Below, in pieces: positions 1-64,000 of a stretch of DNA of 64,000 nt. The number at the start of each line of letters is the position of its first letter. Within the stretch, counting starts at the first letter, position 1. Origin of the DNA: Nemertoderma westbladi (Eukaryota > Animalia > Xenacoelomorpha); assembly GCA_032718475.1 (NCBI GenBank), contig JAUCBJ010006610.1, positions 62,001-126,000 of the forward strand, read 5' to 3'. Under the pieces are notes generated by a model. That model had not been told where the DNA came from, did no database searches, and saw only the letters and a list, made by a program, of their open reading frames with translations. The translations under genes were made by a program, and so were the position numbers.

Positions 1-3000
1 CATCATGCTCCTGATGAGTGATCATGTCAGCTAAATACTTAGTAGGTAGCCGATAAGTGGGAAGGTCTTTGATGGTATTGACCCTTTCAACCTTTTCGTG
101 GATGGCGTCGTGGGTTTCTTTAGTCTTGGAATAGTGATGGTGGAAAAGCTGTGTCAAATAAGTTATCGCTTTACAAAGTCTTTTCCAAGAACTGTAGTGG
201 GCCATCGCTCTCTTCACTATACGTGAGAGTCCTTTTGAGACATCGGGTATACCAGTCTTCCAATCTCAACTCTGAATATATGCCGATGTTCCGTTTGGGG
301 TTGGCTGCGTAGTATCATTGTTGTCACCGACAGTGTGTAGAACCGATAGATCGAGCATTGGTTTAAACAGTTTGGATTTACTTGTCTGAGTCTTTGGTTT
401 AACAGTTTCCACTCCCTTGGCTTGTCTGATCTCGGCGGTGGTAAGATGGGGGAGGGGGGGGGGGGGGGCATTCCTCCCCTTCTTTACTCAGGAAGTCGGG
501 GCCACCTAGCCAATTTGGCGTCTCAGTTAATTCCTTGGGTATCGCTCTTCTGGAGACGATATCGGTGGGATTAATAGTCCCAGGGCAATATCTCCATTGG
601 TCCACCTTTGTCTGGCTGAGTATAATATCCACGCAGTTAGTTATAAAGACGCTGAACTGGCAGACTTCGTTAGTCAAATATTCTAGAACGAGTAATGCAT
701 CTGTCCAATAAACCGTTTTCTCCAACAGGTATACTATCTGTTCGGTGATATTCCTACCAATGGCGGTAGCATACAATGCTGCCTTTAATTCCGCTCTAAG
801 GACACGCAGCTTGTTGTTTATTAGAGCTTTCGAGGTGGCTAAGGAAACCTTAATTCTGTCCAGTGTATCGACTCTCAAATAAGCTACTATACCTATTCCA
901 ATATCACTGGCATCCGCAAAGACGTGGAGTTGATAGGAGTAGGTGGGGAGAACAGGACCGAAGTATGAGTGAGAAATCTTAAAGACTTCAATAAATGGTA
1001 AAGAGTTTTCCCACTTCATCCATTTCTTCAATAGTTTGCCCTTTAATTTGTCATCCCAAGAGTGGTTCTCGAGCCACATCTGCTGGACTAGACTCCGAGC
1101 AACCAGGATTACTGGGCTAATGAATCCAAATGGATAGAAACATGTACTCAGAATACTCAAGCAGTTGTTTTAATTGGAAGAACAAAATATCGCCCTCTGT
1201 ATCCCACTTTAGTCCGAGAGTTTTGGTTTCTGGGAGGTCGTCTTTAATGAGGTCGAGATCTTTACCACCTCATTCTTTCTCTGGGATCGCCTCCAGAAAC
1301 CCAAGAGAGTTGCTGGTGAATTTCGTTAACCGGAATCTACCGTGTTGAAGACACTCTACCTTTCCCTTGGCAACCTCTATAGCTTCTTTCACCGTAGGTA
1401 GTGACTTAAGGTTGTCGTTCATGTAGATGGCACATTTGATGTTATCGATGACTGCTTTGGGGAAGGCGTCTCGATTCTCATCTGTAGTAGTACGCACTAC
1501 TCAGCCGGCATTGGATGGACTAGAGATAATTCCGAAGGCCTGGATAGTCATCCAGTACTCTACTGGTTCTTCGTCGAAGTCACCATTAGGCCAACATAAG
1601 AAACGTAAGCTATCTCGGTCCCATTGCAGCGCTTTCACCTGAAGAAACATGCCTTCTATATCGGAGGCAAAGGCGATAGAATACTGCCGGAGTTGCAGTA
1701 GTATTCTCTACAATGATTGAAGTGGGTTGGGTCCTGGCAATAAATCAGAGTTGAGGGATTGTCCCTTATATAGCGCAGAGCCGTCGAACACCACCCGGAC
1801 TTCGTTGGGCTTTCCGGGTTTAGGAACGTAATGGTGTGTTAGATAATACATCCTCTCCATCATAGGTGTATCAGTTGGAACTCGCTCTGCGTATCCCTTG
1901 TCGATGAACTTTTTCAACTGGGTCTTTTACATCTCTTTGGCTTGGTCATTACTTGACAAACGTCGATGTAGTTGTTCGATTCTCTTGATGGCTAATGGTC
2001 AGTTGTTTACGAAGCTGGGTTCTCTCTTCCAGAATGGTAAACCGATCTCGTAACGACCCTCCTCCTTTAAATAACGAGTAGTCGTCGCTTGGATCTGCTT
2101 AGCCCTCTCCTCTGATAGAGCTTGATCATACGAGTTGGGTTCTACAGCTTCTTGCGTGAAGAATCACACTGCGAGTTCATCTCTCAGTTTAGCTTTGTAT
2201 CGCTCCACTACCTCATTGAGCTCATCATCCTTGTAAGCCAACAGTTCGTTATTAAGCTGTATTAAGTTACAGAGTTCGACTTGATCGAACCAAGTTTGAG
2301 TTTCAGTGAGGGGTTCTATAACATTCTCCTCGTCGTAGAGTGTTTGTATGTCGTCATTATGCGAGTAGCATGAAGTTTCCTCGGCTGTCAGCGTTTCATC
2401 CATCATGGCCTCCACTCTGTTTCATACTTGAGGGACTTGTTTGTCTTCTCCTCTTTCTCGGAGTGTACACCCAGAGGGTCCCGTGAAGTACCAACCCACT
2501 CTGGTTCTTCCCAAATATGTTTGTAAGGGTTGCGGTCATGCAGGTCGTTTTTCTTTAGTCTCGAGCACTTCGTGCATGTTTTTGCTGATGAGCATTTGAA
2601 CTCCCAGATAATCGGGTTTGAATCTGGGAACTCGGTGTCTCTGGGCGAAGAAGTCTTCGTCCTTGTCATAAGGTTCTACTTGACTAGCGGCAAAGTTCTT
2701 AATAGCTACCATCTTAAGGGACCTTATGCCGTTCTTACCAGATACATCCTAGGGAGTCGATAATGATCCCATATAATAGTCCATAGACACGGTTGATTTC
2801 CATACCTGCATGATTCCTGAGAGATTTAACGTAGTTCTTAATTTCTCCTGTCCTGCAAATATGTCTTCGGCCAAGTTCTTGTCTATAAAGGTGCCTGTAC
2901 TACCTGAATCAAGGAGGGCGTTAATGATTAAACTCTTACCTTGTCCATGTATCCTGAGCTGCGCCACTGGGAATTCTCTTATGCCTCTCGATGGTTGTGA

Positions 3001-6000
3001 GACCTTCCATGAGAATTGTTTATCCAGAAGGGATAGTTGGGCTTCCTCTCCGTCGGTAGTCGCCTCATGGGTAAGGGCATGGTATACTGTCGTAGTTGTA
3101 ACATAACCTCTTATCCCAAGTTACATTACGTCTATCTCTGAGGTCCTTCTTTAGGAATTCCTCACACTTACTAAGGTGATGGGGTCCTTCACATGACACA
3201 CAAGTTGGGTTAATATTAGTTACCTTAGGTTCTACATTGTTCTGCACTCGGGTTTTTTCTTCAGGTTTCTTACCTAGAATCCTTTTAGGTGACGTTGGAT
3301 GAGTCTTATGCTGTTCTCACTTTCCATCCTTGTGCCAATCTTTGGATTTTCCTACATCTTTTCTCTTACCTGTGTAGTAGACGTCGGTACTATTTGGTCC
3401 ACTGTCCTCATTGTAGGAGATTTGACTCTCATACTCGGTGTAGCATACAGGCATGACTTTTCTCCTAGCTACTGGTTTCTCAATTGTCTTGGTTTTGGGA
3501 GTTTTCTCTCTAGACTGTTTTATCAGGTGTAATCTTACCTCTCCAGTCAGGAAAGACATAGGTCCGCCATTGTAGGATCTCTCTTATGTTGATCCTCCAA
3601 GTAAAGCTCCTTTTTGTCCCAACGAGTATCCCCTCTGCCCTTAGGTCATGCCACTACAGCTTCTACCACCATAGAACTTTGGTACTGATGAGATTTACCT
3701 AACCATTCCAACTGTCTACATATCTCCTGAACCTCATCGGAAAACTCTATAATTCCATTGCTAGGGAATTTTCTGGGCGACACTAATTTTGCATACAAGT
3801 ATCTAGCTATGTTAGTCCTATTTCCATACCTGATATTTAGTTACCTGATCCCATACTTGTCTTAGACCGTCAGGATGTCCAATGAACTTTAATGCCATCA
3901 ATTTGGGAGGACCTTCCAAACACTCGATGAGGAATCTTAACTTCTCTCCATTTGATAGGACAGAGTTTTATATATTGTATTTATAATATTCATTAAAAGG
4001 CAACCACTTCATCTCATCTCCGTTAAACTTGACGACTTCGCCAACCTTCATGGCTTGTGGGGCCTCGGGTCTCGCCATCTGACGCATAAAGTTCTCCTGA
4101 GCCATCGTATTATTCAATATCGAATTATCCCAATATGTATTTCTTGGATTATTATCAGGCACATATGAGATATTATTATAAGTTGGTCTATTAATATTAT
4201 CAATATTATTGGCATGATCTGGTATAGGAGTTTCCACTTCACTAGCCGTATAGATGCGCTATGCTCTACACCTTTCGCATATGATTCACACCTAAGCGGT
4301 TGAAATACAGTTACCAGGGGTGGTGGTATACCCTTTTTTATGTTTACTAATTTATCGCTTTCTAGTTGCCGTACTTCTTGCAACTCTATTTTATTCTCTC
4401 GTACTGTTCCCTTTTATGATCCAACAGTACCCTCCAAATCTCTGAGCTGTGCAGCTGATTTGGCCTTAGGATGGGCCATCTGCCGTAGCAGTTCCCCCAT
4501 CTCCCTACGTCTCTCCTCCATCCACTCGACCGCTGGAGTGGGAGTTGCCAACAGAGTGGCAGTGGGATGGCACATCGGGTAATGGGAGACAGCCCTAGTC
4601 CAAACGACTTGCGTTCTCTTTGGGGGTTTTCAGCCGACAATACAGGGATTTGGCTACTGGTTAAGGGAGTATTTTTACTTTCTAAAGGGAATCTAGGATC
4701 ATATCCGAGCAGTAGAGGAGTCTCCTTTAATGGAGTAGACTTAACAACAGGCCTACTTATTTCAGGCTCATCTAAAATAGTAGGAAGCCTATTCGATTCG
4801 TCTACCTGCGTTATTGATTGGCCAGATATTAAGTCTGTATTCGCCAATGCTCTCCTCACAGGGGGAGGCAAGTCAGGTAATTTGCATTCTATGGGAGCTC
4901 ATCTACGCCCATTGGAATGGGATTTGTAACTCCGACATTCTGATCCAGTTGTAGTCCCTTCATCGGAGGATGTAGAAAATCTGTGTCTCTTGGAAGTTAA
5001 ACGACTTCTAATTTGCGCTTGAACCGTTTCTCTTTGCTTTTGTATCAGTTCTTGTCTCGTTTGGATAGTGTCAAACTCTAGTTGAGCCAATGCTTCAGAT
5101 GCAGCCTTAGCAGCTGCTCTTTTTGTTTCTTCTTCTACTTCCTTTCTCTTTGCTGCTTCAGCATGTACTTTAGCTGCATCAGCTTCTCGCTGAGCTTCCT
5201 CTTCTATCAGTCTCCTTTTCACTGCTCTAGATCTTTCTTGTTCGATAAAAGTTGCTTTGTCTGCTTTATCCTGTTCAGCAGCCTGCATCTCCGCTCCTAT
5301 TGCGTCCAGTATGTTACCGGCTGCTTCACTGCTAGGATGCAGTCCAGCTAGACGTCTTCTTAGCTCCCGATCTCCTATTAATTGCTGGTAGTCTGACAAA
5401 TAAATGTCAATAGCATTTTTCTTAGGCTGCCCTTCAAGCTCTACTTCCCCTTATCCATTTGAAAGAACTGTGTCAGTGGATTCCCCATACACGAGTTGAT
5501 CAGCCAACTGGTTTTTCCACATGGCAATTCCCTGAACCTTATCATTGATTCGTTGAAACCATACTCGCACCGCTACCTGCAGGGAGGTATCTTGCCTTCT
5601 CTTATAGGCTTCTTGGAATGCTCACAAAATTAATCTAATCCTTAAGATCCGCTCCTGCACTTGGAACAAGAGTAGTCCTTACACTTGAGGTTCCAACTGT
5701 CCTCGGAATAGTTGTGTTTCCAGTCGTCCCATGGAGTTAAAGAATCCCTGCACGTAACCGGATGCTGACCTCTTCCACACCGCAGGGTCTCGGGTCTCCC
5801 GATTTACTCATAGCTGATATAAGTCCTCCCATGGAACTTCGGAGAAGTTTAAGGGAATTCCGGGTCTGGGAAAGTTCCAATGCTACTCAACTAAGGATTC
5901 CAATTCTTCCCGCAAATATCCGGCGTAACTCTCCTTAGTCAGTCTTCTAATTCCTTACCCAATCCGCTAAATGCTCTTCCAAAGCTGGAAGAAATTGGGT

Positions 6001-6372
6001 GAGCATACCTCCAGGGAAAAAGAAGAGGGGGTTGGCATCAGCTACCTCTGCTATTCTTTGATCAGCCGCTGTAGGTGTCAGTTCTTCTGTACTAGAGTGG
6101 TTATCGCTGGATCGTTCAGGGGTTGCTGGTGGTTCATTCTGACGTGCTTGATCTGCTGCCGCAGCTTGAACTCGTTTCACTTGGGCCCTAGTGCCTATAA
6201 TAGACCTATGGTGCTTCACTAACCTAGGTTCCGACACAACTACTGTAGGGATAGCCTTTCTTATAGTAGGTGGAGACTTAGACTTCGGTCGGGTCCTTTC
6301 TACACTTTGATCGGGGTCACAGATTGTCTGTTCTAATATGCTATCCAACAGGGTGTATTTTGAATCAGACAT
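1..6372 (-). pseudogene. gag-pol polyprotein pseudogene of BEL-1 (many stops and frameshifts)
   Basis: ORF pieces 5947-6372, 4899-5399, 4386-4871, 3968-4237, 3317-3559, 2749-2967, 2164-2415, 1708-1917, 1270-1497 and 399-1160 align in order with the 46863-38095 polyprotein. Confidence 0.93.
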
Positions 6373-7488
6373 TATGAGATGTTTCCTTACTGAATGCCTA
6401 TTACTATATAACAGTCAAGTTGGTTTAACAAATCAGTATCAACTGTCAGTCTTACAGTGATAACGTATTGCTACCCAGACAATAATCAGACAACAATGTA
6501 TAAAATACTGGTATACAATATAGTATATATAACAGTATTACAGAAAACTGATATCACTCCTGAGTACTGGTATATGCGTATAGCCTAAATTATTAAGTAT
6601 ATAATAAACATACTGTTAGTACCGGTATGTTCAAGAATTAAGCAATAAGTGATCTTGATCTGTCAGTTATAGGAATTAGTTTCCGTTTACTTAGCGCTGA
6701 TGTCAGCATATTTGGTTGAGACTTAGTTGGATCTAACAGGCCTACGGGTTTTAAATCTGATGAAATAAAGTTTAAATTGAGGTAGATATATATATATATA
6801 TGTATATATATATATGTACCGGGTTTAATTAATATTTATCCAGAAGTTCAGAGGGTTATGAACCACAGTCAATTATTGTTATAAAGCACAATGAATTATT
6901 GTTCTTACTCGGTCACAGTAAGCATGGTAAACACTCCTTAGGGAGAGTTTATAGACACTAATTAATAATAAGTTCTACTGACTAAGTTACTTATCACTAC
7001 AAATTACTCAAATACGTACGGCGGGTTGAGATTACACAATCTCTAAATAAACAATAAACAAAAATACAATTTTAAGGGTAAATTTAACAAGAATTTTACT
7101 GTCCAGAACTTGAATTTCTGGTTCTTACAGGGGTAATACGGAATTTTGAAACCAATATAGTAGCATTCAATAGTTCGGGTTGTCTAGATAAGGAGATGCC
7201 ACCATCTGACAGTGTATAGTCTACACTATAAACAAACGTACCCAGAGTGTCCTATACCTAGAAGTTAATTTTCGTAGTCTACGCTAACAGACCTATTAAC
7301 CACTTTACAACTCAAATATACTGCATATACACAAAATTAAATTTCAGGAAAGTGTTGTACTCTAAACCCTAGTTAGATATGAAGTACGCAGTTAAACAAA
7401 CTTGAACAGCTAAAAGAACCACAGCATCTGCCGGGTGACCGGAGTACAATATCACCAGTCTGTCCTAAGCCAAGCAGTCCTGAAATAG

Positions 7489-9984
7489 GGATCTAGGACA
7501 CTTCCCCCCGGACACTTCCCCCCCCGGACACTTCCCCCCCGGACACTTCCCCCCCGGACACTTCCCCCCCGCCCAAGTAGGACACTTCCCCCCCGGACAC
7601 TTGCCCCCCGGACACTTCCCACCCAGTTAAAGTGTTAAAATTAATCTGGGTGCATCAAAGCAATAAACAAAAGTTAAAGATGGTTACAGGACAAGTTATA
7701 TCTAGATTCAAAATTATAAAATAAACGTTTTGTTTGTTTTTCTTTTAATTCCTTTAATTATTTTAATTTCTTTTAATTGGGGGCTGCCGCCCCCAAACCC
7801 CCGCTTCTGTTGTTGGGGGCTACCGCCCCCACACCCCCGCTTCTTTTCTTGGGGGCTGCCGCCCCCAAACCCCCGCTTCTTTTCTTGGGGGTTATCGCCC
7901 CCAGACCCCGGTATTTCCCTGAGTGCCCGTGGTGAAAGACTTAAGACCACTTTGAAATATTTAATTCATGTTTGTATCATCAGATAATAAATTGACTAAG
8001 CCTAAAGTAGGAGCTGTATTGAATGTTAACCAATTTAATATATAAATAGATAAGATAAGATAATTCTTTTATTCACAAATACTTCTAAGCCTTATTAGGG
8101 CTACGAAGGCAGTATACGCAATACATATGTAGTACACGATACTGATAATTTAGGTGAATAAGCGTCTATAATCAAACAGCTGTCTTAGACAGACTGACTT
8201 ACCTACGGTAGACCGCCTCGCCCTACATAAAGTATTAAAGGATTTTAATATACAGTAGATATTGCACAGAAAACATATTAATTTACCCATGCCTACTGTA
8301 TGCTATACACAACACATACAGCGCATATACATACAGACAGCACATACACACACACATACATACAGTATTCTAATATACACACATATACAATAAAGGTACT
8401 ACTACACAGAGCCGGGCTGCTATATATATTATTGAAATCACAAAAAGGTATAACAAATACTATTCAATTAACAAAAAGAATTAAAGATCTATGTAATTTC
8501 CTCCCTGTTATACCTAGTTAATAAGTGTTTGTGTAGTTTAAATTTGTATGTTTGGAATTTTTTTATTTTGCGTATTGAAATAGGCAGGGCATTCCATTGT
8601 TTTATCAGGTATGTACTAATATTGTAGTGGCCCTGTGTACTTGTTGTGCGTGGAAGTTTCAGATTGTATGTTCTAGAATTTAATTGCGTATTGTTACGTT
8701 TTAAATACGGTAGCTCTAGGAGTTTGAATGGTTTGCTTAAGTTATATATGTATCTAAATAAGAAAATTAGGCCGAAGAAGCTCCTATATTGAGAAAGTGT
8801 AGGTATTTTTGCCCTTTCTCGAAGTTCTGTCCCAGTAGAATCCCTTATTTTTTTACCAAAAATTGTTCTCAAAGCCATATTTTGTATTTTTTCGTATTTG
8901 TATAATAACTTTTTGTAACCATGTCGATTGTGGAGTGAGGTTAATAACATACAGCAGTAGTGGTGATGTGGCAAGACAAGCGATTTATATATATTGATTT
9001 TAGTTGAATTGGGTAGTTGGCCTTTTATTTTTCGAATACAAGACAGTGCAATTGCCATTTTTTGAAGAGATTTTTCGATTTGTTCTTTCCAATTAAGGTA
9101 TTTATTTATTAATACACCCAGATATTTTACTGTAGTGCTTTGTTCTATGGGAGGTGCATTGTCAATATTTAGTTTAATGTTATTAGTCTGTTCGTTGGGT
9201 TTTCGAGGTGATAGTAGTAAGTATTCTGTTTTTTCTGGGTTTAATTTCATCCTATTAGTGTTATAAATTGTCGACATTTTATTGATATTTACACTTAATA
9301 AATGGGTTGCTACATGTGGATATTCATAAATTACTACAATATTATATAATTCAACAAAATCCTATTAAAAATATTGCAAGTAACCAGGAAATTTAATATG
9401 TAGTGTGTATAATATCTATATAGTATGTATAGTAGTAATATGTATATCAATATGTAATGCTGAACACAGAATACAGGTCGAAGCATGTCGATTTTACCCT
9501 GGAGAGGTATAATTTTGATTGCAACAATAATATTCATCCCCATCTGCTACAATTTGAAGAAGTCTATTACATAATAATACCTATAATTAAAACAATTAAT
9601 TATTATAATTCTATAGTTAATAAAAACAGGTTATCATTCCGGGGATGGAATTTATAGGTCATCTAATATAATTAATTGTTTAAAGATTAGCAAACAATAC
9701 GATGTAATTGCATTGATAAAACCCATGAATAAAACTTGGATATAAAATGTAAAATCGGGATGCAAAAGATCACTTTCTGAGCTACGAAAGGAAAATTGGA
9801 TACAACTTATCTGGATACAAGCGGTCCGTTTACCTTACAAAATGAAAAATACGAATGTGCGAAGTTAAGAACAGTCGGGGGGGAAGTGTCCGCGGGGGGG
9901 GAAGTGTCTGGGGGGGAAGTGTCCGGGGGGGAAGTGTCCTACTTGAGCGGGGGGGAACTGTCCGGGGGGAAGTGTCCGAACACC
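7489..9984. mobile_element. Non-autonomous Mutator-like (MULE/Rehavkus-type) DNA transposon inserted in the BEL-1 leader
   Basis: 9-bp target duplication CTGAAATAG at 7480-7488 and 9985-9993. Imperfect TIRs GG..GGACACTTCCCCCCGG / CCGGGGGGAAGTGTCC..CC, with arrays of a ~15-bp GGACACTTCCCCCCC subterminal repeat inverted at each end. The paralogous BEL-2 leader near 48040-48065 shows the empty site. Confidence 0.85.
8046..9335 (-). mobile_element. 5'-truncated CR1/L2-type LINE (C-terminal RT region and 3' UTR) nested in the MULE-like element
   Basis: ORF 8489-9277 has KLNPEKTE...VKYLGVLI...LNWKEQI...IYKSLVLPH...WNALP. The 3' end has AATAAA followed by a (TCTTA)n tail on the - strand near 8046-8075. 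The 5' boundary is approximate. Confidence 0.85.
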
Positions 9985-10677
9985 CTGAAATAGTACTGGG
10001 GTTAATTTAACTATTACGGTATGTACAACTTAGCAGAATTATTGCAGAAATATGTATACTTAGGGACATGAAGGTTGCAAATTACTTGCATAAACTCTGA
10101 ATAATAAGTATTACGCTACCTTTACAGATTACCAAAAACAAAACACAAACCGAAATGCTGACAGACCACCATCAAATCTAAAATAAACCACAGTAGATGA
10201 AGTTTCCAAAATCATTAGTTAGTACACTTTCCAAACTAAATGATACAACTTATTTTTAATGGGGGGTTTACCTTACAGCTATGGATGCCCCCACTACCTA
10301 ACTCGTGCTCTATCGGATCAATAACCTACAATACTGTAATCTACTTCAAATCCAACAATAATCAGGCAACAACTCAGCCTATGGATTACCTTTACAACTT
10401 GAGCAGGATTAGACACCTTCTGCTCAATATTACACTTAAAGACAAACAAAGTTGACAGAAACAAGTAAAATCTCAATAAAAAACACCATTAACTACTAAG
10501 ACCTACTGATATACAATTATCACAATAGAATTAATACTGATGTACAATAGCGGACCGGTACCGCTAGGCCTACGGGTTACCGGTCGACCGGTAAAGTACA
10601 GGTTTTATTGCCTACGGAACAATAATAATAAAAAATATGTTACTGTTTAGAGGAATTATAGGTTACAAGTAAATCAT

Positions 10678-13012
10678 TGTGTGCGCTTTTAGAACTTTAA
10701 CAGTTTGACCTGTTAATTTAAGTGTCTTATGATGTCTGACAGCCCGTACAAATATGACCACAGCCGAAGCCAGTCTAGAGCGGCATATGACCCACTGGAG
10801 GTGGGAGAATGGATTCGATGGCAGAGAGAACCGTATGCTACTTTGTATTATTCAATTGATCTCTACTATATAATCTCCAAAAACTATGTTTATTTTCAGT
10901 GAAATACCAACATTTCCTTTCAGGTGCTACGCTTTAAATACCACGCAGAGATATGACTTATACTAATTACAACGGATGGACATGAGACTGCGCAGTGTTT
11001 ACATTCTTAAGGATTGTATAATTATTCGCTCGCATTCACACAACTGACAATATTACTGAAATACGCTAATTTGCCGACTATCACCAATTTTACTCGCATA
11101 TAAGGATAAGTCATCATGACTCATGTACATTGGGGACTATGAAACAGCATCAACTCATACAAACCACTGTTATTTGAACTTTGCAATTGTGAATAGTAAA
11201 CCCCTCTGCTTACCTCAATGATCATGAAAACCAAGAGATCTACCGGTTATTCATAAGTATTCTCCAACCATTAACATTAATCAATATGTAACAAATCGCA
11301 GTATTATAACAATATAAACAATATAAATTACGCGGTGTGCGGCATTTAATCATCACAAGTCCCTAAAAGGTGCCACCCTGCTCCATAGCGCGGGAAATTC
11401 AAATGATTGAAAGACATGTTATTTGTACTGGAAAGGGTGGCAGATCAGATCTGCCACCTATATATTGGCGGTAAATTCAAATCTGTTTTAACATTGAATA
11501 CATGAATAGAGTAAGACCAATCTTCCAATGTAATTCATTGAATCAGAATAAATTATTTATTATCGGTTTAACTCACTCATCCGTTAATGTTGTTGATTTA
11601 TCTATTCTGGGACTTCGAGCAGTACGTGAACAACTAAACCAGCACGCTAACTACCGGTAGTCTGGGGCTTCGAGCACCACGTGAACAACTAAACTGGCTG
11701 GTTACCTAGTCTGGGACTTCGAGCAGCACGTGAACAACTAAACCAGCACGTTAACTAGTCTGGGACTTCGAGCAGCACGTGTACAACTAAGCTGCCTGGT
11801 TAACAAGTCTGGGACTTCGAGCAGCACGTAAACAACTAAAGCTGACTGGTTAACTAGTCTGGGACAGATATAGCAGTATAAGCAGAAGCATTATACACCT
11901 ATTGTTATTACAGTAGGCCTACCTGCGATATATTTTACTATCAGTTCCCTGCTATATTGTTATAATTATATTGTTCTGATGTAATTATAACTGATACAAG
12001 CAAATAACAAATGTTCTTTACATTTTACTGATAGAAGTTAAGCCAAATACCTCGATCCACCCCCTTCTCAATTTGCGAGTTTGCTCGAAGTCCCAGACTA
12101 GTTAACCAGTCAGCTTAGTTGTTCACGTGCTACTGGAAGTCCCAGACTATAGTTAACCAGTCAGCTTAGTTGCTCACGTGCTGCTCGAAGCCCCAAACTA
12201 GTTAACGTGCTGGTTTAGTTTTAGTTGTTCACGTGCTGCTCGAAGTCCCAGACTAGGTATCCAGCCAGTTTATTTGTTCACGTGCTGCTCTATGCCCCAG
12301 ACTAGTTAACGTCAGGTTTAGTTGTTCACGTGCTGCTCGATGTCCCAGACTACCAGAATAGATAAAACAACAACAATAACGGATGAGTGAGTTAAACCGA
12401 TAAGAAATAATTTATTCTGATTCAATGAATTACATTTAGTCTTACTCTATTCATGTATTCAATGTTAAAACAGATTTGAATTAACCGCCAAAATATAGGT
12501 AGCAGATCTGATCTGCCACCCTTTCCAGTACAAAATTACATGTCTTTCAATCATTTGAATTTCCCGCGCTATGGAGCAGGGTGGCACCTTTTAGGGACTT
12601 GTTTTAATCATCAGTCAGATGTCAGAAAGTCAGGAATGGACGAGAGATAATTTACTGTGCTGTGTAATTCCCTGACACTCTAGCCTCATAATCTTTTGGG
12701 CAAAGTCAGAAAATGAATAAACACTCACACTGAAGGGCTGCAAGAATATTCTTGCCTCAAGTAGTCCACAAAGGATGAATCAAATCGAACGCCATAGAAT
12801 GTATGGAACGCAATCAGGGACCAGTTACCATGCCATCAACTCGTAACCAATGGATCCGGTAATTCAGGCTATGGTGACTAACAAAGAAGAATGTAAACAA
12901 AGGGAATATTATCCAATGAGTGGTGATTTCGTAATCTGTGCATCAGAGTTTCTGTGGGAATGTACGGGAAAGTGTTGTACTTAGAATAAACGCTGGAGGG
13001 AGTAAGTTTACA
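10678..13012 (-). repeat. 5' LTR of BEL-1 (about 1.08 kb after removing the 11355-12602 insertion)
   Basis: TGT...ACA ends. Shares blocks with the BEL-2 LTRs (GCCGAAGCCAG, CAGAGATATGACTT, termini TGTGTGCGCTTTT vs TGTACGCGCTTTT and AAGTTTACA vs AAGCTTTTACA). Confidence 0.8.
11355..12602. mobile_element. Foldback/MITE-like element with long TIRs inserted in the BEL-1 LTR
   Basis: TIRs of about 250 bp (ACAAGTCCCTAAAAGGTGCCACCC... / ...GGGTGGCACCTTTTAGGGACTTGT), each followed inward by ~5 copies of a ~49-bp repeat. 10-bp target duplication TTTAATCATC at 11345-11354 and 12603-12612. Confidence 0.9.
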
Positions 13013-13634
13013 TTAGTTCATAAAATACAAAGTTCTTGAGAGTTTTTCAAGGGTTTAGGGTAACCAGCGCATTGTGTAAGATGGGGACATTTTGGCCGCA
13101 AAAGCTTTAACATATTGTAATTTTGGTGCTCTTTTAGTGTCTATTATAAAATAAACAATGAAGATTTTATTCTAATTTCGCTTTCGATTACTAATAATTA
13201 ATTAGACTAACCAAAAAAGCAAAATATGGTTTAATGGTTTTACCAATTAAATTAAATTATTGAATAAGGGTGATGTATTTTGAGTTCATGTTCCCAGTGT
13301 TTTCGATCTTGTGCGAGATTTCGCAGTGATTTGACAGGGTGGCGGGGGTTGGGTGGTTTGACGTGGGCAGCGCTGCAACAGTACATACGGTGACAGTTAT
13401 CGTCCATCTCATTTACAGTAACACAGGCCCTTCATCACCTTACTAGCGCAAGATACTGCGGTGAAGGTCCGCAATAGGAGTTCAAGAATCATCCTGTGCA
13501 ATTAATTATATTGCAATACGCCTATAAATCTTGTCTTACCTATTGAAAAAATAAACATATTGATTATTGATGTAGAAGGGTAGTCCTACAGTACTATGTA
13601 TAGGGTAATTTAACTTTCTGCTGTTTATTTTTAG

Positions 13635-13696
13635 GCCCAATTGGTCCACCCGGTCCGCCAGGAATTCGTGGTAACGATGGGAAACACGGATATCCT
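13635..13696 (+). CDS. Collagen exon A (GPIGPPGPPGIRGNDGKHGYP)
   Basis: tttttAG acceptor, GTAAGT donor, uninterrupted Gly-X-Y; phase 1 in, phase 0 out. Confidence 0.9.
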
Positions 13697-13735
13697 GTAA
13701 GTATTTGTTACCCTGTAAGTATTTGTCAACCCGTC

Positions 13736-14421
13736 TCTATCTCTAATATCTATTTTTTCTCAATGTATTTGTTGTATTTCTCCTCTAAAACATTGAGAAA
13801 AAAATTGCAATAAATTTTTTTCGCAATGTTTTTTTTCTTAATGTTTTTTTCTCAATGTTTTCGTCTTGAAGTCTGAGTTTGGCTTGTCTTTACATTATAG
13901 GCCTATCACAATGAACCTAATAATACCAGTATAGTGCATTGCCCAGACTCCATGTGCACTTTCAAAATGCTGAAATTTAGTATTTGAAATATGCATGGTA
14001 AGCCTATAGCGTACCGTACGCTCGTACGCACAGTGTATAATGTTGCTGACTGGTCTGCCGGTTACACGGACAGTTTATCGACCTATTATTAATGGTGTAC
14101 AATCTGATACTATACACTGTGCGTACGGTACGCTATAGGCCTACCATGCATATTTAAAATACTAAATTTCAGCATTTTGAAAGTGCACATGGAGTCTGGG
14201 TAATGCACTATACTGGTATTATTAGGTTCATTGTGATAGGCCTATAATGTAAAGACAAGCCAAACTCAGACTTCAAGACGAAAACATTGAGAAAAAAAAC
14301 ATTGAGAAAAAAACATTGAGAAAAAAAACATTGCGAAAAAAATTTATTGCAATTTTTTTATCAATGTTTTAGAGGTGAAATAAAACAAATACATTGAGAA
14401 AAAATAGATATTAGAGATAGA
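13736..14421. mobile_element. Palindromic MITE (near-perfect ~290-bp arms with short internal repeats)
   Basis: 13736-14020 is the reverse complement of about 14125-14421, and the spacer holds a further small inverted repeat. No clear target duplication. Confidence 0.8.
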
Positions 14422-14490
14422 TATTAATACAAAATACTATAGTATTATGGTATTGACGCGAATGCCAATAATGGATCGCGGCATAGTTTC

Positions 14491-14634
14491 TTAATGTTAT
14501 AATTTTCGTTGGGCGCAGCTTAACAAATTCGGCAATGACGTCCAGGTGGGATCGAACTGGTGACCTCCGGGTTGGAAGTCTGACGCCCTAACCATTCAGC
14601 TAGCGGCTCAGGTAAAAGATGGACCTGGCAATAC
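14491..14634 (-). repeat. tRNA-derived repeat (left arm of an inverted pair)
   Basis: - strand reads ...GAGCCGCTAGCTGAATGGTTAGGGCGTCAGACTTCCAACCCGGAGGTCACCAGTTCGATCCCACC..., with A-box-like and B-box-like motifs but poor acceptor-stem pairing. An inverted copy lies at 16686-16829. Confidence 0.7.
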
Positions 14635-14966
14635 TAGCTGATACCTTGTATGTCCGCAATTTACCTCATCATGGCCTCCCAACTGTCAATACCATCATAT
14701 GCTGCCACAGTGCTCAACCCTACTGTACTTGGCCGTCTTTTACCACTCGCTACAATGAAAGGATTGCGATTGTGTGTGTATATTAATCATGAACCATCCC
14801 ATCTCTATGGCACAATTACACCCATAGCGAAATGCGATCGGTATTTTTGTAATTATTATTGATTATTGATATATTGGTGAATGAATCATGGTTTTATATT
14901 TATAATAATTCGCGTTGGGCACAGATGATTGTAGATGAATGGTATTGGCAGTTGTGTGGGAGCCCA

Positions 14967-16650
14967 TGTGGGAAAATGGCGGAAGTCTGTCAATAAACAA
15001 TCCTTGTATTTAATCTCTTCAATATCAACAAGATAAATCACCAAAACCCTGAAACCTCTAATTCCGACTACCGGTACACCAGTACCCAGGTCCACTATCC
15101 CTCCAATCCCTCACTCTCCACCAGGCCTACCTCCCCTCTCCCCGACCCTCCTCCTCAGGGGCGAGCCATCCATTCCACCACACAATTCCACCATACAACA
15201 TAGAACACCACAATAACATAGAACACCACAACCCTCCCTGGAATTGTGTTTGGCTACAAGAAATACATCCACAACTCATTTACGTGAATCCATAATAACT
15301 GGGTGGTTTTATAACACGTCCACTCTTTGTTACCACTTGTGAATCATTATCACTACTCGAGGACTCATTCGCGACATCTGTTGTAACAGTAGATACTTCA
15401 GGCTGAGTGCAAGATATCTGACTGTTACTTATGTTTGGTAAAACTAAGTCACCTAATTCTAACTCTCCATTCAAAGTGACTGCCTCGACGACCCTAGTTC
15501 CCGCTGGTGGATCACTACCACGAGTACTACCGTGATGCAACACATTACCACTTCCTACTGCCTCTTTGATGGCGTCGACATTCACCACCTTTGCTCTACG
15601 ATTAGGTGAATCATGTGAAATCTCATAATTCGACGGCCCCAGCACAGCACTAACTCTCCACCCCTCCATCCATGGTGTATCCTTCTTACCAAGCCTCATA
15701 CCCTTATGCCAATATACACGAGTACCGACTTCAAACTGTCGTACATTTTCGTTGTTAGGCACGTAATCAAGTTTCGACAGTTTTTGCTCTACATAATCAG
15801 TTATCTTTGCACCCTCAACTAACTGACGACCAATCCAAGTGTTACAACTGTAACCATTCATAGAACCGCAATTTACCTGTTGACCCTCCCAGCCACAAAA
15901 CGCTCTCATTGGGGAAATACCCGTGGTGGTGGTTGGACGGTTCCTGTAAGCATGAAGGGCCCACTTAATCTTTGTTTCCAAAGAATCGTCAGATTCATCA
16001 CTGATAATTTTACGTAATATTGTCAAAATGGTTCCATGACAACGTTCTACAGCCCCTTGACTTCGGGGATTACCTACTGCGCCATGTCTTGCTTTAACTT
16101 TAAAAACTTTCCAGATACTCTCAATAATTCCATTGACAAACTCACTCCCTTTATCACTCCTTACGACTTCAGGCGGTCCCCATAAAAGGCATTTGTCTAA
16201 AAACACATCAGCAACATCACCAGCTTTCATTGATTTCAGCATCTCTACTTCTATCCACTTAGTCAAAAAATCGACCATTACTAAAATATTCCGATTATCA
16301 GCTTTGAGAGTGTCTACGTAAACAACTTGCCAGGGCTTATCTGCAATGACTGTACGGTCTGAATCTGACATTTCGCGGTGATAGCTTGTGGGAGAATGGC
16401 GGAAGTCTGTCAATAAACAATCCTTGTATTTAATCTCTTCAATATCAACAAGATAAATCACCAAAACCCTGAAACCTCTAATTCCGACTACCGGTACACC
16501 AGTACCCAGATCCACTATCCCTCCAATCCCTCACTCTCCATCAGGCCTACCTCCCCTCTCCCCGACCCTCCTCCTCAGGGGCGAGCCATCCATTCCACCA
16601 CACAATTCCACCATACAACATAGAACACCACAATAACATAGAACACCACA
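14967..16650 (-). mobile_element. Miniature Gypsy-type LTR element encoding only an integrase
   Basis: Two 264-bp TG...CA LTRs (14967-15230, 16387-16650) differing at ~3 positions. 4-bp target duplication CCCA at 14963-14966 and 16651-16654. Purine tract AGGGAGGG before the 3' LTR. Single internal ORF. Confidence 0.93.
15280..16371 (-). CDS. Retroviral-type (rve) DDE integrase of the mini-LTR element, about 363 aa
   Basis: ATG at 16371, 15 nt after the LTR. Motifs PWQVVYVD, MVDFLTKW, RSDKGSEF, SQGAVER, AYRNRP..TTGISP, a GPY/F-like segment and C-terminal TKSGRVIKPP..Y. No HHCC finger. The longer 16515 start in the ORF track lies inside the LTR. Confidence 0.88.
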   Translation of the reverse strand: MSDSDRTVIADKPWQVVYVDTLKADNRNILVMVDFLTKWIEVEMLKSMKAGDVADVFLDKCLLWGPPEVVRSDKGSEFVNGIIESIWKVFKVKARHGAVGNPRSQGAVERCHGTILTILRKIISDESDDSLETKIKWALHAYRNRPTTTTGISPMRAFCGWEGQQVNCGSMNGYSCNTWIGRQLVEGAKITDYVEQKLSKLDYVPNNENVRQFEVGTRVYWHKGMRLGKKDTPWMEGWRVSAVLGPSNYEISHDSPNRRAKVVNVDAIKEAVGSGNVLHHGSTRGSDPPAGTRVVEAVTLNGELELGDLVLPNISNSQISCTQPEVSTVTTDVANESSSSDNDSQVVTKSGRVIKPPSYYGFT

Positions 16651-16685
16651 CCCATGAGGATGTAAGATGAGATGAGATATCATGT

Positions 16686-16829
16686 GTATTTCCAGGTCTA
16701 CCTTTTACCTGATAGAAAGGTTAGAGTGTCAGTCTTCTAACCCGGAGATTAGCAGTTCGATCCCACCTGGGCGTCATTGTCAAATTTGTTGCTAAGCTAT
16801 GCCCAACGAAAAAAAAATTATAATATTAA
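16686..16829 (+). repeat. tRNA-derived repeat (right arm of the inverted pair, more degenerate)
   Basis: Reverse complement of 14491-14634 including the non-tRNA flanks; B-box-like AGTTCGATCC retained. Confidence 0.7.
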
Positions 16830-17181
16830 CACTAAAGGGCAATTGTGATAAATGTGTGTATGTGGGGGGGGGGGGGGGGGGGGGGGATGTATGTTTTTAG
16901 TTAGTGATTTGGTGTACCGGTACATGATGTGAATATAATATAGTGTGTCAGTTCCTATGAACAGACACACAACCTACAGATTGCTTTAGATTTTTCCATA
17001 GGGAGAGGGTATCTATCCTTAATCCTTTACATTATAGAGTCATGATAAATATATAATAATAAATTCATAATGATTTTGCTGATAATATAGATCAGAGATC
17101 CGACAACATATAGAATACAGTGAAAATTTGCACCTCGTACTGTATAATTCTGTGAATACATCGACCTGCTACCCAGTGTGG

Positions 17182-18258
17182 TTACAAAAGATGTTTAGAA
17201 AGGTCGCCCATAACGGGTGTCCCATGGTTGTATCCGAGTTGGACTAAATCCACGAAGTCGCTACATTCCGAGTATAGTTTATCAGAAGCGGCAATACTCA
17301 TGATGGACTTCCACTTAGTGGCCACATCATTCCCTACCATCGACGTCGCCCAACTTGGAGACTTTTGTACCCTTTTTGTCTTGCCTTTTGGTTCCTTACA
17401 GAGGGAATCTTCAGCAATGTACCCAGAGACCACCATATCTTCGGATATCCCTGTGAATCGATTAATGACGGTGTAGGTGTCTCTCGGGCGCAAACAAAAC
17501 TCCTCCAAACGTACAAACTCGACATTGCCTGCGAGACTGGTATCTCCCTTAAACTCTTCAACCATTCCACCCAACCACTCGCAATAAGACAATGTAACTT
17601 CGATGACGGATTCGAGACCGGCTATATCTACCAGACCTATCTGGTATCCTGGTTCATTGAAACTATCCTCCACATTGGACACGGCATAAGCACGAGGGTC
17701 CCTCACAACAACAATCACTTTGAAATTATCCTCTTGAATGAGTGGAACAACATCTTTCAGTGACAGTAGCGCAGTTGTCATGGTTACAATGATATCGTGT
17801 TGTTTACAAACTCTGTTCGATTCCTCATCATATCCTTCTAGTATACAGTTGCATTGCTGGACTTCTGTGTCATTCGAATTATGACCGCATACATTATTGT
17901 CCACCAGTCGTTGTGTAAGACAACCGTTCCCTATAGGGTTGCCCACTCCTTGGCTTGGCCAATCGCAATTGTGTATGGATCGTATAGTCTCTACCCGTGA
18001 TTGGCTATCATAAGATGGATAAACAGGATTTTCAATATAGAAGACATCTGGGTGCTGATTGAATACTTGAGAAAATCTTGAAGCTTCCCCCAGGTGACGG
18101 GAAAGGATGAGCACATTAGTATTACCAGGAGGTGATTGTAAGAATATCCATTTAATTTTTGGTATGTTTGAGATATGACCCTGTTTGTATATGTATCCCA
18201 AAGATATTATTAAACAAACACTAATTAACAACAGATAATATTTATTTAAACACGCCAT
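17182..18258 (-). CDS. Intronless type II membrane carbohydrate sulfotransferase-like protein (CHST1/GlcNAc-6-O-sulfotransferase family), nested antisense in a collagen intron
   Basis: 358-aa ORF with an N-terminal TM segment (YYLLLISVCLIISLGYIY), FNQHPDVFY.E.P, 3'-phosphate-binding motif VVVRDPRA...S, VRLEEF...P, W...MS and C-terminal C...LGY. Confidence 0.88.
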   Translation of the reverse strand: MACLNKYYLLLISVCLIISLGYIYKQGHISNIPKIKWIFLQSPPGNTNVLILSRHLGEASRFSQVFNQHPDVFYIENPVYPSYDSQSRVETIRSIHNCDWPSQGVGNPIGNGCLTQRLVDNNVCGHNSNDTEVQQCNCILEGYDEESNRVCKQHDIIVTMTTALLSLKDVVPLIQEDNFKVIVVVRDPRAYAVSNVEDSFNEPGYQIGLVDIAGLESVIEVTLSYCEWLGGMVEEFKGDTSLAGNVEFVRLEEFCLRPRDTYTVINRFTGISEDMVVSGYIAEDSLCKEPKGKTKRVQKSPSWATSMVGNDVATKWKSIMSIAASDKLYSECSDFVDLVQLGYNHGTPVMGDLSKHLL

Positions 18259-20706
18259 GGATGCTTATTGATAACTTTCTGCTAATCCGTATCTCATATC
18301 ACTTAATGCATATAAAAATTAATTTCAATACCTCCACCTTCAAAATAGGCCTACTGTTTAAGTGTACATAGCTGAAATTCTATCTGACTAATAGGTAAGT
18401 TATTCATTAATGTATGGAATAATTGACAACGGCAAGGCACTTACAGAAGCCAAACATGACGTGTGTTGCATAGGTTAAGGAAAACAAGATCAGCTAAAGA
18501 TGTGGTCGAAGCTGCATCACTGCCTTGACTCGATAAAACTCGACCAATGAGTCATATCTACTCTAAGTAAATTATTCCGTGAACTTGAAACAAGAAACAC
18601 CGGAAGTAACCGGAAGACTCCTCTCTCTCTTGCTTGGCTGTTGTTATCTGTAAGGCAGCGGAGGGCGCCACACTAACTCACTAACACACTAACTGTAGTA
18701 GGTTAGTTATGTAGACTTCTACTACCGAGGCCCTTGGATTTGCAGATATGATTAAGACCTCGAAATGCAAGAGGAGGATATATTCTCTGCTTTAAATAAA
18801 CAATGGTAGTGAGGTCTTATTGTTGTTAAAGCCCAACACCACTCTGCAGACATGACGGTAACTAATGATCGTTGAACTAATCGGCCTGTTCGTGATGTTG
18901 TTCTGTGGCAGACGGGTGGCGTGAGAAACGTGGCGGTCTGCCATTGACATTGCTTACAGTGGTTTTGTAGTTTTGTTAAAACAGATGAATTTGGTTTCTA
19001 TATTAAACCGCCTCTGGAATATATTTATGATTTGTAAATCTAATGTAACTATAGTATATTACATATTATATAATACTTAATATATAATACTTAATATAAT
19101 AATATATAATAATATTTTATATTTTATGAGAATGTTTTCTTGAAAATTTATGCTGCACGTTTTTCACCCAAGGTTTTTATATTATTTTTAAAGTATTATT
19201 TTAAAAATTTTATTTTTATTATTATTAAATTATCATTTAATTTCAATTAAATTAAACTTTGGAGTTAAAAATTAGTAAATATATATAGCATGGGGTACTG
19301 TATACTAACTTGTAACAGGTTTGTATTATATTACATTATTATACTGCCATGTTTGGTAAGAATCGAATTTAATTTGATGGAAAGCTTACATTAGTGCAAT
19401 TGCTGCATAACATTAATGACATGCATCCAAGGCGCAAAATAACTTCTCTAATAGGGATAATCATGTGATAGCCTAGTTACTATACTAATTACCATATTAT
19501 TTAGCACATGTTTATTCAACTGGCAGCAGTAAACGGTTCTGATAAAAAAAATAATGACGTGTGGCGCTAACAAACCAAAACCTTCAATTCCGCCTTTCTC
19601 AATAATTTCATTTTGTGGTCAAATAATATGTGTGAAATTATAAATATAAAAATTCAAACATATAAAAATGTAATGTTTTATTATGAGTGGAAGTGTTTGT
19701 GAGTAACTGCGGGTATGCAAAAGTGAAAATTAATAAAAGTCTTTAGATTCCTTGAAGATTGAACTCAAGATCACCTCAACAGTTCAAATACGAAACACAC
19801 AGGAGGCAACCCAAAGATTCTTCTCTATCTCGGCTGTTACCTATAAGGCAAGGATGGCGCCACACTAACTATCCAACCCTTTTCATTATTCCCCCAGCAC
19901 AAACCAGTTTCCCATTGCACCCGCCCTCCCTCCTGGCCTGTGTGTCTTTCCAACAGTTTGCCCCTAAAGTATTTTTCTTGCTTAGGCTGTCACATTGCGA
20001 AATTTCTACATCGTTTACTCAGAATTTGAAACAACGCCGCCTTACATATAATATATATAGTGAAAGCAGTTCATGAGCTGCATCCCCCCGACACTGTTAA
20101 AGCTATAAGCTTTAAATTAAGCTATAACCTTTATTACGAGAACTGTATATCGATATCCGGACGTTTTTCTATAGATTAATAACTTTATTATTTACGTACC
20201 AATGAGCGAAGAATGTACGTTTAAAACAATTAATTAATAATATGACGTCAGAAAAGTCGAATTCATTTCGCTGCTGATCCACTGTTTCTGCTACCGGGAA
20301 TGTATCGATACTCCATAATAATTATGTATAACGATGTTCGGAGACAACGGTAATGAAGTTAGTGGGGCTAATTTGTTGCCACAGACGACACACACGCAAA
20401 CATACCATATACCTTCTTCTCTGAACTGAAGTGGAATCGGTTATGATGAATATTATATCACGAATTAATTCGTTGATTCGTCATCAATAGTTTAATAATT
20501 AATCCTATAAGCTTGAAGTAGTCGAATTTTGAATATGCGTGATTTTAATTTCGATAGCTTTGGATAAGTTTACAAAAAATACATGAATCATATGCCGAAG
20601 AGTGTTACTCAGAATTCGGCAAAAACCCACGTTCTTAATGGACAATGGACATTCTTAAAACCTATTTCGCTAAGAATTTCAGTTCAGTAAATATTTTATT
20701 TTTCAG

Positions 20707-20761
20707 GGTCCTGTGGGTCTAAAAGGTGAACGAGGTATGCTTGGTGCTAAAGGACTAAGAG
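20707..20761 (+). CDS. Collagen exon B (GPVGLKGERGMLGAKGLRG)
   Basis: ttttcAG acceptor and Gly-X-Y; phase 0 in, phase 1 out (GTTTGT). An alternative same-phase donor GTATGC exists after 20734. Confidence 0.88.
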
Positions 20762-20879
20762 GTTTGTTACCTTATAATTGGCAGTTGTTGTTGGTTTAAT
20801 ATCTCTAATCTTATGTCGATGATTTTCAGAAAGTGGAATGTGATTTTTACTTTAAAAGCGCGAAATCGCTAAAATTAAC

Positions 20880-20950
20880 CGGAAAGTGGGATTGAACTCG
20901 GTACCTAGAGATTCCAAGTCCAACGCTCTTCCAATTTCACCACTGCGCCG
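20880..20950 (-). repeat. Degenerate tRNA-like/SINE head
   Basis: - strand GCAGTGGTGAAATTGGAAGAGCGTTGGACTTGGAATCTCTAGGTACCGAGTTCAATCCCAC has A-box-like and B-box-like motifs. Confidence 0.5.
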
Positions 20951-21627
20951 TAGCCTAATAAAAAGCTAACTGGAAATTAACAACAACACAAACAACAACA
21001 ACAACACCAACAATAACAATAACAACAACGGATGGTGTTGTTTTTACAATTTTTTTTAAATTAACCACTTTTAAGTCGTATGCGGTATTTCTCATCCAAA
21101 TTTATTAATTACAGAAACAATCAATAAAAAGTTACTTAATTCTGCGGTTGTCGGATTAACTTTTGAAACCATAATCTCTTAACCTCACGCGTTTAGCTAA
21201 GAATGGTAGATTTTTGAAATTGACGCTTTTTGAGAAATTGACGTCGAAATTTTATTGTTTACGTATCCTTTGCGCGAGATTATGTTTTTGAAAATTTCCA
21301 TAAACCCTTTGAACTTCATTGTTATTGTAGTTGTTCGACAAACCTTTCCAGTTTACAAAGTCTAACACATGTTACAATAAGATATGTCCCTTCAAACTTT
21401 CCAGTTTAAATCTTTTCATTGGCAATATTTGACACACTGAAAATTTTCATAAAAAAGTCGATTGAATTTACCGAATTCCAATGCCCCCCCTAATTATAAA
21501 ATTTATAAAGAAATAAAGTTGCCGGTAATCTTACAATATGACCTTGTAGCATCACCTTCATTCTGTTAGTGGTTTATTTTTCAACACCATCTACTTACGA
21601 TCATATAACCTCCGATTGTTATTGCAG

Positions 21628-21719
21628 GGCTTGTTGGACTCAGAGGGGAGAAAGGGGATAAATACCCGGATGATAAGTTGGTTACAATAAGGGGCGAAAA
21701 AGGTGACAGAGGATCAACG
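21628..21719 (+). CDS. Collagen exon C with an interruption (GLVGLRGEKGDKYPDDKLVTIRGEKGDRGST)
   Basis: ttgcAG acceptor, GTTAGC donor; phase 1 in, phase 0 out, compatible with neighbouring exons. Confidence 0.88.
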
Positions 21720-21789
21720 GTTAGCTGTAAATATATTAATATCAATAAAACAGATGAGAATAATTACAAATATTTTTGGGGTTTTTATA

Positions 21790-22400
21790 TAATAACGAAC
21801 CTGTCTTCACACCATAAGGCCGCCAAAGCACAAGATTATGTACAGGCTGGACCTCGCGGGGAAAGCAATGTCCTGCAAAGCGGAGGCGGTCCCGTTAACC
21901 TATCAAGCTCGGGAAAACTAATGAAACACCTCCAATATTGTATAGAGTCTGATTGGATAGGTGTTCATTGTACTTGACGCAATGAACCCGGCGAGGAGTA
22001 CTGGAACTACTGCTTCTCTAAATAATCGGACCTTGAGGTTCGTTCCATTTTATTCTATGGGATTTCCAAATCCCAGGACAAACTATTTAACGCTGCCCAT
22101 GCTTTCCCCTTACCTATCCTAAGTAGCATCATGATCCCAAGTAGCAGAAGTCGTCCACGTGCGCAAACAAGCCGTCCTTAGAGCTTATGCCCTTACGATC
22201 AGACATTTTTTGAGGGCTGTCGAGGTTCATTGTCATAATTTTTTAGGAGTTTACAAAAATACCAACACTAGAAGCAACCTGGTCCAATGAGCAGAGGAGC
22301 TCTTGGGCTCCTCTGATTCTGACAGTACCCCTAAGACATCTGCACTGTCTAAATCAGTAAGGTACTTTGCTGGATTTCTTCTACTGTACTTCTTGTACCA
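21790..22400 (-). mobile_element. Degenerate RTE-type LINE fragment, same family as 31208-31481/50404-50947
   Basis: - strand encodes remnants of RR.PAKYLTDLD.AD, DDFCYLGS, GKAWAALN and FAGHCF.R..QPVHNLVLW.P. Confidence 0.85.
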
Positions 22401-22509
22401 GTAGGGAGTGTTACCATCACCCATAACATTTCACTAATTGCACTAATTGCACTAATTGTGCCGCATCTCCCTACCTGAGGGAGTTTTTAAAATACTTCGG
22501 TTGTACAAT

Positions 22510-25500
22510 TACTTTGTTTGAGACCGCAAACAAGCAACCTGTGCATGTATGTTAATTGAGACTAAAAACAAGCAACATGTGTACATTAATTGAAACCACA
22601 AACAAGCAATTTGTGTACATTAATGGAGACCACAAACAAGCAACATGTGTACATTAATTGAAACCACAAACAAGCAATTTATGTACATTAATTGAGACCA
22701 CAAACACGCAATGTGTAAGACCACACACAAGCAGCGTGTGTACTTTAATTGAGACCACACACAAGCAATGTGTAAGAACACACACAGGCAACGTGTGTAC
22801 TTTAATTGAGACCACACACAAGCAATGTGTAAGAACACACACAAGCAACATGTGTATGGTAATTGAAACCATAAACAAGCAACATGTGTACGGTAATTGA
22901 AACCATAAACAAGCAACATGTGTACGTTAATTGAGACCACACACAAGCAATGTGTAATAACACACACAGGCAACGTGTGTACTTTAATTGAGACCACACA
23001 CAAGCAATGTGTAAGAACACACACAAGCAACATGTGTATGGTAATTGAAACCATAAACAAGCAACATGTGTACGGTAATTGAAACCATAAACAAGCAACA
23101 TGTGTACGTTAATTGAGACCACACACAAGCAATGTGTAATAACACACACAGGCAACGTGTGTACTTTAATTGAGACCACACACAAGCAATGTGTAAGAAC
23201 ACACACAAGCAACATGTGTACGGTAATGGAAACCATAAACAAGCAACATGTGTACGGTAATTGAAACCATAAACAAGCAACATGTGTACGTTAATTGAGA
23301 CCACACACAAGCAATGTGTAAGAACACACACAAGCAACATGTGTACTGTAATTGAAACCATAAACAAGCAACATGTGTACGTTAATTGAGACCACACACA
23401 AGCAATGTGTAATAACACACACAGGCAACGTGTGTACTTTAATTGAGACCACACACAAGCAATGTGTAAGAACACACACAAGCAACATGTGTATGGTAAT
23501 TGAAACCATAAACAAGCAACATGTGTACGGTAATTGAAACCATAAACAAGCAACATGTGTACGTTAATTGAGACCACACACAAGCAATGTGTAAGAACAC
23601 ACACAAGCAACATGTGTATGGTAATTGAAACCATAAACAAGCAACATGTGTACGTTAATTGAGACCACACACAAGCAATGTGTAAGAACACACACAAGCA
23701 ACATGTGTACGGTAATGGAAACCATAAACAAGCAACATGTGTACGGTAATTGAAACCATAAACAAGCAACATGTGTACGTTAATTGAGACCACACACAAG
23801 CAATGTGTAAGAACACACACAAGCAACATGTGTACGGTAATGGAAACCATAAACAAGCAACATGTGTACGGTAATTGAAACCATAAACAAGCAACATGTG
23901 TACGTTAATTGAGACCACACACAAGCAATGTGTAAGAACACACACAAGCAACATGTGTATGGTAATTGAAACCATAAACAAGCAACATGTGTACGTTAAT
24001 TGAGACCACACACAAGCAATGTGTAAGAACACACACAAGCAACATGTGTACGGTAATGGAAACCATAAACAAGCAACATGTGTACGGTAATTGAAACCAT
24101 AAACAAGCAACATGTGTACGTTAATTGAGACCACACACAAGCAATGTGTAAGAACACACACAAGCAACATGTGTACTGTAATTGAAACCATAAACAAGCA
24201 ACATGTGTACGTTAATTGAGACCACAAACAAGCAATGTGTAAGACCACACACAAGCAATTTGTAAGACCACACACAAGCAGCGTGTGTACTTTAATTGAG
24301 ACCACACACAAGCAATGTGTAAGACCACACACAAGCAATGTGTAAGACCACACACAGGCAACGTGTGTACTTTAATTGAGACCACAAACAAGCAATGTGT
24401 AAGACCACACACAAGCAATTTGTAAGACCACACACAAGCAGCGTGTGTACTTTAATTGAGACCACACACAAGCAATGTGTAAGAACACACACAAGCAACA
24501 TGTGTATGGTAATTGAAACCATAAACAAGCAACATGTGTACGGTAATTGAAACCATAAACAAGCAACATGTGTACGTTAATTGAGACCACACACAAGCAA
24601 TGTGTAATAACACACACAGGCAACGTGTGTACTTTAATTGAGACCACACACAAGCAATGTGTAAGAACACACACAAGCAACATGTGTATGGTAATTGAAA
24701 CCATAAACAAGCAACATGTGTACGGTAATTGAAACCATAAACAAGCAACATGTGTACGTTAATTGAGACCACACACAAGCAATGTGTAATAACACACACA
24801 GGCAACGTGTGTACTTTAATTGAGACCACACACAAGCAATGTGTAAGAACACACACAAGCAACATGTGTATGGTAATTGAAACCATAAACAAGCAACATG
24901 TGTACGGTAATTGAAACCATAAACAAGCAACATGTGTACGTTAATTGAGACCACACACAAGCAATGTGTAAGAACACACACAAGCAACATGTGTACGGTA
25001 ATTGAAACCATAAACAAGCAACATGTGTACGGTAATTGAGACCATAAACAAGCAACATGTGTACGTTAATTGAGACCACACACAAGCAATGTGTAAGAAC
25101 ACACACAAGCAACATGTGTACGGTAATGGAAACCATAAACAAGCAACATGTGTACGTTAATTGAGACCACACACAAGCAATGTGTAAGAACACACACAAG
25201 CAACATGTGTACGGTAATTGAAACCATAAACAAGCAACATGTGTACGGTAATTGAGACCATAAACAAGCAACATGTGTACTGTATTTGAGACCACACACA
25301 GGCAATGTGTGTACGTTAATTGAGACCACAAATCAGCAAAAATGTGTTCATTAATTGAGACCAAAAAGAAGCAGCGTGTGTACTTTAATTGAGACGACAC
25401 ACAAGCAATGTGTAACACCACAAACAAGCAACTTGTGTACGGTAATTGAAACCATAAACAAGCAACATGTGTACGTTAATTGAGACAACAAACAAGCAAT

Positions 25501-28335
25501 GTGTGTACGTTAATTGAGACAACAAACAAGCAATGTGTAACACCACAAACAAGCAACTTGTGTACGGTAATTGAAACCATAAACAAGCAACATGTGTACG
25601 TTAATTGAGACAACAAACAAGCAATGTGTAACACCACAAACAAGCAACTTGTGTACGGTAATTGAAACCATAAACAAGCAACATGTGTACGGTAATTGAG
25701 ACCACAAACAAGCAATGTGTAAGAACACAAACAAGCAATGTGTAAGACCACAAACAAGCAACTTGTGTACGGTAATTGAAACCATAAACAAGCAACATGT
25801 GTACGTTAATTGAGACCATAAACAAGCAACATGTGTACGTTAATTGAGACCACACACAAGCAATGTGTAATAACACACACAGGCAACGTGTGTACTTTAA
25901 TTGAGACCACACACAAGCAATGTGTAAGAACACACACAAGCAATGTGTAAGACCACAATCAGGCAACGTGTGTATGGTAATTGAAACCATAAACAAGCAA
26001 CATGTGTACGTTAATTGAGACAACAAACAAGCAATGTGTAACACCACAAACAAGCAACTTGTGTACGGTAATTGAAACCATAAACAAGCAACATGTGTAC
26101 GGTAATTGAGACCACAAACAAGCAACATGTGTACGTTAATTGAGACAACAAACAAGCAATGTGTAACACCACAAACAAGCAACTTGTGTACGGTAATTGA
26201 AACCATAAACAAGCAACATGTGTACGGTAATTGAGACAACAAACAAGCAATGTGTAACACCACAAACAAGCAACTTGTGTACGGTAATTGAAACCATAAA
26301 CAAGCAACATGTGTACGTTAATTGAGACAACAAACAAGCAATGTGTAACACCACAAACAAGCAACTTGTGTACGGTAATTGAAACCATAAACAAGCAACA
26401 TGTGTACGGTAATTGAGACCACAAACAAGCAATGTGTAACACCACAAACAAGCAATGTGTAACACCACAAACAAGCAATGTGTAACACCACAAACAAGCA
26501 ATGTGTAAGACCACAATCAGGCAACGTGTGTATGGTAATTGAAACCATAAACAAGCAACATGTGTACGTTAATTGAGACCACACACAAGCAATGTGTAAG
26601 AACACACACAAGCAGCATGTGTACGGTAATTGAAACCATAAACAAGCAACATGTGTACGGTAATTGAGACCACAAACAAGCAACATGTGTAAGACCACAA
26701 ACAAGCAATGTGTAAGACCACAATCAGGCAACGTGTGTATGGTAATTGAAACCATAAACAAGCAACATGTGTACGTTAATTGAGACCACACACAAGCAAT
26801 GTGTAAGAACACACACAAGCAACATGTGTACGGTAATTGAAACCATAAACAAGCAACATGTGTACGTTAATTGAGACAACAAACAAGCAATGTGTAACAC
26901 CACAAACAAGCAACTTGTGTACGGTAATTGAAACCATAAACAAGCAACATGTGTACGGTAATTGAGACAACAAACAAGCAATGTGTAACACCACAAACAA
27001 GCAACTTGTGTACGGTAATTGAAACCATAAACAAGCAACATGTGTACGGTAATTGAGACAACAAACAAGCAATGTGTAACACCACAAACAAGCAACTTGT
27101 GTACGGTAATTGAAACCATAAACAAGCAACATGTGTACGGTAATTGAGACAACAAACAAGCAATGTGTAACACCACAAACAAGCAACTTGTGTACGGTAA
27201 TTGAAACCATAAACAAGCAACATGTGTACGTTAATTGAGACAACAAACAAGCAATGTGTAACACCACAAACAAGCAACTTGTGTACGGTAATTGAAACCA
27301 TAAACAAGCAACATGTGTACGGTAATTGAGACCACAAACAAGCAATGTGTAACACCACAAACAAGCAATGTGTAACACCACAAACAAGCAATGTGTAACA
27401 CCACAAACAAGCAATGTGTAAGACCACAATCAGGCAACGTGTGTATGGTAATTGAAACCATAAACAAGCAACATGTGTACGTTAATTGAGACAACAAACA
27501 AGCAATGTGTAACACCACAAACAAGCAACATGTGTACGGTAATTGAGACCACAAACAAGCAATGTGTAACACCACAAACAAGCAATGTGTAACACCACAA
27601 ACAAGCAATGTGTAACACCACAAACAAGCAATGTGTAAGACCACAATCAGGCAACGTGTGTATGGTAATTGAAACCATAAACAAGCAACATGTGTACGTT
27701 AATTGAGACAACAAACAAGTAATGTGTAAGACCACAAACATGTATTGTGTGTACGTTAATAGGGACCATAAACAAGCAACATGTGTACGGTAATTGAGAC
27801 AACAAACAAGCAATGTGTAACACCACAAACAAGCAACTTGTGTACGGTAATTGAAACCATAAACAAGCAACATGTGTACGGTAATTGAGACAACAAACAA
27901 GCAATGTGTAACACCACAAACAAGCAACTTGTGTACGGTAATTGAAACCATAAACAAGCAACATGTGTACGTTAATTGAGACAACAAACAAGCAATGTGT
28001 AACACCACAAACAAGCAACTTGTGTACGGTAATTGAAACCATAAACAAGCAACATGTGTACGGTAATTGAGACCACAAACAAGCAATGTGTAACACCACA
28101 AACAAGCAATGTGTAACACCACAAACAAGCAATGTGTAACACCACAAACAAGCAATGTGTAAGACCACAATCAGGCAACGTGTGTATGGTAATTGAAACC
28201 ATAAACAAGCAACATGTGTACGGTAATTGAAACCATAAACAAGCAACATGTGTACGTTAATTGAGACAACAAACAAGTAATGTGTAAGACCACAAACATG
28301 TATTGTGTGTACGTTAATAGGGACCAAAAACAAGC
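22510..28335. repeat. Complex satellite of ~34-bp and ~23-bp related monomers with higher-order units (for example 182 bp)
   Basis: Recurrent AATTGA(G/A)ACCA(C/T)A(A/C)ACAAGCAACATGTGTAC and ACCACAAACAAGCAATGTGTAA. Near-identical spurious ORFs recur at 182-bp offsets (22620, 22802, 22984). Confidence 0.97.
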
Positions 28336-28519
28336 GTGCTTATGTGTTGTTTTGTGATCCTTACCAATTAGGGCGGCATGGATTATCACCATATAATGTT
28401 TATATTTACTGGAAGGATACAGATGTTTTATGTTGTATATTGACTTCATAAGTTTAATTTATTAGAACAATGACAACTATTTTCTTTAATTGCGGTACTG
28501 ACAGGCTATCTCTTACCAT

Positions 28520-29012
28520 AACCGCAGGTGATGATGTATAGTCCGGATAATTAAGAAGCTCTTGGCTTCTTTCCTGTCTCAATTTTTCCTCAGATTTTTG
28601 TGGACATGAAGAAAAACAAAACTGGCATTTAGCTCCCTGATTGGCTATAGCTACTATATCATGGATAGGCCTTTCCCAAGCAGCCTTTAATCAGTCTAAT
28701 GTAATTCAATGAAGAAGCACCCTTCCCGTGTCTTAGCAACAACACCTGAGGTAATATGTTAGCTTGCTTGATAGGCAGACTGATGGTAGGAGTTCATTCA
28801 TTCCCCCCTTATCAAAGCGCCAGCTTTTATTATCATTACCCCAGCAAAGCCAGGTTCCCATTATACCGCTGGGTTGGCGTAGGCACTAATGTCTAAAGTG
28901 TCTTGCCTGGGGACACAACAGTGCGAAAGTTCTACAGCCTGTAGTCGGATTCGAACGTGCGCCACCAAACACTATCGTGTAAGCAGTTCAGGCGCCGTAT
29001 CCACTCGGACAC
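28520..29012 (-). mobile_element. tRNA-derived SINE with a conserved-type central domain
   Basis: - strand head GTGTCCGAGTGGATACGGCGCC...GTTCGAATCC (A/B boxes), then GTTGTGTCCCCAGGCAAGACACTTT...CAACCCAGCGGTATAATGGGAACCTG, typical of invertebrate SINE2 bodies. The 3' limit is approximate. Confidence 0.75.
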
Positions 29013-29530
29013 TGATTTATATTACAAGTAATCATATTTGTAATAGTAGCACCGTCTGAAACTGTATTAATTGTATAATATTGTTCAGAAAATATTTTGA
29101 GTGTAACTTGAACGAAGACGTGGACAGTCGCGCTGAAGTTAGAGAGCTTCTTTCGCGGTGCGCTGGCGGTGCATAGCACCGCCAGCTAGTGAAAAAATAT
29201 AAAATAAAATTTAATTAGCAATATGCCTTCAGTGAATATTATTAACTTACTAAAGGGAAGGCGACCAATCAGTAGGTTGAGTGGATCATTCACTGCCTTG
29301 CATTGAGTTGAGCGATAGTGTGATTGATTTACCTGTGGATCACATTCAAACGCATAGACATCAGGGCTTCTTTGCTCGGTGTAATAAATCTGAAATTAAA
29401 TTTAATTATAATGCGCAACATAACAACTTGCTGTTAATACGAAGGGCGTTCTGAAATCATAACATTTTTCAACATATTTAATATTCAATCCATCATTTTT
29501 AACAAAATCATAATTTATTCATTTATTTAG

Positions 29531-29635
29531 GGTATGAGGGGATACTCCGGAGTTGTAGGGAATAAAGGAGAACCTGGTCGCGATGGTGTCGTGGAGATGG
29601 GAAGATTAAGACGGGCTATTACTTATGTCACCGGC
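29531..29635 (+). CDS. Collagen exon D ending in non-collagenous sequence (GMRGYSGVVGNKGEPGRDGVVEMGRLRRAITYVTG)
   Basis: tttAG acceptor, GTAAGT donor; phase 0/0, seven Gly-X-Y triplets then a non-collagenous segment. Confidence 0.88.
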
Positions 29636-30688
29636 GTAAGTTTAAGATTATAAACAATTATATTGACACAATGGAATCATTTTACTAATCTACCAAGGTA
29701 ATTATTGGAAGTGAAACTGAATAATGTTTTAAAGTGTTGAAGAGCACTGAGTCAGTAGCATGTAAATTCGTCATTAAAATACACAATAGTCCATCTCTGA
29801 GATAAGATTACACTATTATGGGAGATTTTATATAGATTTATGTTGATTAATGGAAAGAGTTTTTTTTATTGTACATACAAGAATTAATTTACGATAAATT
29901 ATTAAATTATTATTATTATTTTTATTTATTTAATTATTTACGATTAAATTGCTTATACTAAATAATAATAATATTTATTATATTATGTAAATATATTAAT
30001 AATTAAATTAGAAATATAATTAAATTATCATAATTAATATTAAATTTACGATTAGTTTGAGAACAATAAAAAATTGCTGGAAAATAGAAAACATTTGTTT
30101 CAGCCAACAAATCTTTTTTTTGGGCTCGGGAAAAATTCCCATCTCTGACTAAGTAATAAGGGTTTAAAGTTTGGCAAGTGAAGTCTGGTCGGCATGATTC
30201 TTTTCAGTAATATTATTTTAAAGTAAATAGTTATAGGTTAGCTAGTTAGGATTATTAAATACAAACTACAAAAAATAACACCGACATAATTGGGAAATAG
30301 TAACACCACAATAGATGTTAGTTATAACTAATACGCCATGTCAAAATATGTATAATGGCGTTTTTAAAACCTGTCTATATAAGATGAGGGCGTTCTGCGG
30401 GATATAATGGCGTTTGGTAAACATGTTATCTTAATGCCAAAACTGGCGTTAAGGGTATTGTAGACCAAAAATTCGTCATAAATGGCGCTTGTCTATCATT
30501 TCATACTCAATTGTTCACATATTTATTGTTGGCACATTGTAAACATGCAGCCATAACAACGATAACGCAAAACTGAACCATATACAGTATATGAACCATA
30601 TAACCATACATTACGCTGGGCGTACTGAAACCATTTTACATATACCCTGGCGATATGTACGTACAGTATACTTTTAATGGTTATATTG

Positions 30689-31209
30689 AAAAATATCGAG
30701 ACATGAAAAATATCGAGAGTAAAAATAACGCGAGTAAAAATATCGAGTGTTGAAAAATATCGATAATATCGAGAGTTCAAAAAATATCGAGAGTAAAAAT
30801 ATCGAGAGTAAAAATATCGAGAGTAAAAATATCGAGAGTAAAAATATCGAGAGTAAAAATATCGAGAGTAAAAATATCGAGAGTAAAAATATCGAGTGTT
30901 GAAAAATATCGAGAGTAAAAATATCGAGTGTTGAAAAATATCGAGAGTAAAAATATCGAGAGTAAAAATATCGAGTGTTGAAAATTATCGAGAGTAAAAA
31001 TATTGAGAGTAAAAATATCGAGAGTAAAAATATCGAGTGTTGAAAAATATCGAGAGTAAAAATATCGAGTGTTGAAAAATATCGAGAGTAAAAATATTGA
31101 GTGTTGAAAAATATCGAGAGTAAAAATATCGAGTGTTGAAAAATATCGAGAGTAAAAATATCGAGAGTAAAAATATCGAGAGTAAAAATATCGAGAGTAA
31201 AAATATCGA
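30689..31209. repeat. Tandem array of 15-bp AAAAATATCGAGAGT and 17-bp AAAAATATCGAGTGTTG units, possibly subterminal repeats of a truncated DNA transposon
   Basis: About 30 copies seen directly; the array abuts the 5'-truncation point of the LINE at 31208. Confidence 0.9.
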
Positions 31210-31481
31210 TGACTTAGGAGTACTCTCAGAATCACCAGAGGGAGCCCAACGGCTCCTCAGCTCATTAGAACATGCTGCTTCTAGTGTTGGTCTTTATATT
31301 AACTCCAGAAAGACCAAAATTTTGACAGTTAACTTTGAAAGTCCTCAGAAAGTCTCTGATCGGATGAGCATAAGCTCAAAAGATGGTATGCTTGAGCATG
31401 TGGATGACTTCTGTTACCTGGGATCATGGTTCCGGAAGTCAGGTGAGGACCTTCGAATACGTAAGGGAAAGGCATGGGCAG
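31208..31481 (+). mobile_element. RTE-type LINE, 5' half (truncated at the RT DD motif), split by BEL-2
   Basis: DDLGVLSES..AQRLL..LE.AASSVGLYIN.RKT...VDDFCYLGS...DLRIRKGKAWA continues in frame at 50409 once the LTR element and one GGCAG are removed. Confidence 0.92.
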
Positions 31482-32683
31482 TGTACGCGCTTTTGAAGAC
31501 CTTTAGCAGTTTAACCTGCCAAAATTTATATGTCTTTTGGTTTATAAATAGACTTTAGTAAATGACAAGTATTTAATACCAATAAACACAACATTAGCCG
31601 AAGCCAGCCTAGTGCGCGTCCATTCACCCGCTGGATATACCCGGGAGACTGGATTCGGATGGGGCTTAGATTTTATTATTGCAGTGTAAGCTTACTGTAT
31701 TATTCGATTGATCGTTAATAAATAATTTCTGACGAGTATTATTCACTTTCGGGAAATATTAACAGTTCCTTTAGGACGTGGCGCTCTATCTAGGTAAACA
31801 GAGATATGACTTATACTAAACACAACTGTAAGACTGTAAGGCTTATGACTCACGTATGAGGCGCATTCTTTAGGAAATGCTTAGTTATCAGCCACAATCA
31901 TGCACACTACCGGTACCACACAATACTGCACACTAATCTGCCGACCGTCAATGAATTTTATCATACATAAAGAGAACAGCAATTGACTCATGTAGTGCCT
32001 ATCAAATAGCATTAAATTCACTACAAACCACGATAATATAAGTCGCAATCGCTATATGTAACCTGTCTCTCTAACCTGTAGTGTATCAAGAAAATTGGGA
32101 AATTTGGGTTATTTATCGATGTTCTCCAAATAATAATATTCAACCAACTGATACAAATAATGACAACAGTAAAAAGCATTAAGACGGTAGGTTAAGATTA
32201 TAACAATATAAGATTGTACCGCTGCGCTACTGCGCTGATAAGACTGATAACAGTTATACGCTCTATAATCTAAGCCTACTAATGTTTCTTTTAAAGTCTG
32301 AAACAAATTGACTCCAGAGCCGGTGTTCTTGGCCTAGATAGAAACAACAAAACTATAACACAGAAAACTATAAGACTGAACACTCCTAGCACGATCTGTA
32401 GAATATCTCCACATCGACAGTAAAAATCGCTCTGATTGGCTGTTAAGCTGAAACAAAGAACCATGTGTCCAACGGCCATTTCCATGCCAGCAACCAGCTG
32501 TTAGATGTCGTAATCTGAATCATCAAGGCTACACTGTGCTAGAGGATTTGACGCATTGCGGGTTTTGTATCTTGCCATGTCCTCCAAAGCACACATAGAG
32601 AAAAACAACTTTTATGTCCATTAAAACACCCACACGGTATTTTGCGGGCAAGGGGACTGATTATATCCGCAAAAGCTTTTACA
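31482..32683 (-). repeat. 3' LTR of BEL-2 (1202 bp)
   Basis: TGT...ACA direct repeat of 49215-50403 with about 6 substitutions and one 13-bp indel by eye; AATAAA on - strand at 31672-31677. Confidence 0.97.
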
Positions 32684-32761
32684 CCGCTCCCAGAAAATGG
32701 GATTCAAGTCTATAAATATACAAAAATCACAGTTTCTAATATACGTAAATACTCTAAACAG

Positions 32762-34537
32762 TTAGTCTTTCTTGCGCGGACGGCATTTACGCAGTTTTTT
32801 AAAGCTGGCCAGAGTCCTTTTCTCTTTGGGGCGAGCCACTTTACAAGGAGGGCTATAACTCCTGGGTGAAGGGTGCAATATGATTGCATCACAGGGTGTA
32901 GGATTATGGTCGGTGTATCCGCCAGTCGAAGTGCCGGGCTGATTGACATCAACGTCGGGGGAGAGGGGTCTAACGGCCTTGAGAGCGCGTTTTAGGACGG
33001 CCGCTCTTACGGGTCCTTTACGAGTGGTCTGAACGAGAGCCGTGGGTGGACCATAGGCAGTCAGAAACTTCCTGGGTTTAATGGTTCTTTCCAACTCGCG
33101 TTCGCGGGCTCGGTATTCGTAAGGCCGTCGATATACTTCCTGTAACTCGGGGTGTGAGTTAACAAATAAGTCTCCATAGTCCGGATCCTGACGGATAAAA
33201 TTGATCAGGTTATATGAATGAAGGTCGCTAGGATTAACACTCCTGAGAAATTTGCGTACGAACTTGGTTGAAATACATTCTCCGACGCGCTTTAGTAGTT
33301 CGTAACTCGATATGCGTGATTTCTGTTCGACAGAAGCGAATAGGTAAGGATGGAACGCATAAACTCCTTCGTAAGCGCGTCCAGGATAATAGCGATGGCG
33401 CGAATCACAATGTAAATCAGCGTTCGCTTCCCAAGCTCTGATGTAAGGTAGTGTGATTATTTCATCTACGCTTTCCAAATCGTGATTAAAAGGGCAATCG
33501 AAACTGGCGTGTCCCTTTAGTTGACAATGGTGACATTGAGTCATAAATTGAGGGCAAACCGCAAAAATATGCAAGTTATTGAGTCTGCAATATGCGCAAT
33601 AAATTTCCATCGCCGGTTGTTCGTGGAAATAGGAACAGCGGACGTTTGTGTCCATGGGCGTATCATGGTCTCTCGATGCGCACAACCGACAACGTTGCCG
33701 AGAAACATAGTTGGCATGGCGATAATCGTACGCAGTGAGACACTGTGGACCTTGATACCATTCTAGGATGTAATCGTTGTCGCTGTTCCGGGGCGCGATA
33801 GGCTGAATCTCCTCAGATTCTAGGCATATTGGTTCGTCTTCCCAGTGCATAGCTGAGGTGGGCGTGTCTGTCTCTTCAAGTGGACCTATTGTCTGAATTT
33901 CCACGACCGAATAACCTGTGGGGATTCGAGGTCTTTGTATAACAGAGGAGTGCAAGTTCGATATACAAATCTCTTTGAAAATGGCAAATCCAGCGCTATC
34001 TAACTTCTCTGCAGCTGAGTTTCTTAGGCTGAGCTTGGTCAAAGCGCGGTCTTTAAATTGGCTATCCACGTTGCGGAACGGGGTTAAAAATCGCCGGAAA
34101 CATTCGAAGCGGATGAATTTATTATGTTCATCTAGCTTAGTGAGTTTGGTCCCAAGTATTAATGGATGGGCGCGTATAGTACGACTGCACACATCGGCTA
34201 GCCAACCGGAAAGTGCGGTGTTTTCAAAGATCGTGTAGATAGCTAAGGAGGGACGGAGTGGAACACTCATGAAGCTATACACGGCGCCAGTTGCGGTCAA
34301 TGGTCCATCAAAGTATAATCGAGAATAATGGTCTCCGTATACTTGTTGATAGTTGATGGGATTTCCGACTTTGAAATTCCATCCGTATTCCTGAAAGGCA
34401 AGATGTCCGATGGAAGTTCGTTGCACCTTTGTAATGTTGCTAGACGTATTAGCATACATGGTGCGGAAGAAACCTCGACCTTCTGCCCAGGGAGCAATCA
34501 GCTGAGTATCAACGAAAGGGTATGGAATGTTCTCCAT
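32762..34537 (-). CDS. Accessory ORF of BEL-2: 591-aa protein with three CCHC-type zinc fingers and a basic C-terminus, function unknown
   Basis: Uninterrupted ORF, same strand as pol, ending ~80 bp before the 3' LTR. Motifs CRLCASRDH(x9)C, CAYCRLNNLHIFAVC and CHHCQLKGHASFDC; K/R-rich tail; no evident signal peptide or TM helix. Confidence 0.85.
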   Translation of the reverse strand: MENIPYPFVDTQLIAPWAEGRGFFRTMYANTSSNITKVQRTSIGHLAFQEYGWNFKVGNPINYQQVYGDHYSRLYFDGPLTATGAVYSFMSVPLRPSLAIYTIFENTALSGWLADVCSRTIRAHPLILGTKLTKLDEHNKFIRFECFRRFLTPFRNVDSQFKDRALTKLSLRNSAAEKLDSAGFAIFKEICISNLHSSVIQRPRIPTGYSVVEIQTIGPLEETDTPTSAMHWEDEPICLESEEIQPIAPRNSDNDYILEWYQGPQCLTAYDYRHANYVSRQRCRLCASRDHDTPMDTNVRCSYFHEQPAMEIYCAYCRLNNLHIFAVCPQFMTQCHHCQLKGHASFDCPFNHDLESVDEIITLPYIRAWEANADLHCDSRHRYYPGRAYEGVYAFHPYLFASVEQKSRISSYELLKRVGECISTKFVRKFLRSVNPSDLHSYNLINFIRQDPDYGDLFVNSHPELQEVYRRPYEYRARERELERTIKPRKFLTAYGPPTALVQTTRKGPVRAAVLKRALKAVRPLSPDVDVNQPGTSTGGYTDHNPTPCDAIILHPSPRSYSPPCKVARPKEKRTLASFKKLRKCRPRKKD

Positions 34538-35429
34538 ATTCCCGTCGTATGCCTAATATGTCTTCCATTGATGGTAGTGGTAGAGAGCAGGGGAAGACCT
34601 ATGTCGTATTCAGAAATATTCAGAAATACGATCTCAGTTCTCAGTTGGAGGATTCAAACGTTCGAAGACTATCTCCAAATGAATTTATCCCTAGTGCGAG
34701 GAGGTAAACACCAGTTCAAGGATATGTTTGTCTCAGTTGTTCTACATAAGATTTATAACTCCAATCATTGAGGGAGGTGAACAACCAGATTTATGACACA
34801 TAATGGTACCAGTTGTTCACAAACTATCCGCGTGTCCTTTCAGTCCTTGTTTGTATCACGGTTGTGGACTTAAGGAAATTATTGACGGTTGATTTTCTAA
34901 TCAACAACGAGAGGGTGGAAGTTGATATCATAAATATCAACAGAATGTGACATGGACAAGAGGTGCGGACACCAATATGAGCATCCAGATTAACAGTAAG
35001 GGATGGGAGGTTTAGTAAGAGGCGGTATGATCAATACCACGATACGGCAATGATTGGTCGATCGTCTCCCAAAGCTCCGAGCGCGTTGGGAAGAGAAGGT
35101 GGGACGAAGTATGTTGTATTTTCAATAGCGATGTATAGAGGGATAAAGGGAGTAAAGAGGAGGGAGGATATATGGTAGTATCCATAAGATACCACAATGG
35201 ACATGTTTCTGTCACATCATCATTCATTCTTGCCCTTTAATTGTGACACTGATCACAATAATTACAGGAAAACGATGAAGGAAGAGAAAATTACAGCCTC
35301 CCGAAGGAGACCGCCCGCGAGCACCCGTGCCCCGGGGAAAAACTATTCACATCATGGACCCTGGACATTAACCCATGTCTCTTCTCCAGTGTTCTCCTCT
35401 ATTTGTCTTTACAAGCTTTCTTCCACATT

Positions 35430-35807
35430 CTATCTTTCGAGTTGTTTTCGAATAGAATTCTCGTGTTCCATTCTCGGTTCATCATGCCGACTCCGCTGGG
35501 TATGATATTTAAATAGAACCTTTTCCCTTTTGGTGTCTACATCGTCCATATCATGTAAATCGATAGGATGGCCGGTAGTTAGGAAGTCCATATACGTACC
35601 ATTACGATTCGTATAGCGAGCGGTGAATTTTCGATAGTCCAATTCACGCGTAAGTCGCTCTTGGGACATCGGCGGTTCGATATAACGACCATCGTCCTCC
35701 GTAATGGTTGGATCGGCTTCACCGCGTATTAAGCTATCCACAAATGCTTGTAAAGGTAGAGTATATCGCTCCCTAATACCAAGATCATCTTCTATCAACT
35801 CCGTCAT
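35430..35807 (-). CDS. Second accessory ORF of BEL-2, 125 aa, hydrophilic and charged, function unknown
   Basis: ATG-initiated ORF with coding-like composition between pol and the 591-aa ORF, preceded by AG acceptor-like sites (CTCAG/ATAGCAG/ATATG). Confidence 0.6.
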   Translation of the reverse strand: MTELIEDDLGIRERYTLPLQAFVDSLIRGEADPTITEDDGRYIEPPMSQERLTRELDYRKFTARYTNRNGTYMDFLTTGHPIDLHDMDDVDTKREKVLFKYHTQRSRHDEPRMEHENSIRKQLER

Positions 35808-38800
35808 ATCTGCTATCTGAGTTTATTAATATCAAAATGAGTTTATGTTTAGGCTAGCGGGCGTCGCTGCCTACCTCTCGTTGCCCCCGGACAGTGGGAT
35901 TCTCAGCGCCGATGTACCGTCGTCGCGGTGTTTACGCCAACATGTAGCAACAGCACGACAACGATAACCGGCACAAGTCACTCCACTGTCCGTCCCAAAG
36001 GCTTGGATCCACTCTAGGTTCTTTCTATAGGAGAGTTGGGTTACTTTCACAATTGCGACTAGCTACTGTAAACATACTTTAGCAGTAACATTCACCTATA
36101 AATGCATAAATTCCACACAACTGTCACCAATTGTACACATACAGGCCATTTGTCCGTTAGTCAGTGCCTTCCAGAATGTCACGTTATTACTGTGTATCCT
36201 TGGATACTAACAGTGTGCTATGTATTCTCTATGCTATGCAATGGGACAAGCTTTCTATTGTTCTTTTAACTTGCTTCTAATTCTAGCGTGGGTGTTGCTA
36301 TGGTGACATTATGGAAAGCTAGCGGTAGAATTAGGGTAATTCTCATGCATACAGATCTGGAATGCTATTTAATAGTAATTCTTTAATTGTCAATATCCTC
36401 TCTATGCATGATTTTATTAATTTTTATCGGCTATTGACTATATGTTGGAGATTCTCGCACTCTAATATACTCAAGAGGATGAATCTCCGCTCCCATGATC
36501 TATTAATTAATGGAATTTTGGGAATGTTATAAATTGCACAAAATGACAATTTATGAAATTCATTTAAAATATGAATTTAAATTTATTCCCGTGAATTTTA
36601 TTATTTGATGTTAAAATTGACACAATTTTTATTCCAGAGCATGTCTGGGGACTTTAACCACTGATTCTAGAATTTGTCTTTCAAGTATATCGGTGGGTGC
36701 CGCGATATCTTAATCGACTAGAATTACAGATGGTCAAAAGGTTTAACAGATTTATTTGCGTTTTACGCTACTGTTATAGGGACATCACGCTACTATATGT
36801 ATTATTATATATGGTATGAGAGCAATATCGCACGAAGCAATGTCAGTGTGAAGAGGCAAGTCGTTTTCAAGGTCTACCCAGAGCTTGGTTTAGCCGAGAC
36901 ACGAGGATCTGAACTTTGCATTCCTAATACTCTGCCTACCAATAATACTTGAATATAGTAGTGGCTTTATTGTACTTTAATAAGTACGGACATTTCATCT
37001 TACTGTAGTCACGTATTTATAATATGATACGGACAGTAAGGAAAGAGAAAAAATTATTTCTCGCCGTCACACTAAATATATATTATATATATGTAATTAC
37101 GTAATAAACACTAATATATTGCACTAATCTACCAAATAATCTAAAATAACCTTCTACTAAATAAAATTGAATAAAAACGATTATAATAAAGTACATAATA
37201 ATGTTCACATATAAAATATAATAAAATAGATAAAATAATATAGTCATGCACCCACTCCAGACGTATCACGTTGGGGAGTCCCTAGATGTTTGAGGAATTA
37301 GGGAGGTGGTCGTGGGAAGAGTGTCTTGCCTTCCATAGTTTCCGGAGAGTTCTCTGTCTCTTTCCAGTAAACATAAACGACCAACTGGGCGGTTGAGTTG
37401 TTGCGTCTCAAAGATTATGCCTGGCTTCTTGAAGTTACGCCGCATGACGACGAGTTCTACCGAGCGTACTAAACCATCATCCGAGATGTGAGTCTCGATG
37501 ATACGACCTGTCTGCCACCGTTTACGTGGGAGGTCTGAATCTACAATAAGCACCATATCTCCGGCGCTGACGTTTTCTTGCTGCGCAAACCACTTAGTTC
37601 GAAGTTGTAGCGTGGGCAGATAATGTTTCTCGAAATGGTCAGCGAAACGACGGGATAGCAACTGCATAAGTTGCCAAGTTCGACGGCAGTATTCGTCTCC
37701 GTCGGTAATCTCCGATCGTGGGAGCATGGCTTAAGGTTTATTCAGTAGGAAGTGCGCGGGTGTTAGCGCTTCCAGGGAATCGGGACTCGATGAGACTGGC
37801 ATAAGCGGTCTCTCGTTGAGATAGGCAGCTATTTCCTCCATTAACGTCCGCAAAAGTTCGTCGGTGAGATACGCGCGGCATGGCACTATAAAGTGAAATG
37901 CGGTTTTGACACTTCTAATTAATCTCTCCCAACTTCCTCCCCACCAAGGGGCGTCGGCGGCGTTGAAGGTCCAGCTAGACGCTGTTATCCTTAGCTGATC
38001 GTCCACCTGTCTTTGGTTCCAGTCCTTCACGTAAGCCTGGATTTCGTTGTTGGCACCAATGAAGTTCGTTCCCTTATCCGATCTCATGGTATTACTAGTC
38101 CCGAAGCGAGCGATCTGTCGGCGTAAACTTAAGACGAAGCTGTTGGTAGATAGATCGTTCACCATTATCGAGATGGATGGCTCTACAAGTCATGCATACG
38201 AAGATGACACACCATCTCTTGACTATAGTCCTAGCACGATATACTTCAATAGGGCCAAATAAATCTACACCAGTATTAGTAAAAGGTGGTTCATAGAAGC
38301 TTACTCGTTCCCTAGGTAATTCTGCCTCTCGCTGTGTTAAAGGCCTACTGAATGCTTTCCTACAGGGTATGCAGTTCCTAAGAACTTGGTTCAGAGCTCT
38401 ACGGGGTTTATAAAAATAATAGCGAGTTCGGATTTCGCTAAGAACTCGTTCTCTACCAGCATGATAAAGTTTGCTGTGAACATCTACAATCATCTTGATT
38501 TGTACTTCAAGATTTCTAATGAGTATGGGGAATTTAGTGTCAAAGGATAATGGCGCATTGGTGAGCCTTCCTCCAACACGTATTAACCCATCTATCATTG
38601 TGCTAGAGAAGCGATCCCTTAAGCGCATCTGCGGATTTCTCAACAACAGGAAATACTTATCGGAATCTTCATAGCATTGCAGGAGTCTCAGTATCTGCTT
38701 ATTGGTTTCTTCGTGCTCCTGGTAACTGATTTTCTCCTTTAGAAACCGGTCAGATGTCTTATATTTGGGTAAATTTTTAATAACATGAACTTGCGCAGAT

Positions 38801-39993
38801 GTCAATGGAGCGGTATCACTAATTGTCTTCGTCCTGGAGTAGTGATGATGAAAACATCGCCTTAAATATATGACGGCTTTACAGAGCCGATTCCAGGAAC
38901 TGTAGTGAAGCATTGCTCTCTGCAGCAGGGGTGAGATTCCTTGCGAGACGTCTGGTATTCCAGATTTCCAATCTCTGTCTCTAATTTCCATGACAGACTT
39001 ATTTGTGGCGAGGGATTGTGGATCCGAAGCATCGTTTCCGGAAGTATGTAATACAGATAGATCGATCGTCGGTTTAAATAACTTCGATTTACTCGCCCGG
39101 GTTTTAGGTTTGACTTTCTCCGCTCCCTTGGCTTGTCTAATCTCCGCCGTAGTAAGGTGAGGAGGCCATTCATCCTCTTCCTTACTCAGGAAGTCGGGTC
39201 CACCCAACCAGTCTGGAGTATCTATCAGTTCCTGTGGGGTTGCTCCCCTGGAGGCGATATCAGCTGGATTAATCGTACCAGGGCAATGTCTCCATTGATC
39301 TATCTTTGTGCGACTAAGAATAATAGCTACCCTGTTAGTAACAAAAACGCTGAACTGACAGACTTCATTGGTTATATACTCCAACACGAGTAAAGCGTCG
39401 GTCCAATAAACAGTTTTCTCCAGCGGATAGTCGATTTGTTCTGTTACGTTCCGGCCGATGGCTGTAGCGTATAAAGCCGCTTTTAACTCCGCTCGAGGAA
39501 CCTTTAACTTGTTGTTAATCAATGCCTTAGAGGTAACCAAGGCGACTTTGATTCCATCCGGAGTTTCGACTCGCAGATATGCTACTATACCTATTCCCAT
39601 GTCGCTGGCGTCTCCAAACACATGGAGTTGATAGGAATATGTAGGAAGAACATGACCAAAATATGCACGGGAAATTACAAAGCTCTCGATGGCAGGTAGA
39701 GAATCTTCCCATTTCATCCACTTCTTTAACAGTTCTCCCTTAAGTGGATCGTCCCAGGAGTGGTTTTCAAGCCACATTTGTTGTACTAAACTCCGAGCAA
39801 TCAATATAACTGGGCTAATAAATCCCAATGGGTCGAAATAAGTGCTCAGGATACTTAAACAAATCTGTTTGGTCCGAACTGGATTATCTCGCTGTTTTAG
39901 CTGAAAAAACAGGATATCTCTTTCAGTGTCCCACTTCAAGCCAAGCGTCTTGGTTTCTGGAAGATATTCCTTTATTAAGTCTAGGTCGTTCGT

Positions 39994-41562
39994 TCTTCTA
40001 TTCGTTCTCTCATTATTTAAATACTGTTATCATTAAGTTACAGTCAGCCAGTTAGAGCCCTATTAACTACTTATTTGCGTTGTTGAGAGCTTTAACCATT
40101 AAAACTCTTTTTTAAATATTTTAAGATTTTAATTTAATTCGCCTTAACTTAAATAAATAAATATTTTTAATAATAATAAAAATACTACGGTACTTTAAAA
40201 TGGAATTTGTTCTGTTATATTAGGTGTATTATGTATTTTTGTGTACTATGTATTTTTTTTTTTTTTTTATTATATGATGAATATGATTGATACTAGGTGA
40301 ATACTGAATAATACCACGGTATTTTGATTAGAGAGATTAATACTAGGGTATTTTGATACGGTATTTTGATTAGAGGTGAACACTAGACAATACTACGGTA
40401 TTTTGATTTTGATTAGAGAGATTAATACTAGGCTATTTTGATACGGTATTTTGATTAGATGTGAACACTAGACAATACTACGGTATTTTGATTAGTGGTA
40501 AATATAATTAATGCTACAGTATTTTGAATAGAGGTGAACACTAGACAATACTACGGTATTTTGATTAGTGGTGAATATAATTAATGCTACAGTTTTTTGA
40601 ATAGAGGTGAACACTAGACAATACTACGGTATTTTGATTAGTGGTGAATATAATTAATGCTACAGTATTTTGAATAGAGGTGAACACTAGACAATACTAC
40701 GGTATTTTGATTAGTGGTGAATATAATTAATGCTACAGTATTTTGAATAGAGGTGAACACTAGACAATACTACGGTATTTTGATTAGTGGTGAATATAAT
40801 TAATGCTACAGTATTTTGAATAGAGGTGAACACTAGACAATACTACGGTATTTTGATTAGTGGTGAATATAATTAATGCTACAGTATTTTGAATAGAGGT
40901 GAACACTAGACAATACTACGGTATTTTGATTAGTGGTGAATATAATTAATGCTACAGTATTTTGAATAGAGGTGAACACTAGACAATACTACGGTATTTT
41001 GATTAGTGGTGAATATAATTAATGCTACAGTATTTTGAATAGATGTGAACATTAAATAATACTACGTCGTGGTTGTCTAACATCATATAATTATGTATTT
41101 TGATTAGACAGAGGTGAATATGATTACCACAGTATTTTGCTTAGAGATGAATATAAGTAATACTACAGTATTTTGTTTAGAGGTGAACATGATTAATACT
41201 GTACTACAGTATATTGAATAGTGATCAATACTACGGCGATTAATACCAAATACCAGTATATTTCAACCGTATGTTATTATTTCGTCCAATTAATTTGCAT
41301 ATTACTGTATTATGACACTGTATATATTTTCATGTTTTATTTTATCCATATGTAATTTTAAACGATTTTAAATTTAAGCTGCATAAATCATTTTAAGAGG
41401 GGACCTGCATGGAAACGAGTTCTATGAACTCATGCAGTTATCCCCGTCAGAACATTTTATTAGATAACCTTTAACATATAAATGTATATTATGTATATGT
41501 TCTTATGTATATGTATTTCTGTGTATTTCATGCGTTTCTGACAATAAACAACTTCAACTTCA
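39994..41562 (+). mobile_element. Non-coding retroposed insertion with a LINE-like 3' end interrupting the BEL-2 RT
   Basis: Removing it restores ...PVEDRS-TNDLDL.... It ends in AATAAAC(AACTTC)n after a stem-loop-like 3' UTR (CTGCATG...CATGCAG). No ORF; ends are approximate because of microhomology. Confidence 0.8.
40370..41065. repeat. 73-bp minisatellite (two related ~36-bp halves), about 8-9 copies
   Basis: Unit GAGGTGAACACTAGACAATACTACGGTATTTTGATTAGTGGTGAATATAATTAATGCTACAGTATTTTGAATA; starts at 40531 and 40604. Confidence 0.95.
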
Positions 41563-44500
41563 ACTTCGGTCTTCTACCGGTATCGCTTCCAGAAACTCAC
41601 GGGAGTTGCTGGTGAATTTCGTCAGTCGAAATCCACCTCTTTTCAAACACTCTACCGTTCCTTTCGCGACATCAATGGCTTCTTCTACTGATGGAAGGGA
41701 CTTTAAATTGTCGTCCATGTATATATCGCGCTTGATGTTATCTATCACCTCTTTGGAGAAGGCGTCTCGGTTGTCATTCGCAGTGGTCCGCACCACGGAG
41801 CAGGCGTTGGAAGGGCTTGATATGATCCCAAAAGCCTGGATGGTCATCCAGTACTCTACCGGTTTCTGGTTGAGATCTCCTTCAGGCCACCACAGAAATC
41901 TTAGGCTGTCTCTATCTCTATCCAGCGCCTTGACTTGTAAGAACATTCCTTCTATATCGGAGGCGAACGCGATGGAATATTGTCTTAATCTTAAAAGTAT
42001 TCCCAACAAAGATTGGAGTAAGTTGGGTCCTGGTAACAACTCGGAATTGAGGGATTGGCCCATATATAGAGCGGAGCCATCGAATACAACTCGTACTTCA
42101 TGGGGTTTACCGGGTTTGGGAACGTAATGATGTGTTAAGTAATACGTTCTCTCAGTTACTGGTGTTCCTTCCGGTACTCGCTCCGCGTATCCTTTTGTAA
42201 TAAATTTCTTCAACTTAGTTTGGTACATTTCTTTAGCTGAAGCATTAGCCGTAAGGCATCGATGTAATTGAGTGATTCTTTTCTCTGCCAAGGGTCTGTT
42301 ATTTATAAATCTAGGTTCCTGTTTTCGAAATGGTAGGCCGATTTCATATCTACCTTGATCTTTTAAAAAACGTGTAGTTGTTTCCTGGATTTGCTTGGCT
42401 CTTTCTTCTTCTATCGATAGGGCCTTATCGTATGAATTGGGCTCTACCAATTCTTGAGTAAAGAATCGTATGGCGAGTTCGTCCCGAGTTCTAGCGTTGT
42501 AGCGCTCTATCTCATCATTTAGTTCGTCATTGTAATCAATGGGTCCCGATGGGCGAATCAGTTGACATAGGTTCACCTGGTTTTTCCAAGTTTTGTTTTC
42601 TGTAATTAGGTCGATTGTGTCTTCTTCATCGAAGAGTTGGTAGATGTCGTCATTATCTGAGGAGTATGGTGTTCCCTCAGTTAGTTCGTCCACCTCACTG
42701 CTCTCCACTTCCCAATCATTTACTTGGTATATTCTTTCTTGTGGTAGTCTCTCTTTGAGAGTTCTGCGGGAAGGGCCAGTAAAGTACCAACCTACTCTAG
42801 TTCTTACCGCATAGGTTTGTAGTGGCTGCGGTTGAGCAGGCCATTTCTCCAATGTCTCGAGCGCCTCATGCGCGTTTTGGCCGATGAGTATTTGTACTCC
42901 AGGATAATCTGTCTGGAATCGAGGTATCTTAAGCTGTTGGATGCTCTCGTCCTCGTCCCAGTTATAAGGTTCTACTTGGGTAGTAGCGAAGTTCTTTATA
43001 GCCACCATTTTTACTGACCTTATACTTTGTGCTCCTGATTTATCCTGGGGGGTGGACAACGCACCTACATAGTAATCTGCCATTATGGTAGATTTCCAAA
43101 CCTGCATAATTCCGGACATATTCAACTTAGTTTGGAATTTGGGTTGTCCAGCAAAGATATCTTCGGCTAGTTCTTGATCGATGAATGTTCCTGTGCTGCC
43201 GGAGTCAAGGAGGGCGTTCACTATGTAACTTTTGTTAGGACCGTGAACTCTTACCTGCACTACAGGAAATTCTCTGATTCCTATGTTGGAAGTTGGAGCT
43301 TTCCAAGATGGTTGTCTGTCAAAGGTAGTTGGGGGGAACTCATTGTCGGTGTCCTTTTCATAAGTAAGTGCTCGATACACCGCGGTATTTATTAGGTAAC
43401 AGGATTCGTTGGCGTCGGAGAATTCGTCAGTATAGAATCCTTCCATCTCAGACTCTTGATCAGTGTCATTTACATCACTGAATTGGACATGTAGTTCGGG
43501 CTCACTTACCTGACTCGGGTTGTTTCGTTCGAACTCACTGTGTAACAAGATGTGATGTTTCGCGCCGCACTTTGCACACTTTACGTCTGAGTAACAGGTT
43601 CGCCGTTGGTGTCCTGATCTGAGGCAATTATAGCATAACTGCTTATCCCACATGACTTCACGTCTGTCTACAAGGGATTTCTTTAGGAATTCAGCACACG
43701 CACTCAAACGGTGGGGCCTGTCGCACAGCGCACAGTTTGGTTTGATGTTACTCACTTTACCCTGGGTAACTTGATGCACTCTCGTTCTTTCTTCGGGCTT
43801 TCTTCGGTGCATTCTGTTAGGAGACTGAGGAGGAGTCTTGGCAACCTGTTCTCTCCTATCGTTGGTTCGAGCCTTGTATTTACTTACGTCTTTGGAGGTT
43901 TTGTTAACGTAGTAAAATTTGTCAGTGTCTTTTCCGCTGTCCTCTTCTTGAGAAGCTTGGCTTTCGCCATCGTCAGTGTAACACACTGGTGTTACTCTTC
44001 TCCTAGAAACGGGTTTCTCACTTACCTTATTTTCCGATGTTTTCTCTCTGGACTGCTTTATGAGTTGTAGTTTTACTTCACCATCTAAGAAGGACATGAG
44101 ATCAGCCATGGTAGGGCCTCGTTGTTGCTGCTCATTCATATACAACACTTTCTTATCCCAGCGTGTACATACTCCACCCATGACCATGGAACTCTGATAT
44201 TCATGAGACTTACCTAACCAGTCCAATTGTCTACAGATCTCTTGAATCTCATCGGAAAACTCTATAATCCCGCTACTAAGGAAGTTTCGGGGGGCTACTA
44301 ATTTTGCATACAAATACTTAATTATGTTATCCTTGTTACCATACCTGATGTTTAATGTGTCCCAAACTTGTCTTAATCCATCTGGATGTCCAATAAACTT
44401 TAACGCCATTAACTTGGGAGGTCCTTCCAAGCACTTGATGAGGAATCTAAGTTTCTCTCCGTTAGATAGTACAGAGTTCTGTATGCTATCTTTGTAATAT

Positions 44501-47500
44501 TCATTGAAAGGTAACCATTTCATCTCATCTCTATTGAATTTGACGATCTCTCCCACTTTGACCGCTTGGCGGGCTTCTGTTCTAGCCATCTGACGCGTGA
44601 AGCTTTCTTGGGCCATCGTGTTATTTAATATCGAATTATCGGTATATGAATTTCTCGGATTATTATCAGGTCTATATGGAATATCATTAACAACAGGTTT
44701 ATAATCACCCTTAATAGGGTTTGCTATAGGAGTTTCTACTTCACTAGCAGTATAGATGCGTGTAGGCTCCACACCTTGCGCATGTAATACTTCAGACCTA
44801 ACAGGTTGACACAATGTTACTGGGGGTATTGGTATACCCCTTTGTATATTGACTAATTTGTCGCGTTCTAGCGCGATGCTTTGCTGCACTTCTTGCAATT
44901 CTGCCCTACTTTCCCTTACTGTTCCCTTAAGTTGGTGGACAGTCTCCTGCATCTGTCCGAGCAGGAGATTCATCCCTCGCCGTCCCTCCTCTACCCACTC
45001 GACCGCCGAAGCGGGAGTCGCCAACATTGTAGCGGGCCGATGCGGGACGACGGGAGACAAATCTTTGATTTCTCTCTCAGCTTCCAGGACCTGGATATTC
45101 TCATGGACTGTTCTACCGGGTACAGGCAGTGTAGTACTGTGTAAAGGGAATTTAGAGTTAAGCTCTGGAAGTACAGGGGTCTCTAGCACAGGAGTGGCTT
45201 TGGGAACGACAGGCCTAATTATTTCAGGCTCATCAACTATTGTAGGGAGTCTTTTGACCTGAATAATTTGGTCTGTGGGTTCTGTACTACCTAAGTCTGT
45301 GCTAGCTAGTTGTCTTCTAACCGCTGGGGGCAAATCAGGCAATTTGTGACGGTGAGATGTTTTTCTACGCCTGCTTAGACAAGATCTATTTCCTCCGCCT
45401 TCAGGATCGGTGGTCTCGCCTTCCTCCAATGATGTGTATCCCTGGCGTTTGGGAGTAGATCGTCTCATCATCTGCATTTGACTAGCAGTTAACTGTTTAT
45501 TTATGTTGTCTTGCGTCTCTTGCAGATTTTCCAACTCCAGTTGGGTAGTCTCCTCAGACGCTCTCCATTCTGCTTCTGCCACTGCCTTTGCTGCCTTTCT
45601 TTCTGCTTCTGCTTCTGCCGCCGCTGCCTTTGCTGCCTTTCTTTCTGCTTCTACTTCTGCCATTGCCGCTGTTACTGCTGCTGCCTTTCGGTCCTCTATC
45701 CGTTTTTTCTTTACTTATTCTTCTTGGACTCTAGCGAGGCGGAGTTTTTCATCAAATTTAGCTTGGTTTGCAGCTAACATTTCCGCATCGATTGAGTCCA
45801 ACACAAGCTTGGCTCCTTCACTATTGGGGCGAAGTCCAGCCAGTCGTCTCCTCAACTCTTCATCACCTAAGAAGCGTTGATAGTCTGACAGATAGATGTC
45901 GATGGCGTCTCGCGTTCGCGGTCTCTCTGCTGTCCCTTCGCTTTCCACTTGAGAAAGGGTGGCATCGGTTGGTTCCTCATAGGTTGGTCTCTCAGCCAGC
46001 TGGGATTTCCACTGGGCCGTTTCTTGTACTTTGAGACCTACCCGCTGGAACCAAGTCTTGACAGCAACCTGCGGCGACGTGTCCTGTCTTCTTTTGGAAG
46101 TTTCCTCAAAGGCTGATAGGATTAGTCTAATGCGTAGGGTTCTTTCGCGTACTTGATATAGCAGCTCTTCCTGCTCTTGAGGTCCTTGGGGTTGTCGAAA
46201 CAGTTGTTCTTCTAATCGCTCTAAGGAGCCGAAGAATCCCTGCACATATCCTGCTGCTGACCTCTTCCAAACAGCTGGATCCATCGTATCTTTAGTCACT
46301 CCCATCCTGTGTATGTCTTCCCAAGTAGCTTCGGACAAATCTAACGGGAGTCCGGGTCCGGGAAAGTTCCATTGTGACTCGACAATAGACATCAATTCTT
46401 CCCTGGCGTATCCCGCATAACTATCTTGGGTCGCTCGCTTACTTCTCGCCCAATCGACTTGGTGTTCCTCCACCGCAATCAATATAGTAGTTAGTACTGC
46501 GGCAGGAAGGGTGAGAAGGGGATCCGAGTAGGCCGTAGCCGCCATCTTCACTCCGCGTTCGGGGGTCAGCTCTACGGTATCCAAACTACTGGAGCTATCG
46601 GGTTGCTGGGAACGAGTTTCTTGACTAGGATGTTGCTGCTGTTGGACAGCTGCTTCTTGGTTCCGTTTGACCTGGGCCCGAGTGCCGATGATAGACCTAC
46701 GGTGTTGGATTAGCCTAGGGTCTGATACTACTACTAGAGGGATGACCTTTCTTTCAGTAGGAGGTGAGCTGAACCCCTTTCTTAATTGCTCCACACTCCT
46801 ATCTGTGTCACAGATGGTTGTATCGATTAGACTGTCTGACAGGTTTTGCTGGGTGTCAGACATGTTTATCTATACAGTTGAATGCTTACTGCTATAGTTA
46901 CAGTTAAAGCAAGTCTAGTAATTCAGTATGACCGTTGGCCTAGTACCGGTAATTTATTACAGTATATTAGAATACCGGTATACACTTATAATATATATAA
47001 GTATTGTAAACTAGGTTTGTCTCAGAATACCGGTATATAATTTTAACACAAATATATATAAATATACAATAGGCCTATCGTGAATACCGGTATACAGCCT
47101 ACACTTATAGTATATAAGTATAATTCTGGACTAGAATTAATTACAGAATACCGGTATAATTTCAGCCTAAATTTATAGAAATAAAGATAATAGGCCTATC
47201 GTAAATACCGGTATATCAATTATTTAAATAATTGAATTTCTGAATTTTAAAGGTTACTTAGTTACTTTAACTTACTTTATTACCGTTATTTAAGCAGTAG
47301 TCCAACTGATATTGAGACCTAGTTGTTGTATGGCAGGCCTACTATTTATAAATCGTTTGAGTTGATTTATAATATATATATACCCGTTTAAAATGGGTTT
47401 TGTCAATATTTGAAATAAATGTTATTATTTCTGGGGGAGTCACTACACAGAAGCAGTGCGCTCTCAGTGAAGTGCTACTTATTGGACACTAAAACAGATA

Positions 47501-48204
47501 ATTCTAATTTACCTAAGTTACTTAATACTACAAATTACGTACGATACGGGTGAGATTAATTCTCTAATTAAAACACAACAAAATATTACGTATGAAATTT
47601 TAGGGTAATTTTACAGGGAAACTACAAACCAGTCTAACAAAGGGTTAGAACTTCTGGTTATTACAACAGACAGGATACTACGGTATTTGAAAATAATAAG
47701 TAGTAGTAAATATGTTGCGCTGTCCAGATAGGAAAATACCACCGTCTGACGACCTATAGCCGTATCGCTATAGGTACTACGTTATGTATCACGGAGTGTT
47801 CCTACCTAGAAGTTAATTACCGCGGACTACCAGATCCAACGTGCCTATTAACCACTTTACAACACAATACACTGCCTACACACTAATTACTTTCGGAAAG
47901 CACTGTACACCAAACCCTAAATTAGGTACAAGTACTTATTAAAAACAGATAACTAGCAGTTAAATATACTTGAACAGTTAAAAGAACCACGGCATCTGCT
48001 GGAGTGACCGGAGCACAAAGTCACCAGTCTTTACCTACGCCAAGCAGCCCGTGTAGTACCGGGGTTAATTTAACTATAACGGTATGTGTAACAAGCACAA
48101 TTACTGTAGGAATAAACTTGGGGACATGAATGTTGCGAATAATCGCATAAACTCTGAATAATAAATATTACGCTACCCGTACAGAATACTCAAACAAAAT
48201 ACAA

Positions 48205-48735
48205 ACCAAACGCTGGCAGACTACCATCAAGCCTAAATAAACTACAGTATGTGCAGATTCCGAAATGGTTAGTTAGTATGCGTTCTAACACGGTAGTACG
48301 ACTTATTCTTTAGGAGGGGATTGACCTTACAGCTCTGGCTGCCCCAACTTACTAACTGGCACTTTATCAGACAAACTCTACACACGCAGCAATCTCTTCA
48401 GACCTAATAATAGCTAGACAACAATCCAGCCTACAAAATATCTGAGTAATAACTATTACGGTACCTGAACAGACCACACAAACAAACATAGGCTAAAACG
48501 CTGGCAGACTACTATCGAGCCTAAATAAACTACAGTATATGCAGATTCCAAAATGGTTAGTTAGTATGCGTTCTAACACGGTAGTACGACTTATTCTTTA
48601 GGAGGGGGTTGACCTTACAGCTCTGGCTGCCCCAACTTACTAACTGGCACTTTATCGGACATACACTCTACATGCACTGCAATCCGTTCAGACCTAACAA
48701 CAGTCAGAACAACAGTCCAGCCTACAAATTATCTG
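48205..48735. repeat. Tandem duplication of about 290 bp in the BEL-2 leader
   Basis: AAACGCTGGCAGACTAC...CCAGCCTACAAA occurs twice (about 48208-48438 and 48496-48729); BEL-1 has one copy near 10150-10385. Confidence 0.85.
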
Positions 48736-48911
48736 TACAATCTGAGCAGGGTTACACGCCTTCTGCTCAATATTAACTTACACGTAAATAAAACTGACAG
48801 AAATAAGTAAACTATACAAAAGAATGACGGGTGATCAATCCCTATTCTCCTGACAGCCTACAATATACAATAGATCTCAATCGAAATAATACTAATGTAC
48901 TTATACTGGAA

Positions 48912-49152
48912 GTACCGGTTAGGACAGTTGGGCCTACAGACCTACAGCAGTACCGGTTCAGGCAGTTAGGCCTACGGACCTACAGCAGTACCGGTTCAGG
49001 CAGTTAGGCCTACGGACCTACAGCAGTACCGATTCTGGCAGTTGGGCCTACGGACCTACAGCAGTACCGATTCTGGCAGTTGGGCCTACGGACCTACAGC
49101 AGTACCGGTTCAAGCAGTTGGGCCTACGGACCTACAGCAGTACCGGTTCAGG
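48912..49152. repeat. 38-bp tandem repeat (about 6 copies) in the BEL-2 leader just inside the 5' LTR
   Basis: GGCAGTT(A/G)GGCCTACGGACCTACAGCAGTACCGGTTCA at 48961, 48999 and onward. Confidence 0.95.
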
Positions 49153-49201
49153 TTTACCGGTCGACCGGTACTTTCAACTTTATTGCTTACTGCAATAAAG
49201 A

Positions 49202-49214
49202 GTATAACTGTTAT
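49202..49214 (-). promoter_or_regulatory. Candidate self-priming primer-binding site of BEL-2 (ATAACAGTTATAC)
   Basis: Abuts the 5' LTR, lacks TGG, and is an exact 13-nt complement of the LTR-internal sense sequence at 32247-32259. Confidence 0.65.
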
Positions 49215-50403
49215 TGTACGCGCTTTTGAAGACCTTTAGCAGTTTAACCCGCCAAAATTTATATGTCTTTTGGTTTATAAATAGACTTTAGTAAATGACA
49301 AGTATTTAATACCAATAAACACAACATTAGCCGAAGCCAGCCTAGTGCGCATCCATTCACCCGCTGGATATACCCGGGAGACTGGATTCGGATGGGGCTT
49401 AGATTTTATTATTGCAGTGTAAGCTTACTGTATTATTCGATTGATCGTTAATAAATAATTTCTGACGAGTATTATTCACTTTCGGGAAATATTAACAGTT
49501 CCTTTAGGACGTGGCGCTCTATCTAGGTAAACAGAGATATGACTTATACTAAACACAACTGTAAGACTGTAAGGCTTATGACTCACGTATGAGGCGCATT
49601 CTTTAGGAAATGCTTAGTTATCAGCCACAATCATGCACACTACCGGTACCACACAATACTGCACACTAATCTGCCGACCGTCAATGAATTTTATCATACA
49701 TAAAGAGAACAGCAATTGACTCATGTAGTGCCTATCAAATAGCATTAAATTCACTACAAACCACGATAATATAAGTCGCAATCGCTATATGTAACCTGTC
49801 TCTATAACCTGTAGTGTATCAAGAAAATTGGGAAATTTGGGTTATTTATCGATGTTCTCCAAATAATAATATTCAACCAACTGATACAAATAATGACAAC
49901 AGTAAAAAGCATTAAGACGGTAGGTTAAGATTATAACAATATAAGATTGTACCGCTGCGCTACTGCGCTGATATTATACGCTCTATAATCTAAGCCTACT
50001 AATGTTTCTTCTAAAGTCTGAAACAAATTGACTCCAGAGCCGGTGTTCTTGGCCTAGATAGAAACAACAAAACTATAACACAGAAAACTATAAGACTGAA
50101 CACTCCTAGCACGATCTGTAGAATATCTCCACATCGACAGTAAAAATCGCTCTGATTGGCTGTTAAGCTGAAACAAAGAACCATGTGTCCAACGGCCGTT
50201 TCCATGCCAGCAACCAGCTGTTAGATGTCGTAATCTGAATCATCAAGGCTACACTGTGCTAGAGGATTTGACGCATTGCGGGTTTTGTATCTTGCCATGT
50301 CCTCCAAAGCACACATAGAGAAAAACAACTTTTATGTCCGTTAAAACACCCACACGGTATTTTGCGGGCAAGGGGACTGATTATATCCGCAAAAGCTTTT
50401 ACA
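49215..50403 (-). repeat. 5' LTR of BEL-2 (1189 bp)
   Basis: Direct repeat of 31482-32683 lacking AGACTGATAACAG after 49973. Confidence 0.97.
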
Positions 50404-50947
50404 GGCAGCCTTGAATAGGCTTTCCAGGATTTGGAAGTCACCAAGAATTAATCGGACACTTAAGGTCCGATTATTTAGAGCAGCAGTAGTTCCAGTACTC
50501 CTCTATGGGAGTCCATGCTGGGCTCTAACTGCTGAGGACACCAAATCTCTGGATGGCACATTCACAAGAATGCTACACTGGGTTCATTGTGTCAAGTACA
50601 ATGCACATATCTCCAACCAGACACTATATAACATTGGAGATGTCTCATTGGTTCCCCCAAGCTTGACACTAGAACAAAATCGCCTCTGCTTTGCAGGACA
50701 TTGCTTTCGCCGTGAGGACCAGCCAGTGCATAATCTTGTACTTTGGCAGCCTCATGGAGTGAATAAGCATGGTGGACAGCCCATGACTTTCTTGAGACGC
50801 ATCTTAAAGGACACTGGCCTTGAAGATGCGGATGATCTAGCAAATGTCATGGGTGATAGGGAGTTGTGGCGGTGCAATTTTGTCGATAAGCCAGCACAGC
50901 ATTCTTAAAAATGCAGCTGCAATGCAGCATGCCGATCCTAGTAGTAT
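50404..50947 (+). mobile_element. RTE-type LINE, 3' half
   Basis: LNRLSRIWKS...LKVRLFRAAVVPVLLYG..W.LT...LDGTFTRML...RLCFAGHCFR...LVLWQP...DRELWR; stop at 50908, very short UTR and a (TAG)n-like tail. Confidence 0.92.
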
Positions 50948-51029
50948 CCCATATTGTTAGCATTGGTAGGCCCTATGAGTATCCCTTTGGATTCCCAAAA
51001 CGGACATCTTGAGGATTCTCTTACAAAAC

Positions 51030-52222
51030 TGAACATTGTATCAGGATTTTGAGAAGCAGGAGTAGTTATTTATCACCCGAATGCAATAGATAAGACTCAA
51101 TTAATTTCATCTGGCATTATTAGTAGTGAAAGTGTTGACCTGAGACCCGATTATTGCCATTTTCCTGAGTCAAACGTTGCTACTTCCACTTCCACCCATG
51201 ATGACTTCAGATCTGTTGGCCTTCAGCAGTCAAACATTACTACCTCAACCTATAATGACTTCAGATCAGTTAGCCCAGACCTAGTAGATAAAGACGACAG
51301 TGATAGCATTAACACTCTCCCAAGTGGTAGTGATGGTGGAGATAGCAATGAATGTGAGCTGGAAAATATTGGGCACAGAGAGTCAGCTTAATATGGATAG
51401 CAATTCCACTCATCCAAGTGGTAATGAAAGTGGCGATACCGATATATGTGAGCTGTAAAATCTCTTGGGCACAGAGAATCCTCTTCATAGTTTTCAAGTG
51501 ATAAACACAACAGGTTGAGTCATCTTCACAATTGCATCTGGATCTCGAGTGCATCTAACACCACAACTCAGACCATCTTCACACAATCACATCATGGACC
51601 TTCTGTGCACGAACACCCATTATTGGTTCACTACAATTTCTTCCCTAGAGAATATGCAGATATATTTACCCTGGCTATTCTCTATGTACCACCAGGTAGA
51701 AAGCATCCTCGAGAGTAAAGACGAAAGCCCATGTATTAACTTCCGATGAAGTGGTAAGTAATCTCAAAGTAATAGAAAAAAAAGAAAAATAGAAAAGAAG
51801 AAGGCTGCTGCTGAACAGAGAAAGAAGAATGATCAAATTAGGAAAGCACAGAAAGCTGATATGGTTGAAACAGAGGAAGAGGAAGCAACAGAAGCAAATG
51901 ATCCACGGCAGTATTACTTTTTTTTTTTGGGTTATTGGGCCGAGGCCCATATGATACTGAAATATCATATAGTAAAATGTGAATTAAGAAAAAAGCCAAT
52001 GACTTTCGTGATAATTAAATTCTAATAATTCCAGTGATTATATATTTGATGTTTGTTATCTATGTGAAACTGATAACTGATGGTCTGGATAACAGTGCTG
52101 CCTGCACCTGGGCTGGATGCAAATGTTGTTTTCACTGGGTCTGTGAGGATTGTGTTCCAGTGACATTTGAAATTGGTGTAGATGATTACTTCTGCGATAT
52201 TTCTACTGGTATTGAAGATTAG
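51030..52222 (+). pseudogene. Degenerate pogo/Tigger-like transposase C-terminal remnant
   Basis: Remnant motifs NIVSGF*EAGV...PNAI (~51033), KAHVLTSDE plus a K/E/R-rich stretch (~51725), and a PHD-like W.GCKCCFHWVC.DC...YFC (~52100). Confidence 0.65.
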
Positions 52223-52588
52223 GTGGTTTTAATCAATATAAATCACATAAAAACTAAATATAAACTGTGTTAAGCAAGCAGTTAATACACTCTTAATACT
52301 CATGGGTTAATTTGAATGCAAAATCAACTGCCTTTAACATGCTTGGAAGGGTGAATCATAGAGCGTTCTAAATGACAATATAGGTATTGGTTCTTTCCAA
52401 ATATACAATGAAAGGATTAATTGAATACCCCTTTCGATGTATTTATCCATCATTTCCACGACCTGATGATCCTGGTCAGACAGATCCAATACTACCATTA
52501 CAAATGACAGGTTTGCATTCAGCAGTACTTGTACTTCCGCATCCCACCTACGACCATTGCGACATAGTCGAGTAGGTAGATCCATTAA

Positions 52589-53590
52589 CCCTATTAAACC
52601 CGGGGGGGGGGGGGGGGTCAATATGACCCCCCCCCCGTGGTTTTTTTATTATAATTCTGAAACAAAGGCAGTTGGGAATCTGAAATTTTATGACTTTTCC
52701 TAAAAATCTATTGTCTTCCTAGTAGTGAAAACCGTTTTCAAAAATATTGGGTACTTTTCGAGATATAGCACCATTTTTTAACACTACTTTTGGCACTTTT
52801 TTTGAGACGTTTTTTGAAAATTACATTTCATTAAATATGAAATGTAACATCTTTATTTTTGATTTACACCGGTTTTTTGGTGTTAGAAATTGGATGGAAT
52901 TCATGTAAATTGATTTAGAAATTTCAAACTTGTTTTTTTCGGTGGGTGCCAAATTTTGGTGCCAGCACCAAATTTTGAAATATGTCAATTTTGTAAATTG
53001 ATTGTTTGAAACTTGTTTTTTACGCAATTGAGGTTTTTTGGGGTTGTAGATTCGATAAAATATATACGAGTTGCACCAAGCGTATCAAACTTGTATTTTT
53101 CGGTGCTGTGTGCAAATTTTGGTGCTAGCACGAAATTTTGAAAATCCATTCAATAGATAAAATTGCTTGTGACAATTTATTTCTTGAGTTTTAGAGGTTT
53201 ATGGCTGTTCTGAATTTAATGGAATATATAATTATCGAACTAGACATCTCAAATTTGTATTTTTCGGATGTGGGTGCAAAATGTGGTGCTAGCACCAAAT
53301 TTTGAAAACCATCAAATAAATAAATTGATTGTGTCACCTTGTTTCTTGCGTTATACGGGTTTGTGATGGTTCTGAATTCAATGGAATCAGCAAAAATTTC
53401 ATAAGAGTTCTCAAACTTGTATTTTCGCCGGTGGGTGAGAATTGTTGTGCCAGCACCAAATTTTGGAAAATATGCAAATTGATCAGTAGATAGTATCACC
53501 TTGTTTCTTGCGTTATACGGGTTTATGAGGGTCCTAAATCCGATGGAATCAATAAAAACAGCACTGGACATCGCAAACTTGTACTTTTTG
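52589..53590. mobile_element. One end of a piggyBac-like non-autonomous DNA element with ~180-bp internal repeats
   Basis: TTAA followed by CCCTATT...GGGGTCAATATGACCCCC hairpin; about 4 diverged ~180-bp units at 52880-53590 (AAACTTGTATTTT...GCACCAAATTTTG). The opposite terminus was not found. Confidence 0.55.
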
Positions 53591-53594
53591 GTGA

Positions 53595-54030
53595 TGGGCC
53601 AGGGAGACGGAAAGCGCATTGACGGAGTCATTCTCATCCTCATTCTCATTTGGGACACCACCATCGTGGACTCACTCACGCCCAGCCACCTCATCCAAAG
53701 TACGGTGTTGATGAGGCCGAATCCCTAAAGATCCGGAAGTACCAGGACCAGATTGACCAGGGGTACTCCTATCATGTTGCTTACGAGGCCCTTGGTTGAC
53801 CCGGCTCTGAGACCTGGGACGGCAGCTTTCCTAAAGGAAACAGGAACTCGTCTCACACCACCACTCAGGAGCCTCGATCCCTCCAACACGGCCTCCATAT
53901 TTGCGACTATGGACCCTCCCCTTTCTTACAGCCTCTACGAGATTCTATACCCCCCCCCCCCCCCCCCCGCCATGAATGGATATCATCTCCATTTGTACTT
54001 TTTATTAATTTATTTATTAACTAAATGTAA
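53595..54030 (+). mobile_element. Degenerate 3' fragment of a CRE-like non-LTR retrotransposon (restriction-like endonuclease domain)
   Basis: Across frames: DGKRIDG...WDTTIVDSLTPSHL...EAESLKIRKY...AYEALG...AAFLKETGTRL...EPRS...NTASIFAT, matching the RPDG/WD.T/AE..K..KY/GNA pattern of RLE elements. Confidence 0.7.
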
Positions 54031-54764
54031 GACATATTAGACTCTTTTCTTTTTCTTATTTTTTTTAATTAAAAACTCAGAACTTATTTAATTTTAATAT
54101 TTTAACTTGTTTTTTATTTACTTTTACTCTGTATTATTCCTCATGTCCGACATTTTAACCCAATTTTACTGAGTTCCGTTTCATTTTTTTAGATAGCCCC
54201 TTTCAGATAACTCGCAACAAACGTTTATTAAGTACATTTTTTAAATAATACATAATTAATTACTTATATTCTGGTGCAGAATTATAATTTAATTAATTGA
54301 ATTACTTTATCATCCTAAATAATGACATGTTGGTCTGATTCGAAAAGTTTCTGCATATGTATTCTAATTGATCCCTTCAAAGATTTAGCTAAGCTGAATT
54401 AATAACACCAGACCATAAGATAAGCAGATACTAAGAGCGACAATAAATTCTGGTGATACACCAGAAAGATAGTTATAAGATAGTTATGCGATAATGCATC
54501 GCATATATGATATGAAACTGTATAACGGTAAATTGCAGAAACTCTCCAAGGCCATGAACTAAAGAATAACGAAGATTTTCGCACAAATCTATTAGTAATT
54601 AGCGGCCAATTGTCAAAACCACAATGAACTTCATCAATTATTCAATCTACTGTCAGTGGACTTCCCAATACAATTTGCATTGAGCAGGATGCCATATTGT
54701 TTGGGAAAGCCTAAAAAGGCTATTATATTAATTGGGAAGCCTAAAGGTGTGGGATAGTATTTGG

Positions 54765-54814
54765 ATAAAATGGTTAGATGCCTTTAGTTATCTAAAGGCA
54801 TCTAACCATTTTAT
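54765..54814. repeat. Perfect 23-bp-arm inverted repeat
   Basis: ATAAAATGGTTAGATGCCTTTAG-ttat-CTAAAGGCATCTAACCATTTTAT. Confidence 0.9.
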
Positions 54815-56206
54815 GCAAATACATTATTTGGAGTGTAGCAAGATAGCCTTTGTCCACCGTAAGGTCGAACATTGGACCATAAAATGGGGTTTGCATTTTA
54901 TCTCGCTGTATAATTTACTTCCCACATGAAGCTGAAGTCTCCTATAATTTTAACATAAATATCTCCACACGACTTTTTCCCTTTTCCGCATTTCATTTCA
55001 TTTCTAAAATGTCGTGTTATTGTTATAAACAAACGGGTTGATAATTCAAAGTGATCCTCCGAAGCTCTTTGCATAGGATCTTATCCGCAAATATCAGCCA
55101 ACGCAACTATGAGATAGTGTAAGGCAAATCTTCACTTACTCCGATTCTGATACAGTTTTTCATCCAGTTTTCAGTTTTTTTTTATTATTAAATTTTTTCA
55201 TTATTTCATTTTTTTTCATTCAGTTTTTAATTTAATACTGTCCAGTACTTTGTTCTGTGCAGTTGCTTCCAGATAGATCCGAACATAACTATTAATCTCT
55301 TATTCTGAGTACGAATATAATGTTATGGGAGGGATTCAATTCATTGAGGGAACTAGGCAAGTATTAATAAGATGGCTGTGGTCATAACATATACAGTAAA
55401 ACGGCAGAGCCGTTTATTAAGTAGTGCAAAATAAATGGGTACCGGTAATGGGTGATAAATGGGAACCAAAGGAAACTTCGGAAACAGATTGGGGGGGGGG
55501 GGGGGGGGGGCGTAATGTGCAAGATCACCCCCATGATGAGATGGTGGTGAACAAGCACTGGAACAAGCACAAGAACAAGAACTGGTAAATGGATCACAGC
55601 ACAATCAGTAAGTCCTAGGTGATGATGATGGTCAAAAACCGTTCGACATCCACAGTAGATAATTGCCAAATGAACATAATTAATATTGGGTAACATATGC
55701 CTGGAAACTGCACAGAAACAACATGGAAATTTATCACGGTCCTACCTACGTGTTGACCTACCAATAGATACACATTTACTGGCCATGTGCTGCCCCAATA
55801 TTGGTTGTTTTTTTTCCCCTGTCATTCTATGTTCTCTTGGCCCTATGCTAGCTTCTCCCCTGATGTGTTGGTAACCAACTCTCAGCTAGCATCACATTCC
55901 TCGGTATGCAATATTATATTGGATATTGGATACCTGTGGGTGATTCGTAAATCACCCTGTTCCCCATTCTACTGGCAGGTGGCGTGCATCGGATGGATCC
56001 GCTAACAAATGTTGCTGATCACACACAATATGGAAACTCACACATGGTGAGTTTCCATCTTTAAGAGGTAATGGGATGATGTCATCTAATGGTATGGATT
56101 CGTCTTCAAGAAAATTCACTAACTTGATGGATTGAAATGGCTGATATGAAGTGAGCTTTTCTCGGCTCGGTTACTTATGGAGGTTTAGCCGTGCGCAAAG
56201 GGCCAC

Positions 56207-56292
56207 AAGATCTACATCCCTGTACTGCATGTACACTGTACATGCAGTACAGGGATGTAGATCTTATAGACCTGTACATTGTACAGGTCTAT
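56207..56292. repeat. Two abutting perfect palindromes (29+1+29 and 13+1+13 bp)
   Basis: 56207-56265 and 56266-56292, both centred on TGTACA-N-TGTACA. Confidence 0.9.
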
Positions 56293-57724
56293 GAGGTCCA
56301 TGTCCATGGATCAGATTAGCGTATTGCATCAGAGTAAGAGTCGATGGAGAAATAACAGGGCCTATATTTGGAAACCCATTCAGGGCGGGTTACTTTGAGC
56401 AACATCACTGTATAAATGGGGAGGGTTCGATTGAATAGTACGTGCTCCCTGTTGCAGGTGCTTGAAAAGTTCGATTTTAGCAGTAATGGTTTCCCGATGG
56501 GCATCTGTCATTTCTTGCCTCGAGGTTGCGATATCAGTTAAAGCCACAGTGTACTCGCTGCATAATGAGTCGTGAATAGAGATAAATTAAAGCAGCGGTG
56601 TACTTGCTGCGAGATCAGATAAAGCAGCAGTGTACTCAGGTGATGAGTTGTGAATAGAGATCATCGCCAACAGGGCATCAATTAATTGCTTTTCATTATT
56701 TGCCGATACAGATTTATTCTGTTCCGAATACAGTTCCGAATATGTTCCATATCTCGGTGTAAATCTCCTCTAAATTGGCCATATAATCAGATCATACCAG
56801 TATCAGTAATTTAATACATAAGATTAACTCAAACAGCAGAAATTTCTTTGTCACACACCAAATTTCTCAAGAAATTTCTTAGTTATATATGTTTGTTATA
56901 TCATTTATTTTTCTTCGCTAAAGGGACATAGCATCGACAATGTTAAAAAAATAGTACCTAATGCACAAAATGTAGGTTTCGATCATTGACTTTAAGTCTG
57001 TTAGAGAGACTTCGAGTAAATGGATCCATAAGCTATAAATCAATACAATGTTACAAATATAATCCACATAGGACTTATAGCAATGATGTTAAAACAAGTT
57101 ACAAGGACCAGGCAGTATTTTAAATAAGTGGGAAAAGCCTAGACACCACGTAGCAAATACTAATCATTAAAAATTGTATATATTGCACTGTACTGAATTA
57201 TTTTTCTTTGATCATCTCAAAATACAATATGGTAATGGAATACATTTTTTTATTACAGTGTAAGTCTTTAAAAATTAATAGGCCCAAAATATGAATAACA
57301 TCTTTAAAAATTTCCTACGGGGTAGGTTTTTCTTGGTGGTGATTTTATTTTCAGTCTAATTTTTCATGATAGATGTTATTGTCTCTTACACTGTCTGCCC
57401 TTTAATATATAACCGACACCTGCACTAACAAACGGACAGTTTGAATGTCTTCTATCGTGAAAAATCACATCGGATATGAAATCACCAACTCCCAGGAAAA
57501 CCACAACAGCAAAAATGTTGCAAAGCATTGTTCTTTCTTATTCATAGATATGCTTAGTGGCAGTTAAGATGGTGAAGGTTCACCATCGCTTCCTTAGAAT
57601 CGATTAGACCCCATCAAGTCCGATTGACTGGGCTCATCACTGAAACCAAACCCCTGCCAAGAATGACGACCTCACCTGAGGTACAGGAGTTTAGAATGGA
57701 GTAGTAGGATTATGTGGTTTATCA

Positions 57725-58523
57725 AGGCCAGGTCACACATAAGTTTTCAACTGTCAACATACAACTAAAAGATAGAACATATTGTAGCCTATGGGGACGT
57801 TCACACTAAACAGTCAACTTTCAACTTTTAAAATGCACTAGTCCTATGTTCTATCTTACTTGAAAGTTGAAAGCTGGCATTTCCAGCATTGGCAGCCAAT
57901 CAGAAGTAGGTAATGTTTATAAATTATAGCAGCTACTAGCACATAACATTTATGTTATATACTTTACCTTTAAAGTTAGGTAGAAGTAGTTTTGCGTAGC
58001 CCGATATAGACTTCCTCTACTTGCCATCTCTCTCATATATGCGGTTCTATAGATGAGAGTAATTCATCAAAGGATGAAATTAACATGCTCGTGACGTATA
58101 TGTTATTAAAAAAATTCCTTTACTTCTTTTATAACATCTGCCCGCGAATCTTGATAAAGTTTTCCAATAACGCCGTACGACAACCTCTTTTGATTGATCA
58201 GGTAAACACAATATCGGCGTTTATTTCGCCGCCTATGTAAGGCATAATTATACTAATATTACGTCATCGATTTAGATATCATTATTAAAAATTATGACTT
58301 TAGATAAAATGAAAAAACACTTATATTACAGAAAACAATACAGATGTGATAACTGCCAGCTGAATATTGTTCAACCCTTTATATCTGGTCTAAGCAATAT
58401 TATACAATAATTTTTATGAGCTGAAAGTTGAATGTTTATGTGTGAACTGGGACTTAGTTATTTGAAAGCTGATAGTTGAATGTTGAAAGTTGAATGTTGA
58501 AAGCGCATGTGTGACCCGGGCCT
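57725..58523. mobile_element. PIF/Harbinger-like MITE, apparently with a related element nested inside (about 57792-58458)
   Basis: Outer TIRs AGGCCAGGTCACACAT / ATGTGTGACCCGGGCCT with TCA/TAA flanks and TTCAAC subrepeats; inner pair GTTCACACTAAAC / GTTTATGTGTGAAC. Confidence 0.6.
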
Positions 58524-58666
58524 TAAGAATATTACAAATGAAAGATTATTGCGACTGAACTAACAAAATTTAACATAAAAAATTTCAGAAAATAATATAG
58601 GAAATATATAGAAAATTTGCAATTTCAACCCATTTTGGAGTAGTTCACTTTTTTCTCTCTTTTTAC

Positions 58667-58811
58667 CTTTTTGGAGTGACCAAAACGGTATGTTTGACCA
58701 GCATTGGTCGTCACCGCGATGTCGCCATGACGTGTATCTGTGCACCGAGACTAAACAGTGCACCGTGCTTAAATACTGCTCGATTGTACATCTAAGACCA
58801 TAGAGCACAAA
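58667..58811 (-). CDS. Candidate exon of an unidentified gene (FVLYGLRCTIEQYLSTVHC...WSNIPFWSLQK)
   Basis: ttgtAG acceptor and GTAAAA donor; GC-rich against AT-rich flanks; the only open frame matches the phase of the upstream candidate exon. Confidence 0.4.
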
Positions 58812-58925
58812 CTACAAAGCATTATTTAACAACTAAATAAAGAAATACTTTTAATAATTTGTTGGTTTTAAGACACCACTATTATTTGAATATTATTCAC
58901 TTAATTAAACATAAACACTTATTAC

Positions 58926-59085
58926 TGTAGGTGGAGATAATGCCGATGTCCTTTCCTTATCCATGTTGCTGAGTTTTAGAGTCAGCGGCTTTTGCGTCTC
59001 ATCAGTATCCATGAACGATTCATCCTCGCGGCGATATACCTTACTGCGGGTAAAGTGCGTTTGTTGGGCCACCAAAGCTCGTTGT
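58926..59085 (-). CDS. Candidate exon of the same unidentified gene (QRALVAQQTHFTRSKVYRREDES...ALSPPT)
   Basis: ttttttttAG acceptor, GTAATA donor, 160-bp open frame, 114-bp AT-rich intron to the next candidate exon. Confidence 0.4.
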
Positions 59086-61809
59086 CTAAAAAAAAGTTAT
59101 ATGAAGGTAGAAATTTGTTTTAAGCAAATGTATTATTGTTTGTTGTCGTTTTTTTTTTGCTGAATTGTAGGTGTGTAACAATTTTTAAAATAATCCTTAA
59201 TGACAATCGGACCAGTTAATGGTTTGTCTCCAACTTGCCGTCGCAAATACTGTGGGTATTTCTTGCAACCAATATAACGTGATTTCCTGTTAATCTTGCT
59301 CTCTATTATCATCAATGGAGTGATAAAAAATAATAAACGTAACTCTAAACTAAACGACTAAACGTTGTTTTATTTATACTTTTAATTTTGTTTATGTTTT
59401 TATCTCCCTGGGGGGAATCTAGGGCCTAATATTTAAAAATTGCATTTTTATCCCTTTTGCTCTGTAAGGGAACTCCTCCAGTAAACGTCACTGAAGGGAT
59501 ATCTTTCGTCATAGGGGTGAGAATTTCGAAATACCCTTATCCGATCCTTAAGTGCTTCCCTAGTAGAATATCTACTTCCCTTCACACTAGACTTCCGGTT
59601 TTGTTCAGGGAACCTGCCGTCGGACAACCCATGGCCGGTAAAGGATATGTAGTAGACACTGAAACAGTGTCATAAATAAGAAGGTTCAGTTTGACTTGCA
59701 ATATATTGATAACTACATACTAGAACAATAACTACTATTCTCACCAGTAGAAGGTGCTTGCACTTACGGTGCAAATAACACCAATAATATACAATAATAA
59801 AGTACTGATTATCATTAGGAAGAGGTGACATTTAATGTAGAAATGCACATAAGAATAAACTATATATCAAAACCACAACATTAAATACGTCACAATATTG
59901 GCAATAATCAGCACTAAACATCTGACCGATCTAATATTAACACCTTCACCTTTTACGCCCAAAATGTCCGTTATCTCTCTCAGCTGTGAGTAATGTTGGC
60001 AAACCCCCCTATCCAATAATAACCCCTTTCACCCACACAAACCAACCGGATACATTGTTCTTTCGGTATTGTAATTCCTACAGTATTTATTGCACCATTG
60101 TTTGGTCTTATCAGTATTTAAACGTATCTAAACTGGGCTTGGCCATCACGCCTCACTTCATAGCTTTTAATCATACCACGGTATGATTCATTCTGTTAGT
60201 CAATGTCACATCCCCTGTTATTACCCCCCTAATTATATCCTTTATTGGTTTGGTATTATTCACTAACATGCTCCTCTTTTTATATATTTAATAAATGTAT
60301 TATATTGATATTTCGGACCACTTCCATATCTTCCTGCAAAGTAAAGTCATTAATAGTTACTAGTGTCGTGTCCTATTATACCCAGTGTCCTATTATCCCT
60401 TATATCAATATCATGTCAAAGCCTTATTGGTTGGTTATACCGCGTATTGGAAGGGACAGATTTCGCACAGACGAAAAATACGGATAATTTTTAATTTAGA
60501 GCGATGTCACTTTTAGTCATAAATAATAATTACTAGATAGCAAACTTGAACTTCGCTGTTTAGGCATAGGCCTACATATAAAAAAAAAGATTCGCTATTA
60601 TGTCTAAAGTTAAAGCCGATATACACATAAAACCAGAATAACCTACACAATTATTGCTAAAATTCATTCATCTGAAAACATTTCAACGGTGACGTGTAAG
60701 TAGATGTGTGAGTAGAATAGATTCGTTTTGACTGAAAATGACTAAAAAGAGATAACTAAAGCCCCGTTCACATCCAACAGTGGGTGAGCGGTAAAGTAGT
60801 CTGGCGGTATTGTAAGCCAGCGGTTCACTACCCGGAGCCCGTTCATTTATTTTTTATTTATTCACATAATATATTTTAATGGACAAACTATGATTTGGAA
60901 CTCAACCTAACTTTTTTAATTTTATATATCTACCGAGAGACCAGCTACAAAGTACTAAACCAGCCCTTACTTTCCATATATATACATATATACTGGAAAA
61001 AAAAACAATAAACAAAACACAATAGAATAGAATAGGTTACAGTTTTAGTATTTACTTTATACAATAAATATATAAAATAAGGCAATTACCTAAATATATA
61101 AATAGAGGTAACTCTTCCTCAATGTGATAAGCTTATTAATTTGCCTGATTAATAATAAGTCATCCGTAATTAAGCAGATCCGTTGATAATACAGCTTCGT
61201 GCCAACAGCCTATATGGCCTCCTCTCCTCTCTATCAGATGGACAGGATATTCAATTAAGTCACACTCAAATGGACGTCCTACATACACATACAGACAGAC
61301 GGTGATGGGTGGAAGAGCAAGCTGTCACATATATTGTTTATTTTACTCAGGTTTCTGTCTTCTACCTATCTGGAGATATAAATATAATAACTTCCTTTTT
61401 GGGAGTTGCTGTTCCAACATACGAAAATGACAAACAATGAATAATACCGAGTAATATATATATATATATAATAAAAAATATATACCATCAAGTAATAATA
61501 TATAGTAATACACAATGAGTATACCGGTACAATACAAGTAAGAACAGATGACAATTCTGATAAGATAATTGCTGTCATTTGGTCACTTCCCAGGTTCTAA
61601 TGTTGTTATACCACCAGTGAGCCTAAGTTGGTACCAAGCAGCTCTAACTTAGGGAAGATTTACAGTACAGTGCATATTACATTACTGGTATTAGCATATT
61701 ATATTACAGTATATCAAGGAAGAGACACAACAAGTGACTTTTCACCTGCTTAAGGGATAATCGCCAACTCAATGCAGTAACAAACAAGTGGTATGTTTGT
61801 GATAGAAAA

Positions 61810-62160
61810 TAAGGAAAAGCGAAAGTAAGGGGAAGGCATGGGCAGCATAGAATGAGCTTTCCAGGATTTGGAAGTCACATAGAATACATCGGAAACTTAA
61901 GGTCCGATTATTTAGAGCGGCAGTAGTTCCATGTCCATGCTGCATGTGAGTCCATGCTGGGCTTTAACTGCTAAGGTTAAAGTGACGTGACACTAGAACA
62001 AAGCTGCCTCTGCTTTGCAGGATATTGCTTTTGCTTTGAGGACCAGCCTTGCACTATCTCATGCTTTGGCAGCCCCATGTAGAAAATAAGCATAGTGAAC
62101 AGCGCATGACTTTCGTGAGACGCCTCCTAAAGGACACTGGCCTCGAAGTTAGCTCTAAAT
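61810..62160 (+). mobile_element. Degenerate RTE-type LINE fragment, third copy of the family
   Basis: GGAAGGCATGGGCAGCATAGAATGAGCTTTCCAGGATTTGGAAGTCAC... is homologous to the joined 31460-31481/50409-50830 sequence and shows the empty BEL-2 site. Confidence 0.85.
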
Positions 62161-64000
62161 GATAATGGGTCGGCACAGATGAAATAAGGCTGGAGATATA
62201 TCCGCCTATGCATCTGTATCCGTAGTATTTTCTCTGCGAGCAGTTCGATTTAGACATTTTACATTTAAATTTGCATTGGTTATTATCTGAATTTCTAAAC
62301 AGTTGTAATGCAATGATGATGGTTAATGATGGTGGTTGATGATGGTTAATGATGGTGGTTGATGATGGTTAATCAAAACTTTTTCTACATGAAATGAGAT
62401 TCAGGACATTACGTTACAGTGGCATGTTTAAGTTATATTTTTAGGATTATTCAGCTGTTATTTGGGTCAAAATTTTTCCTCGGAGGGTGATGAATCTCAT
62501 TCAGTCCAGAGTACCATCCCCCCCCCCCCCCATCCATGGGATAGGCAATGTCTATAAATGTACTATTGAATTTCTGAGATAGGGAGGGGGGGGGAGGGGG
62601 GGGGGGGGACTGGACGCAAATCCCACCTTGGCGATTTTATATCCCGCCTCCATGTTAAATTCTCAATTTAGGGAAAGGAGCAGGTTACAGTGGCACATTA
62701 TTTTAACCAAAACAATAAACTAAACACAATAGAACAGGTTGTAGTTTTATTTTTGAGAGTAATAACTGTTATTTGCGTCCAATTTCCCCTGGAAATGGAC
62801 GAATTTTTATTGCGTCCGGCCCCCCCCCCCCCCTCCCCCTATCTGGATTTTCTAGATAAGGAGGAGTCTTGACGTAATACAAATGGAAAAATGAAAATCC
62901 ATCCCAGCGAAAATCGACGCAAATAAAAGCTGATTGATTACTTACACAAATTCAAATTTAATCTGTACTATTGACTTCGGTTTATTGTTTTGATTAGAAT
63001 ATATATGGAATATCGTCCTACTGTACTGTCACCTGCACCTTTCCCTTAATTGAAAATTTAACTTTGCGACAAGATATTAATTCGTCGTGTTGTCGATGTA
63101 AAGGTCCAGATGGGGAATAAAGACAATTATTTTACTGAGAAATCATGTCCGGAATCTTGTATAAGGAAACATGAATCGTGTTAGGATTCCGGCTGAATAT
63201 CAATTTTGCATTAATGATTTTTAATAAAAGTTGGAGTAATTTACCGAAATAGACCTATAGAAAACAAAATTATTACATTGACTTTTAAAGAATAGACATC
63301 AAAACCTATGGCAAAAATAACAACCAACAACCACAATATACACAAAGGGGAAGTAATAATTACTGAAACTATAATAGATAAAATTCATCAGGTAAAAATT
63401 ATATGACCAGAATTAGAGACACGAAACCACACATTTTCTAATAAGAAGACGGGCTCCAACTGAAACAATTGTGTATACGAACAATATGAGAAAACTAATC
63501 GGCTCCATAATGCAATAATATCTAGAATACCCAAACACATTACTGCTTTTATCATAAATGTGCTACCATAGTACTTATTTTTATTCCTATACAAGGATAA
63601 ATGACACATGTAAAAGGAATGGTAATTAATTATTCGGTAGAAATAAATATTAAATATATCTACTGTAAACCATCATGTATAATAAATTAATTTTCAGGAC
63701 AGCCCCCATTGCCTTTTTCCTTCACAGCGCAGCGCCATCTTGCTTGCAGGGGATTATCAATGGATCTAATCTCCAGTTCGCTATTATCGAGAGATCTTTT
63801 TCCCTCTCAAATCGGTTAATTATTCCGCTATTTTATTCACTTACAATTAGGATAATCTTTACATTCTATCTTTATCTATTTCCCCAATCCCCCCAATTAG
63901 ACTGTTATGAAGATCTTCTTGGTCTCCAAAATAGACACATGTCTCCATATTGCCTCTTTATATTAAACATAAATTATATATAATTCTTTAAAAATCTCGT

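Follow-up and report, generated by a model that had tools for sequence, protein, structure and literature searches.

The window, a stretch of 64,000 nucleotides from Nemertoderma westbladi, carries two minus-strand BEL/Pao elements, BEL-1 and BEL-2 (Table 1; Pfam PF03564, PF05380, PF17921, and PF18701). They are sister BEL/Pao LTR retrotransposons, 81% identical to each other across 476 columns of RT and RNase H. The composition Gag-PR-RT-RH-IN with Pao-type domains is that of BEL/Pao (Belpaoviridae), and all named matches are BEL/Pao-type polyproteins by Pfam. TG...CA ends and a target duplication are present in BEL-2; only the 5′ LTR of BEL-1 lies within the window. The 3′ end of the BEL-1 LTR (10678) is placed by homology to BEL-2, because the 3′ LTR of BEL-1 falls outside the window. 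Six substitutions and one 13-nt block distinguish the two LTRs of BEL-2. Ahead of the BEL-2 3′ LTR, there is an extra ORF of 596 aa (32762–34552, minus strand) with Cys/His clusters, for which Pfam and Atlas searches gave no match. Tandem arrays are seen at 22500–28300, 30690–31310, 40320–41170, and 48870–49180 (units of 34/57/23 nt, 15/17 nt, 73 nt in BEL-2 pol, and 38 nt in the BEL-2 leader).

Table 1. Features of BEL-1 and BEL-2 in the window (positions on the forward strand of the window).
Feature	Position	Strand	Remarks
BEL-1 gag-pol remnants	1..6414	-	PF05380; stops and frameshifts; continue past the window start
Hairpin and 16-nt palindrome	10578..10640	-	Conserved with BEL-2; downstream of the candidate primer-binding site
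BEL-1 candidate primer-binding site	10651..10677	-	Core 10677-10668; distal partner 10658-10651
BEL-1 5′ LTR	10678..13112	-	~1.18 kb plus 1.25-kb insertion; TG...CA ends; by alignment to the BEL-2 LTR
Foldback-type insertion in the BEL-1 LTR	11355..12602	.	Long inverted repeats; 9-10 bp target duplication; downstream of the candidate primer
BEL-1 candidate self-primer core	12647..12656	-	Ends in AT, then C
BEL-1 duplex extension	12658..12672	-	3 bp (12660-12658) and 8-bp distal helix (12672-12665)
BEL-2 3′ LTR	31482..32683	-	Element flanked by 5-bp target duplication
BEL-2 candidate self-primer, 3′ LTR	32247..32266	-	Core 32259-32247 (13/13); extended 19/20; ends in AT, then C
BEL-2 gag-pol	37266..46869	-	DUF1759, RT, Peptidase_A17, Integrase_H2C2, DUF5641; broken by stops and a tandem array
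BEL-2 candidate primer-binding site	49195..49214	-	Core 49214-49202
BEL-2 5′ LTR	49215..50403	-	Without the 13-nt block; distal duplex part retained

BEL-1 and BEL-2 resemble Belpaoviridae in the domain set and its order, in TG...CA LTRs of 1.2 kb, and in the 5-bp target duplication. The ICTV profile of the family describes an 18-nt primer-binding site (PBS) for tRNA-Arg/Gly and tRNA priming, and calls the replication “poorly understood” (PMC8742986). The main texts of PMC554778, PMC3118150, and PMC8556966 do not contain PBS, tRNA, or priming. In contrast to the family with its tRNA PBS, BEL-1 and BEL-2 have no TGG site: TGG is absent from the first 120 nt past either LTR, as the initial annotation had stated for BEL-1. 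Due to the absence of an 18-nt PBS for a tRNA 3′ end (TGG-type, within 120 nt), they are atypical BEL/Pao elements, assigned by protein ancestry. Rfam and ARAGORN detected nothing relevant.

Downstream of the BEL-2 5′ LTR, the first bases are complementary to a segment inside the 3′ LTR, 424–436 nt from the LTR start. All 13 positions of the core are paired, and none of 2000 shuffled LTRs matched it. The extended duplex is paired at 19 of 20 positions (−25.5 kcal/mol; 0/200 shuffles as good). The full match is found in the 3′ LTR only, and the 13-nt block is missing from the 5′ LTR. The distal 13 bp of the duplex are present in both LTRs, which favours loss of the block from the 5′ copy. Contig depth is low at this block and equally low elsewhere in U3.

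The initial annotation described a comparable match in BEL-1, and the description is correct except for the distance. On the minus strand, 10677–10668 pairs with 12656–12647 over 10 nt with one G:U, the pairing begins at the first base past the LTR, and a C stands before the LTR segment. The distance from the LTR start, given as about 355 nt, is 456–465 nt when measured from 13112. This helix is the longest one anchored at the first post-LTR base in the two LTR pieces outside the insertion; the runner-up has 8 nt. With its extension, the BEL-1 duplex comprises 21 bp in three helices (−16.1 kcal/mol), to be compared with −6.8 kcal/mol for the core alone.

Taken alone, the BEL-1 match is modest; the initial annotation had already cautioned that it is weak as an isolated AT-rich match. 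At least 10 nt with at most one G:U are reached by 47 of 2000 shuffled LTRs. If the register is allowed 0–5 nt of freedom, 37 of 500 shuffles equal the match, and an equally good LTR partner was found for 13 of 938 positions of the BEL-1 leader. Another site of the same LTR, near 12832, pairs more strongly (−19.0 kcal/mol, equalled by 14/200 shuffles). Unanchored gapped alignment of BEL-1 chooses yet another site, which is not significant (78–211/1000). These counts, the stronger rival duplex, four stops in the RT stretch, and the insertion in the LTR agree with an AT-rich complement that arose by chance in a decayed copy and would add nothing regardless of BEL-2 and the relatives. Against chance stand the register at the first base and the closeness of the site to that of BEL-2, since only 1 of 2000 shuffled LTRs matches equally well at offsets 400–500, a range picked after the fact. 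The second helix, first spotted by eye, also argues against chance; a second helix of 7 bp occurs at 10 of 1098 positions and in 95 of 5000 local shuffles.

Contigs from sequencing runs were aligned to the BEL-1 duplex. In runs X1 and X3, no variant is listed at 12647–12652, including the G:U position; single-contig variants occur at 12653, 12654, 12667, and 12668, all of which are paired positions. Both points weigh against self-priming. No contigs from runs X4 and X5 aligned to BEL-1. Contigs show loose ends at 12647 and at 12700–12705, where sister subfamilies part around the candidate primer, and one contig leaves exactly at the primer 3′ end.

The two matches had been proposed to reflect compensatory evolution, with pairing, register, and approximate position kept between BEL-1 and BEL-2. 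Both elements do pair at this place, and their offsets are within ~30 nt of each other, but their cores fall in separate stretches of the alignments. With MAFFT as well as pairwise, the BEL-1 core lies downstream of that of BEL-2 without overlap (columns ~172–181 and ~147–159, respectively, counted by hand), and positional homology of the matching segments is not supported. Only the distal helix of BEL-1 overlaps the BEL-2 helix (columns ~143–150 versus 140–159, also by hand count). As the cores occupy different columns, base-by-base compensation is not demonstrated. The lack of alignment between the cores is also in line with a chance match in BEL-1. BEL-1 aligns without gaps with the short 5′ LTR of BEL-2, that is, without the 13-nt block. 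In the alignment of post-LTR sequences, BEL-1 carries ~28–30 extra nt relative to BEL-2; the idea that they represent in full an inverted copy of LTR sequence was not significant by unanchored alignment. TTAT followed by C ends both cores, and by eye the two could also be aligned by placing matching indels on both sides. Two sequences of such divergence cannot settle the alignment of the cores.

Relatives were represented by the best 80 of at least 559 loci confirmed in the 25 of 64 parts covered by the scan; 15 of the 80 have a terminal repeat with the 3′ copy ending inside the contig. L031, L032, and L068, without a clear CA end, and L037, identical to L035, were set aside, leaving 11 distant, boundary-defined BEL/Pao families. 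The tallies were counted by hand. In 9 of the 11 (L008, L013, L016, L025, L034, L035, L047, L052, and L055), a perfect complement of 11–15 nt to the post-LTR sequence appears only when the LTR is joined across a GT-AG pair, a predicted splice junction. L042 has a contiguous complement of 10 nt and no intron, while L005 has a TGG (tRNA-type) site. Complementarity between LTR and post-LTR sequence is thus found in 10 of the 11.

For each of the nine spliced complements, 0–5 of 300 shuffled LTRs were as good, and 5 of 110 cross-pairs among relatives reach at least 10. L008 and L025 are not independent because their LTR sequences are related. Although splice-site quality played no part in the search, the donor ranks first among the GTs of its LTR in seven of the nine; the acceptor ranks 1–9 among 17–41. 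Among the loci set aside, L031 scored 12 contiguous, and L032 and L068 scored 11 spliced each. L041, a member of the L055 family, equals L055 minus the predicted 168-nt intron, exactly at donor and acceptor (L041:1-200 and 6910-7206 versus L055:6837-7379). This exact absence constitutes direct evidence for use of the junction; the contig may derive from DNA or RNA.

When all 80 loci, many of which lack LTR sequence, were scanned blind under stricter conditions, 25 gave matches, 11 of them new families. A relaxed blind scan yielded 45 matches among the 80 loci and is not a rigorous test, since 13 were judged to be chance by their location away from the LTR end. The helix ends in AC or AT in all 32 matches kept and in 1 of the 13 discarded, a sorting done by hand and partly circular. 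LTRs without an intron but with a contiguous complement of 10–13 nt (L031, L042, L059, L064, and L065) fall on at least three separate tree branches. The search with the family pattern in metagenome, genome, and viral contigs revealed no relatives and thus did not add a close relative with DNA.

All 10 boundary-defined relatives without a TGG site have a helix that ends in AC or AT with C or G as the next base, and it begins 0–4 nt past the LTR. The TGG site of L005 sits 5 nt past the LTR. BEL-1 and BEL-2 share this signature in helix start, AC/AT end, and the following C/G. The helix-end context is a further argument against a chance match in BEL-1, an explanation we regard as unlikely on the whole. 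The support for self-priming, as judged from sequence, is modest in BEL-1, strong in BEL-2, and strongest in the relatives. BEL-1 had been presented as independent support; it is such support to a modest degree and not a strong one, the main support being the extended duplex of BEL-2 and the relatives.

Quick trees were built from 91 rows, after 12 of 103 were dropped for short coverage, and from 51 rows with a mixture model. In these trees, the long branch of BEL-1 and BEL-2 joins two others in a trichotomy, that of the TGG-type loci L005, L029, and P0014 and that of the self-complementary clade (SH-aLRT 87–91), and is not placed inside the latter. Thus, the relatives raise the prior for self-priming in BEL-1 and BEL-2 without proving shared ancestry. 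A separate branch beside the self-complementary clade is characterized by a short LTR with a TGG-type site 5 nt past its end (L005:56-80 and L029:17-45). Within BEL/Pao, BEL-1 and BEL-2 are tentatively labelled as probably near Suzu. They look intron-less. A spliced primer was searched for at their LTR ends and none matched; one acceptor candidate in BEL-2 needs base 49804, which is absent from all aligned contigs.

It is likely that BEL-1 and BEL-2 prime reverse transcription with an LTR-derived piece of their own RNA, with a probability of roughly 0.6, as suggested by the pairing, its register, and the arrangement in relatives, which are the part seen directly. For the BEL-1 lineage considered separately, self-priming is about equally probable.

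Self-priming itself is known from Tf1. In Tf1 and Tf2, RT is described as cleaving a self-primer that lies in R and is paired to the PBS (PMC4600332, PMC5341516, and 10.1101/2022.12.06.519325). Tf1, Tf2, Tj1, and the Tf1/sushi group are similar to BEL-1 and BEL-2 in lacking a tRNA site and in having an LTR segment complementary to the sequence past the 5′ LTR. That complementarity, the criterion of the Tf1/sushi group, is strong in BEL-2 and modest in BEL-1. The Tf1/sushi elements are Ty3/gypsy chromoviruses, an ancestry which the Pao-type domains of BEL-1 and BEL-2 (PF05380, PF03564, and PF18701) contradict. The Tf1/sushi group has a three-duplex “pretzel” fold and RT-dependent cleavage, whereas the likeness of BEL-1 and BEL-2 to it rests on sequence complementarity. 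Unlike Tf1/sushi, most BEL/Pao relatives form the complement across a predicted intron, and a location of the primer at the RNA 5′ end is putative for BEL-1 and BEL-2. Self-priming has also been predicted from LTR-PBS complementarity in the plant copia elements TAR, Houba, and Osr-1 and in Tcn1; they belong to other superfamilies and hosts, and the available part of the source does not mention an intron (PMC6317226). The literature compared also includes accessible parts of PMC3286476, PMC6934838, and PMC3601003. Within the accessible literature, to which subscription journals, Repbase reports, and supplements do not belong, neither self-priming nor a splice-built primer was found described for BEL/Pao.

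By analogy with Tf1/Tf2, the LTR segment would sit on the genomic RNA upstream of U5 and fold onto the post-LTR site. Cleavage behind the A-pyrimidine at the helix end would give a 3′ OH, probably by RT/RNase H as in Tf1, and the cut primer would be extended into U5. In Tf1, the primer is reportedly 11 nt long and remains on the minus strand. During plus-strand synthesis, LTR elements copy the PBS anew from the primer. If the post-LTR site is renewed in this way in each cycle, primer and site may turn over together without paired point mutations. “Compensatory evolution” would be the wrong term for such a templated co-change, which fits the combination of great sequence diversity and near-perfect pairing in the relatives. 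In the spliced families, the intron would persist through the 3′ LTR copy that is left unspliced; if the primer is cut downstream of the acceptor, the intron could be recovered from there. Splicing of the 3′ LTR copy may generate intron-less LTRs. BEL-1 and BEL-2 would be intron-less, long-LTR members, with a strong-stop DNA of ~710–765 nt.

The distance from the primer end to the LTR end is ~710–765 nt in BEL-1 and BEL-2 and 88–203 nt in relatives. A strong-stop product 3–8 times as long as that of relatives would speak for a pairing that is genuine but does not prime. Transcription would then begin at a TATA-like block, the segment would be present only in the 3′ copy of the RNA, and its pairing with the leader would contribute to circularisation, to packaging, or to strand transfer. 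Compatible with this, the two diverged LTRs share an identical 21-nt block with TATAAG (10944–10964 and 49531–49551), ~400 nt downstream of the candidate primers. The absence of a TGG site that could prime instead, and the start of the relatives' helices at the place where the TGG site of L005 lies, make a non-priming role improbable.

Behind a small hairpin, both leaders contain a perfect palindrome of 16 nt (10578–10593 and 49155–49170), a candidate dimerisation signal. Between BEL-1 and BEL-2, the hairpin and the palindrome are better conserved than the PBS letters. The fold z-score of the hairpin region is 0.12 for BEL-1 and −2.13 for BEL-2. The fungal GalEa elements, in the available part of their description, lack a PBS and have a Conserved Hairpin Site after the LTR, for which a role in priming is proposed; a complementary inverted repeat in U5 was not found by its authors, whereas BEL-1 and BEL-2 do have an LTR complement (PMC5445492). 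Priming in BEL-1 and BEL-2 by the hairpin and palindrome, or by some tRNA fragment, would leave the 19/20 complement of BEL-2 unexplained and is very improbable. A palindrome can equally fit dimerisation.

Self-priming from the LTR is the likeliest reading for BEL-1 and BEL-2. A wider scenario is offered tentatively, at slightly less than even odds. A large aquatic branch of BEL/Pao would have abandoned tRNA priming, with the host spliceosome building the primer from two LTR exons and the site being rewritten in each cycle. Intron-less LTRs would arise repeatedly by reverse transcription of a spliced copy, and BEL-1 and BEL-2 would represent a deep intron-less lineage with long LTRs, whose primer and site changed length and sequence jointly. 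If so, self-priming in BEL/Pao would carry the Tf1 mechanism into another superfamily, a splice-built primer would let host splicing control the initial step of reverse transcription, and it would be explained why PBS-based annotation misses such elements.

Two further features lie between BEL-1 and BEL-2. At 14967–16653, a small element, in which 267-nt direct repeats that are 99% alike flank an integrase-core ORF, is nested in a larger inverted-repeat element. An ORF on the minus strand at 17182–18264 shows a weak match to sulfotransferase (PF00685).

Follow-up and report, generated by a model that had tools for sequence, protein, structure and literature searches.

The window analyzed here, a 64,000-nt stretch of Nemertoderma westbladi DNA, contains two BEL-type LTR retrotransposon copies, designated A and B. 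Element A lies on the minus strand (50403-31482), as do all the LTRs, coding regions, and leader features of A and B described below, and spans 18.9 kb, including a 1.5-kb insertion. The 5′ LTR (49215-50403; 1189 bp) has TG...CA ends, the 3′ LTR (31482-32683; 1202 bp) differs from it by 6 substitutions and 13 gap columns over 1189 positions, and a 5-bp target-site duplication (50408-50404 and 31481-31477) flanks the element. The 13-nt primer-binding-site position (49202-49214, offset 0 from the LTR end) is followed immediately by a 9-bp hairpin (49178-49200) with AATAAA in its 3′ arm and by leader tandem repeats of 38-bp units (48873-49176; repeat family D7). The N-terminal part of gag (45715-46869) ends at an in-frame stop that is absent from element B. 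The next region (41560-45714) encodes Gag (DUF1759), the protease (DSG), and the N-terminal half of the reverse transcriptase (RT; YMDD), which is broken by an insertion of about 1.5 kb (40011-41578) containing a 73-bp tandem array (40366-41168). Beyond it lie the RNase H region (Peptidase_A17), the integrase zinc finger and core, and DUF5641 (37266-40026), a region disrupted near 38100-38190 by a change of frame and at 37731-37733 by a stop. An extra 3′ ORF (32762-34552; 596 codons from stop to stop) encodes Cys/His clusters and gave no Pfam match and no homologue in profile and homologue searches. A short polypurine tract (32684-32703) precedes the 3′ LTR. Element A is a real BEL/Pao copy, young but broken.

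The BEL/Pao identity given to A in the initial annotation was borne out by profile search, which found the domains typical of this group in the order DUF1759 (E = 1.6e-11), Peptidase_A17 (5.9e-36), Integrase_H2C2 (2.3e-7), and DUF5641 (8.3e-22); the DSG and YMDD motifs are present in the translation. The PR-RT-RH-IN order of the Gag/Pol domains and the combination of two TG...CA LTRs, a target-site duplication, and a polypurine tract are those of a BEL/Pao element, and the domains are not the Ty3/gypsy chromovirus Pol that would place A with the Tf1/sushi elements. With Belpaoviridae/Semotivirus as defined by the ICTV, A shares the LTRs, the gag-PR-RT-RH-IN order, the BEL-type Pfam families, and the short polypurine tract; however, the profile of this family specifies an 18-nt primer-binding site (PBS) for tRNA-Arg or tRNA-Gly and a genome of 4.2-10 kb (PMC8742986), whereas A lacks such a site, TGG being missing from the 8 nt that follow the LTR, is 18.9 kb long with the insertion included, and carries the extra 3′ ORF without homologues. 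Element A is placed in BEL/Pao on its proteins and is not a typical semotivirus. In a quick RT tree, built without the named BEL/Pao reference elements (Sailor/Sinbad, Suzu, Dan, Tas, Flow, BEL, and Pao), A and B form a long branch inside a 42-row group (SH-aLRT 94) that also contains fish and bivalve proteins, separate from the insect-named rows.

As the initial annotation had reported, the 13 nt directly after the 5′ LTR of A (49214-49202) contain no TGG, and their exact 13-nt complement is found in the 3′ LTR at 32259-32247 (LTR positions 425-437), with the AATAAA that it had pointed to located at 31677-31672 in the same LTR. No second complement of this site is present elsewhere in the window. 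The complementarity between the site and the 3′ LTR is greater than expected by chance: 1/3000 shuffles produced a 13-bp Watson-Crick helix starting at the first post-LTR base, with its partner anywhere in the LTR (16/3000 with G-U allowed), and the duplex, in which 6 further pairs form beyond a bulge, has an energy of -20.6 kcal/mol, reached by 0/1000 shuffles. With regard to the caveat that the site is quasi-palindromic, the 11- and 13-mers do not fold by themselves, but the 11-nt core, as read from the sequence, also matches the LTR segment directly at 10 of 11 positions. In A, about 765 nt separate the segment from the primer site, a distance far above that in the other families. One X3 contig keeps the first 11 nt of the site and differs afterwards, 11 nt being the length of the Tf1 primer.

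The start at about 49979 in the 5′ LTR, once proposed as the source of the primer, is unable to yield it in copy A because the segment is truncated there by a 13-nt indel, which the initial annotation had overlooked. With the 3′ LTR as the reference, 13 nt are missing between 49975 and 49974, namely, the last 7 bases of the segment and the following 6, so that the gap spans the predicted primer 3′ end. The best complement of the site in the 5′ LTR of A is 8 nt long, short of the complement of at least 10 nt in the 5′ LTR taken as Tf1-like, compared with 13 nt in the 3′ LTR, and the best duplex in the segment zone of the 5′ LTR (-11.4 kcal/mol) was equalled by 185/1000 shuffles. Copy A is unable to self-prime from its own 5′ LTR. 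Read depth, which is not copy number, drops about 7-9-fold in the bin of this deletion in X1-X3, and 19 X2 contigs leave the 5′ LTR sequence of A at the deletion point in the manner of the 3′ LTR, which suggests that the deleted form is a minority, private to this copy; the loss of the segment likely came after insertion.

Element B shows 78% RT amino acid identity to A. A MITE at about 12603-11354 interrupts its 5′ LTR (10678-13112), and the primer-site position of B (10652-10677, offset 0) lacks TGG and is unlike that of A in sequence. The LTR segment that pairs with it (12647-12656; LTR position 457-466), preceded by a CA step, forms 10 bp including one G-U, a complement weaker than that of A and at the homologous LTR position. 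By itself this pairing is weak: 228/3000 shuffles attain 10 bp somewhere in the LTR of B, 77/1000 match the duplex energy, a stronger duplex for the site forms at LTR position about 250, and in a cross-pairing matrix the match was tied or beaten by non-cognate LTRs. A splice-made primer, tried for both A and B, did not improve on the contiguous match. An LTR motif common to the two elements had 0 metagenome matches, and nothing was confirmed when viral and prokaryote contigs were scanned at the protein level.

BEL families outside the window were represented by 29 loci from public data, among which 11 LTR starts were scanned and 18 loci without an identifiable 5′ LTR start were left unscored; this priming-site sample has no tRNA-primed BEL as a control. 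Signal was detected at 7 of the 11 starts. L011 was missed under a strict donor filter (84/100) and recovered on re-analysis with one G-U, in L005 the 11th pair is broken, and L001, L009, and L019 are 3′ LTRs, not followed by a primer site (null 100, 51, and 54 of 100). The six outside families whose 5′ LTR could be evaluated all lack TGG and possess an 11- to 15-nt complement in their own LTR. The complement is contiguous in L003 (12 nt; null 0/100), L007 (11 nt; 3/100), L008 (11 nt; 1/100), and L015 (15 nt; 0/100) and is formed across GT-AG introns in the LTR in L004 (11 nt; 2/100) and L010 (14 nt; 0/100), the nulls taking the best of all candidate LTR ends. For L004, whose family is the only one with independently confirmed LTR ends, 11 nt pair with the spliced LTR compared with only 5 unspliced. 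TGG is absent from the initial 8 nt behind the LTR in each of 10 LTR/post-LTR sets. The covariation of site and LTR that the initial annotation had proposed as a check is family specific, the own LTR being the best partner in 7 of 9 rows of the Watson-Crick matrix, with B tied; when G-U was allowed, the 13 nt of A and the 12 nt of L003 were equalled by a foreign LTR. The segments are situated at 35-50% of the LTR length, and the poly(A) signal lies downstream of them. Site geometry is not uniform because the sites of the outside families begin 3-4 nt after the LTR, starting with GT, whereas those of A and B have offset 0 and start with AT.

These sequence comparisons make it probable that the lineage primes reverse transcription with its own LTR RNA, by whatever route, and, by analogy with Tf1, we are inclined to think that the primer would be the front of the element's own transcript. 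The initial claim of self-priming is supported at the level of the lineage by the missing TGG and the own-LTR complements, and in its exact form it fails for copy A because the 5′ LTR lacks the segment and the genes are broken. In Tf1, pairing involves the first 11 bases, RNase H cleaves between bases 11 and 12 (PMC7175516; PMC4600332), and about 50% of the cDNA carries a reverse-transcribed full-length PBS (PMC11042837). In the BEL lineage, we infer that the transcript would begin with LTR segment 425-437 or a few bases upstream of it, and its first 11-13 nt would then be folded onto the primer site that follows the 5′ LTR. The RNase H of the element, here by analogy with Tf1 only, would likely cut behind these nucleotides to leave a 3′-OH. 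Copying of the primer into the site in every cycle would, on the same inferred scheme, keep site and segment in step. A CA step is present within 2 nt of the segment 5′ end in 6/8 families (P about 0.006, post hoc), A being one of the two without this initiator, and a C follows the predicted cut in 7/8. Read run X5 (presumed RNA) provided contigs only, with no depth at 49981-50041.

A different start would make the segment the very end of U3, with transcription beginning just after it and the primer supplied by the 3′-LTR copy, cut in cis or from a co-packaged RNA. An initiator-consensus hexamer at 32247-32242 begins on the last base of the segment of A; if it were the start, the segment would belong to U3, and this initiator-like motif argues against a start at 32259. 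The hexamer occurs 3 times in the LTR of A. The fact that copy A retains the segment solely in its 3′ LTR and the CA near the segment 3′ end in A, L015, and L004 fit this reading as well. However, the enrichment of CA concerns the 5′ end of the segment, the 3′ end showing none (3/8 families; P 0.36), B has no initiator motif after its segment, and exon 1 of L010 pairs over only 4 nt and ends at a CA step, as a transcript start should. Furthermore, the first strand transfer needs the 3′ R as an acceptor, which would be taken away with the loss of this region. We consider the U3 placement unlikely.

Less likely again is a structural role for the pairing, in the leader or in a 5′-3′ fold serving packaging, translation control, or strand transfer, with a different true primer located elsewhere. 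The hairpin that follows the site is a separate, conserved structure (z = -3.96; 0/200 shuffles), found in an altered yet pairable form, as judged by eye, in one X3 contig, and the pairing in both A and B continues beyond bulges, all of which would suit such a role. Nevertheless, in 8/8 families the complement begins 0-4 nt from the LTR end, where the primer 3′ end must sit, and the site carries TGG in 0/8.

It is improbable that a host RNA (a tRNA half, an internal tRNA fragment, a piRNA, or another small RNA) serves as the primer, with the LTR segment having been captured from that RNA or resembling it by chance. Ty1/copia lineages have been described as using half-tRNA primers (PMC6317226), and the ICTV assigns tRNA priming to the family (PMC8742986). 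Against this origin, the eight families have eight different sites, each best or jointly best matched by its own LTR, in two families the only match is to a splice junction within the family's own LTR, and tRNA genes and Rfam matches are absent from the window. A chance match in A, or a functionless local duplication of a quasi-palindrome, would agree with the AT-rich, near-palindromic core, the absence of the segment from the 5′ LTR of A, and the statistical weakness of the B match by itself; it is rendered very improbable by the shuffle results for A (1/3000 and 0/1000) and by the same arrangement, with non-palindromic sites, in 6/6 outside families. Finally, priming by the polyadenylated 3′ terminus of the transcript itself, with cleavage at the segment end, has very little to commend it beyond the survival of the segment in the 3′ LTR alone of A, given that AATAAA or ATTAAA occurs 5-45 nt before the segment 3′ end in 0/8 families and that the signal is downstream in the LTR in 5/8 families as scanned, plus the other LTR half of B.

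Priming from the front of the element's own transcript would align these BEL elements with Tf1 and Tf2 of Schizosaccharomyces pombe, Tj1 of S. japonicus, and the Tf1/sushi chromoviruses, which share a site without tRNA complementarity and a short PBS complementary to their own LTR; the first five bases of the site of A are identical to those given for the Tf1 PBS (PMC11042837). Unlike this group, A has BEL/Pao domains, a 1.2-kb LTR, a segment remote from the site, and a start and cut that are only predicted, and two of its relatives require splicing to form the complement. For the TAR lineage of Ty1/copia (Houba and Osr-1) and the plant Tcn1 chromoviruses, self-priming is likewise predicted from sequence, by a complement of at least 10 bp that starts 0-5 bp after the 5′ LTR (PMC6317226); these elements belong to other superfamilies and plant hosts, and A conforms to the definition through its 3′ LTR only. 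In the literature searched, we found no description of BEL/Pao self-priming, consistent with the initial annotation, and the ICTV describes BEL/Pao replication as host-tRNA-primed and poorly understood (PMC8742986). Self-priming itself is a known mechanism, shown for Tf1 (PMC7175516), and certain gypsy and copia lineages are predicted to use it as well (PMC6317226).

The chances appear evenly balanced that a large branch of aquatic-animal BEL/Pao elements has dropped tRNA priming entirely in favor of front-of-RNA primers, some formed directly, converging on the start of the Tf1 site, and some after splicing of an LTR intron. If so, host splicing of the LTR intron would act as a switch for reverse transcription in some families. 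If self-priming holds for the BEL lineage, each of the three LTR superfamilies would include self-primed elements, a point relevant to the question, raised in PMC3601003, of whether hairpin priming is an ancestral trait or has arisen repeatedly. By our own reasoning, such elements would likely evade regulation through 3′ tRNA fragments and would be overlooked or wrongly scored by annotation software that depends on a tRNA PBS.

Element A, the minus-strand BEL/Pao copy at 50403-31482, is an LTR retroelement whose LTRs begin with TG and end with CA; it is flanked by a 5-bp target-site duplication and carries a short polypurine tract. Its Pfam domains follow the BEL/Pao order (DUF1759, Peptidase_A17, Integrase_H2C2, DUF5641). 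Its 5' and 3' LTRs (1189 and 1202 bp, respectively) differ by just 6 substitutions and one 13-nt indel, and the insertion is therefore young. The copy is broken: gag contains an in-frame stop that is absent from element B, a second BEL copy at the window's left; the reverse transcriptase (RT) is interrupted by a 1.5-kb insertion; and the integrase has one frame change and one stop. Despite the broken gag and pol, a 596-codon open reading frame (ORF) before the 3' LTR (32762-34552, minus strand) is intact; it encodes three zinc-knuckle-like Cys/His clusters, and neither Pfam, a word search, nor a set of 1.84 billion representatives yielded a homologue. Element A is nested in another abundant repeat (50404-50763 and 31241-31481), an inverted copy of its target lies at 21806-22311, and the empty site is visible in many read contigs. 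Satellite arrays of 23/34/57-bp and 15/17-bp units occupy 22500-28300 and 30689-31311.

The 13 nt directly after the 5' LTR, at the primer-site position (49214-49202, minus strand), contain no TGG, as the initial annotation had stated. The exact 13-nt LTR complement that it also described is present in the 3' LTR (32259-32247, minus strand; LTR position 425-437); in the 5' LTR, this segment is hit by the 13-nt indel, which deletes the final 7 bases of the segment plus the 6 that follow it, a loss that the initial annotation had overlooked. A chance origin of the 13-nt match is unlikely because the anchored Watson-Crick helix was equalled in 1/3000 shuffles and the duplex energy, -20.6 kcal/mol, was reached by 0/1000. 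The duplex remaining to the 5' LTR is no better than shuffles (185/1000), and under a published definition of self-primers (a complement of at least 10 bp starting 0 to 5 bp after the 5' LTR; PMC6317226) this LTR is not classed as one, its best match being 8 nt. A 9-bp hairpin lies directly 3' of the site (z = -3.96); its element B equivalent is weak (z = -1.36). AATAAA occurs within the 3' arm of this hairpin, outside the LTR, in elements A (49178-49200) and B (10605-10625).

The family of element A is very abundant and variable in contigs from three DNA read runs (X1 to X3, X1 and X2 being one sample) that were compared with element A. From the bin before the indel to the bin with it, summed depth, which is not copy number, fell from 201,530 to 21,345 in X1, from 261,059 to 29,665 in X2, and from 81,520 to 11,448 in X3, and 19 X2 contigs depart from the element A 5' LTR at 49974 and are 3'-LTR-like. 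We infer that the deletion is private and postdates the insertion. In one X3 contig (depth 8226), the first 11 post-LTR nucleotides are those of element A and the sequence diverges afterwards, with a hairpin that by eye is altered yet still pairable.

Element B shares about 70% DNA identity and 78% RT protein identity with element A. The sequence after its 5' LTR (13112-10678, split by a MITE) differs from that of A, again without TGG, and pairs with its own LTR at position 457-466, the zone homologous to the element A segment, over 10 bp with one G-U, with 7 bp more beyond a loop. In the half of the B LTR that holds this zone, the element A site, anchored at its first base, forms no more than 4 bp. 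The 10-bp pairing was matched in 14/3000 shuffles in the homologous zone and in 228/3000 anywhere in the LTR, its duplex energy by 77/1000 shuffles, and foreign LTRs tie it; the support from element B is thus positional. A splice-donor-like site lies at the homologous LTR position in both elements (32075 in the A 3' LTR and 11213 in B), a hint that these long LTRs contain an intron, which would make the loop between primer and site shorter.

The 1.25-kb MITE (11354-12603) has long terminal inverted repeats and internal 49- to 55-bp repeats and is inserted about 45 nt past the predicted primer, with a target duplication of about 10 bp by eye. A long inverted repeat at 13736-14421 (arms of 207 and 126 nt, 95-97%) is probably another MITE. 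The element B leader contains nested insertions (8489-9361 and 6982-10469), among them a 290-codon ORF without a Pfam match, with short arrays of C-rich inverted repeats at their borders. The regions 14967-16653 and 17182-18264 hold an integrase (rve) fragment, close to direct repeats of 267 bp, and an ORF with a sulfotransferase domain.

Outside the window, 29 BEL loci (32-54% identity) were found in metagenome contigs with the element A protease-RT region; the sample is biased, since every locus was fetched with element A protein, and contains no tRNA-primed BEL control. Eight loci (six families) have a scorable 5' LTR, three scanned starts are 3' LTRs, and 18 have no identifiable start. TGG is absent after the LTR in all scored sets. 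Contiguous complements to the own LTR, 3-4 nt past the LTR end, measure 12 nt (L003), 11 nt (L007 and L008), and 15 nt (L015). In the other two families the site pairs only with an LTR exon-exon junction (L004:847-1218; L010:1729-2311; L011:2711-3083), across a GT-AG intron: 11 nt spliced versus 5 unspliced in L004 and 14 versus 10 in L010. Within the L004 family, the only one whose LTR end was fixed independently (from the 3' LTR of L006), L005 lacks the 11th pair and L011 requires one G-U. In null sets scored by their best result over every candidate LTR end (11-34 ends), 0-3/100 reach the observed pairing. In each family, the segment is located at 35-50% of the LTR length. Family-specific covariation of site and LTR, for which the initial annotation had suggested a test, is found: the own LTR is best in 7/9 rows of the Watson-Crick cross-pairing matrix, three rows tying once G-U is allowed. 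In a quick RT tree (rooted at the midpoint and built without reference elements; 5 loci whose matches were short were excluded), A and B form a long branch within a 42-row group (SH-aLRT 94) that holds all outside loci in the tree plus fish and bivalve proteins; insect-named rows lie apart.

Several features hint that transcription starts at the segment. There is a CA step within 2 nt of the segment 5' end in 6/8 families (P about 0.006, for a feature chosen after looking and with four of the 8 families related) and at the 3' end in 3/8, no poly(A) signal precedes the segment 3' end in the 8 families, and C follows the predicted cut in 7/8. Against such a start in element A, CA is missing at the segment 5' end, the final base of the segment is the first of an initiator-consensus hexamer, and a TATA-like run at 32295 of the 3' LTR, absent from the 5' LTR, would indicate a start at ~32265.

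Element A is BEL/Pao by its proteins and not a Tf1/sushi element, and in primer and size it departs from the ICTV BEL/Pao profile, which gives an 18-nt PBS for tRNA-Arg or tRNA-Gly and a 4.2-10 kb genome and calls replication poorly understood (PMC8742986). In the accessible text of the sources, self-priming is a reported property of Tf1/sushi (PMC7175516, PMC4600332) and a predicted one of Tcn1 and copia TAR (PMC6317226), self-priming or atypical sites are mentioned for non-BEL groups only (PMC3601003, PMC5443660, PMC5445492, PMC3286476), and a term search found no PBS description in the BEL/Pao papers PMC3118150, PMC554778, PMC6238403, PMC8556966, and PMC8220671. BEL/Pao self-priming, of which the initial annotation knew no description, did not turn up in full-text literature searches, though subscription papers, GyDB, Repbase, or supplements may list such sites. 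Cer7 of Caenorhabditis elegans is said to encode its own tRNA-like primer; self-supply of that sort would differ in kind.

The proposal that this BEL lineage self-primes finds support at the lineage level, where the feature is real, and fails for copy A, whose working 5' LTR lacks the segment. Judged from sequence, the primer is probably made from the own LTR, and the Tf1 route, in which the transcript would start at the segment, be cut by RNase H, and prime with its own 5' end, is modestly favored for the lineage; as far as its sequence goes, the feature works like Tf1 self-priming. According to PMC11042837, the first five bases of the Tf1 PBS are identical to those of the element A site, and the reverse-transcribed PBS is retained in about half of Tf1 cDNA. 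If primer-derived, such a PBS copy would give site and segment a route to change together.
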